A program made the translations under genes and the position numbers. Source: Perkinsela sp. CCAP 1560/9 (taxonomy: Eukaryota > Protista > Euglenozoa: Kinetoplastea). Taken from it: DNA of 64,000 nucleotides. Position 1 is the first letter of the stretch, and each line of letters opens with the position of its first letter. The notes under the pieces were generated by a model that saw nothing but the letters and a program-made list of their open reading frames with translations, was not told the origin of the DNA and did no database searches. The stretch is from NCBI GenBank assembly GCA_965644495.1, contig CBFFSA010000003.1:1269959-1333958 (forward strand). The letters run 5' to 3'. This document shows, one piece after another, positions 1-64,000 of the stretch.

Positions 1-1148
1 GACCTCAAAGGCATAAACATTTGCGACGACCTTTTGGTGAAAGTGAAGCATTATTTCACATAAAAAATATTTTTTTTTGTTAATTTTTTTATGTGTTCTA
101 AATGTTGCGTTATCATATTTTACGTGCATTGAAAGTATTTTTCTGACTTTTGTTTACATACAGCTGTACGTTTTTCGCGGTGACGGTACGCTTGGTAGTG
201 GGGAAGAAGCGCGAGGTAATCGGCTGAGGTTCGGCGCAGAAATTGTGAAAAGTAAGCTAAAGAGAGGAAAACATGAAGATTATGCCCTTCGTCGCCTATT
301 TTAGCACCTCAAATGACATTGCGAGAACGTGGAAATCGTTCTAGAACAAGGGCAAGAGAGTTAAGTTTTTCTTTTTTGCCAAAATAGGGCCATAATAAAT
401 GTTTTAAAAAAGTGTGAAATAATGCTTCACTTTGACCGATTTTTTTGTATTTTTCACTATTCGTTTCGTCATTTTCAGCTATTTGGTCTATCTTTACATG
501 CCTTTCAATCGGTGTGTTGGTTTTTCTTGTCGACGAAAGCTAACAATAAGTAAGATTTCAACTTGGACCGAAAAGCAGTGCGTGGAGTGGCTACAAAACC
601 ATAAGTTGGTGGCTCAAAAGGTCATACATGTTGTAAGCAAAAAACAAGTTATCCGAAATTTTGATGCAAATACATGTAGTTCCAGATCGAATTGCTCATC
701 ATCCGATGGTAGAAAGGTAACAAAAATGAACTCTCAACACTTAACAAGCATACACTTTCTATAAAGCTCACACTACTGTTTGAAACCAAGAATCCATATC
801 CAAACACTACAATTAACTCATAAACAAGACGTCATGACTATAACCAAAGAAAACAAAGTAACCTTCCCATCACACAACTTCTCACCTCTCAGCTTGCGAA
901 CGGGTCACGCGGGGACCACCCATTCGCACGTACTCCAATCACCCAATCGCTTGTATGGCAGATAAATCCAGTGCCTACTCCAGACGTACCTACCATTACA
1001 AAACATTTTTTTTTATATATACATTGTATATTTATATATATATATTTATATATAGAGATATACATGTAGATATACATGTAGATATAAATATGAACTATAT
1101 CCTAGAACTACTTTTCTTTTTTAAATTTCATGTTGTCCAAAGTCTCTG

Positions 1149-2187
1149 CTACAATCTACTATACGGATCCGCAGGGTTATCCTCAGAACGAATATACTGC
1201 GCTTGGACTGCGATACCTCTCTTCTGTAAATAATTCAACAACCTACGAAGCTCTTCCGTGATCCCATCCGAGCTTGATACTTTCCGATTGACTGCAGCAA
1301 CGCAAGATGTATTATCCACAAACAGGTCTACACACGTTCCTTTCTCAAAATGTTGCCCGTACTTTTCAAATGCCAATCGCACTGCGCGGGCCTCCGCTCT
1401 ATTTACTTCATACTCAAATTCCTGAGGCCACTGTGCACCTGTGCACAACATCTGACCGTAGTCAAGATACAACACTGCGCCCCACCCCGTGGACGATGCG
1501 TCAGTACACAAAACATGCTGATGCGGAACTGTGTCCGGATGACACGGTGGATCAACAGGAGATCGATGTAATAGAGCATCACGCCATTCCGTAAGAGTAA
1601 CCCGCACAGGGGTCGGTAAAGGTACTTGCTGGTCAAGAAGAGACGGTTCTCTATTCAGCCGATTAATTCTACGGCGTACAATTTTTAATTCGAGATGAAA
1701 CTGTGGTAAATGCATACCCATCACCCCTGACGCAAAAATCATTCGACCCACCGCTGACTCCAAAGAACCATACGTTGCTGTAGCAAAATCGTCCTGCGTT
1801 AGACGGCGCGTTAATTTTGGACCTAACGATACCTTTCCTAGGCCATGGTGATACGTGATACCATTAAACGTGTAGGTCTGCGATGGAGGGGCTCCGGCAT
1901 CCTTAAAACGCGCATTGACTTCCCTAGCCCGGTTGTCTACGAACCTGACGTATTGTTCAGCGATCACTTCGCTCCCCGCAAAACGGATACCATCTATATA
2001 AACATCGGCATTATCTGAAGAAAACGCGGCATCCGCGGTACAAAATTGCTTATCCCCTGCCAGCGTCGCTGTTAGTACATGCATTATTTCGGGTGCACAC
2101 CGATGCCCCATAGGCATTACATTCATTTCAAACAAATCGCCTTTCGCATCCTTAAATCGAAACTTCTCTCTACATGCTAAAGGAATA
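1149..2187 (-). pseudogene. RT/RNase H C-terminal part of YR element 1
   Basis: MPMGHRCAP, YIDG, RNaseH motifs CTDASSTGWG, NRAEARA, VDN, NPADPYSR; joins 4182+ as WQVVIPLACR once pogo is removed. Confidence 0.9.
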
Positions 2188-2229
2188 CTGTGACCCCCCC
2201 CCCCTTTAATATGCACACGTTTTTGGAGT

Positions 2230-2340
2230 TTGTGCATAATAAAGGGGGGGTGCATAATAAAGGGGGGGTGCATAATAAAGGGGGGTGCATAATAAAGGGG
2301 GGGGGGTGCATAATAAGGGGGGGGTACATAATAAAGGGGG
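2230..2340. repeat. ~18-bp subterminal repeats (GTGCATAATAAAGGGGGG) of pogo
   Basis: About 6 tandem copies resembling the TIR core. Confidence 0.85.
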
Positions 2341-2883
2341 GAAGGAAAGGGTGAAACAAGGGGGAAGGTGGAAAGTGCGTACATGGTGCCAATGACATCG
2401 GTATCGAAGCAAGGGTCGATGACGGAGGGGAAGAGAGTGAAGGAACTGTTCTCGAGCAAAGATATTTTTCATGAAGCTTGTGTAACACTAATAAACAAGA
2501 AAGTGCTTAAAGTAAAAAATATAAAAAAATGTGCATACCTAAATACTAGTTACTAATGTAACTGATTCATAGGATACTATAATATTATTTCGAGTTTGTT
2601 GAACGCCCATAGTAGAATATGCCTGGAGAATCACTCCGAGGACTTCCACGACACCGAGTAAAAACCACAGAAAAACCCAGTTCCGTGGTAAAAAATAATA
2701 TTACAATATGAACCGTTGCTGTGGACGGAAATAAAGCTCGGGAGGTGAGGTTCGCTAAGCCCCAACATTTGCTTGACAATGTCCCTGACCCCATAAAGTT
2801 TTCAACTGTTAACGGACTCATCTTCAAAGTTCAAATCATTCACTAAATTCACAATTATAGAACAATCAGAATCAGAATCAGAA

Positions 2884-3912
2884 TCATCTTCCGGCACGTT
2901 CTCCACGGACACTTCTCCAAGGGTTTCTTCGGAATTTGTTGACTAACAACACGCTACGCTGACTAACATCCGCGTATATTCCAGTAAGAGCGGAAGCCTG
3001 GCGCGTCATTTCAGCATAAATGCCAGAACTCTCACGATTCTTGGCGCTGTGGTTGAATATAACAGTTGGGTAAAGAGGGTAAACCTTATCTAGAGCAAAG
3101 TCATATATTCCAGCCAGGAAGACGGTAACAGTTTCCTTGGGATTTGTGTCGACCACCTTCGGTTGCGGGCATCCGATCTGCGCTAGCGTATATCCTTGTA
3201 CCTCACCGTTTACGAACATCGCCGTTTCGTCCCCGAAAAAAGCAAAACGATATTTCCGAACAGCATTCTGAAGGTAAAATTTTTGCGCCCACTGTGATAT
3301 CCTATGTTCCACGTCTGCCGGAGCCAGGCACTGTATCCTTCCCCACCTTCTCCAAACCCACCCATAATGCTTCCGAAAGCGTGCATATGTGTCTTCCAAT
3401 GCTGAAACCGAAGTCAACTTCGTGTTTTGGCGTATTAGATCGATTACAATTGATTTGGTCAAGGGACACCACAAGGAAGATGCCTTTTCACAAGCACGAT
3501 GAACTTCACACATTGCCTCTGCCTTATTGTACGTGACAGACTCCGGGTCGTTGTAATGACCTCCTTTGGTGTTAAACCCTCTGTTACGATGCTGGTTCCC
3601 CATATCTCGATTTATTAATTTTTGATCATTCAATATCCCAGTCGCACGGATGTCGTACACTGTTCTCCGAGATATCCCGTACTTTTCTCGAATAGCCTTC
3701 ACCGAATCCTGGGATCGACAAATCTCGCGTTTGTCGTAAATTGTGAGTTCAACTCGCTGCCGCTTTTTTTCGTTTACCGTTGGAGGTGCATTCGTTTGTA
3801 GAACAGGTGCCCGTTCCCCTACCTGGGGGGAGGGTGGCGCTGACCGAGCCCATCTCGACAGCGGACCTTTTATCATATGCACGGTTGTCGGTACACCGTC
3901 CGTGTGCGGCAT
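2884..3912 (-). pseudogene. pogo transposase, C-terminally truncated
   Basis: CENP-B-like HTH (IREKYGISRRTVYDIR), FFGDETAMF; paralog of 17140-18630 but lacks the 2nd and 3rd Asp region. Confidence 0.85.
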
Positions 3913-4181
3913 GTGTTGACGAAGAGAAACAGATATAGCAGATAGAGAAAGCTAAAAAGTCTACAGTATTAACTTAATGTTGGAAGTTGGTAGCCTAAGT
4001 GACTTTCCAAACAGAATAAAAAAAGAAAAAATCAAATCGGTCCCACCACACGAACTTTCTTCAGCTTCAATTTTGTACATATTAAAGGGGGGGTCCCACC
4101 ACACATATTTTCTTCAGTCTCCGTTTTGTGCATATTAAAGGGGGGTAAGAAGGGGGTGCATATTAAAGGGGGGGGTCACAG

Positions 4182-4800
4182 TAACCACTTGCCAAAATCC
4201 ACATGCTAAGTCGCGCTTCACCGCCGTTTGTTCTTTTACACGATGCAAATAGTACGCTGCATGCTTTAACTCAACATGAGGATGATAAGTTTCCTTAATT
4301 CGCTCGTTGTCACCTTGCGTCCAAGCAATGAAACGCCGTCGCTCCGACCCATCTTCGGCGGGCTCAACAACCGTAAAAGGAATTGCCCAATCCCGCGACG
4401 GGCGCTTTGCAGCCTCGGCGGTAGTAACTCGTGTAATGAAGCCTTGGGCTTCCAACAATTCTACGTCACTAGCTGGTAAAAAAGATTTAAATTTCGGAGC
4501 GGGAGCTCGCTCATCGGGAACTTCTAACATCATTTTCCACGTCTGATCAAAACGAATACGTTGCTTTTCGTTCATCATTCCTCGTAGTTTACGAATATCC
4601 ATCTGTGGAATCCCACTTTTGATATGCAAAGGAAGACCAAAATCTTTCGTGGTCGCCACTTTAGACGTGCGACGCGTGCGTGTTATAGTATGTCTTACCT
4701 TTTCTGCTGGAACATCATCAATGTACTTGCTAAAAACAAGTTCCTCTTCTACCATATGTGCAGCTTTCTGGTCGCTTTCTGGGTCCCGAGGGCTAACGCC
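4182..4800 (-). pseudogene. RT N-terminal part of YR element 1
   Basis: IPFTVVE, RRRFIAWT, KRDLACGFWQ; matches 52802-54826. Confidence 0.9.
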
Positions 4801-5839
4801 GTTGTCACTGGGTCGGAATTGTACCGGAGTAACGATTCGATTGACTGGTGCTTTGCGAGGTGCTGTACCTCGTCGAGACGGACGTTGCCGTCGGCAACCT
4901 GCTTGAACAACTGCGTGATGGCCCCACGCTTTGCCGAATGAGTCCCGTATCCGCTGCCGAGAATTTTGCGTATTTTCGAATTCGCCTCCGTCACCGTTGC
5001 GTGTGACATTGGTTGGAGGTGTCCGAGTTTGTGTATGTTTGTTATAACGCCAGGCGATGCGTTCCCTCGCCCTCTACCACCGTATACATTGAGGGCCGAT
5101 ACGGGTTCAGACGGGACGTCTTTGTCTTCTGTCCCCACCAAATTACAATTCGCGTTGCGGATACCTCGTAAAAACGACCCCTGGTGAGCGTTGCTGTCTC
5201 CGTCCAACGGCTTGCCGCTTTCCAACACAGCAGCAATGTATGTTTTTCGCTTGACGGTAGGTGGATCCATAACATGTTCAATTGCGTGGGGGTGAGGGGA
5301 GACATCTGTCGGAACGGCTCTGCCGCTCCCTCGGCCATGAGGGATTTGATGTAAAAACGCAGGGGATTGGTTTGCATGCCGGCCATGCTTAGTATCGCCG
5401 CTACGCTCCGCGCGTAAGTCAACTTTCCCTGAATTTTGATCGGCATTTCGGCGATGAAAGTCACGGCGTGCAACGGAGTTATTGGAATTCCCTTCCAATT
5501 GCAGAATGTTGTTAGACGCTCCCACAGCTTGGCTCTGGCCTGCCACGTGGAGACGCTCCACATCTCCGACATTGCGTCCAACGCAGTGCGTACTTCTGGT
5601 GTGAGCACATTCACTCCCATTAGCAACTTCATGAGGCTTAGTCGCGCTGGCGCGGTCTGTTGAAGACTCAAAGTACCGTTGTACAATTGTCCTGAGGTGA
5701 TCAATCTCCCTTTTAAGTTCACCGAGTTGGGTGTATACTCCATGCTGCTTATTTTCCTTCTCTTCATCACTTGCGTAGAAATTACTGTCATTCGACATTT
5801 GAATTTTATGACAGTACTGGCCGTTAGGGTGGGGTCGTT
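4749..5839 (-). pseudogene. Tyrosine recombinase (frameshift near 5045)
   Basis: AASRW (R), KTKT (K), THSAKRG, AKH, LLRY; split across ORFs 5042-5791 and 4749-5912. Confidence 0.85.
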
Positions 5840-5891
5840 TCAAAGACTCTTGCTGCTTGAAGCAGGGCCAGCCACCCGCGCCCGAAAACCC
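5817..5891 (-). promoter_or_regulatory. Putative -1 ribosomal frameshift signal
   Basis: G GGT TTT in the gag frame (5885-5891), 7-nt spacer, pseudoknot GGGTGG/CCACCC plus CTGGCC/GGCCAG. Confidence 0.75.
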
Positions 5892-6335
5892 TGCTGGAAA
5901 CGTTTTGGGCAATTACACCACAAGTGCTCTGGGGATTGACACCCGAAACATAATAACTTGCGTTGAGAAAAATTAGACGGACGAGGCTGGGCTTGACCAT
6001 AACGTGCGGTAGAATAAACGTGAGCAGATGAATGAGCGACTGCGCGGGAGTGTTGCTTTTGACGTTCCACCAATTGTTCATTTACGTGGTGGTAAAACTT
6101 ATCATTGGGCCGCACTTCTTTTTGCAGCTTCTGGTGAACCAATCCGACATCTACCTGGCGAGCCTGCCAATACGCGTCGCGAACAGTCTAAATGATTGCA
6201 CGTCCCATTTCCAGATAGGGTCCTTCGTTCCAATTAGGGATCATCCGGGCAAAAAGAATCCACTTGCAGAAAACATTATAAAAAAAATCGCTCCTGGCGT
6301 ATGACGAATCCTCGATCCTGGTAATACTTGTTTCA
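5840..6335 (-). pseudogene. Gag C-terminal part with zinc knuckle
   Basis: CFGCQSPEHLWCNC; homologous to 46107-46991. Confidence 0.85.
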
Positions 6336-6339
6336 GTTT

Positions 6340-7917
6340 AGCCAACTTGACATTCCAACTGAACCAGTTCCGATATTTGCTGTTCATGCTCTCGCACAAA
6401 TTTGTTGAACCCCTTTCTGTTGCTCGATATTCGATATAGTGCTTGCAAATTAACCGGTGTGTCGTTACATATTGGCGTGTCGAAGCTGAGAGGTGCATCC
6501 TTTTTTGCTGGAATTCGAGGCATGTTTGCGCTTCCCGGATACTTGTCTTCAGCGATAACCACAACTCCTCGATATCCGTTGCTTCTATCTCTTGTCTCAC
6601 ATCTCGATTGCGTGTGTTATCAAAGTGCGTTGCAACGTTGGCTGCGAACAATTGTAGAATTCCAGAGTCACGCAAAAGGAACCAAGGAGGATAAGTGTGA
6701 CGTTTCTTCTTATGTACTTTCCATTTAATACAAGCTTCCACTGCATAATGCCCGGTGCTGATCGGAGGTTGTGTGACTCGATGTCGTGAAATTGTCGATG
6801 CAAACCGTCGAGTCAAAATAATGTGACCGAGCTTTTTGGTATAGCCATTGGGAAACCTGAAGGTCCACTCTCTCGCTGTAGGACAAACTTCGAAACCAGA
6901 GACAGCATCTGCATTATCCAAGAATGTTTGGAGACCACAGTACGCCGGTAGTTTTAGTTTTCCTTTTATAGATTGCGTCAAAGGAGCGTTAAAGTCTCCA
7001 TAACAGCTTTCAATTGACGTTTGTTTCGTACGAAAGAATCAGTAAGGCGTGCCATGAACACTTTACGTTCTTCTTCCGGAGCATCGGCAGTTGGCGCGTA
7101 TACATTGTACACCACAGCTTGGTAAGGCTCCATTTCTATTTCAGCATACGCAATTCTTTCGGATACGCTGAAGATGCGACGTAGAGAAAATCTGCTGATG
7201 AACATCAACCCTCCGTAACCATTGTCGGCAGATATGAAATACAAGAAAAAAGTGGTCGTCCCAATTCGTATCGTCTTGACCGGCGAATTTTCACACGTAA
7301 AGCGCGTTTCCTGTACACAACATATCTGTATATCACGCAGTTTTTTTTGACAGCACATGTTCGTAATCATTCATCGAAGGGTTCAAAAGTGCTTTTTGAA
7401 AAATTTACGAAAAAGAAGTCGCAGTTGGGCCCTAAAAAAATATGTATAAAATTGCTTTTTTAAGGGTAGTAATTCATCGAAGTGGACGTCTGGAAATGGG
7501 AAGGGGCATTGTGCAGAAAGGAATGGTAAAGATTCAGATTTCTTATAAGGAGGGGAAAGGAGAGGGTCCACAAGGTATCCTACACGAACGAGTAGACGTA
7601 GAAGTAGACATAATCTTGCGCAACGACGTAGCGATATCCTATCAACGCCGTCCAGTCCCAATGTAATCACGTTCAAAGTCATAATAGTCAAACCCTTGTT
7701 CCTGGCGTTGCACAAACAGGGTTTCTCGTGACTGAGGTTGCCACGCTCAGCCCCATTCCGAGGATAGTACCTCCGCCGCTTTCTCTTACGGGATCCTGAT
7801 CGCTGTGCCTTGACGCTTCCTCCTCAGACAACAACTCTGGCATCAACGGGGGGAAACGGGAATAGTTTATCCGGCACTCTTTCATACTTTACCCACCATC
7901 CCCCATTTCCATACCCT
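6340..7917 (-). pseudogene. APE-type LINE, degenerate endonuclease region
   Basis: IMTLNV, CVQETRF, GYGGLMFI, NVYAPT; homologous to 42610-44513; frameshifts and an internal insert. Confidence 0.8.
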
Positions 7918-9709
7918 GGTGGGTAATAGGTGGTAATTTACCACCTATTACCACATATTACCACATTTTACTGGCTACTCCAGTATAGAAAAATATTCCC
8001 TATGATTTCAATACATACAGTATGCAAAAAAACTGTTCACATGTGTGACACTTTTTTGTTGTTGGTGTTTCCCTGTGGCCAGGTGTCGTGTGCATTGAAG
8101 TAGTATATCAGAGTAGTGTACGCGTGGGTACTAGGTATAAAGTAGGTTATGTTGCCATAGAGCTTCCGACTCAATCGGCTTTAAAACAAAAGTGTGATCG
8201 TATGCAAGTAAAGAAAAACATGTGAACAGTTTTTTTGCAATTTCGAGGTAAGATTTTTTAGGCGAAAAACACAATTTACTGATGCATAAAAACGAAGTAT
8301 GTACCTTCAAATGAATACTAGCGGAACTCTTTCTTGTGTCTTGATTGATGTCTATATGCGCCTACGCATGCTGTCGACCAAGGAATGGCTTAACCTTGTG
8401 GTATGCTTGCTCATTCCTATTTGACCTGACTTTAGAGCTCCAGAACACCTGTGAATCGAGTTGCGCGACTTGCAATCGTTCTTTTTGGATGTTCTCTGTA
8501 TGTGTTCTGGGGCTCCGAGGTGCGCCTAATGGGCTGTACATTCTAAAATCGTGTAAATCACATTAACAGAGAAGATCTTCGTCAACTTGCGACGCGAACT
8601 CTCCTCCCCCGTTCATCTCTGGCGAATTCAGATCCACATGTAATCCACTCATTTTGAGCGGCTAAGGGCATTGTGTGGCATTATTCTTCATTATTAGCGT
8701 ATGAAAAATCAACGAACAGTTCAGTATTCGTGGCCCCTTGAAGCAGGACAATCTTACTCGTACCATTGAGTGATATGCAGCACTATCAGGCCACCACACT
8801 CAATGGTACCTTGGGCAGTACACTCATCTAGACCTTCGCCCAAAATTTTATACCCCTATTTAGTTCGAACATTTTGGAAAGATATGCCTGTTTTTTTATT
8901 GCTACGCATTTAGAACAGAAACGTATTTGTTCTGTATTTGATATTTCAATAGATCCTTCACAGGCGATGTACATACTCCAGTGGTAGAACAAAAGAATAT
9001 GTGTATAAAATTTTGGGCGAAGGTCTAGATGAGTGTACTGCCCAAGGTACCATTGAGTGTGGTGGCCTGATAGTGCTGCATATCACTCAATGGTACGAGT
9101 AAGATTGTCCTGCTTCAAGGGACCACGAATACTGAACTGTTCGTTGATTTTTCACATGCTAATAATCAAGAATAATGCCACACAATGCCCTTAGCCGCTC
9201 AAAATGAGTGGATTACATGTGGATCTGAATTCGCCAGAGATGAACGGGGGAGGAGAGTTCGCGTCGCAAGTTGACGAAGATCTTCTCTGTTAATGTGATT
9301 TACACGATTTTAGAATGTACAGCCCATTAGGCGCACCTCGGAGCCCCAGAACACATACAGAGAACATCCAAAAAGAACGATTGCAAGTCGCGCAACTCGA
9401 TTCACAGGTGTTCTGGAGCTCTAAAGTCAGGTCAAATAGGAATGAGCAAGCATACCACAAGGTTAAGCCATTCCTTGGTCGACAGCACGCGTAGGCGCAT
9501 ATAGACATCAATCAAGACACAAGAAAGAGTTCCGCTAGTATTCATTTGAAGGTACATACTTCGTTTTTATGCATCAGTACATTGTGTTTTTCGCCTAAAA
9601 AATCTTACCTCGAAATTTGCCAAAAAACTGTTCACATGTTTTTCTTTACTTGCATACGATCACACTTTTGTTACAAAGCCGATTGAGTCGGAAGCTCTAT
9701 GGCAACATA

Positions 9710-11266
9710 CAGGGGGGGTCATGAAAAGAGTGGGGGGTCTAAAATTTGTACCGTGCGAGCTTTTGACCTAATTCCTTCGGTATTCAACAGATCTCGAAAT
9801 TTTAAGACTACGTGAGTTATAACTACTTAGGCATATAAGGTTGAGTGATAATGGTGAGTCGGCAAAAAACAGGTTTTTTTGTTTTTTGCATATTTGGATT
9901 TTCTCATTATTTCATTATTGATCCCCCGTTTTTTTCTCGAAGAAGTCTGATTCGGGACGGGAAGCTCGTCAAAGTATTATTATACGATGCTTTCATATCA
10001 GATAATAGATAATCAAGCGCTTTTGGAATTGTAGCTTGTAGTTCCTTACGGTTTGTGGGGAGGAGAGTAAATTTTATGTGGTGATCCATCATGCTCCACA
10101 AATTTTCAATTAAATTTAAATCCGGCGACTTGGCAGGCCAATCAGGAATGCTGATACCCATGTCTCTACCGACGCGGCGAGCGTGATTATGGCCCGGAGC
10201 GTTATCCATGATCACTGTTGCCGCTGGTTTACGCTTTAACCAGTTGTAGAAACCATTTCGTTTTGGCATGGCAGAGAGAAACGTTTCGTTAGTGACCGTC
10301 TCATTCTCCGCAAACTCATGAAAACAGTGAACCTTGGGAACCCCCCATTCAAGGCTCACCGCCATCCAAATATGAACCCCCTTTCCTCCGAAATATTTCT
10401 CAACATCTTTTGGTACCTCAAGGGGTTCATCTGACCTTTTGCAAATGTACCAAATATTGCGTGAGTGGTACCCGCATTTAAAAATCTTTTCATCCGTCCA
10501 CAGAATACGGGCGTATTGAAAAGGGGTGAACCTCTCCAAACGATTTGCCAACTCCAGGCGGTCGAATTTGTGCTGAGGCGTGAGATGAGGAACTTTCCTC
10601 ATTTTTCTGCTTATGTACCCGCTCCTTTTCAGTGATCTTTTCACAGACGAAAGAGAGAATGGGTACTTGGTTTGATCGATCTGGCGGTGAACCCACCTCC
10701 AAGATGGACAGCCAATGGGACTATGTTGATTTTCTTCATCTACAATAGATTCTAACATTATTCGAAACTCTTCATTATCAATCGCATTCTTACGTATGTA
10801 TTTTATACGTTCTAACCCTCCTGTCTCCCGGTGGCGTTTAACCCATCGAGAGACAGTTGCTTCACTGCATTTCGTAAGAGCAGCAGTGTCTGTAATCGAA
10901 CGTCCCTGGTTTTGTACCTCATGGACGCAAATTACACGTGTTTCATAAGTGATTTGTTGCGTCGAGAGGGTGCGCCTCTGGCGGCGAAGTGTTTTCGGCA
11001 TAAAAGATGTGTTAGAAAGAGTTAAGTGGTATTTTATTCATAGATTAATGGGCTAAAATGATAAAAAATGATAAAAATCCGATTTTTTGCAGAATTTTCA
11101 GGTAAAAAATTCAGTAAAATTTTATCATGACGTCATATCAGCTTCAGGGGCGGCAACAATGGTGCCAGTAGTCTTAAAATTTCGAGATCTGTTGAATGCC
11201 GAAGGAAGGTCAAAAGCTCGCACGGTACAAATTTTAGACCCCCCACCTTTTTCGTGACCCCCCCTG
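9710..11266 (-). mobile_element. Tc1-like DNA transposon nested in the foldback arm
   Basis: ~100-bp TIRs starting CAGGGGGGGTCA; TA at 9708-9709 and 11267-11268. Confidence 0.92.
9907..11001 (-). CDS. Tc1/mariner transposase, apparently intact
   Basis: HTH (SEATVSRWVKR), WTDEK, IMDNAPGH, WPAKSPDLNLIENLW. Confidence 0.92.
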   Translation of the reverse strand: MPKTLRRQRRTLSTQQITYETRVICVHEVQNQGRSITDTAALTKCSEATVSRWVKRHRETGGLERIKYIRKNAIDNEEFRIMLESIVDEENQHSPIGCPSWRWVHRQIDQTKYPFSLSSVKRSLKRSGYISRKMRKVPHLTPQHKFDRLELANRLERFTPFQYARILWTDEKIFKCGYHSRNIWYICKRSDEPLEVPKDVEKYFGGKGVHIWMAVSLEWGVPKVHCFHEFAENETVTNETFLSAMPKRNGFYNWLKRKPAATVIMDNAPGHNHARRVGRDMGISIPDWPAKSPDLNLIENLWSMMDHHIKFTLLPTNRKELQATIPKALDYLLSDMKASYNNTLTSFPSRIRLLREKNGGSIMK

Positions 11267-11523
11267 TATACCTAGTACCCACGCGTACACTACTCTGATA
11301 TACTACTTCAATGCACACGACACCTGGCCACAGGGAAACACCAACAACAAAAAAGTGTCAAACATGTGAACAGTTTTTTTGCATACTGTAGTTCAAGAAA
11401 TGTCTTTAAACAACAATGCATATGCTATGCGACGTAATTACTGGTCTGTTCTACGCACTATGACATTTTATTTGTTCTTTAGACTGCTGTTTAACATTAT
11501 TTTATTCCTCCGAGAAATTCTAA

Positions 11524-14190
11524 TTGATGAGAGGACGACCGCCCGTCGCAAACATACCAATACGCATTCCGAGGCCTCCCCATCGGTCTTCCGCAATCCC
11601 TGAAAACCAAACTAATATAATTTCTTCCACCTCGCAAGGGAATGGACCCTCTTCTATGAACTCTCCTGGCAGCCGGAGCTCCCACGATGACATCCTATCT
11701 CAACATGCCAGTCATACCCCGGAGCCTGTACAAGATACGGTCGATAGCACAGTGTGTCGGAGCTCTCGGATCAAAACAGATCAACTCGATTGACAGAGTT
11801 ACCGCCGAAGAAAAGCAGAACTCGGTCAAAATCCAAAGTACTTTCAGATGCAGTGGCTCAACGCATTGTAGGGCCCAGCCAGCTCAGCGTCTCAATTCTC
11901 CAGGAATCCCCGCTGAACACTGCACTTAAGAAGGATCAGCGTTCAGGAAACGTGGAGGATCCGCTGAAGTACGGAGACCTATCGAACTTTTTCTACTATG
12001 AGTTATCCTCTTTCAAGCCAAATGGGAGTTTGCCTTCAAAGCTGTGCATTAAGGAAATGGAGTATAGACAAGGGTCGGCGTCCTTCTTGAAAGACTCCGC
12101 AAATCAAAGACGACATGCGGTGTGTCGCTCGTGTGGCATTACCCTTCACAGTAGGTATAAGCAAACATACTATACCCACAAAAATGAATCTTGCAAAGCA
12201 CTGAAGAAACAACAACAAGGAGGCGCCCATGAATCGCCAAAAACGAACCTCACGGCTCAAACTTTTCTTTCGAAAGCATTGCCATGCCTCGGAGCACAGA
12301 CGAATTTATCGACCGAGGGCCTTCTCAAGTTCGTAAGTGCATACGAAGGAGCACGCCCTGACATTTCCCCGGACCAAATTATTTCGAAGCTACCGTGCGC
12401 CAAAAAATTCCACCTCTCCGAGAAAGGCCTGGCTACCGAAATATGGGAGCTAGTCCACAAGACGGTTTCTGAAAGCGCCTTCTTTGGTATAGCTGTGGAC
12501 GGAGGGATCGACAACGTGAAGCATCAAAACATATTAGTCAGTGTTTTGTACGCAGGAGCCAATTCGTTTGTTCTGCCCCCAATCTATCACAAACGTTACA
12601 AAGCGTTTAATGGGATTGAGATGGCGAAGTCTATCGTTAGTATGCTTCGGCCTAGGTGACGGAGTTCAAAAGCTTCGTTACTTCATGGTCGATGGGTGCG
12701 GCGTGAATCACGTTGCACGACAGGCCACTGAGCGTGAACTTCGTGATATTTATGATCGAATATCTCCTGTTGGGATTGAGGATGTCACCAACGTGTGTAA
12801 TGGGATTCGCATGGCTGTACCATGCGTGAAAGAATTATCGTGCTTCGGACACATTCTCAACCTGATTGCAAGAGATACTATGGTACCGTATCAACCATTA
12901 CCCGTTATGTGTCTCAGAGATGCCTTTGCGCATATTTTCTGTTCAGGAGGAAAACCGAGTGCAAAGAAAAGGAAGTATATGGGACGTGCGATCGAAGAAA
13001 TCTTGTGCTCCGTGGACGAAGAAACCCGTGATGCTGTGCAACTGCTCTCTCAATGGTACCAAATTCTGGGGGATATCAATGTGCCCGATGAATTCCGTTC
13101 ATCTCATGTCAATGATCTTTGCAGTTTATTTTTTTTATTTCTCTTCAGACCGCAAACATCTGCCAATGCGTTCAGGAGATGCTTGGTATTCTTATGACAG
13201 GCCCCTCCTGAAAGAATCGGTAAACATTGAAACTGATGCGGAGGAATTAAGTCCAAAGCGACGTATTTCTTAACCTTCCGACCAATCGTATCCTTCATCA
13301 AAATTGCCGCTTTCTTTCCTAAAAAAATCTCGGAGGCATTTCTCCTGTGAAATCCTATGAGCTCTCTACAGCAGGAAGCCACGTAGGAAAATGAGAAATG
13401 TGCTCCTTCCCCCCTTCTCTCAATTTTCGAAGAGAAACTATCTCCATATAAAATTTACACTATAAAATATTTAGACGGATATGTTTTTATCTTGAGAGAA
13501 ATCCCTTGAATCAATAAAAACCTACATATAACAATCAACACAGAGAATCGGGGCTACCCCCACATATTTGGGGGTTAAAAAAAAATTAGCCTACGCGTCT
13601 ATGTAAGCTATTAACGGTTACGCTATCAATTTGGAACGGCCTTCGCTATCTGAGACGAAAGTATAGTCCCATTTGACTGTTGTAGTTTTATTTTGAAATC
13701 CTGTACAACCTCATCACGCTCACGACCAGAAACGTTGGCCAGGCATTTTAACACGGTCAAGAGACTTCCATCCAAGGCTCCCCCTGCTAACATTGGCAGG
13801 CATATAAAATTTTCGCTCGGGATTAGCCCGGAACTCACGTAAGTTTCAATCTTTCGTTTTCGTGCGTCCTCCATTAGTTTGGAGCCTTTCTTGCCTAAAT
13901 TTGTCTTAGACAGCTCATTTACCACTGTTATGTCGTAGTAAATTTCACCTGATGGCCAATAGATTACCAGGTCTGGTTCACTTGTGTGAAAGGAACCGTA
14001 CCCACATTTTTTTTTTGATGCTCGTTTCTCTGTTTGTCGCTGACAGATTCTCCGCACTTTAAACACTGGTAGGATGTGAACTTTGCAGCGCTCTTGAAAC
14101 TACTAAAAATGTATGTGTAGAGCCTGTGCAGTCTCTTCTTGTGACGTTACGCGGGAATGGTACCTTTGAGGAAAAGCACTTTGAACTTGA
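11524..14190 (+). pseudogene. hAT-like transposase, N-terminal half (frameshifted; CRE fragment inserted at ~13130-14065)
   Basis: BED-like CRSC...H...C, FGIAVDG, FMVDG, CFGHILNLIARD (CxxH motif). Confidence 0.75.
13140..14010 (-). mobile_element. CRE-like 3' fragments (RLE domain and 3' UTR)
   Basis: PDLVIYWPSGEIYYDITVV...RKRKIETY; similar to the C-terminus of 14510-15949. Confidence 0.75.
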
Positions 14191-14509
14191 ATTCGATCAG
14201 GAACACATTTTGTGTCATGACGACTCCGTACCTGAAACATTCAACCCACAGGCATCAACTTCACCAAACAGATGTGAAAACAACGACACGGTCTTGAACT
14301 GCGACACAATAGAGCTAATAAAAACTATCAACCCTACAACAGATTTTCCGATCCCAAGTCACGAAATATGGAATATTTCTCGATGTGATTTTTTTTTAAA
14401 CATAAACATAAACATAACCATAACCCTCTTGGTAACACAAGTTTATAATATGCGCCAATTAGACTCGGCAACTATGTTAATCTCTGATCCTCAGTGTTGA
14501 CGATGGTGG

Positions 14510-15949
14510 CTAAAATAGTTTCTCTTCCTCAGAGGAGTCAGAGGCCAGGAACTGCTTTAATTGGGAGTAAACCACGGCGCCGTTTAGTTCTTGTAGCTGC
14601 AGTGCAAAGTCCTCAACAATCGTTTCGCGATCTGCTCCGCATACATCCGCGAGAGAGTTAAGAAGAGCCTTAGTGTTTGCATGCATGGCCCCGCCGGAGA
14701 GCATGGGGAGGCACACAAATTGGTTCGATGGTATCATAGCGGTCGTCACGTATGTTTTTATCTTGCGGCCTATAGCGTCTTTCATGAGTTGGGTTGCTTT
14801 TCTGCCTATGTTCGAGGGTGACAGCTCGTGAACTATGGTGAAATCATAATAGATATCTCCCGATGCCCAGTGGATCACAATGTCTGGTCCGGATCGAATT
14901 AAAGCTCCGGTACCGCATGTTCGTTGGTGTTCGTGGCGCCTTTCTGTTTGTATCGACTCGGCGCATACCGTGCATTTGTAGGACGAAAAATTGCGGGGTT
15001 CTAATTCGCACGGGATTCCTCTTTTGAGGCATAGTTCGTAGATTCGTCTTACCATTCTATGATGCTTCATTGTTGCGTTATTTCCATGGCATTTAACACA
15101 TCCAGAAATATGGGTGATGGCTTCGTCTGACTTGAGAGTTATATGGCAGCCAGGGCATTGCACATGAGCGGGAAGACGAGGATGGGCCAAGCCAAGGCGG
15201 GGCATCACTGCTAGCGTAAAGTATCGTGAGGATACCATTCTTGTTCTAGAGGTTAGCCAGGAGAAGTTTCCTTTTTCGCAGGTCGCTTGTAAGATTGGTC
15301 CCGCTATTTTATCTTGCATCAGGGTTTCTTTTACCTTGGAATGAAACAAGTCTTCCGTTACGATTTCATCATCTGGAGGGTTTTCCGGGCTGTATTCGTG
15401 GCGTGGCAGTGGGGTCATACTCATTGCAAGAGCTGAAGGGGTTTTTATTCGCTCTAGAGCAAAAAAGTGTGACTTTTTATATGATGCCTCTGCGATGCCG
15501 GATGCTGGAGATAGTCCTAGTCCTCCTTTTCTGATGGGAAGCCTAGCCCAAGAGAGTTGAATGTCTGATAGGTTTCCAAGCCACTTGGTTAACACGCCTT
15601 CCACTCCCTTGTCAAAAGCCTCAGCGGCACCTATAGTGGACTCCGGGGGATGTACGCGCAGCTGGTATCGTAGCCGTACGTTTATGCATTTGGAGAGCAG
15701 TAGGAGTGACACATTATTAGCCCCCATTTTTTTTAACCGTCTCATTGCCGAGCTGTGTTTTTGAAGCGATTTCAGGAGCAAATCTTTTACTTTTTCGGTA
15801 TCTCCAATAAATGCATCTAGAGTCTTCGTTGCCTGCGGTTCCGTCTTAACTCCCACGCTAAAGAGGTCTTCCGATAGGTTCGTTCCGTGTTTACCGGAGA
15901 ACCATACACACTTCTCGGGCGCCAATTCAATCAATTTGTCATGCAACAA
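14510..15949 (-). pseudogene. CRE thumb / CCHC / RLE endonuclease region
   Basis: CPGC..H..C, KHHRMV, GPDIVIHW, YDFTIVH. Confidence 0.85.
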
Positions 15950-15959
15950 TCCACGTAGT

Positions 15960-16174
15960 GTCGCCCGGTGTCAAGATAACAAGACACTAAACAACTAGGG
16001 CATGATACCTCATTCTCCCGGAGGAGGCAAGTCGGGTGTCTACATGCTGCGGTTGAGCCTAGGCTCTCGCGCTGTAGATTTACTCCCCGCGTGGAACACC
16101 CGCACCGCTACCTACGCGGAAAGTGAGGAGGCCACATCTCTTCGGAGACAAACGGCCCGGACCCAACAACAACA
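15960..16174 (+). mobile_element. Short retroposon (SINE-like or 5'-truncated LINE end) with (CAA)n tail
   Basis: 17-bp TSD GCAACAATCCACGTAGT at 15943-15959 and 16175-16191. Confidence 0.8.
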
Positions 16175-16446
16175 GCAACAATCCACGTAGTCTTGTAAAA
16201 GCGCTCGTTATGAGCTGTGGGTCTTGCGCCGCAAAGTTAATATCGTCAATATATGCGTATACGCGCAGTAGTGGAAATTCTTGCACTATGGTTTCGAGCA
16301 TGGGTTGGAGGAGACTGCAGAAGAACAATGATGACAGAGGAGAGCCTTGTCTAACACCTGCTGAGCTTTTTATTGTACGTAGAAATTGCCCATCTTTTCC
16401 GTAATATAGTAGCTCTGACGGCTCGCTATATTCGGCTGCAAATATA

Positions 16447-18845
16447 CTGTGACCCCCCCCTTTAATATGGACACTTTTTCGGCTTTTGTCCATAATAAAG
16501 GGGGGGGGGGGCGATGAAAGGGGTGTGAAAAAAAATTCGGCGCCGCTTCGCGGCACCTTTTTTACTTATAATACGACAAAAAATCAAATTTGTAAAATCC
16601 ATGTCCAGGAGAGAGGGCGAGGAGAGCAGAGGAAGAGGGCGGGGGAGGAGGGCGTCAATGAGGGGTGAAGGGGCACTTCTTCATAAGGGTGAAGGGTACA
16701 TGGAGGATATACATTATTGATGTACACTATAATTAGGAATAAAAAATTAACAACAAGCAAAAAATCATGCATGCTCACATTCAGCTCTATATTCCGTGTA
16801 GCTATAAAGGTTCCATTCAGTTAAATTGTAGATGTTCTAACGTAAAAATCGAGCCCAAACTTCCTACTCATACAAAGTTTCACACAAATGAACTAAAGGT
16901 GGAAAGAAAGAACTTACGTTCACGACGGGAAAAAACAAGACCAACGTTAAGAGCTCACGTAAAAGAACCCACGTAAACTTATCACAACAAAATAACAGCC
17001 CTTTTACAATTCAAAAGTATCATCACACGCTACTGACTGATCCCACCCCTCTGTGTCCATGTCCCCGCGGTCATTGTCTGGATGAAGCATTAGTTGCCCT
17101 AAACAATCTTGAGTGTCAATTATTTCCTCATGAAGCTCTTCATTTTTTCCACGTATCAACCAGGGTGGGAGGAGTCTCCTCTGTTTCCGGCACAACAATC
17201 GGCTCATTTCGTGAAGACTCTATTTGTGGTGAAATTTCCTCACGGACTTTTATCTCAGCTTTCGCTTTTCTGGTTGGTTCACTTTCGGGATCCTTCTCGC
17301 TCCATGGATACTCTGTAGCTGGTTGCTTGATGTACCTGCGGGCGGCGTTAAGAATAGTGTTGTGATGCTTTACCCATACTCTCGAATGGGCCTCTTTTAT
17401 CCACTCCAGCACCAAATAACGAGTTACCTTACACGAAGAGTTCTGTATTCGCCATGCACTGAGCAACTCATTGTACGCCCTCTTAAATAGGCGATTGAAT
17501 ACTCGGTCGTGAATTTGGATCGTTTTCGTGCACCCGCCAGGAATTGTGTGCGGGTCACAGTTGACGGGAATATCATCAGTGCGATGCCCCGTGAAGTCGT
17601 CAGTAACGATGGCCGTTGAAGATTGTTCCAGGGTAAGTGGCAAGTATCGGTGCATCATGCGGGGATATATATCATCTCGCACCCATCCAGAAGAGCTCAC
17701 ATCAATAAATATCCCTTTCAATTTATTCGCGTAACTCGTCATTTCCGAATAAATTGTTGAGCTTTCTCTGCGCTTCGCTCCGTGCTCAAAAATTACAGTC
17801 GGGTGGAGCGGGTAAACTTCGCCGGCCCCTAAATCATAGACGCCCGCAAGAAATGCGGTTACTGTTTCCTTTGGGTTTGTATCCACTACCTTAGGTTGCG
17901 GGCACCCTACCGGAGCAAGTGTGTACCCTTGCACCTCTCCATTGACAAACATGGCGGTTTCATCCCCGAAAAGCGCGAAACGGTAGCAACGGACTGTGTT
18001 TTGAACGTAGAGCTTTTCAGCCCAATGAGAAATTCTGAGGTTCACATCAGCGGGGGCTAAGCACTGTATTCTGCCCCACCGCCGCCACACCCAACCATAG
18101 TACCGTCTGAACTTCGCAGAAGTGTCTTCCAAAGCACTAATTGAAGTCAATCCCGTATTTTGTCGTATCATGTCGATGACGATATTTCTGGTGAAGGGAC
18201 ACCATAACGAGGAGGCTTGAACGCAGGAGCGGTGTACCCGTTCCATTGCCTCAGACTTATTGTAGCAAACTGCTTCGGGAACATTGTAGTCGCCTCCTCG
18301 AACGTTAAAAGCACGATTCCTGTGGTTGCTCCCCATGGAACGATCAATGAGTTTTTGAAAGTAGCTCATACCGTGGCTACGGATTTCATATACTCCGCTT
18401 CGCGAAATTCCGTATTTTTCTCGGATTCTTTTTACCGAGAGAGTCGATCGGCAGATTTCGCGCTTCTCGTATATATTAAGCTCAGTTCGTCCCCTTTTCT
18501 CCTTTACGTGGATATCTAAAGAAGCGTGGACATTGCGCTCATTTGTAATCAACATTGTTGGATTACCTACCTGTGGCTTTGGGGGTGTTGCCTTAATCCA
18601 AGAGGTTAAGGGTCCTTCCACGGAATTCATTAGGTTGAAAAATGACTGAAATATATGAACATGACGAACTATGTGAAAGCTGATAAAATTACCTAGCTAC
18701 AGATACCCTAAAAAACAGAAAAAAAGAGACAAAAAAAAGGGTACGTCAAAAAAAAAAATTGGCGCCGCTGCGCGGCGCACGGTCGGATTTGTCCACAATA
18801 AAGGGGGGGGATACCCCCTGTCCATATTAAAGGGGGGGGTCACAG
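16447..18845 (-). mobile_element. pogo-like DNA transposon, full length
   Basis: Same TIRs as 2188-4181; TA TSD; excision restores the CRE RT (FWRIFAAEY). Confidence 0.92.
17140..18630 (-). CDS. pogo transposase (DD30D)
   Basis: LFGDETAMF, VTDDFTGH, IPGGCTKTIQIHD. Confidence 0.9.
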   Translation of the reverse strand: MNSVEGPLTSWIKATPPKPQVGNPTMLITNERNVHASLDIHVKEKRGRTELNIYEKREICRSTLSVKRIREKYGISRSGVYEIRSHGMSYFQKLIDRSMGSNHRNRAFNVRGGDYNVPEAVCYNKSEAMERVHRSCVQASSLWCPFTRNIVIDMIRQNTGLTSISALEDTSAKFRRYYGWVWRRWGRIQCLAPADVNLRISHWAEKLYVQNTVRCYRFALFGDETAMFVNGEVQGYTLAPVGCPQPKVVDTNPKETVTAFLAGVYDLGAGEVYPLHPTVIFEHGAKRRESSTIYSEMTSYANKLKGIFIDVSSSGWVRDDIYPRMMHRYLPLTLEQSSTAIVTDDFTGHRTDDIPVNCDPHTIPGGCTKTIQIHDRVFNRLFKRAYNELLSAWRIQNSSCKVTRYLVLEWIKEAHSRVWVKHHNTILNAARRYIKQPATEYPWSEKDPESEPTRKAKAEIKVREEISPQIESSRNEPIVVPETEETPPTLVDTWKK

Positions 18846-20988
18846 TACGCCAAAAGGGTCGTAGCGATTGAAATCCGAATACTGCTTTCGCAATTTCGTC
18901 CCGTGGTGGGGAATTAAACGCGTTCCTCAAATCGATTGATAGAATACTGCATCCCTCGTGGTATAGTTCGGAGAGTTCATGGACGATTTGTTCACACCCA
19001 GCCTTAATCATAACACCGTATTGTATGGGCGCAAAGAGCGGTAACAACGTTTTTTCGTACCTCTGCAATAAGATGATTTCTGCTAGCTTAAGCATGGTTT
19101 CACCGACCGCGATTGGGCGGACTCCTCCTGAAGGTTTGGGAATAGCTACTATTCGTGCGCGCTTTAGACGGTGCATCACCTCTTTTGAAAGACCCCCGTT
19201 GATAAGATCTGTAAACATGTGGCAAAGACTCGAGCAACATATCTCATCATCGAGTAGCAAACGCATAATCGAGTCGGTTGTTCCGGTGGGACCTGGTGCA
19301 GCCCCTTTGGCCATACGTCTTCCGGCCTCTCGAATTTCGTTGGAAGTGATGCAGGCAGTTAAAGGGGCATCAGGTGGTAAGGAAAAGGTTGTTGGATGAT
19401 CGGGATGTAGCTCTTTCAGTTTCTTAATCGTGTCATCATCACTCAATTTGCGCGGCGCGACTTCCTGATCAAGGATTCTGGAAGCCTTAGAAACACACCC
19501 GTCGAGCACCATGCTGATTGCTTTCTTTATTGCGCGCGTGTCCGACACAGAGGGGTTTTAACTTTGCTCAGCGGAGAAAGTCTCGCCCGAAGGAGATAAG
19601 GCGGGACGACGGCGTCGACGTTTGGCGTTGGCTTTCCGCACCGTAGCGAGTGAGAATTTCATGGCTGATAGTATCCTGTGCCAGATTTTGTTTCGTTCCG
19701 GGTATGTGCTATCCGCGTATTCGCGAATTATGTCTCTATAAATCGCAATGACACATGGCATGAATTCTGGACTCACAGTGCGTAGAGTAGGCATAGGTTC
19801 ATAGTCTAAATCTTGTTCCGTGTGCGCACATGCGGCATTCTTAGATTTTGGGGCGGGGGAACATGATAACTTGGTCCATACTATTTGAAAGACGCGTACA
19901 TTCGCATGCGGTGGGAGGTGCCCCGAGAACGTTTCTCCCCTCTTGTGTCCATGTATGCCGGAATAGCTTAACGTTATCTAACTCCTGCTCCCACGTTTCC
20001 GCATCAGCGTTACGATTCCTTTCGAGACATTTAACTTTGGTGTGCGATCGAAACTCCAAGCGATAAGACATGTGTCACCTGGTTCGGCACCCTGAGCTTC
20101 CTCCCAAATTTGGTCCGGCGGAATGGGAAAGTTGACAGTTGGATTAACTGTGGTTAGGAAGCTCTCCACGATCTCCTCCTCACTTTGTTTTCCTTCTTGG
20201 ATTGAAAAATCGTTCAGAGCATCTCTTGGCACCTCCGTCAAAGGAGACTCGCAGTCCCTGAATTGATCTTCCGGTTGTAGCTGAATGGTGGGCGCCGGTG
20301 TGCCATTCGTCTGAGCATCAAGGTGCGAGGAATCGGCAGTTGCTTTCGCCACGGTTGAGGAACTTGTTGGTGTAGTATCGTTAAACTCCTCGTTTACTGG
20401 AGCTCTCTTCTCGCGTCGACGGAAAATATTTGTCAGCAGATCCTTCGAGAACAGTTTCGAGGGTATTGTTACCGTGGAGTTTTTCACTGAGGCTGGCGGG
20501 CTGAGCGGTGGAGGTAGGGATGGTTGTTCTCCGTGGAAACACGTTCGCCGGATTTGGTGGCTTGTAGCGGTGAAGTGGGTGGTGGGGATGATGGGGAGTG
20601 CGATCCGGTAGAGTTCTGCGAGACGTTTGAACCTGCAGTTAGGCTCTCTTTCCTCATTCTTTCCTGGCGCAGAGCTTCGTGAAATTTCCAGCGTGCTTCC
20701 TTACGTTCTTTCCTTTGCTGAAAGAGTTCTTCGTAAGAGAGGATGCGTGCAGTCGGATTCAGCGGTCGCAACACTATGTCATCGGTTGTCCTCTCCGTTT
20801 CTTCCGTTTCTTCCGCTCTAGCATCTTTGCCTGGAGATCTGACGGGGGAGCATGAGAGTGCTTTTGCGTAAGTAAGCGTTGCGTCCGGTGAAGTTTGCGA
20901 AACTATCTTTTGCATTTGATTCAGGATGGGTGGGGGACTTGCCGTCAAACGTGATGTGTGTCCTCATTCGCGATCTCCGCGACATCGA

Positions 20989-23585
20989 ATGCATGACCTT
21001 ACCTTGTTGATTTTTTTTCTTTTCCCTACCCTTTACAACGACATGTTTTGCTTACTACTAGGGAAGGGCACACACCAGGCGTCGCAGTCTCCTAAGAGAC
21101 CACGCGACGTGTCTAACCAAAACAAAAACCTGTCCCTGAAAGGCACTCCCGCAGACAGGGTTGCAAAATCTGCTACCCGAACCGTCCAGGCTCTCATATC
21201 CCAAAAGAGCAATGAGTCCCTTACCAGCGACACAGGAGAAGCACCCCCAGCTCCATGCAAACATCCTTGTAAGGACAAAAGCACCTGCGGACACCCCTGT
21301 TGCAAGCGGGGTGTAACGCGGCCACATATCCTGGTCACTCCTCACACAAACGAACTTCCCCCTCACCCCGTCCCCCCCACCACACAACAAACGGTTCCGG
21401 AATGCAAACACCGCTGCAAGGACAAAGCTCACTGTGAACACCCATGCTGCAAACGACACCTGGTACGCGTAGCAAAACCGGATACGTACAACAATAAGAG
21501 AAGTGACGCACCGGTGGATGCAAGAGAAGACGTAAAGGTGATCACGGCTGTGAGTGTAATGCCGGTACAACGTAGCATGTCTGTAAAAACAAACAGACCT
21601 GCGGGCACCCATGTTGCAAACGTAATCTTACACCAACAACATACGAACTCACGAGCACTACGGCGAGCGGCCAAGAATCCGGGCCCAAAGAAGCTCCAAG
21701 TACGCGACAAAGGGACGAAACGTCACCGCCATGCACCCGTGACCGCGTAACACAGGATGTGAAAGTACCGAAATCAAGCAACCTACTTGGCATGGCAGCG
21801 CGAGCTGCAACACGATATCTGTTTTCAAGCCGCACTCAACCGTACGCTAACGGCACTCCCTCAACCCCGGCGGTAACCGTACGACCTCACAGCAGCACCG
21901 GACAGGAACGCTTGTCGTACACAATAGCACCCTGTCCAAAAGACGAACACGATTTACATGTACCCCCACCCAAGGAGGTTACTCCCCATCAAAAATCACC
22001 CACTGTTACCGTCGGTCGTGCCGTGGCATCAACTGCCTGCTCGCTTGCCAAATTCCTACTTTTCAACGGCGTTCCATGTCAAACTCCGGACTCCCAAAGC
22101 CTCCCCAAACCTAAATCTCCAACACAACTTCAGGTCCACGCCTTAACTAGAGTATGCAAGCATATCTGCAAGAGTAAAGATCAATGTAAGCACGTGTGCT
22201 GCAAGCAAGGCCTAGGCCCCGCCTCCGAACAAGCAGACCGTGTCGAGCCCTGTAAGCATAAATGTAAGAACAAAGCAGGGTGCGGCCATCCTTGCTGCAA
22301 ACGCACTGGCACACCGTTGACTTCGCTTGACACACCGATAAGCAAACTGGATGGGCAGGATACTCTACCCACCGGCCCATGTACCCTTCCCAAGAATCTC
22401 GTCACACCGTCCCTAAACACAACCACTACGACAGCTGGCCGTGCCGTTGCCAGGGAACCAGCCATCCCGACTCCCAAAAACAAGGCACCGGAAAGTATCA
22501 TTCTCTTGGACTCATCTTCCCCAGCACACCAACACAGTCCGCGGAATGAGAATGGCGATGACGAAGTCCCATCCTGGGTTTTCCAACAAGCGCACAGCGT
22601 AGGGCGAATACAAAGCCCGCCGCTTGAACAAGGAAGCCTCTTACCCCCATCACAACTGGACACCCATTTACATTCGGATGAATCCGAGGGTCCCCAGACT
22701 CCCACACAAACTCCCGACAGCCCGTCACAGTATCTCCCGCCGCCCCAGGACCCCACGCATCCCGTAACCCATAACCGACACAAGCAACGTTTCCACTTTA
22801 TCCAGTCCCGGTCAAAACCTGTCAAACTCCGCCTCGTCAACGACAACACATGGAGATATTTCCCGGATGTGCATGCAGCATGCGTAAGCCAACTTGTGCG
22901 TAGTCGTATCCCTTCCCCCCAGGGGGCTGAAGCCGCCCTGTCCAAAGCGCTCAATGGGAAAAGTGCAGCACACGACATCGTCGTAGAAACGTGTACCGTA
23001 GACGAATTTATGGAAAAGAGAGCATGTGACTTTTTAGAAGTTAGTAGAGTAGACTCAACAAGTCACATTTCTCGCCACGCGAACTGGGTATCTCTTTTTC
23101 ACGACAGCCGCCTGGAATTATACAACCACTACGCATCACCTAGCTCAATGGGTAAAGCGGTAAATACGGTACTGAACGGGAGAGCGGTCCCTGGGTTATC
23201 GGCGTTTCGGATCGTTCTGCTCCTTCGCACCGACGACAAAGAAGAAGTACAGCCATCAAAGCCCCAAACGGTCCCAACACTTCCACCATACGAGATTATT
23301 TCGCGTGACCACGCCTCCTCCTTGAAGCGGACGCACCCATGCCAACATCGATGCATAAGTAAACTCAAATGCAGCCATCCATGCTGCAAAATCTATGGAC
23401 CATCCCTCGATCAGGGAATCGAAGGAGACTCTGAGGGGAGCCCCAACGCAGGACAAGAGCAAGAACACCCCGAACTTAACCCCCCCCACTTCCGCTTCCT
23501 CTCCGAGACCACTCGACGAGACGGAGTACTTTTTCCGCACGGCACGATACATCCAGGGGGGCAAGTTAAACATAAACTTGGCTGA
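20989..23585 (+). pseudogene. N-terminal region with five CxHxCxxKxxCxHxCCK fingers (two reading frames)
   Basis: Motif occurs twice in ORF 20926-21750 and three times in ORF 21759-23585. Confidence 0.7.
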
Positions 23586-26478
23586 CGCGCACTGGCACGA
23601 GGTGGAACGTAGGGCCCTCCACAGATGCAACACCTTGCTCACTGTCTCTGGCGACGCACTCTCCGCCGTCCATAACGCAGAACTACTGAGTGCAATACTA
23701 GCGGTGTCGGCATATGAAGTGGCGCGAGACGTCGACTCCAGGAAGGGTTTCATTATCCGAACGGCTCGAGGACACACAAAGGGGAAAGTCCGTCCATTAG
23801 AAAGCGAAAAAGTTGCCTTTTCCTTCTCTCGACATGTAAAACAACTACAAATGAAGCTGCGATACACACACGGCAAGGCTCCCCGCATGGCGTTGAAACA
23901 AAAGATTAAGGAAACCAAAAAGGCGGAACGTATATACAGCGCAGAAGCCATGGCCCAAAAACGGGAACTGGAAAGTCGCTGGGCACTTCAACAATTCAAC
24001 CGCAATCCATGGACGGCTGCGAGTCAAACCTTGGACAAAAGGACAGAAGCAGAAAGTGTACCGGCCTATCCGACTTGCAATGTACAGAAAGTGGAAAGTG
24101 TGTTCACAACATTACTTACGGACCCCACTACAGTGCATCACTTACCACCCCACGACGTCCTCGGAAACCGTCCTCTGGCAGAAATGACCTGGGACGAACT
24201 GGCTTCAATCGACATTTCGAACGCTCTCACATCAAAGAAAAACAGCAGTGCTCCAGGCCAGGACTCCATTACGTACCAGACTCTAAAGCGATGCCACAGC
24301 TCCCACACCCACATGGCAAACGTCTTCAACGCGCTAGTGCGCTTCAGCACATGTCCGACGTCGTGGAAAATATCCGTCACTCGCCTCATTTACAAAAAAG
24401 GGGAGCCTGACAACCCACAAAACTGGCGTCCCATCGGCCTGACTAGCGTACTAGGGAAACTCCGGCATTCCATCATCAGCCGGAAAATGACGAAATTCCT
24501 ACTTGAAGCCTCTGTCATTGACCCCAAGATACAGAAAGGCTTTCTCCCCGCCATTAACGGTACTCTCGAACATACGCAATCCCTCTCAGAGCTCCTACGC
24601 CACTACCGGAAGAGCAAGTGGAACTATTGCATGGCCCAGCTAGACCTCAGTAACGCCTTTGGTTCAGTCCCCCGCAACATCATCTTTGAAGCACTGGAAT
24701 GGGCGAGAATCTCCCCAAACATTATTAAATACGTCCAATGCTTATACACTGACGCAAGTACCCGCATTAAATGTTACGAAGGTCTGTCCAGCGCGATCCC
24801 AGCTAAACGAGGTGTCTTACAAGGTGACACTCTCTCTCCTACGCTCTTTCTGGTGATTATGGAGCTAGCCCTACGTTACATGGCAAAATCGTTTCCCTCA
24901 TTTGGATTGAACCTCCCTGGATTTCCAAAAAGCTTCCTAAAAGCGTACGCCGACGATCTCACGGTCCTGACGAATAGTGAAAAAGAAATTCAACTGGCTG
25001 TTGAAACACTATCCACGGTACTCGGTTCGCTTGGCCTTTCCATCAACGTCAAAAAGTACAGAGTCCAATATATGGCGTCCAAGAAAAATGATGAACACCC
25101 CGGCTACGTGACACGACGTCCTCAAATTTTCATCAAGAACGAAGCTATACCGCATATATGCGACGAAGGAAGTACGTTTCTTGGCATGAATATTGCCCCC
25201 GGTTCTCAACAATCCCGAGCCCTTTTCACGAAAGTTAGGCCCTTATTGAAGCGATGGCTTCATAACATTGACCAGTCGGCCCACGACCTCCCATCAAAAA
25301 TTTGGATATATCAACACGCAATCATCTCTCGGCTACGCTTCACCTTTACTATACACCCATGTATCACGCTAAACTTTATTTTACGCCTTCAGAAAATGTG
25401 TACTCACTCCCTGAAACGGTGGATCAATGCGGCTAGAACTACATGCAGCGAAGCAATCTACTCTCAGCGTGGATGGAACATCTGCAGCTTGTCCAGACTC
25501 TGGGAGGACTGTACAGCTGATCTTCTCTGTCAAATGAAGCGGTCCCGAGACCCGAACGTTACCGCCGCACTGCAGGAAAGAATACGGGCTGAAGAACATA
25601 AGCGCAGGAAAGGCCAAATTCGACCAGCATGTGACATCACACACATACTGGACGATCGCGACCTCGCAAAACGAACTCTTCTTGAGCTTAATGAGGACCG
25701 AATGATCAACGCACTACGCCGCAGGTCAACGTTCGCTATTCAGTGGTGGGATATAGCCTCCGAGGAAGAACAGGCGAAAGATTTCAGCGCCGCGATAAAC
25801 GGATTACGTAGCACTTCCCTTAGCCGCTTCGCAACTTCTTTAATGGTACAAAACACTCTCCCTACTAGGACAATGCTGAGGACATGGGGAATTCACGGCA
25901 CAGATACAGTACAATGCCGAATTTGTAAACAAGAACCGGAAACATTACGACACCTCTTATCCTCGTGCAAGGTATCACTAGAACAGGGACGTTACACATA
26001 TCGCCATGATTGTGTACTCTCCACCTTTGCAAACGCGATACTCTCTTCCCCCCATACCGCAGAGGCACATTTTGATCTCCCACACCTACGTCAACTACCC
26101 GCATGGTGGTCCGACCTGGAAACACAGCTCCGCCCAGATGGAATCGTCAAACTCAACGACGGAACTGAATTTATCGTTGAGTTGACGATGCCCTGGGAGG
26201 AAAACGTACACGAAGCCCACTGCCGAAAAGTAGAAAAGTACATAAATATTCTACACCGACGAAAAATAAGGTACTCAGACTGCCACTTGATATGCTTTGA
26301 AGTTGGAGCTAGAGGTCTCCCTTCTACGACGCTGCGTCACATCAACCGTCTCTTTTTGGGTGACAAGGCACTCTCAGATAAGTGCCGTGTCGAAGTCATC
26401 CGAACGGCGATCCGGAGCAGCTTTCAACTCTGGCTGAAAAGGGAATCCCCTTTATGGGACAACCAAAGCTTTGGTTAG
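23395..26478 (+). CDS. RT plus CCHC plus restriction-like endonuclease
   Basis: SAPGQD, NWRPIGL, LDLSNAFGSV, QGDTLSP, AYADD, CRIC..H..C, RHD, LRPDG, IVELTMPWE. Confidence 0.92.
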   Translation: MDHPSIRESKETLRGAPTQDKSKNTPNLTPPTSASSPRPLDETEYFFRTARYIQGGKLNINLADAHWHEVERRALHRCNTLLTVSGDALSAVHNAELLSAILAVSAYEVARDVDSRKGFIIRTARGHTKGKVRPLESEKVAFSFSRHVKQLQMKLRYTHGKAPRMALKQKIKETKKAERIYSAEAMAQKRELESRWALQQFNRNPWTAASQTLDKRTEAESVPAYPTCNVQKVESVFTTLLTDPTTVHHLPPHDVLGNRPLAEMTWDELASIDISNALTSKKNSSAPGQDSITYQTLKRCHSSHTHMANVFNALVRFSTCPTSWKISVTRLIYKKGEPDNPQNWRPIGLTSVLGKLRHSIISRKMTKFLLEASVIDPKIQKGFLPAINGTLEHTQSLSELLRHYRKSKWNYCMAQLDLSNAFGSVPRNIIFEALEWARISPNIIKYVQCLYTDASTRIKCYEGLSSAIPAKRGVLQGDTLSPTLFLVIMELALRYMAKSFPSFGLNLPGFPKSFLKAYADDLTVLTNSEKEIQLAVETLSTVLGSLGLSINVKKYRVQYMASKKNDEHPGYVTRRPQIFIKNEAIPHICDEGSTFLGMNIAPGSQQSRALFTKVRPLLKRWLHNIDQSAHDLPSKIWIYQHAIISRLRFTFTIHPCITLNFILRLQKMCTHSLKRWINAARTTCSEAIYSQRGWNICSLSRLWEDCTADLLCQMKRSRDPNVTAALQERIRAEEHKRRKGQIRPACDITHILDDRDLAKRTLLELNEDRMINALRRRSTFAIQWWDIASEEEQAKDFSAAINGLRSTSLSRFATSLMVQNTLPTRTMLRTWGIHGTDTVQCRICKQEPETLRHLLSSCKVSLEQGRYTYRHDCVLSTFANAILSSPHTAEAHFDLPHLRQLPAWWSDLETQLRPDGIVKLNDGTEFIVELTMPWEENVHEAHCRKVEKYINILHRRKIRYSDCHLICFEVGARGLPSTTLRHINRLFLGDKALSDKCRVEVIRTAIRSSFQLWLKRESPLWDNQSFG

Positions 26479-26875
26479 CAAATGGTCTAGCAGGCGACGT
26501 CATATGCGTACGTCCTGTTAGACTTTATTACTCTACAGGTAATGCCCTGTATAGATATAATTAACGGTCTCGGGGTCTGCAATGAAGGCGTGAAAGTGTT
26601 TACAGATCTCAGAGGCTGCTGGTTTCCTTTGTCCGCTTTTTCCGGAGCCCTTTCTGGTGTTGACTTTTCGGGTGTTGACGCTGGGCAGGGCGGTGGTGAT
26701 GTGGAGGCTGTGCTTGGGGGAGGGGGCGGCGACACTGTGGGCGGTTTCTTTTTCCTTCGATTCGGCAAAAGAGGCAAAATTACAGGAGTTTCCCCCGTTT
26801 CTTGTGCCTTGGCGCGGGTGGTCACGCCCATAAAACGTAAAGAATACAACAACCTTGAACTAGTAGAATATATAC

Positions 26876-27865
26876 AACTTGAACTAGTAGAAAAAGGCCC
26901 CTTGATCATGGAAGCTGTGGAACGCACGAAGCGAATAAATAAATTACCTGCCCCTAAATTGGGTGGAGCTACCAGATGGTGTACCGGCCGCTTCGAAAGT
27001 TTGCAGTACATTGCAGAAAATCTCCCATTACTCGGTTTGTATACGATGAAGTTACTTCGGGAAATGCGTCGGATTCTATCAAGAAATGTGCGGAAATTAT
27101 AAAAGAAAGCGACCCCCAAGATTTGATGGGACAAGCACGCGAAATATTAGAGAGTAAGAGTAACAGTTAGAGGTTGTCCACAAGTCGTTGAAAAAGTTGT
27201 CAGATATGACCAATGAGCCCATGGCATTGGTCCCGTATCCAATTTAACAGCGATTGAAGTCTGAAAGTGAGAAGGAAAATGCTAATCCTGAGTTAATAAA
27301 ATCCCTACAGAAGCATAAACAGCGACTTGAAAATAAAGCATACATGTACTATTGGTGCGCAGTAATGAGTTTTTCTCCATTGAACATTTTTTTGAGCAGG
27401 AAGCATCCGACAGCACAATGCCCCGTTATTAACGTTGATGTGGCAAACGACGTTTTTCAGAGTGAAGAACCTCTTTTTTATATTTCAGAAGACGAATGGA
27501 ACTCTTATATTAATTGTAAGAACTTTGATTGGCAACCCTCCGTGCACACCTCCGTATGGAAATGGTGGGAAGATGTCGGAAAAGAAAACTTTCCATCTAT
27601 ATACCAAGCCGCTCGTCACTACTTGTGGGTGCCGCCAATCGCCACGGCATGTGATTCCCTGCTTTCCATTATGGGATGGAAGTATAATCCGCGTCAAGCC
27701 TCCCTTGATAGCGATGTAATCGCCACTCAAATGTTTCTTCGAGGGAATCTAAATAAATTGACTTATCTTTGTAAAGCGCCAGCCGATACACAGACAACTG
27801 AAGACGGATACAAAAGCGAAGGGGAAGATGAAACAGAACCTAGCGAATCGGAGCACGACATATAG
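26876..27865 (+). pseudogene. hAT-like transposase, C-terminal half with dimerization domain
   Basis: GATRW; WKWW...FPSIYQAARHYLWVP; appears to continue 14190 via duplicated AACTTGAA. Confidence 0.75.
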
Positions 27866-28287
27866 TTTGAATTACATTTTCTTTATAAATTATATCCTAA
27901 AAAATCCCTGAATTCTGCAGCACATGATCTAACCACGTTTAGTTTCTTATTATGATGATGATGATGGGTGCACCCATTTGGCCTTTGCAGGCTGTTTAGT
28001 TTCTTATTAAGAACTAATGGAGGAACAAATAAAAATAAATCTCCGAGAGAGATTTATCCCCCGTGAAGATCTCATTCGTCCTCAAAGGATCGAGAATTCA
28101 CGTTTAGACGGGCGAGACGTGATCTCCTAGCTGTCCGCCCACAACATTGTCAACAACATACTATGTTAACGTTAACATAATATCAACATATTATCAACAT
28201 TGAAATACCCTTGTCACTTTTTTTCGTCAACATTCCCTCAACATATAAACCCTTGTCAATTCTTTTATTTTCAACGATCTATTTCTT

Positions 28288-28725
28288 ATGCCTGATCACA
28301 GGGTTCTCGGTTCCCTTTTTTTGGAGCAGTCCACGACGATAAATCCTCAGAACATGGAAGCGCGTCCGGACACGTTTCAAGATAATATCGCTAATGATGA
28401 TGCAGAGGTTACTCTGCGAAAAGCCCAAGAAGCCCTTGTTCAACATAAAGAATCTAAAATTAAGGAACTTCATCGTGAGCTGGCGAAAACGAAAGCGGCT
28501 AATGCAAAACTTCAGAAACAGGTTGAGGAAGACTCACAGGCGATTGCAGAGTACAAGAAACAGGTTGGCGAACTTAAGCATTACCGTACTTTGTCAGGCA
28601 AGGATCTTTTATCTTGTTTGTATGATGAAAGCGAGGACATATCTGACGATGATGAGTCAAGTCATGCGAAGAAATGTAAGCGAAACTCTAAAATACCAGC
28701 CTTACGAGATGACAAAGGTCATTGA
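28288..28725 (+). CDS. Small coiled-coil ORF of unknown function
   Basis: Heptad-like K/E/Q/A-rich stretch only. Confidence 0.3.
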   Translation: MPDHRVLGSLFLEQSTTINPQNMEARPDTFQDNIANDDAEVTLRKAQEALVQHKESKIKELHRELAKTKAANAKLQKQVEEDSQAIAEYKKQVGELKHYRTLSGKDLLSCLYDESEDISDDDESSHAKKCKRNSKIPALRDDKGH

Positions 28726-28892
28726 GGTGTGTTTCCCGACGCTCAGCTTCGACATATTCTATTCGCAGCTACAATTATGCGCGAAACAACGCCTATTGCG
28801 CCGACATATAGAATCATTTGGCATCCAGACGACAAACTACTTGCTCAAGATGAACCTTATTTTTTGTCCCGCTTCATACTGTGGGATCCCCC

Positions 28893-29093
28893 TAATCGCT
28901 TGGCAAGCAAAGTCGCCTGCTTCGCGGCTAGGGGGCAGGCCCGCAAACTTTTCAAAGGGCACCAGTACGGTGTAGCTACACCTGCGGGTGCAGAAAGGGT
29001 GATACATCTCTGCCGGAAGACCTTTGCCGAACACACTGATGACGACGATTTTTTACTATGCAAGATTGATCTCAAAAACGCATTTAACAATGT
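28893..29093 (+). pseudogene. Internal RT fragment of a group-D CRE
   Basis: QYGVATPAGAE...KIDLKNAFNNV matches 59487-60650. Confidence 0.75.
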
Positions 29094-29275
29094 TACAACT
29101 AATGGAAGATCCGGATAAAGCAATACAATGCCGGAAAGATGCATATGCGAGATTAACGTCGTCGACGTGAGCATGGACGTTGACTTCCGACTACAAATTT
29201 GGCGCTACACCCTACAATCTATTCAAATCAAAACAAAAACAAAAAAAAACGAAACACATTCCTGCCATTGTTCCT

Positions 29276-32200
29276 TCATATCGCATAGTCTGTACCCCGT
29301 TTGTCCTTCTCAAGAAAGGATCTCAGCTGCGAATATACAACAGCTCCATTCAACTCTTGAAGACAGAGTTGAAACTCCATCTGCGTCTGTTTTCGAGGCA
29401 GGCAACAAGCGTCTGCTAGGGCGTTGAGAAGAGATTTCGTATTTTCGTGTAGAGACCCGCCTGACAGCACTGGCACGCACCGAAACGTTTCCTCTGATAT
29501 CAAACCCGAGCGAACATAGGTGTCTTGTTTACGTTTGATCGCGTCGCGAAAAAGTTTGCCACATTTTGTTCCGAGATTAGAGGGCGCTAACTCGTGAATC
29601 ACGGTGAAATCATAGAATATCTCGCCGGAATTCCAAAAAACTACAAGATCGGGACCCGATCTGCGGAAAGAACGGCCTCCGCAAACTTTTCCATGCGTCC
29701 GTCTGTAATCAGGATCCACTTTTTCGTTGCATTGTGTGCACGAAAACGTTGCGAAATTACGCGGCTCTTTTTCGCAGGGAATCCCAGCTTTTAAACACAA
29801 CTCGTAGAGAAAATTTACTAAAGAGTTATGCTTCGCTGTGGCGTTGAGACCGGGGCATTTCGAACAGCCAGGTATGTGCGCGAGCATGGCTTTCGAATCT
29901 AGCAGAATCCGGCACCCGGGGCAGAGCAACTGTTTTGGCAGTAGAGGATGCGCGATTCCGAGTCGCGGCATTAAAGCAAGCGAAAAAAGGCGCGAGGGAA
30001 CAAACTTAGCATTAGACATGACCCATTCTGCGTTGCCCCTATATGAGACTGCTTGTAAGATGGCAACCGAGTCTGACTTCGAAGAAGACAAAAGGTCCCA
30101 CGCTTTCGTGTGAAGAGCTGCCGCCGCCGTATCTTCGTCGATAGGAACGCTAGTGTCGGTTGTTGCTGTTGGCACGCTGGTGTCGGTGTCGGACTGCAAA
30201 ATGGCGTGCGTCTGGTCTCCTTGGTGTTCGACTTGAGCTGAAAGATTAATTGGGCGCTCGAAAACTGAATACCAAGAGGACTCAAAGGCTGCACACCGAA
30301 TTGGGAGACAAGCCGTCAGGCCCAGCCCGCCTTTCTTAACCGGTAAACGTAACTGAGTTATCTGATCCTGAGATAGCGTTCCAAACCACGAATTCAACGC
30401 CTCTTCTACCTCGTGATCGAATAGTTTAGCTAGATTTTCGGAGACTATGGGGTGGTGTACTCTCAACTGGTAGTTCTGACGTACATTCACGCATTTGGAC
30501 AACAATTGTGCCGACGTGTTGTTGATACCCATCTGCTTCAGACGTCGAAAAATTTCATAATGTTTTTGCAAAGATTTCACCAGCTCTTCGCTGACCTTAC
30601 TTTCTTCGCCGATGAAAGCACCCAGTACCTTTATCGTACAGTCTGCTTTTTTTACCTCTGCACTGCTGAGTTCTTGCGGCATTGGAATGTTCCCCGTCCC
30701 TCCAAACCACATGCATTTGTTTGTTGAAACAATCAGGCTGCAGTCTTGCAATAGGGATTGGAGGCGTGTGAAAGCTTTTGTTAAAAGCTGCGGGTCGTCG
30801 GAAACAAGGTTGATATCGTCTATGTACGCGCAGATTTCAACTCCAGGAAATTCTTCAGCAAGATTTTCTAATATTGGCTGCAACAGAGCGCAAAAATAAA
30901 TGGTGGATAGCGTTGAGCCTTGACGGACGCCACTAGTGCTTTTCACTATGCCGGTCAAACGGTTTGTCTTAGCGCCGTAGAAAAGTAATTCGGAAGCTTC
31001 AGCATACTCCGCGTGGAAAAACCGGCTAGGGGGGACCTTCGATGAATCTTCATCGAAAGTTGTACACTTTCGATGAATCTTCATCGAAGGTGTTTTTGAC
31101 TTTTTTTGACTTTTTTAACTTTTTGTTTTTGAACGAATTTTTCCATTGGCTGTTGAAAACACGTTGCATGAAACATATAATTTCATTTTAAATTCAATAA
31201 TTTTTTGTTTTTTTGTCTGAATTCTGACTTTCCGTTTTCTTTCACATTTTGGCTTGGGGGTACGTTCGTTGATTTCTCAACGAACGTACCCTGTGACCGT
31301 AAAAAATCTGCAGGACCTTAGAGGGAGGAGGAAGAAAGGCCCAACTGATAACTACTTGATAATCTTGATAATCTTGACCAACTACCTTGATAACAAATTT
31401 TAGTACCCATTCGTGGGAAGCAATTTGCGAAGCCCAACTACCTTGATAACAAATTTTAGTACCCATTTTGGCCGCGCGGGGGCCCCCGCGTGAGCGGGGG
31501 TGCGCGCGGCCGCGAAACGGCGAGGGCCCGCGTGAGCGGGCCTGAGCCGTACCCCGCGTAAGGTTCCCCTGTGCGTCGTTAGTGGGAAGCAATTTGCGAA
31601 GCTCACTGAATTTCGTAGTTTTCGCTACGCAGGCGTTGTCAACGTATATAGCGAAGTGTAGGATACTGAACGCACGGAAAATGAAAATCAAAAAAAAATT
31701 CTTGGATGTTCCACAAAAGTCCTTGACTTATGCAAAAGTCCTTGATTTCCACCGTGAATTTCCGTTCGTTGAGTACTCAACGAAAATCCGGCACTTCGTT
31801 GAGTACTCAACGAAAATCCTGTGTTTACCCCTTCCGCAGGATTGTCGCTCAAAATATGTATATGGATCAGTCAAAAACGCTTCGATGAAGATAAACTGAA
31901 GAAACGGTGAAATTCCTCTACGAGCCTTCACAAAACACTTCGATGAAGCACCAAAAAAGTCAAAATGTCTATATGGATCCGCGAAAAACGTTTGCGTGAA
32001 GATTTGAAAAAATAAAAAAAAAGTCAAAAACACCTTCGATGAAGATTCGTCGAAAGTGTACAACTTTCAATGTGCTTCATCGAAAGTTGTACACTTTCGA
32101 TGAAGCTTCATCGAAGGTCCCCCCTACCCGAAAAACCTTTGAAACGGTCGGAGAGTAGCTAGTCCAAAAACATGTTTGGCGATAAGATTCCGCGACGGGG

Positions 32201-35200
32201 TATTGAACGCATTTTTTAGGTCGATGGCTAAGATGCACGCGCCTTTTCTGTATCGTTCATTTAAGGTGTGTACAATGCGCTCACTCCCCGATTTTGAAAG
32301 CACACCTTGCTGCATTGGTGCGAAAAGGGGTTGAATCGTGGATTCGTATCGCTGAACGAGAATGTTGCCGGCAAGCTTCACCAGCACCTCACCGATGGCC
32401 ACGGGGCGGATACCACCTCCTGTTTTCTGAATCGCTACTAGACGTGATCTTGCCAAACGTTTCATCAGATCTCGCGGAAGAAAACCGTTGATTAGATCCA
32501 TGAGCATGTGGCAAAGGTTTGGGCTGCACACTGGGTCATCAATAAGGAGACGCACGACGCTGTCTGTAGTGCCTGTCGGACCTGGGCTAGCTCCTCTTAC
32601 TAAACGCATCCCTGCTGACCGAAGCTCAGAAGAATCCAAACCAGTAAGAAGAGGCGCATCATTTGGTAGGTTAAACTTGTATTCGTGTTGCGGATGTAAA
32701 TCCTTCAGCCTATCTAGAATCTGATCATCCGACAGAGTGTTTGGGATGAATTTCTGATCAAGAGTTTTGCATGCCTTTCTCGCGCATCCTTCCATGACTA
32801 AACGCGTTGCCTTTTTTATTGCTCTTTTATCCGCTTCGTGCTCATCAGACTTGGTTGGATGATCGCCAGATGTTTCGCTATCGGCTTCGAATGGGCGGCG
32901 GCGTCTTCGGCGATTGGAGGCTTGACGCACTATTGCTAGGGAATATTTCATCGCTGAGAGAACTTCGTGCCAGATTTTGTGCCTTTGTGGATAAGTACTG
33001 TTGATGTATTCACGCATTATTTCTCGGTAAGACGCGATTACAGCGGATATCATTTCCGGTTTTATGACGCGAGATGTTGGAATGGGCACGTAATCCAAGT
33101 CCTTTGACTTCCAACCTTCCTTCGAGTTACTCATGCTTTGCTCGGCCGACTGCCCAAACATGTATTCCCCTTGCGATTGACCGTCGTTTGGATCAATGGG
33201 CGTAGAGGCTGTACACGGGGGTGCTGCAGCATGCCATATCATCCCGTTAACCCTCACACTTTCGTGGGGCGGTAGTGTCCCAGTGAATTCCTCACCAATT
33301 TTATGCCCTACGATCCCCGAGTAGATTATGTTCAGCTTCCAAGAACCTTTCCTACGATACACGCTGGTTACTTTCCCAAGTGAGATGTTGGTGTCATCTC
33401 GATTCCCGAAAGACCACGCGACCGAACATAGCGTTCCTTTTTTGATATGTTGAGACTTCGATTGGATATCGCTTGCTTGTAGAGGAAAGCCTCGTGTAGC
33501 GAATTGGGACGACAGTGTGTCACACATCTCTGCCGAATTCGCATTCTCTACGAACCGAATTCTATCTAGCGCGGAGTTCAACACATTCCCCATTTCAGAC
33601 AAAGTTGTACCACCAGAATTTTCGTCAGGCGCTGGAAGAGGACTGGGAAGTTCCGATTGTACGGGGTTCCCATCACTAATCGTACCGTATGACTTGTGAG
33701 GTTGCGGAGAGGAGAACACAGAATTTACCGATCGAGCTGAATGATTGGTTTGTCGCTCAGAAGCGGTAGAGTCTGTCCCCCCTGCATCCTGCAGATAGTC
33801 TTGCAGATCAGGGCTCTGACCTACGATGGACGCAATCCCGTTGTCCGTACGTTCCTCTACGAACACTTCATTTTTATTATGGAATGCAGACGCAACATTG
33901 GATAAGGGTGATGCGTTCGTGTCCTCATTAGGCCTTTCTTTCGTCTGATTCGCGTCAAAAGGCGTCATAAACGCGATGTCCGGGGCATCTGGCCTCATGT
34001 CCGGGGCATCTGGCGTTTTTGGAGTCAAGAATATGCCCGTACTCTCATCTGGCGGCGTGATAGTTCCGGTGGGCGTGTAGACTGCGGTGGGGTCCGCCTC
34101 GTCGAGCGCATCGGAGAATGGGTCGAAACTGTAAACGTCATAAACATAACCGTTTCCTACCCATTTGTATCCTTTAAATTTCGGATCTTTTGGGTCAGTG
34201 CACTGGGGATTTCGATCTTCCGACAGACCTCCTTCAGCTTCGGGGATGTTTTTATCCATGTTGTCCGAGTCTGTACCTTCTAGTTCATCACTTTTCTTTT
34301 CTGTTAGCTTCTTTGTTGGGGATTTTGAATTTACGAACTTAACTTTTATTTGACGCACCGGTGTAGACGTTGGATTTTTCTCAACTGGAGTGCAAGACGT
34401 ATCCCTTGTTACCTCCCCCTGATCGTTCCAATTGGCATCATTCTTGCTCTGACTGATTCTTTTTTTTGCTCCTTCCTTGACTTGTAGCTCTTCCGGTGAT
34501 GCATTCTGACCGCGGTTTGAAAGTTCAGGTAGGGCTATGTTTGGCTGACTGTTTGCGATCGATGCTATGGCCGAAACAGCTGCCCCGCAGGTTTTAGCAG
34601 CCGCGCAACACGACTTCGCAATAATGGAACTCCACCCGTTTTCATTGTGCGGCGTTAACTTGTATCCTTCGGGTCGACGAATGCGAATTAATGAACTGAT
34701 TTTTCCTTGCCTCGTAGCGTTCGCTTCCTGGTCTTTTCTTTCCTTTACTTTTCTTTCTTCTTCTTCAATTTGTTTCTTCAACTGGTAAAAGGACATTCGA
34801 AAACCTTTTTTTGCATTCTTTTTCACGGTTGGCGGGGTACCCGGACGAGTGAGCGATGTATCTACGGGTGTGCGCGGGGGAGGTGTGCATGTTAAATGGT
34901 CCGGCCGTTGCGGGGGTGGCGATTGTTGCGGTGCTGGAAGAAAGAGCATTTGTTGCGGTGGTGGCGGCGTTTGTTGCGGTGGTGGTGGTGTTCGTTGCTG
35001 CAGCCGTTTCGGGAGTGGCGATTGTTGCGGTGGTTTTTGTGGTGGACGTTGCTGTGTTCGCGCCGATGGCTGCAGTGGTGGCTGTGGTGGTGGTGATCGT
35101 TGCTGCGGCGGTGGTGGCGATCGTTGTGGTAGCGGTTGTGGCGATGGCGGCGGCAGTGGCGTTCCCGCGGTCAGTTTCTTCTTCCGGCGTGTGGGTGGAA

Positions 35201-35261
35201 GCGACTGGACGACGGGAGCTACCCCCGTCTCCTTCGCCTTGGCACGCGTCAGCATGCCCAT
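29276..35261 (-). mobile_element. CRE/SLACS-like element B; one ~1.6-kaa ORF split by a MITE
   Basis: Pro/Gln-rich N-terminus, RGASPGPTG, IRPVAIGE, IDLKNAFN, GVRQGS, YIDD, RLE; the two halves join as QRFFHAEY. Confidence 0.9.
31024..32129. mobile_element. Non-autonomous DNA transposon (MITE); GG termini and 8-bp TSD (Merlin-, MULE- or hAT-like)
   Basis: TIRs GG(C/G)TAGGGGGGACCTTCGATGAA; TSD GAAAAACC at 31016-31023 and 32130-32137; another right end lies near 47820-47869. Confidence 0.85.
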
Positions 35262-35641
35262 TTATTTGAAAAAGAGTAGGAAAGAAAACAACAATAAAGA
35301 ACAATGTTTCACGGGATTCTTTCACGGCCCTAGCACGCCAACACTTCCCTAAACTGGGAGCTGAACTTTAGCTCGCCTAGGGTCAATCTCTTGAGCGATT
35401 TCGAAGACAGACACCGACAGTATGGCTTTTTGTTTTTGTGTATTAAGACCACTTTTTGTATTAAGACCACTTTTTGTATTTTTTTTTGTTTTTTTACGTT
35501 TAGACGGGCGAGACGTGATCTCCTTTACCCCCCATTATCTTCCCTCTACCTTATATCCCATACCGTAAACTTATAATAGCTATATTAATTATACTTTTTT
35601 TTTTCTCAAGTTTCCAAGGTTTTTGTTTTTAATGTCAAATT

Positions 35642-35960
35642 CTAGAGGCCCATGTTTTGTGAATCGTCATTAGATAAATAATTTCTCAGCTGAGAGAATA
35701 CAATCGACCCATTTAACTCCTGCAGGCACAGAGAAAATTCGTTCAGTGTTCGGACCCTATCAAGTCCGCTGCAGTCCGCCAACGTATGCAACAAGTGCCG
35801 GAGCCCGTGATGCATAGCACCACCGGAGAGGACTGGGAGGCATACGAAACGCTCTTGTGGTATCATCCCGGAAGCCACGTATGTGCTGTGCTTGCGCGTA
35901 ATGGCCTCTCTCATCAGGGTACCGCTACGTTTCCGTGCATTAGTGGGCGCCAGCTCGTGA
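35642..35960 (-). pseudogene. CRE 3' RLE fragment
   Basis: REAITRKHSTYV...LQELNGSIVFSQL. Confidence 0.75.
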
Positions 35961-36173
35961 AGATAGATACTCTACGCCCGATAGATACTCTACCACAACG
36001 ACATAAGGGACAAATTAATGACAGACAAAACGCAAGCCCACATAATACGAGCAGCTAGCTCCAAAGCTAACTATTCATGGCTCACCTCAAATTCTAGACT
36101 TGTACCTACGCGACTTTTCAAGTTAGCAGTTATGCCACGCATTGGGATTTTAGTTTTTTTTTTTTTTTTTTTT

Positions 36174-36288
36174 GCAATTAATAGGGGGGGAGAAGTATGA
36201 ATCGCGGCATTGCCACTATATTTTGACCCATTAGACGAACCAAGTAAGTCCATTGGGGGGGGGGGTATATGATTTTAAAACAAGCAAT
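36174..36288 (-). repeat. ~120-bp CRE 3'-terminal unit followed by poly(A)
   Basis: Also at 41369-41483, 56750-56880, 57115-57236, 62524-62635 and 63155-63276. Confidence 0.85.
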
Positions 36289-36304
36289 TTTTTTTTTGCA
36301 GTTA

Positions 36305-36978
36305 AGAAATCAACGGACCCTTTATCCTGGCCATAAACTTCGTAAAAGAAAGTAAGCAAAGAAATCAATATTTCCCATGTAGAAGATTTATCCGGCTATA
36401 CACATTTACTTTGCAATAAGTATTACAAGTATCACACGTAGCAGAAGTATCACAAAATAGAGCTCTTAGAACCTAGCAATCACTTCCTATATGTAACTTA
36501 CGAACGGGCATTATGCCCACCACGTCGCGAAATGGTTGGGGGTTGGGTGGGTGGGTACGTTTTTGATGTTTTAAAGGAGGAAATGTCACTAATATATATT
36601 TCATAATTACATTCTGTCCCTGGTATACAAATAAATAGTTTAGACCCATTTCGGGGTGGAATTTGAAGACATAGTTTAGACCCCTTTCGGGGCACCATAT
36701 ACATATCAACGCACAATATAAAGTCTCCTAAATTTCATATCGTAAACTTATAGAAATCAACGGACCCTTTATCCTGGCCATAAACTTCGTAAAAGAAAGT
36801 AAGCAAAGAAATCAATATTTCCCATGTAGAAGATTTATCCGGCTATACACATTTACTTTGCAATAAGTATTACAAGTATCACACGTAGCAGAAGTATCAC
36901 AAAATAGAGCTCTTAGAACCTAGCAATCACTTCCTATATGTAACTTACGAACGGGCATTATGCCCACCACGTCGCGAA
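36305..36978 (-). repeat. 3' split direct repeats B1-A2-B2
   Basis: B (227 bp) twice; A (196 bp) matches 41173-41368. Confidence 0.93.
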
Positions 36979-37377
36979 CCAACCCGTTCGCACGTCACTC
37001 ACGCACACCAAGTCTCCTCGCCCCCCACGTCTCCTCGCTCCCCTCACTCTCCTCGCTTCTCACACTCACCTCGCTCCCTCACTCTCCATCCCATCACTCC
37101 ACAACAACATAACGCAACTTACCCGCACTACTGCACCCTTTCACTGGTCGTACACTTATCTGCCAATAACCAAAAGAAGCTATATAGTTTTTTTTTTTTT
37201 TTTTTTTTTTTTTGACTATAACCAAAGAAAACAAAGTAACCCTCCCAATCACACAACTTCTCACCTCTCAGCTTTTTTTTTTTTTTTTTTTTGATGATTC
37301 TATATAAAGTTGAAACTAACTATTATGATGTAGAATAGATCGTTAGTGGCGGCTAACAAAGTACCCTTTATATAAGT

Positions 37378-40188
37378 TCAGTGTCTGTCTAAACGACTTA
37401 CAGGATCTGCCGGGTTGTGCTCGGAGCGGATATACTGCGCCTTGATGCAGATGCCTGCTAGCTGATTCATTTCTAAAACTTTCTTTAACTCCTTTGCTAT
37501 ATTGTCGGAGTTAGCAACCCGTCGGTTAATAGCGCCTTGGCAGGATGTGTTATCAATGAACAGATCTAAACACGTTCCTTTTTGAAAATGATGTCCGAAA
37601 TCCCTCATGGCATTAGTAACGGCCATGGCTTCGGCATGGTTAACTTCATAGCAAAATTCTCTTGGCCAAGAATCCCCTGTAATATGAACTTGTCCATCAT
37701 CAAGATAAAGTACCGCACCCCATCCCTTGCCAGAGGCATCCGTGTAGAGACTATGTTTATGGGGCACAACATCCGGGTGCGGTGGGGGCTCGATCGGCGT
37801 ATTCGTCAAAAGTTCATCTCTCCAAGATGCCAAAATGCACCGCGTATGTTTCGGGAGGGGAACCGGGTCATCCGCGAGGTGTAAATTACGATTGAGTAGA
37901 TTGATTCTGCGTCTCGCTATCTTGAGTGTGAAGTGAAAACGAGGAATAACGTAACCGAGTACCGCTGAAGCGTAGAGGAGACGCCCCACCGCCGTCTCCA
38001 ATTGGGCATATGTGATTGTACCGAATCGATCGCGCTTCAGTTTGGCTAGTACACGGGGTCCCAGGCTAACCCTATGTACTGTGTGATCGTATTTAACTCC
38101 ATTAAATACGTACTGTGTCTCCGGGGGAGATCCGTCCTCCTTGAATAGGCCATTGGCTGCCTTGCATCGCGAATCAATTTTTTGCGCATATTCGCTGGCC
38201 TGTTGTTCATTCGCTGCATATCGAACCCCGTCGACGTACACGTCGATGCCACTGTCGGCAAACGTAGCTCCCGGCTTACATACCGCCGGATCTCCGGCCA
38301 AAACAGAAGTTATAACCTGCATGATTTCCGGGGCACATCGATGCCCCATAGGCATAACCTTCATTTGGTAGAGATTACCATCTCCACCGCGAAATCGAAA
38401 CTTCGCACGGACCTTCGTTGGAACCGGGACTTGGTAAAATCCACACTTCAGGTCCCTTTTAACCCCGACCTCCGCTTCAGCGCGATGCAAATATTTGGAA
38501 GGGTGGAGGAGAGGTACGGCTGGTTTGTAGTCCTTAAGGCGCTCATTATCGTCGAGCGTCCATGAAATAAATCTGCGTCGGAATTGTCCTCCCTCATCCG
38601 CTTCGACTACTGTGAAGGGAACGAGATACTGTATGGTCGGCGCCTTTTGCGCCGCGTCCTGGGTTACTCTTTCAATTACATTGGCCTCTAATAATTCAGT
38701 AATATCAGAGGGTAGCAGGTTTCCCTTGATTGGGGGCTGCGGTTGAGGGGAAATTCGAGTGCAAAATAATTTGTTGAGAACCTCGTTAAAACGATACCGC
38801 GTGTCGTGACGCATCCATTCTTTGAGTTTATCTAGGTCCATACTTGGAATTCCGCTCTTCACATGCAAAGGGTAATGCATATCTTTAGCCTGTGCCAAAC
38901 GAGACGACCGTCGAGCACATAGTATACTATATCGTTTAACATGGGGCACCTGTTCGAGGCATTTATCAACCTCCTTTTGGGTTATTGGAGCGGTAGGAGG
39001 GCCGAAGCTCGATGCGTACCAAGGGCCTTCGCCGTCGTGACCAAGTCGGCGTTGTACCGTAAGAGGGAGTTTATGCTCTGATGCTTTGCGATAGTTTGCA
39101 CGTCGGCGATTGTTGCCTTTCCTAGAGCGATTTCCCGGAATAGGTGTGTCACTGCCCCCCTTTTTATTGAGTGAGTCCCGAAATTCTGTCCCAGAATCTT
39201 GCGTATTGCACGGTCCATCTCGTGTACTGTTGTGATACTTATCCTTTGACCTGCTATCATACTGCCCACGTATCGAGCTATTTCCGGAGTTCCTTGACCG
39301 CGTATTGTCGTACACATGGAGATTCGATATGGGTTTAGCCTTGTCGTCTTCGTGTTCCTTCCCCAGTACACGATTACTTCCTCTGGATTGTACTTGACGA
39401 ATCGGTCCTTGGTGAGGTCCGCGACTTCGGTCCACCGAGCGACAGCCTTCCAACATATGAGCACCGCCATTGAGTCTCTTGGTCTCAGGACGGATCTGAG
39501 CTTTTGAATGTGCCATGGTGTTGCTGGTGTCATTTGTCTGGTTGGCTCTAATGCTCCCCTGGCCTGTAGTGCTTTTGCGTAAAGCTGTAGTGGACCCGTG
39601 GGCATCTTGGCGAGATTGAAAATTGCTTGAAGACTCCTGGTGTATGCGAGAATGGTCGCCGGTGCGAGGTGCAATTGATTTAGAAATACGACGGCGTTGA
39701 TTGGTTCGATGCCGAGCATTTCTGCCGTGCAAAAGCTGGCGAGGCGGTCCCACAGACGACTGCGTGTCATCCACGTGGTGGTCGTCCACATTGGTTCGAT
39801 TGCGCGCCACACCCGTTCCACTATCGCGCTTTGCTGATGTATGTTTAGCATTGTACATGTTAATTTTCGCTTTGCGAATGCTTCCTTGTGTTCTGGTTTT
39901 GGAGCGTGGGGTACGGGCTTGGGACGCTTTTGAGGTAATTGTTTTGTGAACCCCTGAGGAGGGAACGCAACACTTGCATGTGATGGAACTATAAGCTTGG
40001 ATAAAGGCGAAGAAATGCTTGATAAGTTCACCCGCCGCTTTTTCAGCGGACGGGCACGAGCGAGTCCTGGTGTATTCACCCCGCGCTTGAGCAGCGGTAG
40101 GGCACGAGCGATGTAAGGGGTGGGGGGCCTTCCCTATTGGCCCCGCTTCGCACCAGCGGTGCCGCCCGTCACCCCCAAACGAAAACCC
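37378..40188 (-). CDS. Pol (linker overlapping YR, then RT and RNase H), probably reached by -1 frameshift
   Basis: KRDLKCGFYQ, MPMGH, YVDG, YTDASGKGWG, NPADPVSR; frame is open from the slippery site. Confidence 0.9.
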   Translation of the reverse strand, partial: GFSFGGDGRHRWCEAGPIGKAPHPLHRSCPTAAQARGEYTRTRSCPSAEKAAGELIKHFFAFIQAYSSITCKCCVPSSGVHKTITSKASQARTPRSKTRTQGSIRKAKINMYNAKHTSAKRDSGTGVARNRTNVDDHHVDDTQSSVGPPRQLLHGRNARHRTNQRRRISKSIAPRTGDHSRIHQESSSNFQSRQDAHGSTTALRKSTTGQGSIRANQTNDTSNTMAHSKAQIRPETKRLNGGAHMLEGCRSVDRSRGPHQGPIRQVQSRGSNRVLGKEHEDDKAKPISNLHVYDNTRSRNSGNSSIRGQYDSRSKDKYHNSTRDGPCNTQDSGTEFRDSLNKKGGSDTPIPGNRSRKGNNRRRANYRKASEHKLPLTVQRRLGHDGEGPWYASSFGPPTAPITQKEVDKCLEQVPHVKRYSILCARRSSRLAQAKDMHYPLHVKSGIPSMDLDKLKEWMRHDTRYRFNEVLNKLFCTRISPQPQPPIKGNLLPSDITELLEANVIERVTQDAAQKAPTIQYLVPFTVVEADEGGQFRRRFISWTLDDNERLKDYKPAVPLLHPSKYLHRAEAEVGVKRDLKCGFYQVPVPTKVRAKFRFRGGDGNLYQMKVMPMGHRCAPEIMQVITSVLAGDPAVCKPGATFADSGIDVYVDGVRYAANEQQASEYAQKIDSRCKAANGLFKEDGSPPETQYVFNGVKYDHTVHRVSLGPRVLAKLKRDRFGTITYAQLETAVGRLLYASAVLGYVIPRFHFTLKIARRRINLLNRNLHLADDPVPLPKHTRCILASWRDELLTNTPIEPPPHPDVVPHKHSLYTDASGKGWGAVLYLDDGQVHITGDSWPREFCYEVNHAEAMAVTNAMRDFGHHFQKGTCLDLFIDNTSCQGAINRRVANSDNIAKELKKVLEMNQLAGICIKAQYIRSEHNPADPVSRLDRH
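38982..40133 (-). CDS. Tyrosine recombinase (same frame as gag, after its stop; start uncertain)
   Basis: AVARW, NTKT, THSIKRG, AKH, LLRY. Confidence 0.88.
   Translation of the reverse strand, partial: GRPPTPYIARALPLLKRGVNTPGLARARPLKKRRVNLSSISSPLSKLIVPSHASVAFPPQGFTKQLPQKRPKPVPHAPKPEHKEAFAKRKLTCTMLNIHQQSAIVERVWRAIEPMWTTTTWMTRSRLWDRLASFCTAEMLGIEPINAVVFLNQLHLAPATILAYTRSLQAIFNLAKMPTGPLQLYAKALQARGALEPTRQMTPATPWHIQKLRSVLRPRDSMAVLICWKAVARWTEVADLTKDRFVKYNPEEVIVYWGRNTKTTRLNPYRISMCTTIRGQGTPEIARYVGSMIAGQRISITTVHEMDRAIRKILGQNFGTHSIKRGAVTHLFREIALGKATIADVQTIAKHQSINSLLRYNADLVTTAKALGTHRASALLPLQ
40104..40188 (-). promoter_or_regulatory. Putative -1 frameshift signal
   Basis: G GGT TTT (40182-40188), 6-nt spacer, pseudoknot GGGGTG/CACCCC plus ACGGGC/GCTCGT. 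Confidence 0.75.
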
Positions 40189-41168
40189 GAAGTGTTTGTA
40201 CGTTGTACCGGCTGATTGAGGATAGGACACTGTGCACGGAAATGACCGGGCTTATGGCACTTATAACATAGTAAACCGGGTTTAGTCATCTTAGTGGTGC
40301 GCAACTGGCGAAGTTTCTCATCTGCGACAACCTTGGAATATGCATCTTTGGTTTCGTCCTCTTTGTGCAGCTTTAACTGCAAGTTTTCAATAGGAATACC
40401 CTGGGAGGACCAGTAGTGGTTTCGAAGCTCCTCTATAGCTGTTTGGACGATCGCCAAGAAGTGTTCTTCGCGCCACATAGGGAACACACGGGCTGCATAC
40501 ACCCACTCCTGGATTATCTTAAACAGCCGCTCTCGTATCGGGGGCGAGTTGAACAACAAACCAAATTCCGGCGCGGCTCGAAGATCGCGAATGAGGTCAC
40601 GTACACGGAGTTCATCTTCGGATTCCAGCCAAGGACCCCACGTCAAAGGCTCGTAGGTGGTGAATTTCGCTGGGTCGGTGATAATCTTGGATGTGGGCGG
40701 AGTCTCGTCAGTCTTCCTACCCCCGGGCATAACCGCACGGACGCTGGTAATTTCTAACGAAAAATAGTTAATGTCCGGAAAGGGGAAATCGTAAGCCATA
40801 CCCGGCTCGTCGGCCCATTTGGCTTCCAAATTTCCTGATCCATCCCCTTTGAGAGCAATCACGCCGATAACTGTTTGACGGTGTGTTTCGCCGATATGCC
40901 CCCATACCGCCTCAACAGAAACTTCATATCCCCGCTCAAGGAGGGACTTTACTTTAGCCGCAAATTGCAGCTTAACTTCCTCTGTCATGGCTTCCGCGCC
41001 ATCGCCGCCGCGAAGCAAGGCCGCCACCTGCTCCGGGTTTAGCGTGTGTCGCTGCTCTCCGGTTTGCTGGAAGGTTGGACTGACAGGTTCATGCGGGTCA
41101 CGAGGAGGTGGACTATCCTGCCGGCCCATGGAGAGTGTTCGGCGCACGGTATTTAAAATACCTGCCAT
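40134..41168 (-). CDS. Gag-like protein with CCHC knuckle
   Basis: CYKCHKPGHFRAQC; ATG lies just after repeat A1. Confidence 0.9.
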   Translation of the reverse strand: MAGILNTVRRTLSMGRQDSPPPRDPHEPVSPTFQQTGEQRHTLNPEQVAALLRGGDGAEAMTEEVKLQFAAKVKSLLERGYEVSVEAVWGHIGETHRQTVIGVIALKGDGSGNLEAKWADEPGMAYDFPFPDINYFSLEITSVRAVMPGGRKTDETPPTSKIITDPAKFTTYEPLTWGPWLESEDELRVRDLIRDLRAAPEFGLLFNSPPIRERLFKIIQEWVYAARVFPMWREEHFLAIVQTAIEELRNHYWSSQGIPIENLQLKLHKEDETKDAYSKVVADEKLRQLRTTKMTKPGLLCYKCHKPGHFRAQCPILNQPVQRTNTSGFRLGVTGGTAGAKRGQ

Positions 41169-41475
41169 GAAAACGTTTTTGATGTTTTAAAGGAGGAAAT
41201 GTCACTAATATATATTTCATAATTACATTCTGTCCCTGGTATACAAATAAATAGTTTAGACCCATTTCGGGGTGGAATTTGAAGACATAGTTTAGACCCC
41301 TTTCGGGGCACCATATACATATCAACGCACAATATAAAGTCTCCTAAATTTCATATCGTAAACTTATATAAGGGGGGAGAAGTATGAATCGCGGCATTGC
41401 CTCTATATTTTGACCCAGTAGACGAACCAAGTAGGTCCATTGGGGGGGTATACGAGTTGAAAACAAGCAATCAAA

Positions 41476-41730
41476 TTAGCAATCTCGGAGCTGTGCGTAT
41501 ACTTCGGATCCGTTCAGCTCTTGGAGTAGCAACTTGAATGCCTGTTCGGTTTTTTGGGTATCCAACAGGCAGACATCCGTCAGTGATTTAATTAGGCCCC
41601 GTGTGCTCTTATGTAAAGACCCGCAGGACAAGACAGGAAGGCACTCAAAAGCTTCCGCCGGAATCATGCCACTATTGACGTATGTTTCATTTTTCCGCTG
41701 TATAGCTTCTCGCACGAGTTGTTTTTTGAA
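41476..41730 (-). pseudogene. CRE 3' RLE fragment
   Basis: REAIQRKNETYV...LQELNGSEVYAQL. Confidence 0.75.
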
Positions 41731-41736
41731 CACCTC

Positions 41737-42594
41737 TTGTTTTTTGAAGACCTTTGTTTTTTTGAAGACCTTTGTTTTTTTGAAGACCTTTGTTTTTTTG
41801 AAGACCTTTGTTTTTTTGAAGACCTTTGTTTTTTTGAAGACCTTTGTTTTTTTGAAGACCTTTGTTTTTTTGAAGACCTTTGTTTTTTTGAAGACCTTTG
41901 TTTTTTTGAAGACCTTTGTTTTTTTGAAGACCTTTGTTTTTTTGAAGACCTTTGTTTTTTGAAGACCTTTGTTTTTTTGAAGACCTTTGTTTTTTTGAAG
42001 ACCTTTGTTTTTTTGAAGACCTTTGTTTTTTTGAAGACCTTTGTTTTTTTGAAGACCTTTGTTTTTTTGAAGACCTTTGTTTTTTTGAAGACCTTTGTTT
42101 TTTTGAAGACCTTTGTTTTTTTGAAGACCTTTGTTTTTTTGAAGACCTTTGTTTTTTTGAAGACCTTTGTTTTTTTGAAGACCTTTGTTTTTTTGAAGAC
42201 CTTTGTTTTTTTGAAGACCTTTGTTTTTTTGAAGACCTTTGTTTTTTTGAAGACCTTTGTTTTTTTGAAGACCTTTGTTTTTTTGAAGACCTTTGTTTTT
42301 TTGAAGACCTTTGTTTTTTTGAAGACCTTTGTTTTTTTGAAGACCTTTGTTTTTTTGAAGACCTTTGTTTTTTTGAAGACCTTTGTTTTTTTGAAGACCT
42401 TTGTTTTTTTGAAGACCTTTGTTTTTTTGAAGACCTTTGTTTTTTTGAAGACCTTTGTTTTTTTGAAGACCTTTGTTTTTTTGAAGACCTTTGTGTTTTT
42501 GAAGACCCTTGTTTTTTTGAAGACCTTTGTTTTTTTGAAGACCTTTGTTTTTTTGAAGACCTTTGTTTTTTTTGAAGACCTTTGTTTTTTTTGA
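41737..42594. repeat. 18-bp tandem array (TTTTTTGAAGACCTTTGT), ~47 copies
   Basis: Near-perfect periodicity seen directly. Confidence 0.97.
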
Positions 42595-42609
42595 ATATTC
42601 TTCAAAATT

Positions 42610-45566
42610 ATGGCGAAGGCGTCCGGGCCTTGCGAGAAGAGTATAGTGAATCTTCTAGTACGGTCCACGTTAGGTCGGGGTGTCCTTTTTGAACCAACTT
42701 TGGATTTTGATGGACATGCTAAACTTCGCCTGCGTACTGTGATGAGAATATGTAAAATTCTTCGTCCTGGCGACTGCATCACGCTGTGCTGGCGATATGC
42801 GGGGGCTGCGAAGTATCGGGTTTGGAGGGGGGATGTTACACAGAGAGGTTATGGGTCTCTCTTTCAGCTAGGTCGCTGGCGGGTGAAATACTACCGGCGA
42901 TCGGAAACGCTTCCTTTCCCGCCGTATGACCCACGTATAGTGCTGTGTGGGGTGCGAATTCGGAAACCTCGACGTTCGAATACCCGAAAGAAAGTACGTA
43001 AAAATAGGGCACTGTGTGGCAAGCATGCTCTTCGCGACAACGACCCTGAAGGGTCTGCTGTGAGGAAGTATTTATCTATAGGAACTCTTAACACGACTTC
43101 GTTGAAACTTAAGGGCGACGACGTTTTCAGACTGAAAGCATCCTCCCGATTACATGAAACATTGCGATATATGGCTCAGAAAGATTTGCATGTTCTGGCT
43201 TTACAGGAAACAAGATTCTCTTTTACTTCTAGCGGTGGGTCTGACATTTTGCGCAGGCAACTACGGTACGGAGATAAACACTTTTTCATCTACCTTTTGT
43301 CGGCGGTGAATGGGTACAACGGTATGGGGTTTATCTCTCAGCATCCGTTTTTGAAGGTTTGGAAGGTGAGTGACAGGATCATGGGGGCCGAGTTTACTAT
43401 AGAAGGGGGGTCGGCCTTTATCATGAATGTATATGGGCCGACGCGCGATTCTTCACAAGATGCAATGGAAGAGTTTGACATTTCTCTCACCACTGCGTTT
43501 CATGACGCAGTTGGTAAATATTCACGACGGCCAGCTCTTCTCCTTGGAGATTTGAATGCACCGCTCACTTTTAAAAATAAGACAGAAGAGGACGCGCTAT
43601 CAATGGAAAGATTAGAAGGCCTTTTAGAAGGAATAAATTGTAAATCGGGGCACATCTTATGCCCAAGCCGCCGTAAATATACATGTATACTGCCGAACGA
43701 TGCTAAGCGACAGCTCGATCACATTGCAGTGTGTTCGCGCTTTGCGTCTGCCCTACATAAACATCAAGTTTTTGGCGCACCAACACCAACTGTACACTTT
43801 CTGGTGAGAGCCGAGATCAAGATCAAATGGAAAGTTTCCACAAATACCCACAGAAATAAGATTCCCTGGCTTCAACTTTCTAACCCAGAACATAGTGAAA
43901 AATTTAACAAACGAATCTGCGATCATGTCAAAGGCGAACTGCACAACAAGGATTTCCCTTCCTGGGATCTTCTTGCCTCTTGCCTTCGATCGTCTGGCAG
44001 GGAAATTCCGAAACCACAAAACAAAATATCTCTTGAAATCGATTCGCCAATGGAAACGCTCGAAGGAACCGAAACTGGTTATTTGCGCAGAATCTTTGAG
44101 CTAAGCAGAAAACACAAGGACTTCAATGAATTGGTTTTACAAACACAGGTGCCAATAGAGGAAGCAATAGCCAAATCATGTGATGTCCTGGAAAATAAAC
44201 TAAAGAAGAATCATGCCAGCCCATGGAGAGCTCTGAAAGAAATATGTGGAGTTCATCGCGCCGATTTTAAGATTTCAGGGACCTGTAATAAACAAAAGCT
44301 GGCGGAAATCAAATCATTCTTCGAAGCCTGTGCGGGAGACGCCGGGGGGGACACGAATATAAAATTTCCTGAGGCCAAACCATCCCCTAACACGATTAAC
44401 GACTCCACTTTTACGGAAGATGAGCTTCAAATTGGCATCTCACACTTTGGTAAAGGAAAATCGCCAGGAAAAGACGAAATCCCAATGGAAGCCTTGAAAT
44501 GCATAGCTGGTAAGTTGGCCAGGGGCGCTTCTAGTGTAAATCAGTAGTTTAGGCTGTTGGTTTAGAGTAGAAGCGTTGGGGCTTAGCGCACCTCGCCACC
44601 CGAGCTGCAAACTTCCATTGAAGCGATAAAATTACAAAACAAAATATATAAAGTCCATATTTCATCATCATAAAGAGAAAAAGAAAAAGAAAAAGAAAAT
44701 CTTAATGGATAGTTCTTGGATAGTTGGGTTGCTGTTCGTCTGTTGTAGGTGTAGATTTCTCTTCGTAAATTGAGAGAAGGGGGGAAGGTGAACATTTCTC
44801 ACATACAAGTGACTTGTCTGGTAACGAGTTACTTCGAGATTGGCTGCTATGTGTCATAAACAGAGTTCACGATACCGGGATGGCTCCGGATGTTTGGGGT
44901 GATGTCTTACAAGTTCCTATACCAAAAAAGGGTGATTTGAGTCTTCTTAAGAACTGGCGACCTATTTGCTTAGTGAATTGCATCGTCAAACTAATGAACA
45001 GTTTAATCTTGCAACGAATGAGACCTTATGTGGAGCCCGTGCTTCGCGAGAATCAATATGGGTTTCGACCAGATCGCTCAACAACTCAAGCCCAGGCGAT
45101 TCTCAACGAAGCAAGAGTTAAAGCTTTGCGGGAAAATGGGCTCAACATTGGTTTCGTGGATTTTGCAAAGGCTTTTCCATCTGTTTCGTTTGATGCTATC
45201 AGGGCATCTCTGGTAGCATTCCACATTGGCCCCAAGTTAGTAGAAATGATTATGTCGGTCTATCGCAATATGAGAGGCGTCGTTCGTACACCGTATGGGC
45301 TAACGGAAGCTTTCCCCATCACGACAGGAATTCTACAGGGCGACGTTCTCGCACCGTACCTCTTTGTTATGGTCCTGGATCGAATATTATTTAAGGCAAT
45401 AGATTCAAAACCCCACGGCATCTTATTATCATCCAAGGGTACGAGGAGCAGAGGGTTACGGGAAACGCGGCTCACTGATCTGAATTATGCTGACGATTTG
45501 CTCCTATTTGGGAGCGACAAGGAAGACTTGCAAAGCATGATGGAAGATACAGCAGAGCAAGCCCTC
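42610..45566 (+). pseudogene. APE-RT LINE (Ingi/RTE-like), interrupted and 3'-truncated
   Basis: IGTLN, LQETRF, NVYGPT, GDLNA, LDHI; RT motifs PKKGD, NWRPI, QYGFR, DFAKAF, QGDVLAP, YADD; ~310-bp insert near 44514-44818 flanked by CTGGTAA. Confidence 0.9.
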
Positions 45567-45788
45567 ATAGTTTACGGAGAGAATTGGGCGAATAAATTAT
45601 TTACGTTATACCAGTTTATCTATTGTGTGATGGCCGAGGGGCATTGTACCTGTTGTGAGAATTCAACTGATTTGATATATACACCCCCCAGATGTAACCC
45701 CATGTGTATACAGACGAATATGACGTTTGCTATGGTGATTATAAATTCAAGACTGTATTTCCTTTGTTAATTCGCGACAGTTAAAGTT

Positions 45789-45824
45789 CTTTAACGATAA
45801 AGATACAGTTTCTGTACCTTGTTG
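45789..45824 (+). other. Spliced-leader exon (retroposed)
   Basis: ACAGTTTCTGTAC...TTG core as in kinetoplastid/diplonemid SL; not followed by a GT intron. Confidence 0.85.
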
Positions 45825-45865
45825 ACTGTATTTCCTTTGTTAATTCGCGACAGTTAAAGTTTCTA

Positions 45866-46991
45866 ATGACCGTGGTTGACGCTCCTTCAACGCGAGCTTT
45901 ACGGTCGTCGCGTAGTTCTTCCCCTACTGCTGAGTCGCTCGTGCCTACCGAGACGCTCACGCAGCAGGAATTAAGTCTCGTTTGTACGGTGGCCAGAGAG
46001 CGATTATTTGTGAAACCCTCGGTGCAGGTGCAGGCATCTTTCCGTCGCAAGGATGATCGTAATGGTGCTCGACAAACGTTGATGGGCAAGTTGCGCAAGG
46101 AAGGTCTTGACTTATGGGGGGTGTGGGAAGATAAGCCGTCTAAGGAGTACCCCTTTCCTCACCCGGATTTGGACTATTTTGAGATTAACATTATTGAGGA
46201 TCGCGAGGTGCCGTCATCAGTTGCTAATTCGCAAGTCCCTATTTCTGAGCCAGTGGGATCGTCTGGGGAACTGCCAAGTAGCGCCCAAGAAATGGCGGGG
46301 GAGACAGATTGAGGGACCCTCCTTGACGCTTCCGGAGGCCCCACAGGAGGGCAAGCCCAGGCTCCTTGACCCCAACGCATTGAACCCTTATGAACCGATA
46401 ACCTTTGAACCGTGGATTAATGCGTTAGACGACGACGGATTCCGTACCAGAGATTTGATTCGCGAGCTGAGAGAGGCCCCGGAATTTGGTTTGCATGGTA
46501 ACCGATTTTATTATGATCGGAGCTTCGTTAAGCAGCAGGAACGTGTGTTCAATTCGATTTTTTGCAAGTGGATTGTTTTTGCTCGGTTGATACCAAATTG
46601 GAATCAAGGGGTCTATCTCGAGATGGGACGCGGAATAATTCAAACCCTTCGGGATGCTTACTGGCGGGCGCGCCGAGTTGACGTTGATCTCGTCCACCAG
46701 AAAATGGAGAAAGATGTACGCCCAGAGGACAAATTTTATCATCATGTGAGCGATCAGTTAGTCGAACGACAAAAACTGTACGCCCGAGTCCAATCGTTTT
46801 CTACTTCAGGAACGCAAGTTTCACGCCCAAATCCAGTACCTTTTCGTCAGACCGGACCTCTTCAGCGACGAAATTTGTTGTGTTTCGGTTGCCGGTCACC
46901 AGAACATATCTGGCGCAATTGTCCCAAGCGCTTTAATCAGGATTTTCGCTCGCGGGTGGCTGGCCCTGCCGCAGGCAGCAAGAGTTTATGA
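45866..46991 (+). pseudogene. Gag (frameshift near 46300)
   Basis: Two ORFs jointly colinear with 40134-41168; CFGCRSPEHIWRNC. Confidence 0.85.
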
Positions 46992-47014
46992 CTAATCTCC
47001 ACCCAAACGGCCAG
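46940..47014 (+). promoter_or_regulatory. Putative -1 frameshift signal with TGA-CTA readthrough context
   Basis: G GAT TTT, 7-nt spacer, same pseudoknot as copy 1. Confidence 0.75.
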
Positions 47015-47759
47015 TACTATAATTACATTCAAACGAAAACAAACAAGCCTTTTTACGCAAGCCCCGAAGCGGAGGAGAGTGGAATGCAATTTGGTTGTGA
47101 AGGATGTTCAGAACTTAAGCGGGAGGTGCGTGCAATCCGAGAGTATTTACGGCGGAACTTTGAGTCTACAGCAGGCGTGTCCAGCACGCTTCAAATTGGT
47201 GAAATTGTTAATGGGGGTGTCCACACTGACACCGGAAATACGAAACGCATTGGATGCCATGGGAGAGATGTGGAGCACAACAACGTGGCAAGCGAGGGCT
47301 CGCTTGTGGGAAAGACTGACAATGTTTTGTCAGTGGAGGGGAATAGAGGTCACCCCAATTCACGCGGTCGCATTTATCGCAAGTTTGCCAATTCGAATCC
47401 AAGCAAAGTTAACGTACGCACGCAGCCTTGCATCAATTCTCAACCTGGCAGGGCAAGTGGTGAATCCTCTGCGCTTCTACGTAAAATCATTGATGGCCGA
47501 GGGGGCGACGGAGCCGCTACGCCAGATGACCCCATTGACTCTGACCGATCTAAATCAACTGTGGCTCCATCTACCGGACAGCGAAAGACATACCTTGCTA
47601 CTTTGTTGGAAGGCAGCAAGTCGGTGGTCAGAGACGGCAATGTTGACCCGAGACAAGTTTCACGAGATATCGCCTACCAGGATAGTGATTTGGTGGGGGC
47701 GCCACACAAAAACGTCTCGCTTCAATCCTTACCGCCCGTCAATGTATACGGTAGTGGAA
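46992..47759 (+). pseudogene. YR N-terminal part (continues at 52866-53189)
   Basis: AASRW, HTKT; then THSAKRG, AKH, LLRY after the insertion. Confidence 0.85.
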
Positions 47760-48226
47760 AAGTGGTCTTAAAAAAAAACGCGTAAAGGAAAAAGATTCTA
47801 CAAGTAAGTAAAAATAAAAAAGGTCAAAAACACCTTCGATGAAGCTTCATCGAAGGTCCCCACTACCCAACATCATCTGGTATTTTTATCTTATGTGCCG
47901 TCATTACTGTTTTTTTTGTATTATCTTGTGTGCTTTTGGCCCGATTTCCGGAGTAACTTCAAAGATTCAGCATTGTAGACTTCCTACCCAATGTTCTTGG
48001 GCCATATATATAAACTTTTAGAACTTGATAAAATTGATAACCATTGCACATACTCAGTTTCACTTTTTATCTATCTTTATCACCAATGTCTGTCCTAAGA
48101 TGTTGCAACGTCTTGAGATTAAAACCAAATCATCATCTGGCATTTTAGCTTATGTGCCGTCATCACTGTTTTTTTGTGTGTTATCTTGTGTGCTTTTGGC
48201 ACGATTTCCGGAGTAACTTCAAAGAT

Positions 48227-51200
48227 TCAGCATTGCAGACTTCCTACCCAATGTTCTTGGGCCATATATTGCCGCAGTTGCGAGAAGATAGTGTATGCGG
48301 AGAATTTTTCAATTTCCAATTGGAATGCTTCTCGAGTGTTTTCTACGACTAGGCCTGCCCTATTTGCCAGTGTCTTGAGGAGTTCCTTAGTTTCCTTGTG
48401 AAGAAGACCACAATCTGTTACTGGTATGCAGCGAAAGTATTCTTGGTCCAATCCTTTTTCCTGCACATATTTCCGTTGCTTACGGTCTACCGCATTTTGG
48501 AGGAGGGCAACGCTTGTCTGCCGCTTGTAGCTCCCACAACAAGTGTGCACCACTGTCACATCGTAGAGTATCTCCCCAACATTTGGCCACATTATGGCCA
48601 GATCAGGGCCTGAACGAATTCTCCGAGCACGACAAGGATGATGTTCTGCAGCTTCAGGTGAAATGGAACATTTGCACTTCGTGCAGAAGAAGGAAGAATG
48701 AAGGCGTGGTTCTATAGCGCAGGGTACTCCAGCTTTGGCACAAAGATCGGAAAGGTAGCGCACGATGTGGGAGTGCTTTCTCGTACAGTTCATCCCTGCA
48801 CATCTTGAACACCCAGCTACATGTGAAATGATTCCATGTGGTGTTTCCGTGGCGCCGCATCCTGGACAAGTAATTTCATTCGGCGCACCTTGGAGTGCGA
48901 TACCAAGCCGCATCATGAGTGTATATCGGAAGAGATACGGATTCACGTAATTATTTGTCGCTGCCAAGTGGAGATTTGCTTCTTTTGATCGCTTCATAAT
49001 GCCCGCAAATCTATCCTTTTGCATCAGTTCTGAAGCCAGTGTTTCATGTTCTAACTTAATCTGCTTTTTGAAATCAGTACGTGCAGCTTGGCTGGAAATT
49101 TTCTTGTGGTTGGCACCTTTCCGCTCTCCCGTGATATCTACTGGAGCGTTAGTGGGTTTAAGTTGCTCATCAATAGATTTACGGGAAATCGCAAAAAGAT
49201 AGCGTTGCTTCAATATCGTCGATGTTATGCCTAAGCCGCCCATCTTACATGGTAGAGAAGCTAGTCGGAGGGCTTCATCATCTGCATTGCACCATCGTCT
49301 CAACACTTTGTGGATTTCTTTATCAAATACCTCAGCGAGGGAAAACGTTGCCTCTGGAACGTGCACTCTAAGATGATAATCGTGACGTGGAAGAGTACAC
49401 CGACGCAGGATTGCTAGCGACAGGTTACTTGGCCCCATCACCCGTAGACGACGAAAAAGGCATTCATGTTTACTCAGCTTTTCAATCAGTTTATGTTCCA
49501 CAACTTTCGCACTTCCTATGTATCCACCTAACACTTTGATGGACTGTTCGCATGTTGTGACGCCAAGCTCCTTGAGGTTGGTTTTATTTAATACTTCGTT
49601 TGTGTTTCGGAACCACTCGCATTTTCCGTAGTTTATATGTAAATTCAAATCCTGGGTAAGTTCACGTAAATGATGAAAAGCTGCCTCCAGTGACTTTACA
49701 TTCTTTGAGCTCATTGTAACGTCGTCTTGGTACGCTCGAATTTTTACTTCGGGATAATTTTTGGAGACCTCCTTCAACGGTTGTTGCAGGAGAGAGCAAA
49801 AATAGAGCGATGAAAGTGCTGATCCCTGTCTTACTCCTGAAGAACTTTCTATAATCGAGTGTAATGCATTATTGGCGAAGAAAAGGAGTTCGGAAGGCTG
49901 GCCATATTCTAGATAAAAAAGCCGCATGAAGTGTTTAAAGATCGGCTCCTTAAGCAGTGATTTCGCTATTTCCGTACGATGTGGCGTATTATAAGCATTC
50001 TTGAAATCAACTGTGAGTATAGTGTATCCGTCTTTTCGTTCCTCTAACAACTCATGCACTATTGACTCACAGGCTCTTTCTTGTAGAATACCCCGTTGGA
50101 TTGGCTGGAAAAGGGTTTTGAGGGAGCTTTCGTGTCTGTTTAAGAGAATCGAACCGCATATTTTTAGAATTGTGTCGCCCATTGCAACTGGTCGTATGCC
50201 GTTTTGCGGCTTTGCTAGAGCAATTATTCTGCAGCGTGTCAGTCGTTTACGTACGCTTTCTGCCACATCACCATTTATGACGTCACGAAACATGTGGCAA
50301 AGCGCTAGGCAGGATTCCTCATCTTCCACTAAAAGTCGCATCATGCTTTCGCTGAAGCCTGTTGGTCCCGGCGCTGCTCCTCGAGATAGCTTTTCTGTTG
50401 CCACCCGAAGCTCTGATTGCTCAACTACCCCAATTCGTGGAAAATCTTCTTCTAAACGTTTGGGGGTGGGTCCTGTAGGATGGAGCTCTTTCAACTTGAA
50501 AACTTTCTCATGCGGTTCTAGAGATGACTCTCGGTATACATATTCACAGCTGAGTCGATACCTTCGCAAGGAGGACAAAAGTCGGGAATATGCCTTCTAA
50601 AGCACGGAACAATGCGCCTTCGCCAGTGCACTGATTTCAATTCGCTGAGAATCTAACGCTGAGAATCTAAGAACATATAATATAATAATGAAAAAAAAAA
50701 AAAACTATAAAAGTTTACGAAAAAAAATCATCGGTGCGTACCCAAAAGCCAAGACAGAATTAGAAAAATCCATCATTCGGCACAAGCTTTTAAATGCACC
50801 CAGAGACTCCTTGGCCACGATTCGGAAAAGCTGAGCGGTGCTACGTCCAACATTTGATTGCGATAGCTCGTGGACGATGGTGAAATCGTAGTATACATCT
50901 CCGCTTGCCCAATGAATCACGATATCTGGGCCCGAATGATAAAAAGATCCGGATCCGCAGGTTCTTTGGTGATTTTTTTTTTTTTTTTTAATTCGGGGGG
51001 AGATTTGTTTCGGGGGGAAAACCCCCGGTAGGGGGCATCCTGAATAATGAGGTCCCATCTCCTTTGATCAATTCTTATCGTAAACTTTAAGAGCCTTGAC
51101 GAACACCTGCATTGCTCTTTTTTTTTCGGTTTTCAGAAAAATCATATTATATTTCGGGGACAATAATTCGTATATATGCATTTGGGGATTTAATCCTTTT

Positions 51201-52786
51201 GTTTAGTGTCACTGTCTGTGAACATTCATCTCAGTTTCTTTTCATAGACTTTCAGTGTTTACGAATAGCCTTCACACAACACAAAATCAACAAACAGAAC
51301 AATATTTCTACCAGAAACAATACATACAAGTTCTCACGATTCTGCATAGGCGGAAGAGGGGGAAGAGTAGTAGTATTAATGAGAAACCTAAACAACGGTA
51401 CGATCATCAAGGAAACTAGCAACATTCGTAACTCTCAATGAAATCTAATATTAGGATTAGGATTCGTAGGAGGAGGAAAGGGGGGAGAGCTCGCTGAGGT
51501 CTTTCTCTAGGCAAGAGAAAGAGTAAAGAAAAGAGAGAGAAGGGAAGGGAGAAAGACAGAAAGCTTTGTTCGCATTTGAGGAACATTTTTGACCTAAGAT
51601 CGAAGTCCTCCGATACATTGTCCAATCCTCCGTATACATTGTCCAAAATCCGTGTTGCTTTACTCAAATTTCCTGCTTTTGCTGCTGTCAGTGCGTTTCT
51701 TATTGACCGCTGATCGATTGCAAGTTCTTGGCGTTGTTCTTCACTCAGATTTTGGTCATCTAAGAGCTCGCGGTGTCTACGGCGGTGGGCTGAACTCTGT
51801 TTTCTTTTCAAAGTGAGACGAACTGTGGCCAGCGAATCCCTTGGAGCATCCAGTAATTTATGCCATATGGCAGTTTTCTCTGATTCTAAAATGGTTTTAG
51901 GGTAGTCTCGTACAATGGATCGGAAGATGGCTACTACATGAACTGCAAATGATGGATCGATTTGAACGAATGTCGGTAGAGGTTCATAGTCTTGGTTATT
52001 CTCGGCGCTTTCTTCTTCTTCGTCTTGATCTTCATTCTCCTCGTCCAGGAAATTCCCAATCGCCTTTATCTTATTCAGCTTAACAGCACTTAGCGACCAT
52101 ATTTTAATTCTGTCTGACGACGGTAAGTGTAGGATACCTTGTGGACCCTCTCCTTTGCCCTCCTTATAAGAAATCTGAATCTTTACGATTCCTTTCCGTG
52201 AGGATCTTTTTACGACTTCGCCAACGGAGTGATACATCTCTTTATTCCTGCTAAATCCCCATCGCACCTCGCAAGTCGTACCTTTGCCCCATTCTCTAAT
52301 AATTTGTTGGACTTGGTCAGGGGCTTTTGCGAAACATGGGTTGCTCTTGTTTTCTTCACCGTCTGTCGACATAGAATCTGATTGTGTCGCTTTTTCTTCT
52401 TCGGACTTTGAGGCGTTCGATTCATCATTTTCCGAAGTTTCTATATCGATATTTCCTCGTTCAATTCTGTTTCGCATCGTGTATCTCTTCAACTTGATGA
52501 GATTCGAATTCTTCGCTTCCACTTGATCATGAATTTCGTGGTCAGCCCAAATTGGAGAAATGTCTTTTCCTGTGCTTTGACTGATAACCCTAATTCGTGG
52601 TGTCTTCTTGGGTTTCGGTGCGGTCTCACTTTTATTGTAGCTCGGCTCGGTGATTCTGGTGTTCGGAGAAGCGCTACAGCGTCCTTCGCTACAATCATCC
52701 TTCCGGGTAGCTTGCAGAAAATTTCCCGATGTCGCCCCGATGTCGTCCGTGAAGTGTTTTCCAAATCTCGCTTGACGAGCGAACAT
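48227..52786 (-). mobile_element. CRE/SLACS-like element C, interrupted at ~50540-51630
   Basis: RGAAPGPTG, DFKNAYN, GVRQGS, YQDD, GPDLAIMW..YDVTVVH; ATGTATAC duplicated at the interruption. Confidence 0.88.
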
Positions 52787-52863
52787 GTTTAAGTAATCTC
52801 AATGAAAAAAAACAACAACAAGGTACAACAAGGTACAGAAAGTACCTTAGTAAAAGTTAGTTT

Positions 52864-54826
52864 TAGTGGAAGGTCCGGGAACGAGCCGGCTGGCGAACTA
52901 TATTTCCAGACTTGGGGGGTACCAGCCAATGTCTCGAACAACGGTATCCGAGGCGGATCGCCAAATAAGGCGCATTTTGGGGGAAGGATTCGGGACGCAC
53001 TCTGCCAAGAGGGGGGCGATAACTCAGTTGTTCGCCGAGGTCGCAAAGGGGGGTACGAGCCTCGAGGAAGTACAGCGGTTAGCGAAGCATCAGTCGCTGG
53101 AGTCACTCCTAAGATACAATGCAGACCCCGTTACGACGGCGCTAGCGCTGGGTACGCAGAACGCGACAAGCCGGTTAAACATAATGTAGACGCTGATTTT
53201 GTTTTTCGCAAGTTTTTGGAGGACATTCCTCACGAGAAAGTTCGGCATACGATCACACGTACACGACGCACTTCGAAAGTAGCGCTCCCAAAAGATTTTT
53301 CCATCCCACTGCATGTGAAAAAAGGTATTCCACGCATTGAAGTGCAAGCCCTCAGGAATATGATGAATGAGACTGCGGGAGCTCGATTCGATGAGACGTG
53401 GAATACGTTGTTATCTTTACCAGGGGTGGCATCTCGGGTTCCCACATATCGATCTTTCTTGCCGGAGGGAGATGTAAAGGAGTTGGTCGACGCGGGTTTC
53501 GTTTCGCGTGTGGATGCAGAACAGGAGAGTAGTCGCCCCACGATGGATTGGGTAATCCCTTTCACTGTTGTTGAACCGGCCGATGATGGCTCCGAGAGAA
53601 GACGTTTTATTGCATGGACACAGGAGGATAATGAGCGGATTAAGGAGAGTTACGTGCCATATGTTCCTGTGAGACACGCAGCTTTCTATCTACACCGCGC
53701 GAAGGAACAGAGTGCGGTGAAGCGTGATCTTGCGTGCGGATTTTGGCAGGTCGCAATTCCGTTATCATGCCGTCAAAAATTTCGTTTCGTGAATAAAATG
53801 GGGGACCTGTATGAGATGACGGTGATGCCGATGGGCCACCGGTGTGCACCGGAGCTGATGCACGCATTAACTGCAACGCTGGCTGGAGATAGAGAATATT
53901 GTGAGAACAAAATGGCGTTTTTTCATGGAGGCCTCGATACTTATATCGATGGAATTCGATTTGCAGGGAATGACAAGATCACAAACGACTTTGCGCGATT
54001 CGTGGACGATAGAGCGGAGCGGGTGAATGCCTTGTTTAAGGATCATGGTCTTCCACCTGAGCAGCGGTACACATTCAACGGTATAACATATCACCATCGT
54101 GAGGGGAAGGTATCACTGGGACCAAAATTGACCCGCAGATTAGAGAATGATGAATTTATTGGTGCTACGTATTCATCGTTAGAGGCAGGTGTCGGACGTC
54201 TGGTTTTTGCCTCAGGTGTCATGGGTGTGAATCTACCTCAATATCATCTGGAGTTAAAAATTGTGCGCCGGAGAATCAATAGGTTAAATCGAGAACCCGA
54301 ACTGCTCGATCAAATAGTGCCCTTGCCAACGCCAGTACGGGTTGCGCTAACTGAGTGGCGCGATACCCTTTTATATCGATCGCCGGTGGTTCCGCTTCCG
54401 CATCCGGAAACAGTTCCGCATCGGCACATTTTATGTACAGACGCCTCCTCGAAGGGTTGGGGGGCAGTTTTATATCTGGATTACGGACAAATGTTGTGCA
54501 CTGGATCTCAATGGCCCCCTGATTTCGAGTATGAAGTTAACCGCGCGGAAGCGCGGGCTGTTCGCTTGGCCTTTCAAAAATATGGTCATCATTTCAACTC
54601 GGATACATGCGTCGACCTGTATGTTGACAATACTTCGTGCGTTGCTGCGATAAATAGAAAAATGTCACGTTCAGACGGTATAACTTCTGAGCTACGCCGG
54701 TTGTTAGATTTCTTAAAGCGTAAAGGTGTCGCCGTTCAGGCACAGTATATTTGTTCGAGCGAAAATCCGGCCGATCCTTATAGTAGACTCTGCACGGTAG
54801 ACTCGGATAAAGCAGATGTCATGTAG
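52864..54826 (+). CDS. YR C-terminus overlapping Pol RT/RNase H
   Basis: KRDLACGFWQ, YIDG, CTDASSKGWG, NPADPYSR. Confidence 0.9.
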
Positions 54827-54899
54827 TCGACTTACTTTGAATTTGAAGATACGATACCAAAAAACAAACCTCATCTCATCAAACTACCCACTTTCCTGA

Positions 54900-56908
54900 C
54901 ATTCCCGGGCTCAACATCAACATGGAAGGTAATCTGAGCATCTTGGGAAGCCCCATCGGATCTACGACGTACAGCCGTCAGTTCCTCCTCGACAGCGCGA
55001 TTTCCCAGGCGGAGGAATCCCTTGAAGCGATCGAGAAACTGGAGGACCCTCAGGTCGCTTTCTCTCTCATCCGACAGTGCACAGGGTTTTGCCAGATGGT
55101 TTACTCCCTTCGCACGACGCCGACGGACGAACTACTGGACTTATGTCGCAGACTCGACAACGCCGTTCAGCGTACGGTTGAAACGTTTTGTCGCCCACTG
55201 AGTGACATGGCTCGACGACAAGCACAAAGAAATAAACAGTTCGGCGGTCTCGGCCTTCGCTCAGCGGAAATGCATGCCACCTCAGCGTACGTAGCTTCAG
55301 TAGCTTTCGCTTCCGACAAGGATCGATGGGATGCAAATGAGGCTGAGGGCTTTTCTTACGCCGTGGAGGACATTAACCGGCGTGTAGGGGGGTGTATGGT
55401 GGACAAATCTACCGGGAAAATCCACAAGGACTCCGTCATAAAGAGATGCCCCTTCTCGCCCTCCCCCGATATTGACCTTTCTCAAGATTTGGCGATTCCT
55501 CGACAACGCGATCTCAGTCATGCGATTTCAGCGAGAGACTTTGAGGAAGATTACGCAAGAGCGGATCCCCGCACTCGGGCTAGGTGGCTCTCACAAACGG
55601 GCGACGGGGCATCCAACTGGGCCTTCACGGTTCCCTCGACTCTCTGCGGTCATGCCTACACCCCTACTGAATTTCGGACTCTGATTCGTTGGTGGCTCGG
55701 GGAGAGTATATACCCTCAAGGTCACAACTGCCCGATTCCGAATTGTCGCCTCCCACTCGGCCCTGGGGGGGACCATGCGCTAGCCTGCAAGTGCGGCCAC
55801 GGAATCATTACAAGGCACAACGCCCTAGCGGAACAGTTCTCCGCTGAATGCAGCAAGGCCGGGTTGAGCCCACAGAGAGAAGTCTCTCTGGGAAACAGGG
55901 GTCCGGGCGGCGCCCTCACGCGACCCGCAGATGTCTATGTCCGGAACGGTGGTCTCGGTCAGGCCCTCGTCCTTGATTTCGCTGTCACACATGTTCAGCA
56001 ACAAAAGTATACGGACCTGGTCCGTGATGCTAACATGGTGGCAGCCGGGTCATTCGCCGAGAGGTACGCCGTCGAACACAAGCGGAAGCAACGGAAGGAA
56101 GCTGAAGAAGCGAAGATCAAGTTCACAGCTATGGCTGTCGAAACATACGGATGCTGGAGTCCGGCCGCTATGTCGATCTTGCGGGAAGTCTCGAAAGGCC
56201 AAGCTGCGACCTCAGGTGGAACACTTTCGCAAGGGGGGGCGTTACAGCAAATACTAACAAGTCTGAACGTCACCCTCATGCGCTCCCAGGCGCGTATGCT
56301 CGTTCTTCGCCTCCCCTCGGCGAACACAGGCCCTGCACTTGTGGGGTATGGCAAAGAAGAGTAAGGAAAACTTCTGGCCTGGATGTTGGTCGAGTCGACA
56401 GAGTCTATGCTCACGCCTGGCCCGCGAGGGCTAGGTACCCCAAGTGAGGTAGTACACGGGAAGTGAATCTCCTCCCCGTCGACCAGCATCCTGTTTCGCG
56501 ACCGTGTCGCTGTCGACACAGGCCCGCGCCTGCGCCCTCCCATATAGCAAGGGAAGGGTTCACAAGTCAGGCCGTGGAGAGGTCGAAAGACCCGGTCCGG
56601 AACGCGCGAATGGATTGGGCGTGGATTGCTTGTTTTAGTTTTTACTGTTTCTTGTTTGTAGTATATACTTAGGGAAGATTAAATTGCTAGTTTTGGGCTG
56701 AGAAAAAACAAAAAAATTCAAGAAAATATACTTCTGTGGAAATGAAAAGAATTGCTAATTTGATTGCTTGTTTTAAATTCATATACCCCCCTAATGGACC
56801 TACTATGTACTTGGTTCGTCTACTGGGTCAAATTATAGAGGCAATGCCGCGATTCATACTTCTCCCCCCTTATTAATTGCAGAAAAAAAAAAAAAAAAAA
56901 AAAAAAAA
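54900..56908 (+). mobile_element. 5'-truncated group-D CRE with 3' UTR and poly(A)
   Basis: ORF 54922-56364: LGSPIG, GGLGLRS, C..C..DHALAC, RHN, RPAD, LDFAVTH, VETYG. Confidence 0.9.
56381..56628 (+). ncRNA. Conserved structured 3' UTR RNA element
   Basis: Shared with 62823-63072 and 63481-63729; compensatory base changes. Confidence 0.7.
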
Positions 56909-57242
56909 TATTAAGACCACTTTTTGTATTAAGACCACTTTTTGTATTAAGACCACTTTTTGTATTAAGACAAAAAAAAAAAAAAAAAAAACTTTTTTTT
57001 GGAACGCGCGGATGGATTGGGCGTGGATTGCTTCCTTTTTTATTATTATTGTTATCAGAATCATAAATAACTTAAGGCAGGTTGAATTACTAGTTTTGGG
57101 CTACAACATGTGAAATTGCTAATTTGATGGCTTGTTTACAAATCATATACCCCCCCCAATGGACCTTCATGGTTCATGTATTGGGTAATATAGAGGCAAT
57201 GCCGCGTTTCATACTTCTCCCCCCTTATTAATCGCAAAAAAA

Positions 57243-57280
57243 AACTTTAACGATAAAGATACAGTTTCTGTACCTTGTTG
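57243..57280 (+). other. Spliced-leader exon (retroposed), 38 nt
   Basis: AACTTTAACGATAAAGATACAGTTTCTGTACCTTGTTG directly after a poly(A). Confidence 0.85.
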
Positions 57281-57872
57281 TTTTCTTCCATACACCATCT
57301 TCCAGACCATGGGAGGGCACCCCCCTCAAATACACTCCTTTTTGTCGGCATCCCCCTTCCCCGTCTCGTCCCATCACCCCCCTGCGCCGCATCCCCCCAC
57401 CTCACCCTCCCTCCGCAGTGCGCTTGCCCCCCTGTTGTGTTTCTCTCTCGCGTCCACCACCCCCGTGTCAGCAGCCAAAAGTATACAATACTTGCTCACG
57501 GGGTGGGGGCAGAGTTCCTGGCAGATGGGCCCGTGCTTCGCCTCCTCTCGCCCCTGCGTCAGTCGCCCCGTGTCTCTCTCCGCGCTCTTCTCCCTCGGCG
57601 TGACGACGTCTTTGTGTTTCGTGGCCTCCACGTCTCCCACCCTCGTACGGCAACCAAAAGTATTTATTACTGCTAACGGGGTGGGAGCGGAGGTGCAGGA
57701 CCATACGGGCCTGGGTGCATGCGGATCGGTGAGTGGGGTAGGGAGTGAGGGAAGGGAAGTACGAGAGGGCTAAGAGGAGTAGGTGTGGAAAGTATCGGGA
57801 GTAAGGGAAAGTGAAGGGCCGTAAGTGTGGAAATTGTGGAAAAGTTGGAATCCATACATAAAAAGGTAGACT

Positions 57873-58146
57873 CACCCTCGTACGGCAACCTAAAGTATCT
57901 GATACTGCTAACGGGGTGGGAGCGGAGGTCACCTCCACGTCTCCCACCCTCGTACGGCAACCTAAAGTATCTGATACTGCTAACGGGGTGGGAGCGGAGG
58001 TCACCTCCACGTCTCCCACCCTCGTACGGCAACCTAAAGTATCTGATACTGCTAACGGGGTGGGAGCGGAGGTCACCTCCACGTCTCCCACCCTCGTACA
58101 GCAACACAAAGTATCTGATACTGCTAACGGGGTGGGAGCGGAGGTC
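57873..58146. repeat. 72-bp tandem repeat (~3.8 copies) with internal hairpins
   Basis: CCCTCGTAC at 57875, 57947, 58019 and 58091. Confidence 0.95.
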
Positions 58147-58582
58147 CTGGACCACATGGGCCACAGTGCGGACGAGTCGGTCAGTAGGGACGAGTCAGTC
58201 GGAAGGGAGTAAGTGGGAGAAGGGAAGTGAATGTAGTGAGGGGAAGGAAGTAGGGGAAGGAAGGAAGGAAGGAAGGAAGGAAGTAGGGGAAGGAAGGAAG
58301 TAGGGTGAAGGGTTTTAAGTGGTGGAAAGTTCGAAACGTACATAAAAACATTAGACTTTTTTTGAAGCGATAAAATTACAAAACAAAATATATAAAGTCC
58401 ATATTTCATCATCATAAAGAGAAAAAGAAAAAGAAAAAGAAAATCTTAATGGATAGTTCTTGGATAGTTGGGTACTTTTTATTAAGACAACACTTTATAT
58501 TAAGACAACACTTTTTATTAAGACAACCTCAAACGTTCAAGACTGAAAAATTCTTTCTTCTAAAATATATTCTATTTTTTTT

Positions 58583-58617
58583 TTTAACGATAAAGATACA
58601 GTTTCTGTACCTTGTTG
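58583..58617 (+). other. Spliced-leader exon at the 5' end of a full-length CRE
   Basis: Same sequence as the other two copies; ATG at 58668. Confidence 0.85.
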
Positions 58618-61600
58618 AATTATTTTTCCTTTCTTTAGTTACTCCCCGGGGATTAGCGTCCTTCCCCATGAAAAGCGATCAAAGTCTTCGATCTCGCGCA
58701 AGCCTAGACAAAAATCCACCTTCACCCCACATATTGACTAACACAAACGAAGGTAAGCTCAGCGAAGGCACTTTCACCGATGAAGAGCGTTCCCACCGAC
58801 TCGGCAGTTGGGACCAGTTTGAGGGGAACAAACACTTGATCTCCACTGCAAGTACATACAACGAGCAACTTTATACCACGCCGATCCCCATGGATATTCC
58901 CGCGGAATGGATGGATCACGCACGCCAAATTGCACAGGAGAGGGAAACTCCAGACACGGGCCATACTGAGGCAGAAAACGAGGAAATGCAACACTGTGGG
59001 GTAAGACGGCAGAGCACAACTCATGAGAACGCACCTGCATCTCGGACCCCCGACAAAACACTGAAGCTTAATGCCGTAGTACAGGACGTCTCTCCCCGTC
59101 TGCTACACAACGTTTCTCCCTCGAAAGGACCCACGAAGACAGACACGAGGCATTCTAAACGAATACCGGCGACAGAGAAAAACCCTCCCTCACCTCTCCT
59201 AGCTGAGGCCAAGGACTCAGCCACCGAAGTTACACAAAACAGAGAAGAATTCCGAGAATGCCCCGCGATGGGATGCACTTGGCGGAGCCCGGCGCACGGG
59301 GTATCGTGGCAAGCGTTTTATAACCACGTCGCCTGTCGCCACGGTATCAGCATCCCTGCCGCCTGGTGGGCTACAGAAGGTAGATTCCTGTGTGCTGCAT
59401 GCGGGCGCTCTTACGATGTCAATAAAAGGGAAACACACCCACAGTCCTGCAAGGGAAAGATGACAACCCCTCAAAGCCCATAACACATGTCACACCCAAG
59501 CGACGAAAGCCACCCCCCCACAACTCAGATGCATCAACCCGAGCTTCCCTCGTTGGCCTCTATTTCTCAGACACAATTGAGCACTTGCAAAGACGTCCCC
59601 GCCCGATGCCGTCATCTTTGGGGAGAAATCTTAACAAAAACGGCCGAAAAGGCAGTCAAGGAAAACTCCCCCGCCGCGTGGACGTTATTCGCTATGCTCC
59701 CGAAGTGTCTCCTACCAGCTCCGCACCGAGGAGGACGCAAGAATCACACAACATACGCATCATTCGTCGAAAAGTGCATGAACCGATGGCTGGCGCAAGA
59801 TTACGTACCTTTGTGGAATGATACAGTAAACAACGCCCTCAAAAAGCAATCCGCAACCCCTAACATAGTTCACGATGAGGAGGAAAAAGCTGCCATCCGG
59901 TCAGAATTGCTGGTTCGACAAGGCGAGTACTCAAGAGGAATGGCAGCACTCACGGCTGACCCAATGGCTCCTGACGACGAAGAAACGTATATCAAGCTTC
60001 AGAACAAACACCCGTGCCGCCTTTCAGACAGCGACGCCATCGATTACACCCCCCCACCAACAGCGCCCTTACAGGTAGATGAAGCGACAGTCGCGAAAAC
60101 CATCAAAAGCTTTCACCGAGGCTCCTCCGCCGGAACCATGGGCCTACGCCCAGAACACCTACAAGTGGCACTCCTAGCGCAGGTAGACAACACTACGAAA
60201 CCTCTCAAAGCTATTACAAACCTCGTAAATCACCTTCTAGCCGGTAAAGCCCCTCTAGAGGTTCAACCGTATTTCGCCGGAGCCAGACTTTGCGCCTTAG
60301 AAAAGGGCGAAAACGACGTCCGACCCATAGCTGCGGGGGAAACTATTCGTCGATTGGTCAGCAAAACTGCGTGCAACGTAGTTAAAGCCAAGGCAAGCGG
60401 CATATTCGCAGGGCTACAGTTCGGAGTGGCGACACCAGTCGGAGCTGAACGCATAATCCACACTTGTCGACAAGCCATGGCCATCCACACTGATAACCCT
60501 GACTTTGTTCTTTGCAAAGTAGACCTCAGAAACGCCTTTAACAACGTTAGCAGAACCGCCTTCCTGAAGCTTGTAAGCGAGCACTTCCCAGAATTATTCC
60601 CATGGGCAAGCTGGTGCTATACCACCACTAGTGCATTGTACCACCACTAGTGCACTTACCGAACCCACACGCTCCTATCGGACGAAGGTGTCCAACAAGG
60701 GGACCCCCTCGGACCTCTTTTCTTCTCCCTGGTCGCCCTGGAATTAGCAAACGAAATCAATCACCAGGCCGACTTGGACCTACAATTATGGTACCTTGAC
60801 GACGGGGTTCTCATAGGCAAGGCCCAAGACACCAGAAATGCACTGGACACGATCGCCAGGGTAGGCCCTCGCTGGGGCTTGCACTTGAACATGTCGAAGT
60901 GTGAAATCATTACCTCCCCTGCCTCGGCTAACGTGACAAATTTGTTTCCCGACATACCGGACACCAAAATCAACGTACGTGGCGACTTTAGCGTTCTAGG
61001 AAGTCCGATTGGATCCCCAGAGTATTGCTCCGAATACCTGACAACGCACGCCATTGAACCAGCAGAAACGGCGTTAGAAGCTATAACTAGAATCAAAGAC
61101 CCACAGGTTTCAATGGCGCTTATTCGGCAATGCGCCGGGTTCTGCAAAATGGTCCACGCTCTCCGCACGACCCCACCACAATCACTTACACTTTTATGCG
61201 AGCGTCTGGATGATTTTCTCATGCACGCGGTAGAGTCATGTTTATGCCCCTTGCCTCCCTCTGCACGGTCCCAAATTCAGCGCCTGAAAAAACACGGAGG
61301 ATTCGGGTTACGGTCAGCATCCTTTCACGCAACCTCAGCCTACGTTTCCTCGGTTGCTTTTGCAGCAGACATGGACTCTTGGGATCCATCCGAAGTAGAA
61401 GGCTTTCTATCATCTATTGACGACATAAACGCGAAGGTTGGCACCAAGCTTCTCAACTCAAGTGGCCGTGTGTGCACTATCCCGCACCACAAATGCGAAG
61501 AATTTCCTCCGAGGCATCGCCCCGCAAAGCGCCCACGCCAGCCGGATACCCATGATCCTACTTCATCTGCGAATCCCCCTTCCCTTCCACACGATCGCCC

Positions 61601-63294
61601 CCCCTTGTCACCCGATGATCTCCCCCCTACGTCATGCCCATTGTATGCAACGGAGGATTGCTTTGACGCGAAGCTGCCGGACTGGGCGAAAAAGGGTATC
61701 CCCCGCCAAAGGGACATAAGCCACGCGATTTCGGCTACGGAATTTTCGCGAGCTTATGAAAAGGCTGACGCCAGGACTCGCGCACGTTGGGTCTCCCAGA
61801 GCGGGAAAGGGGCCAATAGCTGGGCTTTCGTAACGCCATCCAAAGACACCGGTCACGCCTTCACCCCAACAGAATTCCGTACCTTGTCCCGCTGGTGGTT
61901 GGGGGTACCAGTCTACGGGGAAGAATCAAAATGCCCCAGGGAGAACTGCACGCTCCCCCTTGACATACACGGAGACCATGCTCTCACGTGTAAGCATGGG
62001 GAAGGTATCATCCGGCGACACCACTCGTTAGTCGATCAGTTTGCTGCCACCTGCAGCCAGGCCCACCTAGCACCCCAGCGCGAGAAAAGCCTCGGGAATA
62101 GGGGCCCAGGGGGTGCCTTGACCAGACCGGGGGACGTCTTCATGCCGAGCCTCTTCCTCGGAAAACCTATAGTGCTTGACTTCGCGGTCACTCACGCCCA
62201 GCAATCAAAATACACGGACACAGTCAGAAATGCTAGCTGGGTGGCCGCGGGGTCTTTCGCTGAGCACTACGCCTCCGACCAGAAAGCTCGACAGCGCCGT
62301 GAATCTGAGTCGGCGGGAAGCGACTTCACAGCAATGGTCGTAGAGAGCTACGGCTCTTGGAGCTCTAGTGCCTTAGCAGTACTTCGGAAAGTAGGAGAAC
62401 GTCGGGCCAAAGCGTCCAACGGCATTCTCAGTGACGGAGCAGCTACGCTACAGCTCGTCACAGACTTGAATCATAAATAACTTAAGGCAGGTTGAATTAC
62501 TAGTTTTGGGCTACAACATGTGAAATTGCTAATTTGATTGCTTGTTTACAAATCATATACCCCCCCCCAATGGACCTTCATGGTTCATGTATTGGGTAAT
62601 ATAGAGGCAATGCCGCGTTTCATACTTCTCCCCCTTGAACATAACGCTGATGCGTCGCCAGGCACGTATGATGATATCAAGAATGCCGGTAGACGACCTT
62701 CCCACTCCGCTGATCGAGCAATAGCTTGGTAACGGAGTAAGTAGCCCTCGTGGGATAATCGTTTCCTAACCACACCGTTGTCGGCACAGGCCCACGTTAG
62801 CGCCCTCGCAAACAACTGATCTGGAAGCTGGTCGAGTCGACAGAGTCTATGCTCACGCCTAGCTCGCCGAGGGCTAGGTACCCCAAGTGAGGTAGTACAC
62901 GGGTAGTGAATCTCCTCCCCGTCGACCAGCTTCCTGTTTCGCGACCGTGTCGCTGTCGACACAAGCCCGCGCCTGCGCCCTCCCATATAACAAGGGAAGG
63001 GTCCACAAGTCAGGCCGTGGTGAGGTCGAAAGACCCGGTCCGGAACGCGCGGATGGATTGGGCGTGGATTGCTTCCTTTTTTATTATTATTGTTATCAGA
63101 ATCATAAATAACTTAAGGCAGGTTGAATTACTAGTTTTGGGCTACAACATGTGAAATTGCTAATTTGATTGCTTGTTTACAAATCATATACCCCCCCCAA
63201 TGGACCTTCATGGTTCATGTATTGGGTAATATAGAGGCAATGCCGCGTTTCATACTTCTCCCCCCTTATTAATCGCAAAAAAAAAAAAAAAAAA
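58583..63294 (+). mobile_element. Full-length group-D CRE, SL to poly(A), with TSD; ORF disrupted
   Basis: TSD AAAATATATTCTATTTTTTTT on both sides; zinc fingers, VRPIAAGE, QFGV, DLRNAFN, QQGDPLGP, WYLDD, RLE; stop at 59481, duplication near 60620-60655, insert at 62467-62635. Confidence 0.9.
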
Positions 63295-63324
63295 ATATAT
63301 TCTATTTTTTTTTTTTTTTTTTTT

Positions 63325-64000
63325 AGGGGGGTATATGAATTTAAAACAAGCAATCAAATTAGCAATTCTTTTTATTTCCACAGAAGTATATTTTCTTTTT
63401 CTTTTTTCTCAGCCCAAAACTAGCAATTCAATCTCCCCTAAGTATATACGACAAACAAGACACAGTAAAAACTAAAACAAGCAATCCAGACCCAATCCAT
63501 TCGCGCGTTCCGGACCGGGTCTTTCGACCTCTCCACGGCCTGACTTGTGAACCCTTCCCTTGTTATGTGGGAGGGCGCAGGCGCGGGCCTGTGTCGACAG
63601 CGACACGGTCGCGAAACAGGATGCTGGCCGACGGGGAGGAGATTCACTGCCCGTGCACTACCTCACTTGGGGTACCTAGCCCTCGCGGGCTAGGCGTGAG
63701 CATAGTCTCTGTCGACCCGGCCAGCACCCGTCCTGGATATTATGGCGTCTTCGTGCTGAAACTGGACTGTCAGTAGAGGCTTAAGCCTCTACCAAAGGAT
63801 CCGCTGGGTCCTCTACGCGGATGCGCGAAACCATCATCCTGGCTTGAGAACGCATTAGCGTCACGTTCAGATCTGTTAGGAGATCGTTTCGCGCTTGGTC
63901 TCGTGAAAGGAGCCCTTTGGATGCATTCGCCCGTTGGGTTCCGATGTCCCGGAGTAACGCTAGCGCACTCTCGCTCCAGGAACCAAAGGATTCCACCACC
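63325..64000 (-). mobile_element. 3' end of another group-D CRE (runs off the window)
   Basis: VESFGSWS...LNVTLMRSQARM plus the structured 3' UTR. Confidence 0.88.

Follow-up and report, generated by a model that had tools for sequence, protein, structure and literature searches.

How two overlapping enzymes are expressed from one RNA of a tyrosine recombinase (YR) retrotransposon is the question raised by three element copies (A, B, and C) in a 64-kb window (the whole stretch of DNA that was analyzed); in kinetoplastids, mRNAs are as a rule monocistronic once trans-spliced. The VIPER literature examined leaves it unaddressed: PMC6681497 describes three ORFs and gives no translation mechanism, with readthrough, the stop codon, and a shared frame unmentioned. 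An earlier note on this DNA had placed YR in the gag frame behind a single stop and had proposed dual recoding, by readthrough plus frameshift, from one mRNA. New in the present analysis are a slippery heptamer and a predicted stop-spanning pseudoknot at the end of gag.

A complete VIPER-like element

Copy A is a complete VIPER-like YR retrotransposon comprising gag, YR, RT/RNase H, and split direct repeats, with the following features.

41173..41371, minus strand: split direct repeat A1, 5' end of copy A (99% identity with 36557-36755)
40134..41168, minus strand: gag-like ORF1, 344 aa plus TAG (tblastn homology with gag of copies B and C)
40224..40268, minus strand: CCHC zinc knuckle in gag (Pfam zf-CCHC, E 5.4e-4; 20.4 bits, slightly below the Pfam cut-off of 20.8)
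38982..40133, minus strand: YR ORF, 383 stop-free codons (catalytic motifs and Pfam)
37378..40251, minus strand: 957-codon pol ORF, -1 frame (RT and RNase H by Pfam)
36305..36978, minus strand: 3' split direct repeats (B1 36978-36752, A2 36755-36557, B2 36531-36305)

The gene order is that of VIPER, kinetoplastid retrotransposons classed in the order DIRS (gag-like, YR, RT/RNase H, with YR overlapping pol), as is the repeat layout, with A1 at the 5' end and B1-A2-B2 at the 3' end (PMC6681497); B1 and B2 are 100% and A1 and A2 99% identical. In pol, a spacer of ~400 codons overlaps the entire YR and is followed by RT and RNase H (RVT_1, E 2.5e-5; RT_RNaseH, E 5.6e-5; both slightly below curated cut-offs). 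All YR catalytic residues were found (R232, K, H-x-x-R 321-325, H351, and Y360; R-K-H-R-H-Y). The match to Pfam Phage_integrase was below the cut-off (E 0.009), and 685 homologs were retrieved at E<=0.001. The AlphaFold model was of low confidence (pLDDT 50), its matches to the Cre fold were not significant (best E 0.014), and a PDB sequence search gave no match.

TATE elements, the sister group, share the gene order and the repeats, and their YR is apparently joined to Gag, either in a single ORF (B. saltans) or in the -1 frame downstream of a slippery site. However, the TATE YR ORF is much longer and does not follow gag in frame after a stop, and TATE gag is without a knuckle, whereas copy A has a short YR (~340 aa), the CCHC knuckle, and YR inside the start of ORF3, as in VIPER. 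By eye, its YR and RT motifs resemble those of Trypanosoma cruzi VIPER, with YVDG in RT at the position of T. cruzi WIDN, and the N-terminal T. cruzi YR motif is common to three homologs. Papus ankaliazontas and Diplonema papillatum supplied the close named homologs. No relatives turned up in locus searches of metagenome and viral contigs, and there was no tRNA within the 64-kb window.

Copies B and C are ~72% identical and are decayed members of one family: in B, gag contains a stop and YR a frameshift, and in C, gag is frameshifted and the 3' end truncated; the window thus holds two independent families rather than three.

A slippery heptamer and a predicted pseudoknot at the end of gag

That YR follows gag in the same frame after a single stop was borne out in all three copies, with the contexts CAA TAG GGA AGG (A), CTT TGA AAC (B), and TTA TGA CTA (C). 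The junctions contain the following features.

40182..40188, minus strand: slippery heptamer G_GGU_UUU of copy A in gag phase, 15 codons before the stop
40163..40176, minus strand: 5' arms of predicted stems S1 (40176-40170) and S2 (40169-40163)
40150..40162, minus strand: predicted hairpin S3, 5 bp, present in B and C with other sequence
40124..40144, minus strand: predicted hairpin S4, seen in copy A alone, whose loop holds the gag stop
40134..40136, minus strand: gag stop TAG of copy A, in frame with YR
40104..40122, minus strand: 3' arms of predicted S1 (40122-40116) and S2 (40110-40104)
39852..40133, minus strand: frame-0 linker of copy A, 94 codons without stop or AUG
5891-5885, minus strand: heptamer G_GGU_UUU of copy B in gag phase
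5817..5891, minus strand: junction of copy B, with heptamer, predicted S1 to S3, and TGA (5842-5840)
46940-46946, plus strand: heptamer G_GAU_UUU of copy C in gag phase
46940..47014, plus strand: junction of copy C, with heptamer, predicted S1 to S3, and TGA (46989-46991)

A G_GRU_UUU heptamer in gag phase thus lies 14 to 15 codons upstream of the stop in 3/3 copies; GGU/GGA heptamer variants are known to work (available part of PMC3542737). The predicted crossing stems S1 and S2 begin 5 to 7 nt past the heptamer and would form a pseudoknot that spans the gag stop, for an element of 85 nt (A) or 75 nt (B and C) from the heptamer to the end of S2. With search windows set after the structure had been seen, equally good crossing stems arose in 15, 1, and 0 of 500 dinucleotide shuffles (A, B, and C); a first test, in which overlapping stems were not trimmed, was weaker (22, 32, and 12 of 300). 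The sequence of the three stems differs between A and B/C with order and pairing kept, the 3' arms of A not being registered with those of B/C by automatic alignment. In a sister subfamily of copy A, the five listed differences inside the element (40112, 40113, 40145, 40149, and 40156) all fall on predicted unpaired bases (chance, 0.005), with about three further, unlisted differences on the same contig. Nested-fold energies were not better than those of shuffles (z 0.21, 1.10, and -0.57). S1 and S2 abut without a loop 1, which is not standard H-type geometry, and the two stems may be alternative folds.

The earlier note had ascribed a conserved post-stop peptide possibly to constraint in the overlapping -1 frame. 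This peptide (PTLTAS/STQTAS) overlies the 3' arms of the predicted pseudoknot, which in copy A encode PTP.IA in frame 0, and base conservation between B and C at +15 to +30, over the pairing arms, is 14/15. We rejected a -1-frame protein as the cause because conservation is at the base level over these arms; predicted RNA pairing is the best explanation.

The pol frame and the probable -1 frameshift

The -1 frame is open from before the gag stop in 3/3 copies (ORFs 40251-37378 [A], 5912-4749 [B], and 46937-47785 [C]). Over the YR core it contains 0 stops, compared with means of 11.8, 6.6, and 7.8 expected from synonymous resampling, and it was open in only 0, 4, and 0 of 5,000 such resamples (A, B, and C). 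The frameshift half of the proposed dual recoding is thus supported by the heptamer in 3/3 copies, the predicted crossing stems, and a pol frame that stays open in the absence of protein constraint. Gag-Pol is very probably made by a -1 frameshift, given also that a slippery site, a stop, and an in-frame YR were read by eye in 10/10 complete VIPER copies in supplement 10 of PMC6681497 (from Bodo, Crithidia, and T. cruzi, one copy requiring a 1-nt indel), with a canonical heptamer 7 to 14 codons before TGA in each. An AUGA that opens the pol frame in copy C was set aside as a route to Pol, since any TGA creates an NTG in that frame and heptamers are present in all copies.

The linker between the gag stop and YR

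As claimed, no ATG is conserved right after the stop: the first in-frame ATG is at codon 95 (A), 17 (B), or 74 (C). In resamples that kept the -1 protein, the frame-0 linker was open in 768, 555, and 498 of 5,000 (A, B, and C), which is modestly unlikely per copy, and among base shuffles having an open -1 frame it was open in 62/4,930, 30/3,648, and 9/2,177. The proximal linker was open by chance in 20 to 39% of synonymous resamples (1,007, 1,015, and 1,942 of 5,000). Between B and C, codons 10 to 50 carry no frame signal (20, 20, and 21 differences at positions 1, 2, and 3, 41 each); codons 51 to 74, which lie upstream of the first AUG of copy C, show a third-position bias in frame 0 (9, 4, and 13 of 24; Fisher P = 0.015). 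Across 10 aligned close relatives the sole invariant Met is that of MW at the start of the core, and a conserved hydrophobic segment lies ~20 residues upstream of it; the low-confidence YR model has a helix at 80-95.

Sister subfamilies of copy A retain UAG-G, and over the junction and linker their lengths differ from A only by multiples of three (+3, -45, -3, and -3). The linker of copy A itself carries a 48-nt in-frame tandem duplication (40111-40064/40063-40016). The gag-YR phase is, we infer, locked by the continuous pol frame, in which any single linker indel would cut off Pol; conservation of the in-frame arrangement, here or in other families, is therefore not independent support.

Published VIPER and TATE relatives

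The in-frame arrangement held in the VIPER copies that were read, and several rows in the published table depart from it. In the table of PMC6681497 (15 VIPER copies), YR is out of the gag frame in 3/4 B. saltans copies, in one C. fasciculata copy, and in both L. pyrrhocoris rows, the last two reading as an AUGA overlap; these rows are known from coordinates alone, and many rows are off by one. The out-of-frame B. saltans and L. pyrrhocoris copies may bear on the in-frame claim. T. cruzi VIPER has ORF1 ending at 1341, ORF2 starting at 1342, and ORF3 starting at 1218 in the -1 frame (PMC6681497), with an ATG directly after the TGA in 6/6 copies, in which it differs from the window copies. Open codons before the first ATG numbered 121 in B. 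saltans and 51, 35, and 7 in C. fasciculata. UAA was the gag stop in none of the VIPER families read, and UGA-A was present in most VIPER copies read. For TATE, 3/12 table rows have gag and YR fused as a single ORF, and in C. mellificae YR lies, by eye, in the -1 frame behind A_AAA_AAC_UAA.

Possible readthrough of the gag stop

Ribosomes that reach the junction in the gag frame probably translate YR, too, on the same RNA. Readthrough of the gag stop is the best single guess for how this occurs, and a tentative one, suggested by the stop-free linker and by conserved YR residues upstream of any shared AUG. The stop and following base differ among the copies (UAG-G, UGA-A, and UGA-C), and no conserved fold was found 3' of the stop (z 0.04/1.10, -1.52/-0.07, and -0.42/0.42). 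Also speaking against readthrough are the ATG next to the TGA in T. cruzi, the published rows with YR in another frame than gag, and a proximal linker that is often open by chance and lacks a frame signal. Because the pseudoknot takes its 5' arms from sequence before the stop, it presumably cannot itself stimulate readthrough. Copy C resembles the alphavirus type II context (UGA-CUA) and copy A the gammaretroviral type III context (UAG-G). Such motifs are usually accompanied by a 3' stem-loop or pseudoknot (available part of PMC3542737), whereas 3' structure is not conserved in the window copies. The type II motif UGA-CUA/CGG occurs in 1/3 window copies and in 0/5 published families read, and the type II stem-loop ~8 nt 3' of the stop was not found, copy C folding weakly; copy A has UAG-GGAAGG and a possible stem at +12 to +57 that is not better than shuffles. 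The single cassette of ~80 nt that the earlier note had put in control of the Gag, Gag-YR, and Gag-Pol ratio stands as an RNA element; its share in readthrough is tentative.

No Gag-YR fusion with a knuckle was present among 150 YR homologs, and searches for longer proteins, a weak test, returned no Gag-YR fusion. D. papillatum gene models P0144, P0155, and P0156, which join gag, YR, and RT, were set aside, since their YR-RT join drops the catalytic Tyr and the joins are thus probably predicted introns; P0041 (gag-like plus YR, single contig) was left out of the evidence.

A possible three-way branch point

We tentatively propose that in VIPERs across Euglenozoa a single 75- to 85-nt element, possibly with two alternative folds, serves as a branch point for stopping, slipping, and readthrough on one trans-spliced mRNA. 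One spliced-leader-capped RNA would be the likely source of all three proteins: termination at the gag stop, by most ribosomes, would give Gag (344 aa), a -1 slip by some would give Gag-spacer-RT/RNase H (~1,260 aa), and in-frame passage of the stop by others would give Gag-YR (728 aa). Only the frameshift would be affected by the pseudoknot; readthrough would depend on local context or on a 3' segment that refolds. As a fusion with Gag, the recombinase could be brought into the particle together with the cDNA.

The element resembles retroviral and LTR -1 signals in its X_XXY_YYZ heptamer, 5- to 9-nt spacer, and predicted downstream structure (available part of PMC3542737). It differs from these and from three-stem pseudoknots in that the predicted stimulator spans the gag stop, an extra hairpin separates its 5' and 3' arms, and a spacer of ~400 codons in the -1 frame lies under another gene. 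The LTR retrotransposons Tca2 of Candida and Skipper of Dictyostelium likewise carry an ORF that follows the gag stop in the same frame. Skipper has a gag stop plus a later frameshift, events in series, whereas here alternative exits would lie within 45 nt. Tca2 has one bypass, and its in-frame UGA junction alone gave no readthrough in yeast (available part of PMC2194720), a precedent that counsels caution.

Two alternative recoding exits within 45 nt would, if true, be an unusual design, and the three-way branch point would be the first translation mechanism described for the VIPER group; it would also provide trypanosomatid ribosomes with a native recoding signal, one present in the genome of T. 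cruzi itself. Even if YR is reinitiated, no description was found, in the openly accessible literature searched, of a -1 frameshift that leads into a 400-codon spacer lying under another gene. The conserved slippery site and predicted stop-spanning structure make a short, directly testable element in families from Bodo to T. cruzi.

Other routes to YR

A route in which Gag-Pol still comes from the -1 frameshift but YR is a free protein is fairly unlikely; ribosomes would terminate and then reinitiate at the gag stop or shortly past it, on AUG or a near-cognate codon, and the conserved bases 5' of the stop would double as a tether. TGA-ATG in T. cruzi (6/6) and the AUGA overlap in two L. pyrrhocoris rows agree with such a route, as do gene callers that start P0001 and P0003 at linker codon 2 (GTG in the matching contig end), and reinitiation signals precede the stop, with codons other than AUG able to serve (available part of PMC3542737). 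However, frame 0 has no AUG within 74 to 95 codons in A and C and none for 36 to 121 codons in three of four Bodo/Crithidia copies read, and the copies share no near-cognate codon. Base conservation between B and C is strongest 5' of the stop (13, 13, and 12 of 15), but the frameshift structure already accounts for it.

Translation of YR from its own mRNA, with the spliced leader (SL) added inside the gag end or linker, lineage-specific starts, and the frameshift as the sole recoding event, is improbable. One junction bears on it directly:

45793..45824, plus strand: SL-like exon joined to the copy C 5' UTR, 41 nt before the gag ATG (45866)

We take this exon to be the euglenozoan SL; an Rfam search returned nothing at gathering score and no SL family at E<=10. 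SL-like exons are present in the host in three copies, and many YR homologs are called as stand-alone ORFs. Yet the sole SL junction seen lies 5' of gag, followed by a collinear run through the stop into YR, and the UTR start of copy C is seen again after an AG at 45750-45751. The linker of copy A does contain a pyrimidine-rich AG (19/25 pyrimidines, 143 nt past the stop), but an out-of-frame ATG comes first after it, and B and C are without a comparable tract (best, 14 to 15 of 25), a scan that is a weak test because the host acceptors seen are AT-rich. The conserved residues upstream of any shared AUG also argue against a separate mRNA and are consistent with readthrough.

Two shifts (-1 at the heptamer and back to frame 0 in the linker), or editing or hopping, would make a leaky stop unnecessary, the linker being open in both frames, and P0020, a damaged B/C relative, goes from -1-frame peptide into the YR frame. 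Such a route is very unlikely: P0020 is also broken at its C end, the linker of copy A is without a second shift-prone site, and the product would be very rare.

A reassigned host code that reads TAG/TGA as amino acids, as in Blastocrithidia (available part of PMC12153298), is hardly credible, since ten long window ORFs contain 87 TGG codons and terminate at TAG, TGA, or TAA (a partly circular argument, ORFs being defined as stop-free), in copy A the intact pol stops at TGA and the intact YR at TAA, each where its domains end, and the same junction occurs in standard-code trypanosomatids.

Element layout

The window held a pile of eukaryotic mobile elements. Three carry a gag stop followed by a tyrosine recombinase ORF (YR), one of them complete (copy A) and two decayed (copies B and C).

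VIPER-like features (coordinates, strand, description)
41371-36305, −, copy A, complete element: repeat A1, gag, YR, pol, then B1, A2 and B2
41168-40134, −, gag of copy A, with CCHC knuckle
40133-38982, −, YR of copy A
40251-37378, −, pol of copy A, RT and RNase H
5842-5840, −, gag stop of copy B, decayed, second family
46989-46991, +, gag stop of copy C, decayed, same family as B
52866-54826, fourth fragment, YR end and pol only

The repeats of copy A were 99% (A1/A2) and 100% (B1/B2) identical, its catalytic motifs were intact by sequence motif, and 79 to 95% of its words were present in four DNA runs from one study. VIPER has the same gene order and repeat pattern in the sections of PMC6681497 consulted. 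Copy A is a member of this known group, and the element itself is new.

The gag-YR junction and probable frameshifting

The gag-stop contexts of all three copies, re-read from the sequence, matched those of the earlier note, which had read an in-frame YR behind a single gag stop as possible readthrough plus frameshifting. YR lay in the gag frame in 3/3 copies and no ATG was conserved after the stop, as had been claimed, the first in-frame ATG being at codon 95 (A), 17 (B) or 74 (C). The −1 frame across YR contained no stops in any copy (11.8, 6.6 and 7.8 expected in A, B and C) and was open in 0, 4 and 0 of 5000 resamples, respectively. Between copies B and C, 110 of the 180 third positions in the YR core differ, and in the −1 frame beneath it only 57 of 180 residues are shared; that so few residues are shared with no stop arising indicates that an open frame is maintained here, as a spacer. 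An open spacer frame would require entry from upstream. The gag-YR junction is a real, conserved feature.

In each copy a slippery heptamer (G_GGU_UUU in A and B, G_GAU_UUU in C) lay in phase with gag, 15 or 14 codons ahead of the stop; copy A as a whole has three heptamers of that phase, and this is the only one within the overlap of the gag and pol frames. Two predicted crossing stems (S1 and S2) start five to seven bases past the heptamer; the gag stop and a predicted hairpin (S3) separate their 5′ arms from the 3′ arms, and all three stems differ in sequence between A and B/C. With windows chosen post hoc, the S1/S2 pair was equalled by 15, 1 and 0 of 500 shuffles (A, B and C); in a stricter first version of the test, shuffles matched in 22, 32 and 12 of 300. 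Nested folding of the junction was not better than shuffles. In run contigs, the 31-mer 40114-40144 (stop plus S1 3′ arm) was a node common to diverged subfamilies, and in one sister subfamily all 5 listed differences fell on predicted unpaired positions, about 3 further ones being unlisted. We regard −1 frameshifting for Gag-Pol as very likely. The caveat that −1-frame constraint makes the post-stop peptide alike was not borne out, because the 3′ arms of S1 and S2 encode that peptide and protein constraint is unneeded.

The linker between gag stop and YR core carries an in-frame 48-nt tandem duplication in copy A (40111-40016, −). A 36-nt hairpin segment (40063-40028), almost invariant across otherwise diverged subfamilies, could pair anew with the 3′ arm of S1 once the ribosome has passed.

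Routes to YR

YR is likely made from the same RNA, and readthrough is our tentative choice of route. Frame-0 stops were absent from the linkers of A, B, C and the homologous proteins P0001 and P0003, which counts for translation from upstream. Linker codons 51-74 showed a frame-0 third-position bias between B and C (p 0.015), ahead of the first AUG of C; P0020, a damaged third member of their family, has Leu where B and C share Met; the sole invariant Met among 10 aligned relatives was at the core start, ~20 residues past a conserved segment; and indels of sister subfamilies relative to copy A were all in-frame. Together, linker openness, codon bias, Met pattern and indels favor translation from upstream. 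Against readthrough, the proximal linker would be open by chance with 20 to 39% odds per copy, linker codons 10-50 had no frame signal, and stop contexts varied with no conserved 3′ fold among the copies. In-frame conservation is not independent evidence, because drift of the gag-YR phase would presumably cut off Pol. Reinitiation, also from the same RNA, is less likely than readthrough, and a separate spliced mRNA slightly less likely again.

A spliced-leader (SL)-like exon, which we take to be the SL, occurred three times in the window (0 expected).

SL-like exons (position, strand)
45793, +
57249, +
58586, +
52841, −, partial

It precedes three elements, each different, which look like capped RNAs that were retroposed; the leader of the host can be read from it, along with one acceptor site. 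In copy C the exon, at 45793, was joined 41 nt ahead of the gag ATG, at the position that comes after an AG in the duplicated UTR; it lies between two copies of a 39-nt UTR start. Copy C would thus be a retroposed trans-spliced RNA running from leader through the stop into YR, a further point for translation from upstream.

Other VIPER and TATE families

Ten published VIPER copies were read by eye from supplement 10 of PMC6681497, itself consulted in part.

Published copies (heptamer, codons to stop, stop context, other)
B. saltans: G_GGA_AAC, 8, TGA-AGT, 121 open codons before ATG
C. fasciculata: A_AAA_AAA, 7, TGA-ATC, ATG at 52; knuckle joins gag only with a 1-nt indel upstream
C. fasciculata: A_AAA_AAC, 11, TGA-ACC, ATG at 36
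C. fasciculata: G_GGA_AAC, 14, TGA-AGC, ATG at 8
T. cruzi (6/6): A_AAA_AAC, 9, TGA-ATG; 10-bp stem 6 nt past heptamer, enclosing stop

The B. saltans reading agreed with table coordinates 1236 and 1600. The in-frame arrangement proposed for other families held in these copies but failed, by coordinates alone, in 6 of 15 table rows (3 B. saltans, 1 C. fasciculata, 2 L. pyrrhocoris), in a table that gives one T. theileri row the same numbers as another row and contains many lengths not divisible by three. In supplement 3, YR of both L. pyrrhocoris copies starts 4 nt ahead of the gag stop; the overlap reads as AUGA and would indicate reinitiation in that family. In the same paper, TATE gag and YR formed a single ORF in 3/12 rows, and one TATE copy read by eye had a heptamer at the gag stop and YR in the −1 frame.

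A profile search gave 685 YR homologs, the named ones being from Papus and Diplonema; the CCHC knuckle was absent from the best 150. The Diplonema papillatum gene models P0144, P0155 and P0156 have VIPER-like gag, YR and RT annotated as single genes, probably joined via predicted introns. P0156 has a second gag, which terminates in G-N-G-K-A-G-G-K and would fit a slippery site just before its stop.

No statement on VIPER readthrough or programmed frameshifting was found in the portions seen of PMC6681497, PMC12278014, PMC5146736, PMC5814959 and PMC12440569, and prior mention is possible; the sections seen of a frameshifting review (PMC5009743) did not mention VIPER, DIRS or Skipper, nor did those of PMC7192593 address DIRS-1 ORF translation. 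The proposed recoding design would be common to T. cruzi VIPER and is sharply testable.

Other elements of the window

At 41614-42600 an 18-nt unit is repeated ~46 times, and more than one frame of this array is open (KKTKVF repeats). A 70-100-nt repeat, very deep in run contigs and with two copies closely flanking copy A, may be the termini of a short, non-autonomous element as well as an insertion target. A Tc1/mariner-like transposase ORF (by eye) lies near the 631-nt inverted repeat. The non-LTR ORFs, many nested or truncated, were by eye of restriction-like endonuclease types plus one endonuclease-RT type.

Other features
36181-36261, 41368-41448, 56795-56906, 57150-57223, 62561-62634, 63191-63295: 70-100-nt repeat, both orientations
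8230-9626 and 9907-11037: 631-nt inverted repeat, 98%
2884-3951, 17140-18696: pogo-like ORFs, by eye
23359-26478, 32124-35261, 48227-50596, 59484-62480, 42595-45770: non-LTR retrotransposon ORFs, by eye

Follow-up and report, generated by a model that had tools for sequence, protein, structure and literature searches.

The question raised by this locus is how the RT of a tyrosine recombinase (YR) retrotransposon can be translated from a frame that runs over the entire YR gene and has no conserved start codon. The window, that is, the whole 64,000-nucleotide stretch of Perkinsela sp. CCAP 1560/9 DNA analysed, contains one complete element (copy 1) and two further copies (copies 2 and 3), each carrying a slippery heptamer, a short spacer and a potential RNA fold at the end of gag. 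The likely answer, in the absence of any RNA or protein data, is programmed −1 ribosomal frameshifting, which would yield a Gag-linker-RT/RNaseH fusion (the linker is hereafter called X). What can be shown below from sequence is the anatomy and phase of this cassette, its conservation and covariation, the avoidance of stops in the −1 frame and the absence from that frame of any conserved start. Among sequencing runs that contain the sequence, none is recorded as RNA, and the DNA contigs merely confirm its letters.

Elements and Frames in the Window

Copy 1 fits the VIPER/TATE type in its gene order and split direct repeats (Table 1), which is shown for these features without a phylogenetic placement against VIPER/TATE references. 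Its YR ORF gives a weak Pfam match to Phage_integrase, and the conserved core is present in all families. The −1 frame, open from 40251 to 37381 (950 aa counted from the first start-type codon), contains the Pfam domains RVT_1 (aa 582–691) and RT_RNaseH (aa 826–907); no Pfam match to a methyltransferase was found in the element. Copy 2 is degenerate, and copy 3 is truncated or broken downstream. The original prediction that the −1 frame stays open for ~370–400 codons held for copy 2 (387 codons, from 5912 to 4752); in copy 3, as found and unrepaired, the frame is open for only 283 codons and is then interrupted.

Table 1. Positions within the window of the copy 1 element, its genes and the three gag-end cassettes.
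Feature	Position	Strand	Remarks
Complete YR retrotransposon (copy 1)	36305..41371	−	Order: A1 repeat, gag, YR, RT/RNaseH, B1-A2-B2 repeats
Split direct repeats A1/A2, copy 1	A1 41173–41371; A2 36557–36755		99% identity
Split direct repeats B1/B2, copy 1	B1 36752–36978; B2 36305–36531		100% identity
gag ORF	40134..41168	−	344 aa; zf-CCHC zinc knuckle aa 301–315; stop TAG 40136..40134
Tyrosine recombinase (YR) ORF	38982..40133	−	In gag frame, beyond a single stop; 383 codons + stop
−1 frame, open stop to stop	37378..40251	−	X (first ~400 codons) over gag tail and entire YR, then RT and RNaseH
Slippery heptamer G_GGT_TTT, copy 1	40182..40188	−	In gag phase
Spacer, copy 1	40176..40181	−	6 nt
Putative stimulatory RNA structure, copy 1	40104..40175	−	S1, S2, hairpins a and b
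S1, copy 1	40175..40170 with 40122..40117	−	
S2, copy 1	40169..40163 with 40110..40104	−	
Hairpin a, copy 1	40162..40150	−	
Hairpin b, copy 1	40144..40124	−	gag stop TAG 40136..40134 in loop
Cassette, copy 2 (family B)	5817..5891	−	Heptamer GGGTTTT 5891..5885, S1, S2, hairpin a, gag stop 5842..5840
Cassette, copy 3 (family B)	46940..47014	+	Heptamer G_GAT_TTT 46940–46946, S1, S2, hairpin a, gag stop 46989–46991

Phase and Recurrence of the Cassette

Frame arithmetic confirmed the original prediction of three heptamers in X_XXY_YYZ phase of the upstream gag, at the positions listed in Table 1. The proposed arrangement of heptamer, 6–7 nt gap, S1, covarying inner hairpin and gag stop inside the structure also held, the stop being located in a second hairpin, and all the stem arms quoted for copies 2 and 3 are present.

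A cassette pattern with 15 specified bases matches three times in the window, against 0.06 expected, and 113 times in the 21-Mb genome, against none for the reversed control. These 113 matches cannot by themselves show conservation of the heptamer, since the pattern includes it and the inference would be circular. Allowing two mismatches raised the genomic count to 460, versus 192 for the control, and only exact matches were listed. Independently of the pattern, the position of the heptamer is kept in all 14 genomic loci retrieved by similarity, and blastn identity between divergent copies begins one base upstream of it. At 44 genomic places (64 overlapping locus records), the heptamer was found in gag phase with the single exception of a copy truncated within the cassette (L025/L055), and the gag stop follows 16–21 codons later except in that truncated copy and in one copy with a mutated stop. 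Past this stop, frame 0 reopens for about 361–395 codons where YR is intact, while the −1 frame of intact copies measures 896–978 codons. The genome holds at least 134 YR copies, a number of which have no exact pattern match nearby and fall outside the copies examined.

The heptamer is the sole in-phase slippery candidate common to all intact copies. In family B, the productive window for entering the −1 frame is just 17 codons, because a −1-frame stop is located one codon upstream of the heptamer, and this heptamer alone falls inside it. Nucleotide identity across families is unexceptional at the cassette once family B is included; between family B and families A and C, conservation resides in structure rather than in sequence.

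A Frame Kept Free of Stops

Stop avoidance in the −1 frame is demonstrated directly and represents the strongest evidence for the frameshift reading. Over YR (355–638 codons), this frame contains no stop in any of the 18 elements tested, whereas 5.6–21.5 stops are expected under synonymous-codon shuffling. No shuffle free of stops was obtained for 16 of these elements (5,000–20,000 shuffles each), and the remaining two gave P = 5e-5 (L065) and P = 0.0014 (one Diplonema copy). Stops in this frame in young intact copies had been named in advance as an observation that would refute the prediction. The +1 frame over YR, by comparison, contains 13–37 stops, near the shuffle expectation where this was computed. 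The same avoidance is seen at codon junctions, where T-ending codons ahead of AA, AG or GA codons number 0 of 65–88, versus about 16–24% elsewhere (Fisher p 1e-5 to 1e-8). A bias at codon junctions does not account for the open frame, since the −1 frame has about 20 stops within gag.

Nor does the −1 frame contain a conserved ATG: the first Met lies anywhere from codon 16 to codon 266 (257–266 in family C), and conserved RT sequence begins only beyond the YR stop. A −1 frame that is free of stops over YR and lacks a conserved ATG implies that ribosomes must enter it near the end of gag. X itself has a high content of Arg, Ser, Gly and Thr and few hydrophobic residues. Third positions of YR differ as often as those of the non-overlapping gag and RT, and on the basis of this freedom X is likely to be under no amino-acid constraint, apparently a linker that must remain free of stops and is otherwise unconstrained.

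RNA Structure Downstream of the Heptamer

S1 begins 6–7 nt after the heptamer in the copies of this genome and about 4–7 nt after it in relatives. In the alignment of families A and C, 99% of cells pair, compared with 34–58% when the partners are slid, and hairpin a contains two pairs with compensatory changes; compensatory changes are also found in S1 of L065, L066 and L072. The loop of hairpin b contains or adjoins the gag stop in those families of this genome that were examined and in most relatives; L066 has no clear hairpin b. Scored against dinucleotide shuffles, the nested fold does not reach significance in minimum free energy (MFE z-scores −2.05 to +0.64), and the structural argument therefore depends on comparison between lineages. 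A search of Rfam was negative both for the window (gathering score) and for the cassette (E ≤ 10).

The evidence for S2 is uneven. Five lineages carry five unrelated sequence pairs at this position, each still complementary. Complementarity is present in families A and B, L066, L069, L071 and one Diplonema copy, and is weak or ambiguous in family C, L065, L072 and L074. A shuffle test over five lineages gave 0.0015 for family B, 0.001 for L066, a borderline 0.05 for family A and 7e-5 for the five combined, without significance in family C and L065. Moreover, the 5′ arm of S2 abuts that of S1 and the connecting loop has just 4–8 nt, so S1 and S2 may be alternative folds rather than a simultaneous pseudoknot. 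The pseudoknot of the original prediction is thus upheld only in part: five lineages show a clear S2 and four do not, and its coexistence with S1 remains unproven.

Relatives in Other Species and Environmental DNA

Relatives were also retrieved by RT or YR protein homology alone. Among them, L065, L066, L069, L071, L072 and Diplonema papillatum (represented by two copies in L075) have GGATTTT, GGATTTC or the canonical GGGAAAC at the equivalent site, in gag phase and 8–17 codons upstream of the gag stop. L074 has only a non-canonical heptamer; in L068, the most distant relative, gag stands in a different frame relation, and L067 was excluded as too degenerate. YR lies in the gag frame behind exactly one stop in the families of this genome, in six of seven relatives from environmental DNA or other species (not L068) and in Diplonema. 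The nearest named relatives are a EukProt transcriptome labelled PhM_4 and Diplonema papillatum.

Proposed Mechanism

In the proposed mechanism, translation of a single mRNA would begin at the start codon of gag. On reaching G_GGU_UUU (or G_GAU_UUU), a ribosome would stall against the G-rich S1, located 6–7 nt downstream, and its P- and A-site tRNAs could then re-pair one base back; S1 would close a branched fold to which S2 is added in several lineages. Ribosomes that do not slip would terminate 16–21 codons further on, at the gag stop inside hairpin b, and release Gag. Those that slip would continue in the −1 frame through the ~400-codon X overlying YR and then through RT and RNaseH, producing Gag-X-RT/RNaseH. 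That ribosomes slip, how efficiently they do so and what becomes of the fusion protein are inferences from sequence alone.

As regards the criteria for a frameshift signal, that of a heptamer in zero-frame phase is met, G_GGT_TTT being strictly canonical and G_GAT_TTT non-canonical at X; that of a spacer of ~5–9 nt followed by a stimulatory structure is met comparatively, without significant stability z-scores; and that of an overlapping −1 ORF without its own start is met. The Gag-linker-RT/RH fusion anticipated by the original prediction is supported to the extent that the sequence-level predictions of a gag/RT −1 frameshift hold, with no expression data.

A bolder reading, which we regard as tentative and less likely than not, is that the ~85–110-nt RNA at the end of gag acts as a three-way translational switch across euglenozoan YR retroelements, covering kinetoplastid-like, environmental and diplonemid elements. 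Ribosomes would be shared among three fates: termination to give Gag, a −1 shift to give Gag-X-RT/RNaseH and, at the stop in hairpin b, either readthrough or reinitiation to give Gag-YR or YR. Under the same joint reading, the ratios could be set by S1 and S2 acting as alternative conformers, and X would be a "ribosome conduit" selected solely against stops.

Alternative Explanations

RT/RNaseH could be made independently, from an internal start or from a separate (e.g., trans-spliced) mRNA, with the heptamer and fold serving some other function. Every copy does contain −1-frame ATGs downstream of the heptamer, and without transcript data an internal 5′ end is not excluded. However, the positions of these ATGs (codon 16 to 266) are not conserved, conserved RT sequence starts only past the YR stop, and in all lineages the −1 frame is free of stops for up to 266 codons before any ATG, back to the heptamer. 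This openness argues against independent production, which would not select for it, and the explanation appears very unlikely. Also very unlikely is termination-reinitiation, in which ribosomes that have completed gag would restart in the −1 frame from an ATG that shares bases with the gag stop (ATGA). It finds support in a sublineage of family B that includes copy 3, in which a −1-frame ATG overlaps TGA and provides a Met at −1 codon 16 (L048, L052, L057). Nevertheless, the overlap is missing in families A and C, in L015, L023, L032, L035 and L040 of family B, and in L065, L066 and Diplonema. Reinitiation also leaves unexplained the conserved in-phase heptamer 16–21 codons upstream and the fact that the −1 frame is already open at the heptamer, not just beyond the stop.

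The fold might instead govern mainly the gag stop, through readthrough or reinitiation for YR, or packaging or replication, with little frameshifting. This remains possible and is compatible with the frameshift reading. In its favour, hairpin b carries the gag stop in the examined families of this genome and in most relatives, YR follows in the gag frame behind one stop, and an ATG is found 0–2 codons past the gag stop in family C, L066, L071, L072 and L074. Leaky termination is, in addition, classically associated with stop contexts such as TGA-CTA. On the other hand, S1 starts 6–7 nt past the heptamer (about 4–7 in relatives), the spacing expected of a frameshift stimulator, and an element centred on the stop need not begin there. 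Transcriptional slippage at the T run, which would produce mRNAs one base shorter or longer, has in its favour the run of four Ts in the site and can be all but ruled out: runs are merely 3–4 bases long, relatives carry GGGAAAC, and the phase-specific X_XXY_YYZ with a spaced structure is a hallmark of ribosomal, not polymerase, slippage. Known sites of transcriptional slippage require longer homopolymers; they are reviewed in PMC5009743.

Comparison with Known Systems

Programmed frameshifting as proposed here resembles that of retroviral and LTR-retrotransposon gag-pol (G_GGA_AAC or U_UUA_AAC with a pseudoknot or stem-loop) in the gag-phase heptamer shortly before the gag stop, the short spacer, the GC-rich downstream structure, the pol frame without its own start and the expected minor Gag-Pol fusion beside abundant Gag. 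In contrast, the present host is a YR (DIRS-order) retrotransposon without protease or DDE integrase, and its shift site and RT lie 355–638 codons apart, the intervening frame overprinting a complete YR gene and being apparently constrained only against stops. Plant viruses use identical heptamers, GGGUUUU in BYDV and GGAUUUU in PEMV2 and RCNMV. For Pea enation mosaic virus 2, experiments have shown both GGAUUUU and GGGUUUU to be −1 sites that can replace each other (112% of wild type; PMC4737148), and there, too, the zero-frame stop follows shortly after the shift site. The downstream folds show no relationship, however, no long-distance 3′ interaction is evident here, and the present host is a eukaryotic retroelement rather than an RNA virus.

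VIPER/TATE and Ngaro-type repeats offer the closest layout in the gag-YR-RT/RNaseH order, the lack of a methyltransferase, the CCHC box of Gag and the A1...B1-A2-B2 repeats (PMC6681497); the accessible papers searched give no translational mechanism for VIPER/TATE. DIRS1-like elements are known for YR and pol frames that overlap extensively (PMC3266345, PMC6681497). For DIRS1, pol is reported to overlap the 5′ part of the YR ORF, which leaves the catalytic YR domain outside the overlap, at the 3′ end (PMC3266345), whereas in the present elements the 5′ extension of the RT frame covers YR from end to end.

No description of frameshifting in VIPER, DIRS or Ngaro was found in the open literature, a scope that leaves out key subscription papers. 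If the frameshift reading is true, this would be, as far as found, the first −1 frameshift signal for the DIRS order and for a nuclear euglenozoan retroelement, and it would explain both the extensive overlap of the YR and RT frames and the translation of RT without a conserved start codon. The overlap is, moreover, an unusually clean natural case of a long frame selected only against stops and could serve to calibrate methods for detecting overlapping genes. The same frame test is directly applicable to Leishmania TATE and to T. cruzi VIPER, in which Gag, YR and RT/RH are reported to measure 492, 338 and 948 aa, sizes that imply a similarly long overlap.

Reading frames and cassette of the complete element

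On the minus strand, at about 41371..36305, copy 1 forms a complete tyrosine recombinase (YR) retrotransposon. Its split direct repeats, 99-100% identical, are arranged A1 ... B1-A2-B2, as has been described for VIPER and Ngaro (PMC6681497). Copies 2 and 3 are degenerate. Past the gag stop of copy 1, frame 0 stays open for 383 codons, an ORF that weakly matches Phage_integrase, and, since this ORF coincides with the open -1 frame, about 384 codons are open in two frames, over a stretch where the third frame contains about 22 stops.

The original prediction had placed slippery heptamers in X XXY YYZ phase at the gag end of all three copies. Each heptamer was found at its predicted position, and the phase was confirmed for copies 1, 2 and 3 by frame arithmetic; in copy 1, the gag codons GGT and TTT are in frame, so that the site reads G_GGT_TTT. 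The predicted span, 40104-40188, extends in copy 1 exactly from the heptamer to the 3' arm of stem S2, the last element of a cassette formed by the heptamer, a spacer, stem S1, hairpins a and b, and S2. A pattern with 15 specified bases, composed of the heptamer, CG, five free bases and the start of S1, matched three times in the window (0.06 expected) and 113 times in the 21-Mb genome, versus no match for the reversed control.

Coordinates of the coding and putative recoding features (window positions unless a locus is named)
Feature	Position	Strand	Remarks
gag ORF, copy 1	41168..40134	-	344 aa, CCHC knuckle
gag stop TAG, copy 1	40136..40134	-	sole stop separating gag from YR in frame 0
-1 frame, copy 1	open 40251 to 37381	-	RVT_1 and RT_RNaseH in last ~450 codons
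Slippery heptamer, copy 1	40188..40182	-	GGGTTTT, sequence read
Slippery heptamer, copy 2	5891..5885	-	GGGTTTT, sequence read
Slippery heptamer, copy 3	46940-46946	+	GGATTTT, sequence read
Diplonema papillatum YR elements	L075:3672-7894 and 10218-14446 (GCA_030068145.1)		G_GGA_AAC 8 codons before gag stop

A stop-free -1 frame across the recombinase gene

When synonymous codons were shuffled, preserving the YR protein and its codon usage for each element, 5.6-21.5 stops were expected in the -1 frame across YR, whereas none was observed in 18 of 18 elements. Zero stops were never reached by the shuffles (5,000-20,000 each) in 16 of the 18, and the shuffle P was 5e-5 for the related contig L065 and 0.0014 for one Diplonema copy. 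The +1 frame carries 13-37 stops across YR, near the shuffle expectation where computed. AA/AG/GA codons are preceded by a T-ending codon in 0 of 65-88 cases, a share that elsewhere is about 16-24%. Moreover, gag itself contains about 20 stops in its -1 frame and, thus, a general bias at codon junctions does not account for the absence of stops in YR.

Third codon positions of YR double as first positions in the -1 frame; they vary between related copies as often as non-overlapping third positions of gag and RT. This free variation indicates that X, the -1-frame translation laid over YR between the gag end and RT, lacks protein-level constraint and is kept only stop-free. Arg, Ser, Gly, and Thr abound in X (about 400 aa; 38985-40188, minus strand, in copy 1, and in all intact copies), hydrophobic residues are scarce, and conserved RT-frame sequence resumes at the YR end. 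Family B has a productive window of 17 codons, since its -1 frame has a stop one codon before the heptamer, and the conserved heptamer is the sole in-phase slippery candidate common to all copies. The simplest reading, likely on sequence evidence alone, is that translation passes into the -1 frame close to the end of gag and that ribosomes have to cross YR before reaching RT.

Recurrence of the layout

The in-genome survey comprised 44 genomic places (64 overlapping locus records) and left out YR copies without an exact motif match. The heptamer lies 16-21 codons ahead of the gag stop throughout; the exceptions are L025/L055, a copy whose truncation falls within the cassette, and L042, whose stop is mutated. 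Frame 0 reopens after the gag stop for about 361-395 codons where YR is intact, and the -1 frame of intact copies spans 896-978 codons. The genome harbors at least three families (A, B, and C), with YR identity between families of only 40-47%.

Relatives were retrieved solely by RT or YR protein homology, and neither the T. cruzi VIPER nor the Leishmania TATE was among them. The same layout occurs in Logan/ENA contigs L065 and L066, in metagenomic elements L069, L071, L072, and L074, and in two Diplonema papillatum copies; in each, gag, a single stop and YR share one frame, and the RT frame lies at -1 and becomes open a little ahead of the gag stop. All of them but L074, with only the non-canonical AACAAAC, have an in-phase slippery heptamer 8-17 codons ahead of that stop, namely GGATTTT in L065, GGATTTC in L066, and the classical GGGAAAC in L069, L071, L072, and both Diplonema copies. 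At one and the same functional position, some elements thus have an A-type site in place of a U-type one, which speaks for function and not for shared sequence ancestry. The frame arrangement is not universal, because in the distant L068 (28% RT identity; L068:500-1900) gag sits in another frame, YR being at -1 and RT at +1 relative to it; a C_CTT_TTT site there is in phase with gag, and the RT frame has 0 stops across YR versus 16.9 expected. This could represent a different recoding layout, or the short-read contig may contain an indel.

In the public annotation, the Diplonema elements of L075 are merged into one 1630-aa hypothetical protein.

RNA structure downstream of the heptamer

After a 6-7-nt spacer, G-rich S1 closes a three-way junction of hairpins a and b. 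The branched pseudoknot of the original prediction held in part, as S1 and hairpin a are supported comparatively and S2 is significant only in some lineages; its claims that the gag stop lies inside the structure and that an inner hairpin covaries both held, the stop being in the hairpin b loop and hairpin a showing at least five distinct complementary arm pairs, those predicted included. S1 is invariant in this genome but for one U-G wobble, and relatives show compensatory changes (GGGGGA/TCCCCC in L065, a G5/C5 stem in L066, and an 8-bp stem in L072). In the alignment of families A and C, 99% of cells pair, versus 34-58% with slid partners, and two pairs are changed on both sides.

The 5' arm of S2 directly follows that of S1, and its pairing partner lies 4-8 nt past the 3' arm of S1. 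S2 comes in five complementary versions that are unrelated to one another (families A and B, L066, L069, and L071), in addition to a classical H-type version in one Diplonema copy. Against shuffles in five lineages, S2 was significant in family B (P=0.0015) and L066 (P=0.001), borderline in family A (P=0.05), and not significant in family C and L065, with a combined P of 7e-5. MFE z-scores of the cassette fold are unremarkable, and no Rfam family matches the cassette. RNAfold predictions alternate between S1 and S2, which might be alternative conformers; the lack of loop 1 and the 4-8-nt loop 3 make coaxial stacking of both stems doubtful.

Probable frameshifting and alternative explanations

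Programmed -1 frameshifting yielding Gag-X-RT/RNaseH is the best explanation and seems likely, with slippage and the fusion product inferred. The Gag-linker-RT/RH fusion originally proposed is, thus, supported by sequence evidence, without transcript or protein data. In PEMV2, experiments have proven that GGAUUUU and GGGUUUU both act as shift sites and can replace each other (PMC4737148).

Independent initiation of RT is improbable, given that the -1 frame is stop-free across YR and that its first Met is not fixed, lying anywhere from codon 16 to codon 266. Reinitiation of the ATGA type could operate, possibly adding to frameshifting, where a -1-frame ATG overlaps the gag TGA (window 46986-46991, L048, L052, and L057), but this overlap is confined to one sublineage of family B. 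Transcriptional slippage at the heptamer is hardly expected from runs of only 3-4 bases.

The same fold may also govern YR expression at the enclosed stop, which would not exclude frameshifting. YR lies in frame behind exactly one stop in the families of this genome, in 6/7 environmental or other-species relatives (not L068), and in Diplonema; the stop is directly followed by an ATG in L072 and L074, and family C, L066, and L071 have one within two codons. An ATG soon after the stop is lacking in families A and B, and the stop of family B often stands in the context TGA-CTA. In L042, mutation of the stop to a sense codon creates a continuous gag-YR frame. The roughly 100 poorly conserved codons that come after the stop remain open in frame 0 (window 38985-40136, minus strand, and loci L042, L066, L071, L072, and L074). 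Together, these features suggest readthrough or reinitiation for YR.

Gag-pol frameshifting in retroviruses and LTR elements is textbook knowledge. On YR retroelements, the literature found states only that the YR and RT ORFs overlap extensively (PMC6681497, PMC3266345), and one review describes Viper and Ngaro as usually lacking overlaps. No link of ribosomal frameshifting to VIPER, TATE, DIRS or Ngaro was found in the open-access literature searched, in keeping with the original remark that none was known for VIPER/TATE, and the searched part of a 2016 recoding review mentions neither DIRS nor tyrosine recombinases. Frameshifting in YR retroelements may be new, provisionally, as subscription literature lay outside the search.

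Sequences around copies 1 and 2

An 81-nt direct repeat (95%; window 36181-36261 and 41368-41448) flanks copy 1 just outside the split repeats, and could be a duplicated target sequence or reflect insertion into a repeated target. About 300 bp beyond A1, the 5' repeat of copy 1, lies a tandem array of about 18 units of 18 bp (window 41668-41991), reported by repeat detection as 12 overlapping registers of a 126-nt reference copy. A 342-aa ORF (window 2884-3912, minus strand) with weak HTH_28, CENP-B_N, and HTH_23 matches separates the RT-frame pieces of copy 2 and may represent an inserted pogo/Tc1-like transposase.

Follow-up and report, generated by a model that had tools for sequence, protein, structure and literature searches.

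A putative Tudor-like barrel module common to LINE, CRE-like and tyrosine-recombinase retroelements of Perkinsela sp. CCAP 1560/9

Seven segments of the window (the whole 64,000-nucleotide stretch of Perkinsela sp. CCAP 1560/9 DNA analysed here) are probably copies of a single module, in which a helix precedes a five-stranded barrel of the SH3-like (Tudor-like) kind, carried in the proteins of three kinds of retroelement. As judged from its sequences, the module measures approximately 75-85 residues and has the signature G-x6-8-W-x12-G, followed by an aromatic residue (Y/W) and then by [LF]P[FP]P. All seven strings quoted in an earlier note on this DNA were recovered at their positions by six-frame translation of the window (Table 1), and the W-to-G spacing of 12 residues reported there for the clear cases holds in five out of five and is constant throughout the alignments of the three families (LINE W61/G74, CRE W29/G42 and Gag W33/G46). 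The description of the carriers as three unrelated classes was too strong, the APE-LINE and the CRE-like element both being non-LTR retrotransposons.

Table 1. Module copies in the window and the segments originally quoted for them
Feature	Position	Quoted segment	Strand	Remarks
APE-LINE N-terminus, 137 aa	42610..43020		+	LINE-specific leader aa 1-40, helix and barrel aa 41-120, then basic tail
LINE-type barrel proper	42727..42975	42757-42960 (enclosed)	+	Broad LINE-type HMM, E 5.8e-26
LINE-type fragment, C-terminal half with FPFPP	7773..7913 (match)	7825-7917	-	E 3.5e-4
CRE-type module	33171..33497	33232-33450	-	CRE HMM, E 2.7e-51
Divergent CRE-type module, ORF 51416-52786	52094..52324	52075-52295	-	CRE HMM, E 8.8e-11
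CRE-type module, decayed copy with one in-frame stop	19837..20139	19870-20095	-	CRE HMM
Gag-type module, helix and barrel	40692..40997	40748-40940	-	AlphaFold pLDDT 83.9
Divergent Gag-type module, second YR element	46019..46204	46000-46195	+	Gag HMM, E 4.4e-12

The APE-LINE carries Exo_endo_phos in ORF 42610-44547 and RVT_1 in ORF 44814-45770, while the LINE-type fragment (G000:C3:1277731-1277871) corresponds to query residues 85-131 and has one TGA within the match. The best-preserved CRE-type stretch (33171..33497), which is also matched by LINE profiles, occupies aa ~594-690 of a 1045-aa ORF (32124-35261, minus strand), where it is preceded by a long Pro/Gln-rich region and lies ~250 aa upstream of the reverse transcriptase (RVT_1, aa 944-1021); this copy is therefore internal and not N-terminal as had been stated for the CRE elements. 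The divergent CRE-type copy is the best non-LINE match of the broad LINE-type HMM among 785 six-frame fragments of the window (E 8e-5), and in ORF 48227-50578 downstream of it RVT_1, a C-terminal Cys/His motif and a PD..D-like stretch are visible. CRE-like is used here as a working label only, for what looks, in that ORF, like a reverse transcriptase with a CCHC motif and a restriction-like endonuclease tail behind it; this order characterizes the CRE clade, whose members insert into spliced-leader genes. The decayed copy is matched by the CRE HMM in two pieces (20139-19990, E 1.4e-14; 19974-19837, E 3.7e-13) and has a reverse transcriptase fragment downstream (18697-19548).

The first Gag-type module occupies aa ~58-159 of a 344-aa Gag-like ORF1 (40134-41168), which also contains a zf-CCHC match (aa 301-315, E 5e-4). 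With a tyrosine-recombinase (YR) ORF at 38982-40079, recognized by a weak Phage_integrase match (E 0.008, profile positions 22-168 of 172), and an RT/RNase H ORF at 37378-40230 containing RVT_1 and RT_RNaseH, this element keeps the VIPER-like gene order of Gag-like ORF1, YR and RT/RNase H. The Gag of the second YR element is spread over ORFs 45866-46312 and 46107-46991, and its module aligns in register in both the family and the all-class alignments.

When searched as a regular expression, the motif gave 8 matches at 7 places in the window, compared with a mean of 0.94 in shuffled windows; five of these places are true cases and two, near 23.3-23.5 kb, are chance. If the downstream [LF]P[FP] is included, 4 matches are obtained versus 0.00 in shuffled windows. 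The motif was defined after the fact, and the decisive test is therefore the comparison of profiles. For this, each class forms a conserved family of many members in which long ORFs are intact, the 21-Mb genome containing at least 124 LINE-type, at least 150 CRE-type and at least 144 Gag-type matches, and in protein searches with the three classes near relatives and the genome's own proteins make up almost all homologues.

Compared in this way, the three versions are conserved families whose kinship is visible between profiles, the LINE type occupying the centre. Apart from self-matches, a narrow LINE HMM run on 4370 six-frame fragments scored CRE modules highest (E from 8.6e-4) and Gag modules next. 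HHalign comparison of own-genome alignments gave P 1.3e-4 for LINE-CRE, a value reached by 0 of 120 shuffles, and P 0.014 for LINE-Gag, reached by 3 of 120. With a broad LINE-type profile of 46 sequences, the HHalign probability rises to 93.2% for CRE (P 3e-7) and 90.2% for Gag (P 1.5e-6), with alignments spanning 67-68 columns. The proposal of one domain common to LINE, CRE and YR elements is thus upheld for the LINE-CRE and LINE-Gag pairs, but not for CRE and Gag taken directly, whose two profiles gave no signal when compared, whether locally, globally or at low mact; on the profile evidence, the tie between them runs through LINE only. Significant profile similarity and agreement of the predicted folds of the LINE and Gag modules, the two points on which that proposal hinged, were both found.

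The fold itself was predicted with AlphaFold for two of the three versions, both of which bear out the beta-barrel that had been suggested. The LINE model (m66ba425910b3, core pLDDT 78-85) consists of a helix at residues 41-50 and strands at 56-63, 70-78, 90-94, 100-103 and 110-118, and the Gag model (mffb1b6faf9d5) of a helix at 7-22 and strands at 25-35, 42-50, 58-62, 70-72 and 77-89. The predicted topology, a helix and then a five-stranded barrel, is identical in the two, this likeness being judged from the order of elements and from common PDB neighbours: 18 of the top 50 neighbours among 48,161 PDB chains are common to both models, which match identical ranges of these chains, and the DSSP state is identical in 56 of 70 columns of the HH alignment. 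For the CRE module a barrel may be assumed because its profile matches that of the LINE type with an HH probability of 93%.

The modelled fold appears to be SH3-like and nearest to the Tudor repeats of Spindlin and Agenet proteins, with every match below significance. In the PDB profile search with the LINE type, Spindlin-4 was best (E 0.018, not significant) and Agenet (AGDP3) the next protein (E 0.28), Agenet matches ranging from E 0.16 to 0.28 across the PDB profile searches. The three-class alignment brought no gain, Spindlin disappearing from the E<=10 list once CRE and Gag were added, while the CRE alignment gave no matches and the Gag alignment a single chance ankyrin match. A Pfam scan of the modules found no match at E<=10 save one chance PKD_4, and the best scores among 32 LINE-type barrels scanned singly (Spin-Ssty E 0.44, BAHCC1-like Tudor E 0.13 and ARF_AD E 0.064) each came from just one or two members. 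Foldseek against viral structures returned nothing at or below 0.03, and in a feature search of the ESM-Atlas the CRE module scored no higher than 0.84, which is uninformative.

As for function, it is quite possible, if short of probable, that the barrel is a ligand-binding adaptor by which the element protein or RNP docks with a chromatin mark or a methylated protein of the host. The module sits in the non-enzymatic N-terminal part of each protein: ahead of the AP-endonuclease in the single-ORF APE-LINE, ahead of the reverse transcriptase in the RLE-type CRE-like LINE, and within the first half of the Gag-like ORF1 in the VIPER-like YR element. In the LINE type W61, W72, Y94 and F103 may form the pocket, and docking through it could bias the place or time of integration. 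These aromatics are kept in 41, 44, 41 and 44 of 46 LINE-type sequences, respectively, and the PDB profile alignment sets the family's W, W and Y opposite cage residues of Spindlin Tudor I, as these are given in PMC8838590. A cage common to all three versions is doubtful because the second cage tryptophan is missing in the CRE type (N-x-S) and in the Gag type (T-V); the conserved aromatics could also be plain core residues, the cage being a candidate suggested by sequence alignment.

The same module may instead be a nucleic-acid binder that reads no protein or chromatin mark and, like barrels of the Sm, WYL, KOW or cold-shock type, holds on to the RNA of the element itself, or to its single-stranded DNA intermediate, as the RNP is assembled, which we regard as possible, if somewhat doubtful. 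The incomplete cage of the CRE and Gag types fits this reading, as do the strongly basic tail behind the LINE barrel, the CCHC knuckle in the same protein as the Gag barrel, and the need of single-ORF LINEs, having no ORF1p, for some RNA-binding part. Against it, and not decisively, the sole sequence leads are the Tudor-family repeats named above, the barrel occurs in tandem in related LINEs in the manner of tandem Tudor/Agenet readers, and the surroundings of the barrel are acidic in the Gag version. A wider form of the docking reading, that the barrel reads one host mark (methylated chromatin or a methylated RNP protein) and so directs element orders of three integration chemistries (APE-primed, RLE-primed and tyrosine-recombinase) to one set of TE islands in a compact euglenozoan genome, seems to us unlikely; if true, it would mean that otherwise unrelated mobile elements have handed on a common address label, comparable, in Tudor-like form, to the chromodomain of chromoviruses.

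Relatives outside this genome bear on how the module came to be in several classes, for which a common origin followed by passage between element classes, or by capture from one host source, is suggested. At E<=0.001 the LINE profile matches 35 proteins among 1.84 billion; the 15 of these that were read, together with two longer ones scanned with Pfam, are APE/RT elements, TE-like fragments and one bacterial repeat protein. The last of these (P0035), in which four weak repeats were matched, was set aside as probably spurious. Related environmental LINEs carry the barrel in tandem, while the APE-LINE of this genome has a single one. An environmental Gag-YR-RT element has an ORF1 (P0054/P0038) that itself matches the LINE profile (E 1.2e-4 in the 1.84 billion proteins) and an ORF2 similar to the YR of the window (E 8e-19); its locus (L092/L093) also has the gene order of Gag-like ORF, YR and RT/RNase H, and the full-length Gag HMM finds no similarity to P0054 outside the barrel.

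That each class captured the module separately from one host Tudor-like gene family is quite unlikely. It would agree with a tree in which the CRE type and the Gag type each form one clade (96/90 and 100/100) on an unresolved backbone, and with AU tests, which reject neither a single YR clade (p 0.19) nor CRE and Gag standing apart from all LINE types (p 0.20). On the other side, the CRE barrels join the first barrel of the tandem-type LINEs (91/79), the environmental YR ORF1 joins other LINE barrels (82/83), and no evident host gene carrying the barrel was seen among the LINE-profile proteins examined. The tree and the AU tests are not decisive on exchange between classes, on its direction or on the number of events.

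Very unlikely, in our assessment, is that the three barrels are not homologous at all, small SH3-like barrels having evolved or been recruited independently so that strand patterns and a few Gly, Trp and Pro residues coincide. Small beta-barrels are indeed common and have simple alternating patterns, identity between the classes is just 11-23%, CRE and Gag lack a direct signal, and genome searches with single sequences never gave a match that crossed class. These points are set against broad-profile HH scores lying ~10 sd above column shuffles, 0 of 100 of which reached the observed values (maxima 20.2 for CRE and 18.9 for Gag, versus 38.3 and 34.5 observed), and against HH probabilities that remain at 68-95% when subsets are removed by jackknifing. 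In a transitivity test, the CRE-Gag alignment implied by LINE scored +11.8 versus -37.6 +/- 9.3 when permuted (p 2e-4) and was, of the 31 offsets compared, the one register with a positive score; shifts of +/-2, by which the strand alternation is preserved, scored approximately -36. Joint two-class HMMs place the third class above all decoys, but with E of only 0.01-0.7. A blind MAFFT alignment of 39 sequences of all classes recovered the register with G74 and P104 invariant in 39/39, the invariant positions of the three families coinciding, and the LINE-type barrel in the ORF1 of the environmental YR element has library-wide significance.

An artefact of nested insertions, by which LINE 5'-end pieces within CRE and Gag ORFs would mimic a common domain, is effectively refuted: chimeras do exist (a 5'-truncated LINE N-terminus fused in frame behind a Gag barrel at locus L077, which is P0028, and a single 2501-aa open frame on contig C17 containing LINE and CRE modules), but in sequence the CRE and Gag modules are each specific to their class, they keep a constant place with respect to the RT or the CCHC knuckle, they are conserved in hundreds of copies across subfamilies down to ~25-40% identity, and with only the above cross-class identity to LINE barrels they are not recent LINE fragments.

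In conclusion, one barrel family is present in three element orders of a single genome and in environmental relatives, and this small family is previously undescribed: it has no entry in Pfam and is not known from the published accounts of kinetoplastid elements. Accessory domains of retroelements decide the site and manner of integration, and to our knowledge such domains are known for few lineages, such as the chromodomains of chromoviruses and the zinc-finger/Myb domains of R2. The supposedly domain-less Gag-like ORF1 of YR elements gains its first predicted domain and single-ORF LINEs gain an N-terminal module, at times in tandem. The four aromatics and the invariant glycine and proline offer a testable handle on how elements share a genomic compartment, making this a clean case for the study of module sharing among mobile elements.

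Among known systems, the Tudor repeats of Spindlin and Agenet proteins are alike in their five-stranded SH3-like barrel of ~55-70 residues, in the alignment of Spindlin Tudor I cage positions with the W, W-x-G and Y of the module (PMC8838590), and, as tandem Tudor readers, in the tandem arrangement seen in related LINEs. Five antiparallel strands within ~50-70 residues, as in royal-family barrels, are also what the LINE and Gag models predict. In the royal family (Tudor, Spin/Ssty, Agenet and chromo-barrel), methyl-lysine or methyl-arginine is bound by a cage of three to four aromatic residues. In contrast with these proteins, the module has no significant match to any Pfam Tudor-clan model, is preceded by an N-terminal helix, joins strands 4 and 5 by an invariant turn rich in proline ([LF]P[FP]P), has an incomplete cage in its CRE and Gag versions, and is encoded by retroelements rather than by host chromatin proteins, being known here from sequence and models.

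The chromodomain of chromoviruses (Ty3/gypsy) lies at the C-terminus of an LTR-element integrase and biases insertion toward marked chromatin. It resembles the module as a small beta-rich reader-like accessory domain fused to a retroelement protein, and in a published account (PMC3605345) it is presented as the hallmark of a whole element lineage. Unlike it, the module has five strands behind a helix, stands N-terminal to APE/RT or within Gag with no integrase involved, and is common to three element orders of differing integration chemistry; the likeness would be a functional analogy for targeting only.

The modules of non-LTR ORF1 proteins (RRM, PHD, esterase, CCHC) are likewise modular accessory domains, and PHD is a histone-tail reader fold too. 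They differ from the barrel, which has another fold, shares an ORF with APE/RT instead of having an ORF1 to itself and is found also in tyrosine-recombinase Gag. Published work on LINEs (PMC4120745) describes their accessory domains as modular and shuffled between lineages in the course of reticulate evolution. The WYL/Sm-like SH3 barrels (PafBC, DriD, BrxR) and the C-terminal barrel of TrmB are, unlike the module, bacterial or archaeal ligand-sensing domains, and the modules have no sequence similarity to them in Pfam scans, the WYL family model with its conserved W-Y-L signature giving no match.

Finally, the kinetoplastid VIPER and TATE elements share the order of Gag-like gene, YR and RT/RNase H with the YR element of the window. 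Some VIPER ORF1s also bear a CCHC box, and no conserved domain is given for VIPER/TATE ORF1 in the literature (PMC6681497), whereas the ORF1 of this genome contains a well-predicted helix and barrel domain (pLDDT 83.9).

Three retroelement proteins, those of an APE-type LINE, a CRE-like LINE and a tyrosine recombinase (YR) element, carry a conserved, foldable and homologous barrel in their N-terminal part, outside the enzymatic domains. Every string quoted in the earlier note was reproduced by six-frame translation at its interval, seven in all. The ORF holding the focal LINE segment runs into Exo_endo_phos and, past a frame break, RVT_1 follows, making this a single-ORF APE-type LINE. The Gag-bearing element, with YR and RT/RNase H ORFs downstream of Gag, is VIPER-like by its Gag-YR-RT/RH gene order (PMC6681497). 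Two descriptions had to be corrected: the classes had been called unrelated, while two of them, the APE-LINE and the CRE-like one, belong to the non-LTR retrotransposons, and the CRE modules had been called N-termini, while in the 1045-aa CRE ORF the module occupies approximately residues 594-690, upstream of RT and preceded by a long Pro/Gln-rich region.

Coordinates of modules, element ORFs and neighbouring features (window positions unless a locus is named)
Feature	Position	Strand	Details
Focal LINE segment	42757-42960	+	residues 50-117 of ORF starting at 42610
LINE-specific leader	42610-42729	+	columns 1-45 of own-genome LINE alignment; helix 8-17, short strand 24-26
LINE RVT_1	44814-45770		past the frame break
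CRE-type ORF	32124-35261		runs into RVT_1
CRE-type ORF (RT fragment)	18697-19548		runs into RVT_1
CRE-type ORF	51416-52786		upstream of RT ORF 48227-50578
RT ORF	48227-50578		Cys/His motif, restriction-like endonuclease tail
CRE [FY]P[ILV]P motif	33440-33497	-	also in own-genome CRE copies
Gag-type ORF	41168-40134		344 aa, CCHC knuckle
ORF after Gag	40079-38982		weak Phage_integrase
18-bp tandem array	41737-42610		~870 bp
DDE_1 transposase ORF	17140-18630	-	496 aa, E 7e-5
13-base core	45806-45818, 57262-57274, 58599-58611	+	0.04 copies expected
Gag-LINE fusion (P0028)	locus L077, 1288-2064	-	259-aa open frame
LINE and CRE modules in one frame	own assembly, contig C17, ~171910-176619	-	2501 codons
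VIPER-type Gag-YR-RT element	L092, 1-3817; L093, 1-3401		GCA_007375695.1, VMET01000082.1

The 18-bp array abuts the LINE start codon and produces long artificial repeat ORFs on both strands. The DDE_1 ORF lies directly downstream of the RT fragment of the decayed CRE copy, a DNA transposon sharing a TE island with it. The 13-base core resembles the spliced leader of kinetoplastids; two of its three sites were read, and at both it is part of one shared string of about 35 bases immediately ahead of an element ORF (start codons at 45866 and 57309), suggesting copies reverse-transcribed from trans-spliced mRNA. This core, the VIPER-like gene order and the lack of named relatives together suggest a euglenozoan source, probably a protist akin to kinetoplastids.

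Single-sequence searches of the 21-Mb assembly gave at least 124 matches for the LINE N-terminus, at least 150 for the CRE module (150 of 305 candidates scored) and at least 144 for the Gag module, many of them in open frames of 1,000-2,800 codons and with identity down to about 30%; no such search crossed from one class to another. The own-genome alignments are shallow (9-12 sequences per class), and the genome was read at 90 loci, short of its most divergent copies and of any host paralogues. A few positions are unchanging within each class, and the W-x12-G spacing claimed for five segments is indeed fixed family-wide (W61/G74 in LINE, W29/G42 in CRE, W33/G46 in Gag). The leader of the LINE type has its own invariants (R23, G24, F27, P29 and A37-K38-L39-R40) and is missing from both other versions, CRE and Gag. 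In CRE modules, the [FY]P[ILV]P motif is conserved some 18 residues ahead of the barrel glycine, and an LPP turn follows strand 4; the FPFP region of the Gag HMM matches the former weakly (locus L077, E 0.052).

The three classes cluster in the same stretches, e.g., contig C1 at 3.10-3.32 Mb, the window and many small contigs, which would be equally expected from selection against insertions elsewhere. At L077, a 5'-truncated LINE N-terminus continues the reading frame of the Gag barrel just ahead of it, a frame-preserving nested insertion leaving both module versions adjacent. The long frame on contig C17 has a LINE N-terminal module with a CRE module about 1470 codons further.

Kinship between the classes is apparent at the profile level. 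When a LINE N-terminus HMM was run against 4,370 six-frame fragments from the window and 90 fetched loci, CRE modules led its non-self matches, with E from 8.6e-4 and in one common register, followed by Gag modules (E 0.3-9). With own-genome alignments, HHalign scored LINE-CRE at 30.4 (P 1.3e-4; none of 120 shuffles reached it, maximum 18) and LINE-Gag at 19.4 (P 0.014; 3/120), and gave no signal for CRE-Gag. An independent check came from the CRE-Gag alignment implied by the two LINE alignments: it scored +11.8, while permuting the columns gave -37.6 +/- 9.3 (p 2e-4), its register being the sole positive value among 31 offsets, including those of +/-2, which preserve strand alternation.

Run in full with HMMER against 1.84 billion representative proteins, the LINE profile returned only 35 at E<=0.001, many of them APE/RT LINEs with two barrels in tandem; ten were source-checked and came from ENA, JGI or Logan assemblies, one of them labelled 'hypothetical protein' and one having a cluster member with a MAG record. 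Tandem barrels ahead of the endonuclease were seen in the environmental LINE relatives P0030, P0031, P0033, P0034, P0037, P0040, P0026 and P0044, the second barrel having an LPFPPP or LPPPP turn. Such an architecture is tandem-Tudor-like and is missing from the LINE of the window.

Adding library members to own-genome sequences gave a broad LINE-type profile of 46 sequences, which joins the classes as the earlier note had proposed: 93.2% HH probability with CRE (P 3e-7, 67 columns, score 38.3; shuffle maximum 20.2, 0/100 reaching it) and 90.2% with Gag (P 1.5e-6, 68 columns, score 34.5; shuffle maximum 18.9, 0/100). These values held at 86-95% and 88-91%, respectively, when one set of members at a time was left out (those of uncertain context, the LINEs most similar to CRE, or every own-genome LINE); APE-verified members alone gave 95% for CRE and 68% for Gag. 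Aligned blind with MAFFT, 39 sequences drawn from the three classes fell into the same register, with G74 and P104 invariant in 39/39. Among 785 fragments of the window, the best non-LINE matches of the broad HMM were precisely segments of the earlier note (E 8e-5, 0.014, 0.031 and 0.037), the first decoy standing at 0.31.

Other evidence was obtained outside this genome. The library protein P0038 (cluster member P0054) matches the LINE profile at a library-wide E of 1.2e-4, has no APE domain and is ORF1 of a three-ORF unit on its contigs, in which ORF2 matches the tyrosine recombinase of the window (E 8e-19 by BLASTP, with Phage_integrase at E 8.5e-4) and RVT_1 lies in ORF3. A YR element elsewhere thus has a LINE-like barrel at database-wide significance, which supports the LINE-Gag link independently of the Gag family of the window. 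One copy, a complete-looking VIPER-type element (L092/L093), is on a contig filed under a bacterial MAG, 'Candidatus Peregrinibacteria', and is most probably mis-binned eukaryotic DNA.

The proposed beta-barrel is borne out in the two predicted structures, each consisting of one helix and five strands: LINE (mean pLDDT 69, core 78-85; helix 41-50, strands 56-63, 70-78, 90-94, 100-103 and 110-118) and Gag (pLDDT 83.9, pTM 0.71; helix 7-22, strands 25-35, 42-50, 58-62, 70-72 and 77-89). In both, the [LF]P[FP]P motif ends the short fourth strand, and each helix or strand meets its counterpart in the sequence-only HH alignment, where the DSSP state agrees in 56 of 70 aligned columns. Among 48,161 PDB chains, 18 of the top 50 neighbours are common to both models over the same chain ranges, including Spindlin-4 37-108, GatD 4-75, mitoribosomal L19 516-596, PafBC WYL, TrmB, Spt5 KOW and the PARC CPH domain. 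Judged by element order and common neighbours rather than by direct superposition, the models appear alike; the CRE type, given its HH match to the LINE type, presumably folds as the same barrel.

As to the name, the module is fairly described as a small barrel of the SH3-like kind that comes closest to Tudor-family repeats, and 'Tudor domain' is not established, since the best PDB matches of the LINE-type profile (Spindlin-4 at E 0.018, then an Agenet protein and L19) and the weak Pfam matches, including Spin-Ssty, BAHCC1 Tudor and ARF_AD (a Tudor-like domain), all fall short of significance.

Whether the module was exchanged among elements is a separate issue. When the 39 barrels are placed in a tree, those of the Gag type form a single clade (100/100), as do those of the CRE type (96/90). 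The CRE clade is joined to the first barrel of tandem-type LINEs (91/79) and the environmental YR ORF1 to other LINE barrels (82/83). With the backbone open, and AU tests compatible both with one YR clade (p 0.19) and with CRE and Gag standing apart from every LINE type (p 0.20), the data do not indicate giver, receiver or frequency of transfer.

The barrel probably serves as a binding adaptor. By the earlier note's analogy with chromodomains, its docking partner could be a methylated protein of the host or a mark on chromatin, a reading we place first, tentatively and at less than an even chance. A targeting role would fit the CRE version, given its position ahead of RT; in RLE-type elements (R2-type), this region normally holds target-DNA-binding motifs. 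Binding of the element's own RNA or single-stranded DNA is possible and comes close behind, favoured by the WYL, KOW, L19 and Sm-like structural neighbours, by the basic tail that follows the barrel in the LINE type and by these LINEs having no ORF1p. Self-assembly or some other role takes the remainder.

For docking, the comparison is with Spindlin1, whose first-repeat cage consists of Trp62, Trp72, Tyr91 and Tyr98 (PMC8838590). In the profile alignment, the W, W-x-G and Y of the family fall on the tryptophans and tyrosine of this repeat, and LINE-type barrels keep W61 (41/46), W72 (44/46), Y94 (41/46) and F103 (44/46), the last being the likely equivalent of Tyr98; the second tryptophan is missing from the CRE type and from the Gag type. 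A VIPER/TATE survey describes the Gag-like ORF1 as having no conserved domain (PMC6681497), the figure legend for CRE, INGI, VIPER and TATE in a 2025 paper on the trypanosomatid mobilome lists no such module (PMC12278014), and a full-text literature search for Tudor domains in kinetoplastid non-LTR elements returned nothing relevant. Established precedents are the modular, reticulate evolution of LINE ORF1 domains (PMC4120745) and the chromodomains of chromoviruses (PMC3605345).
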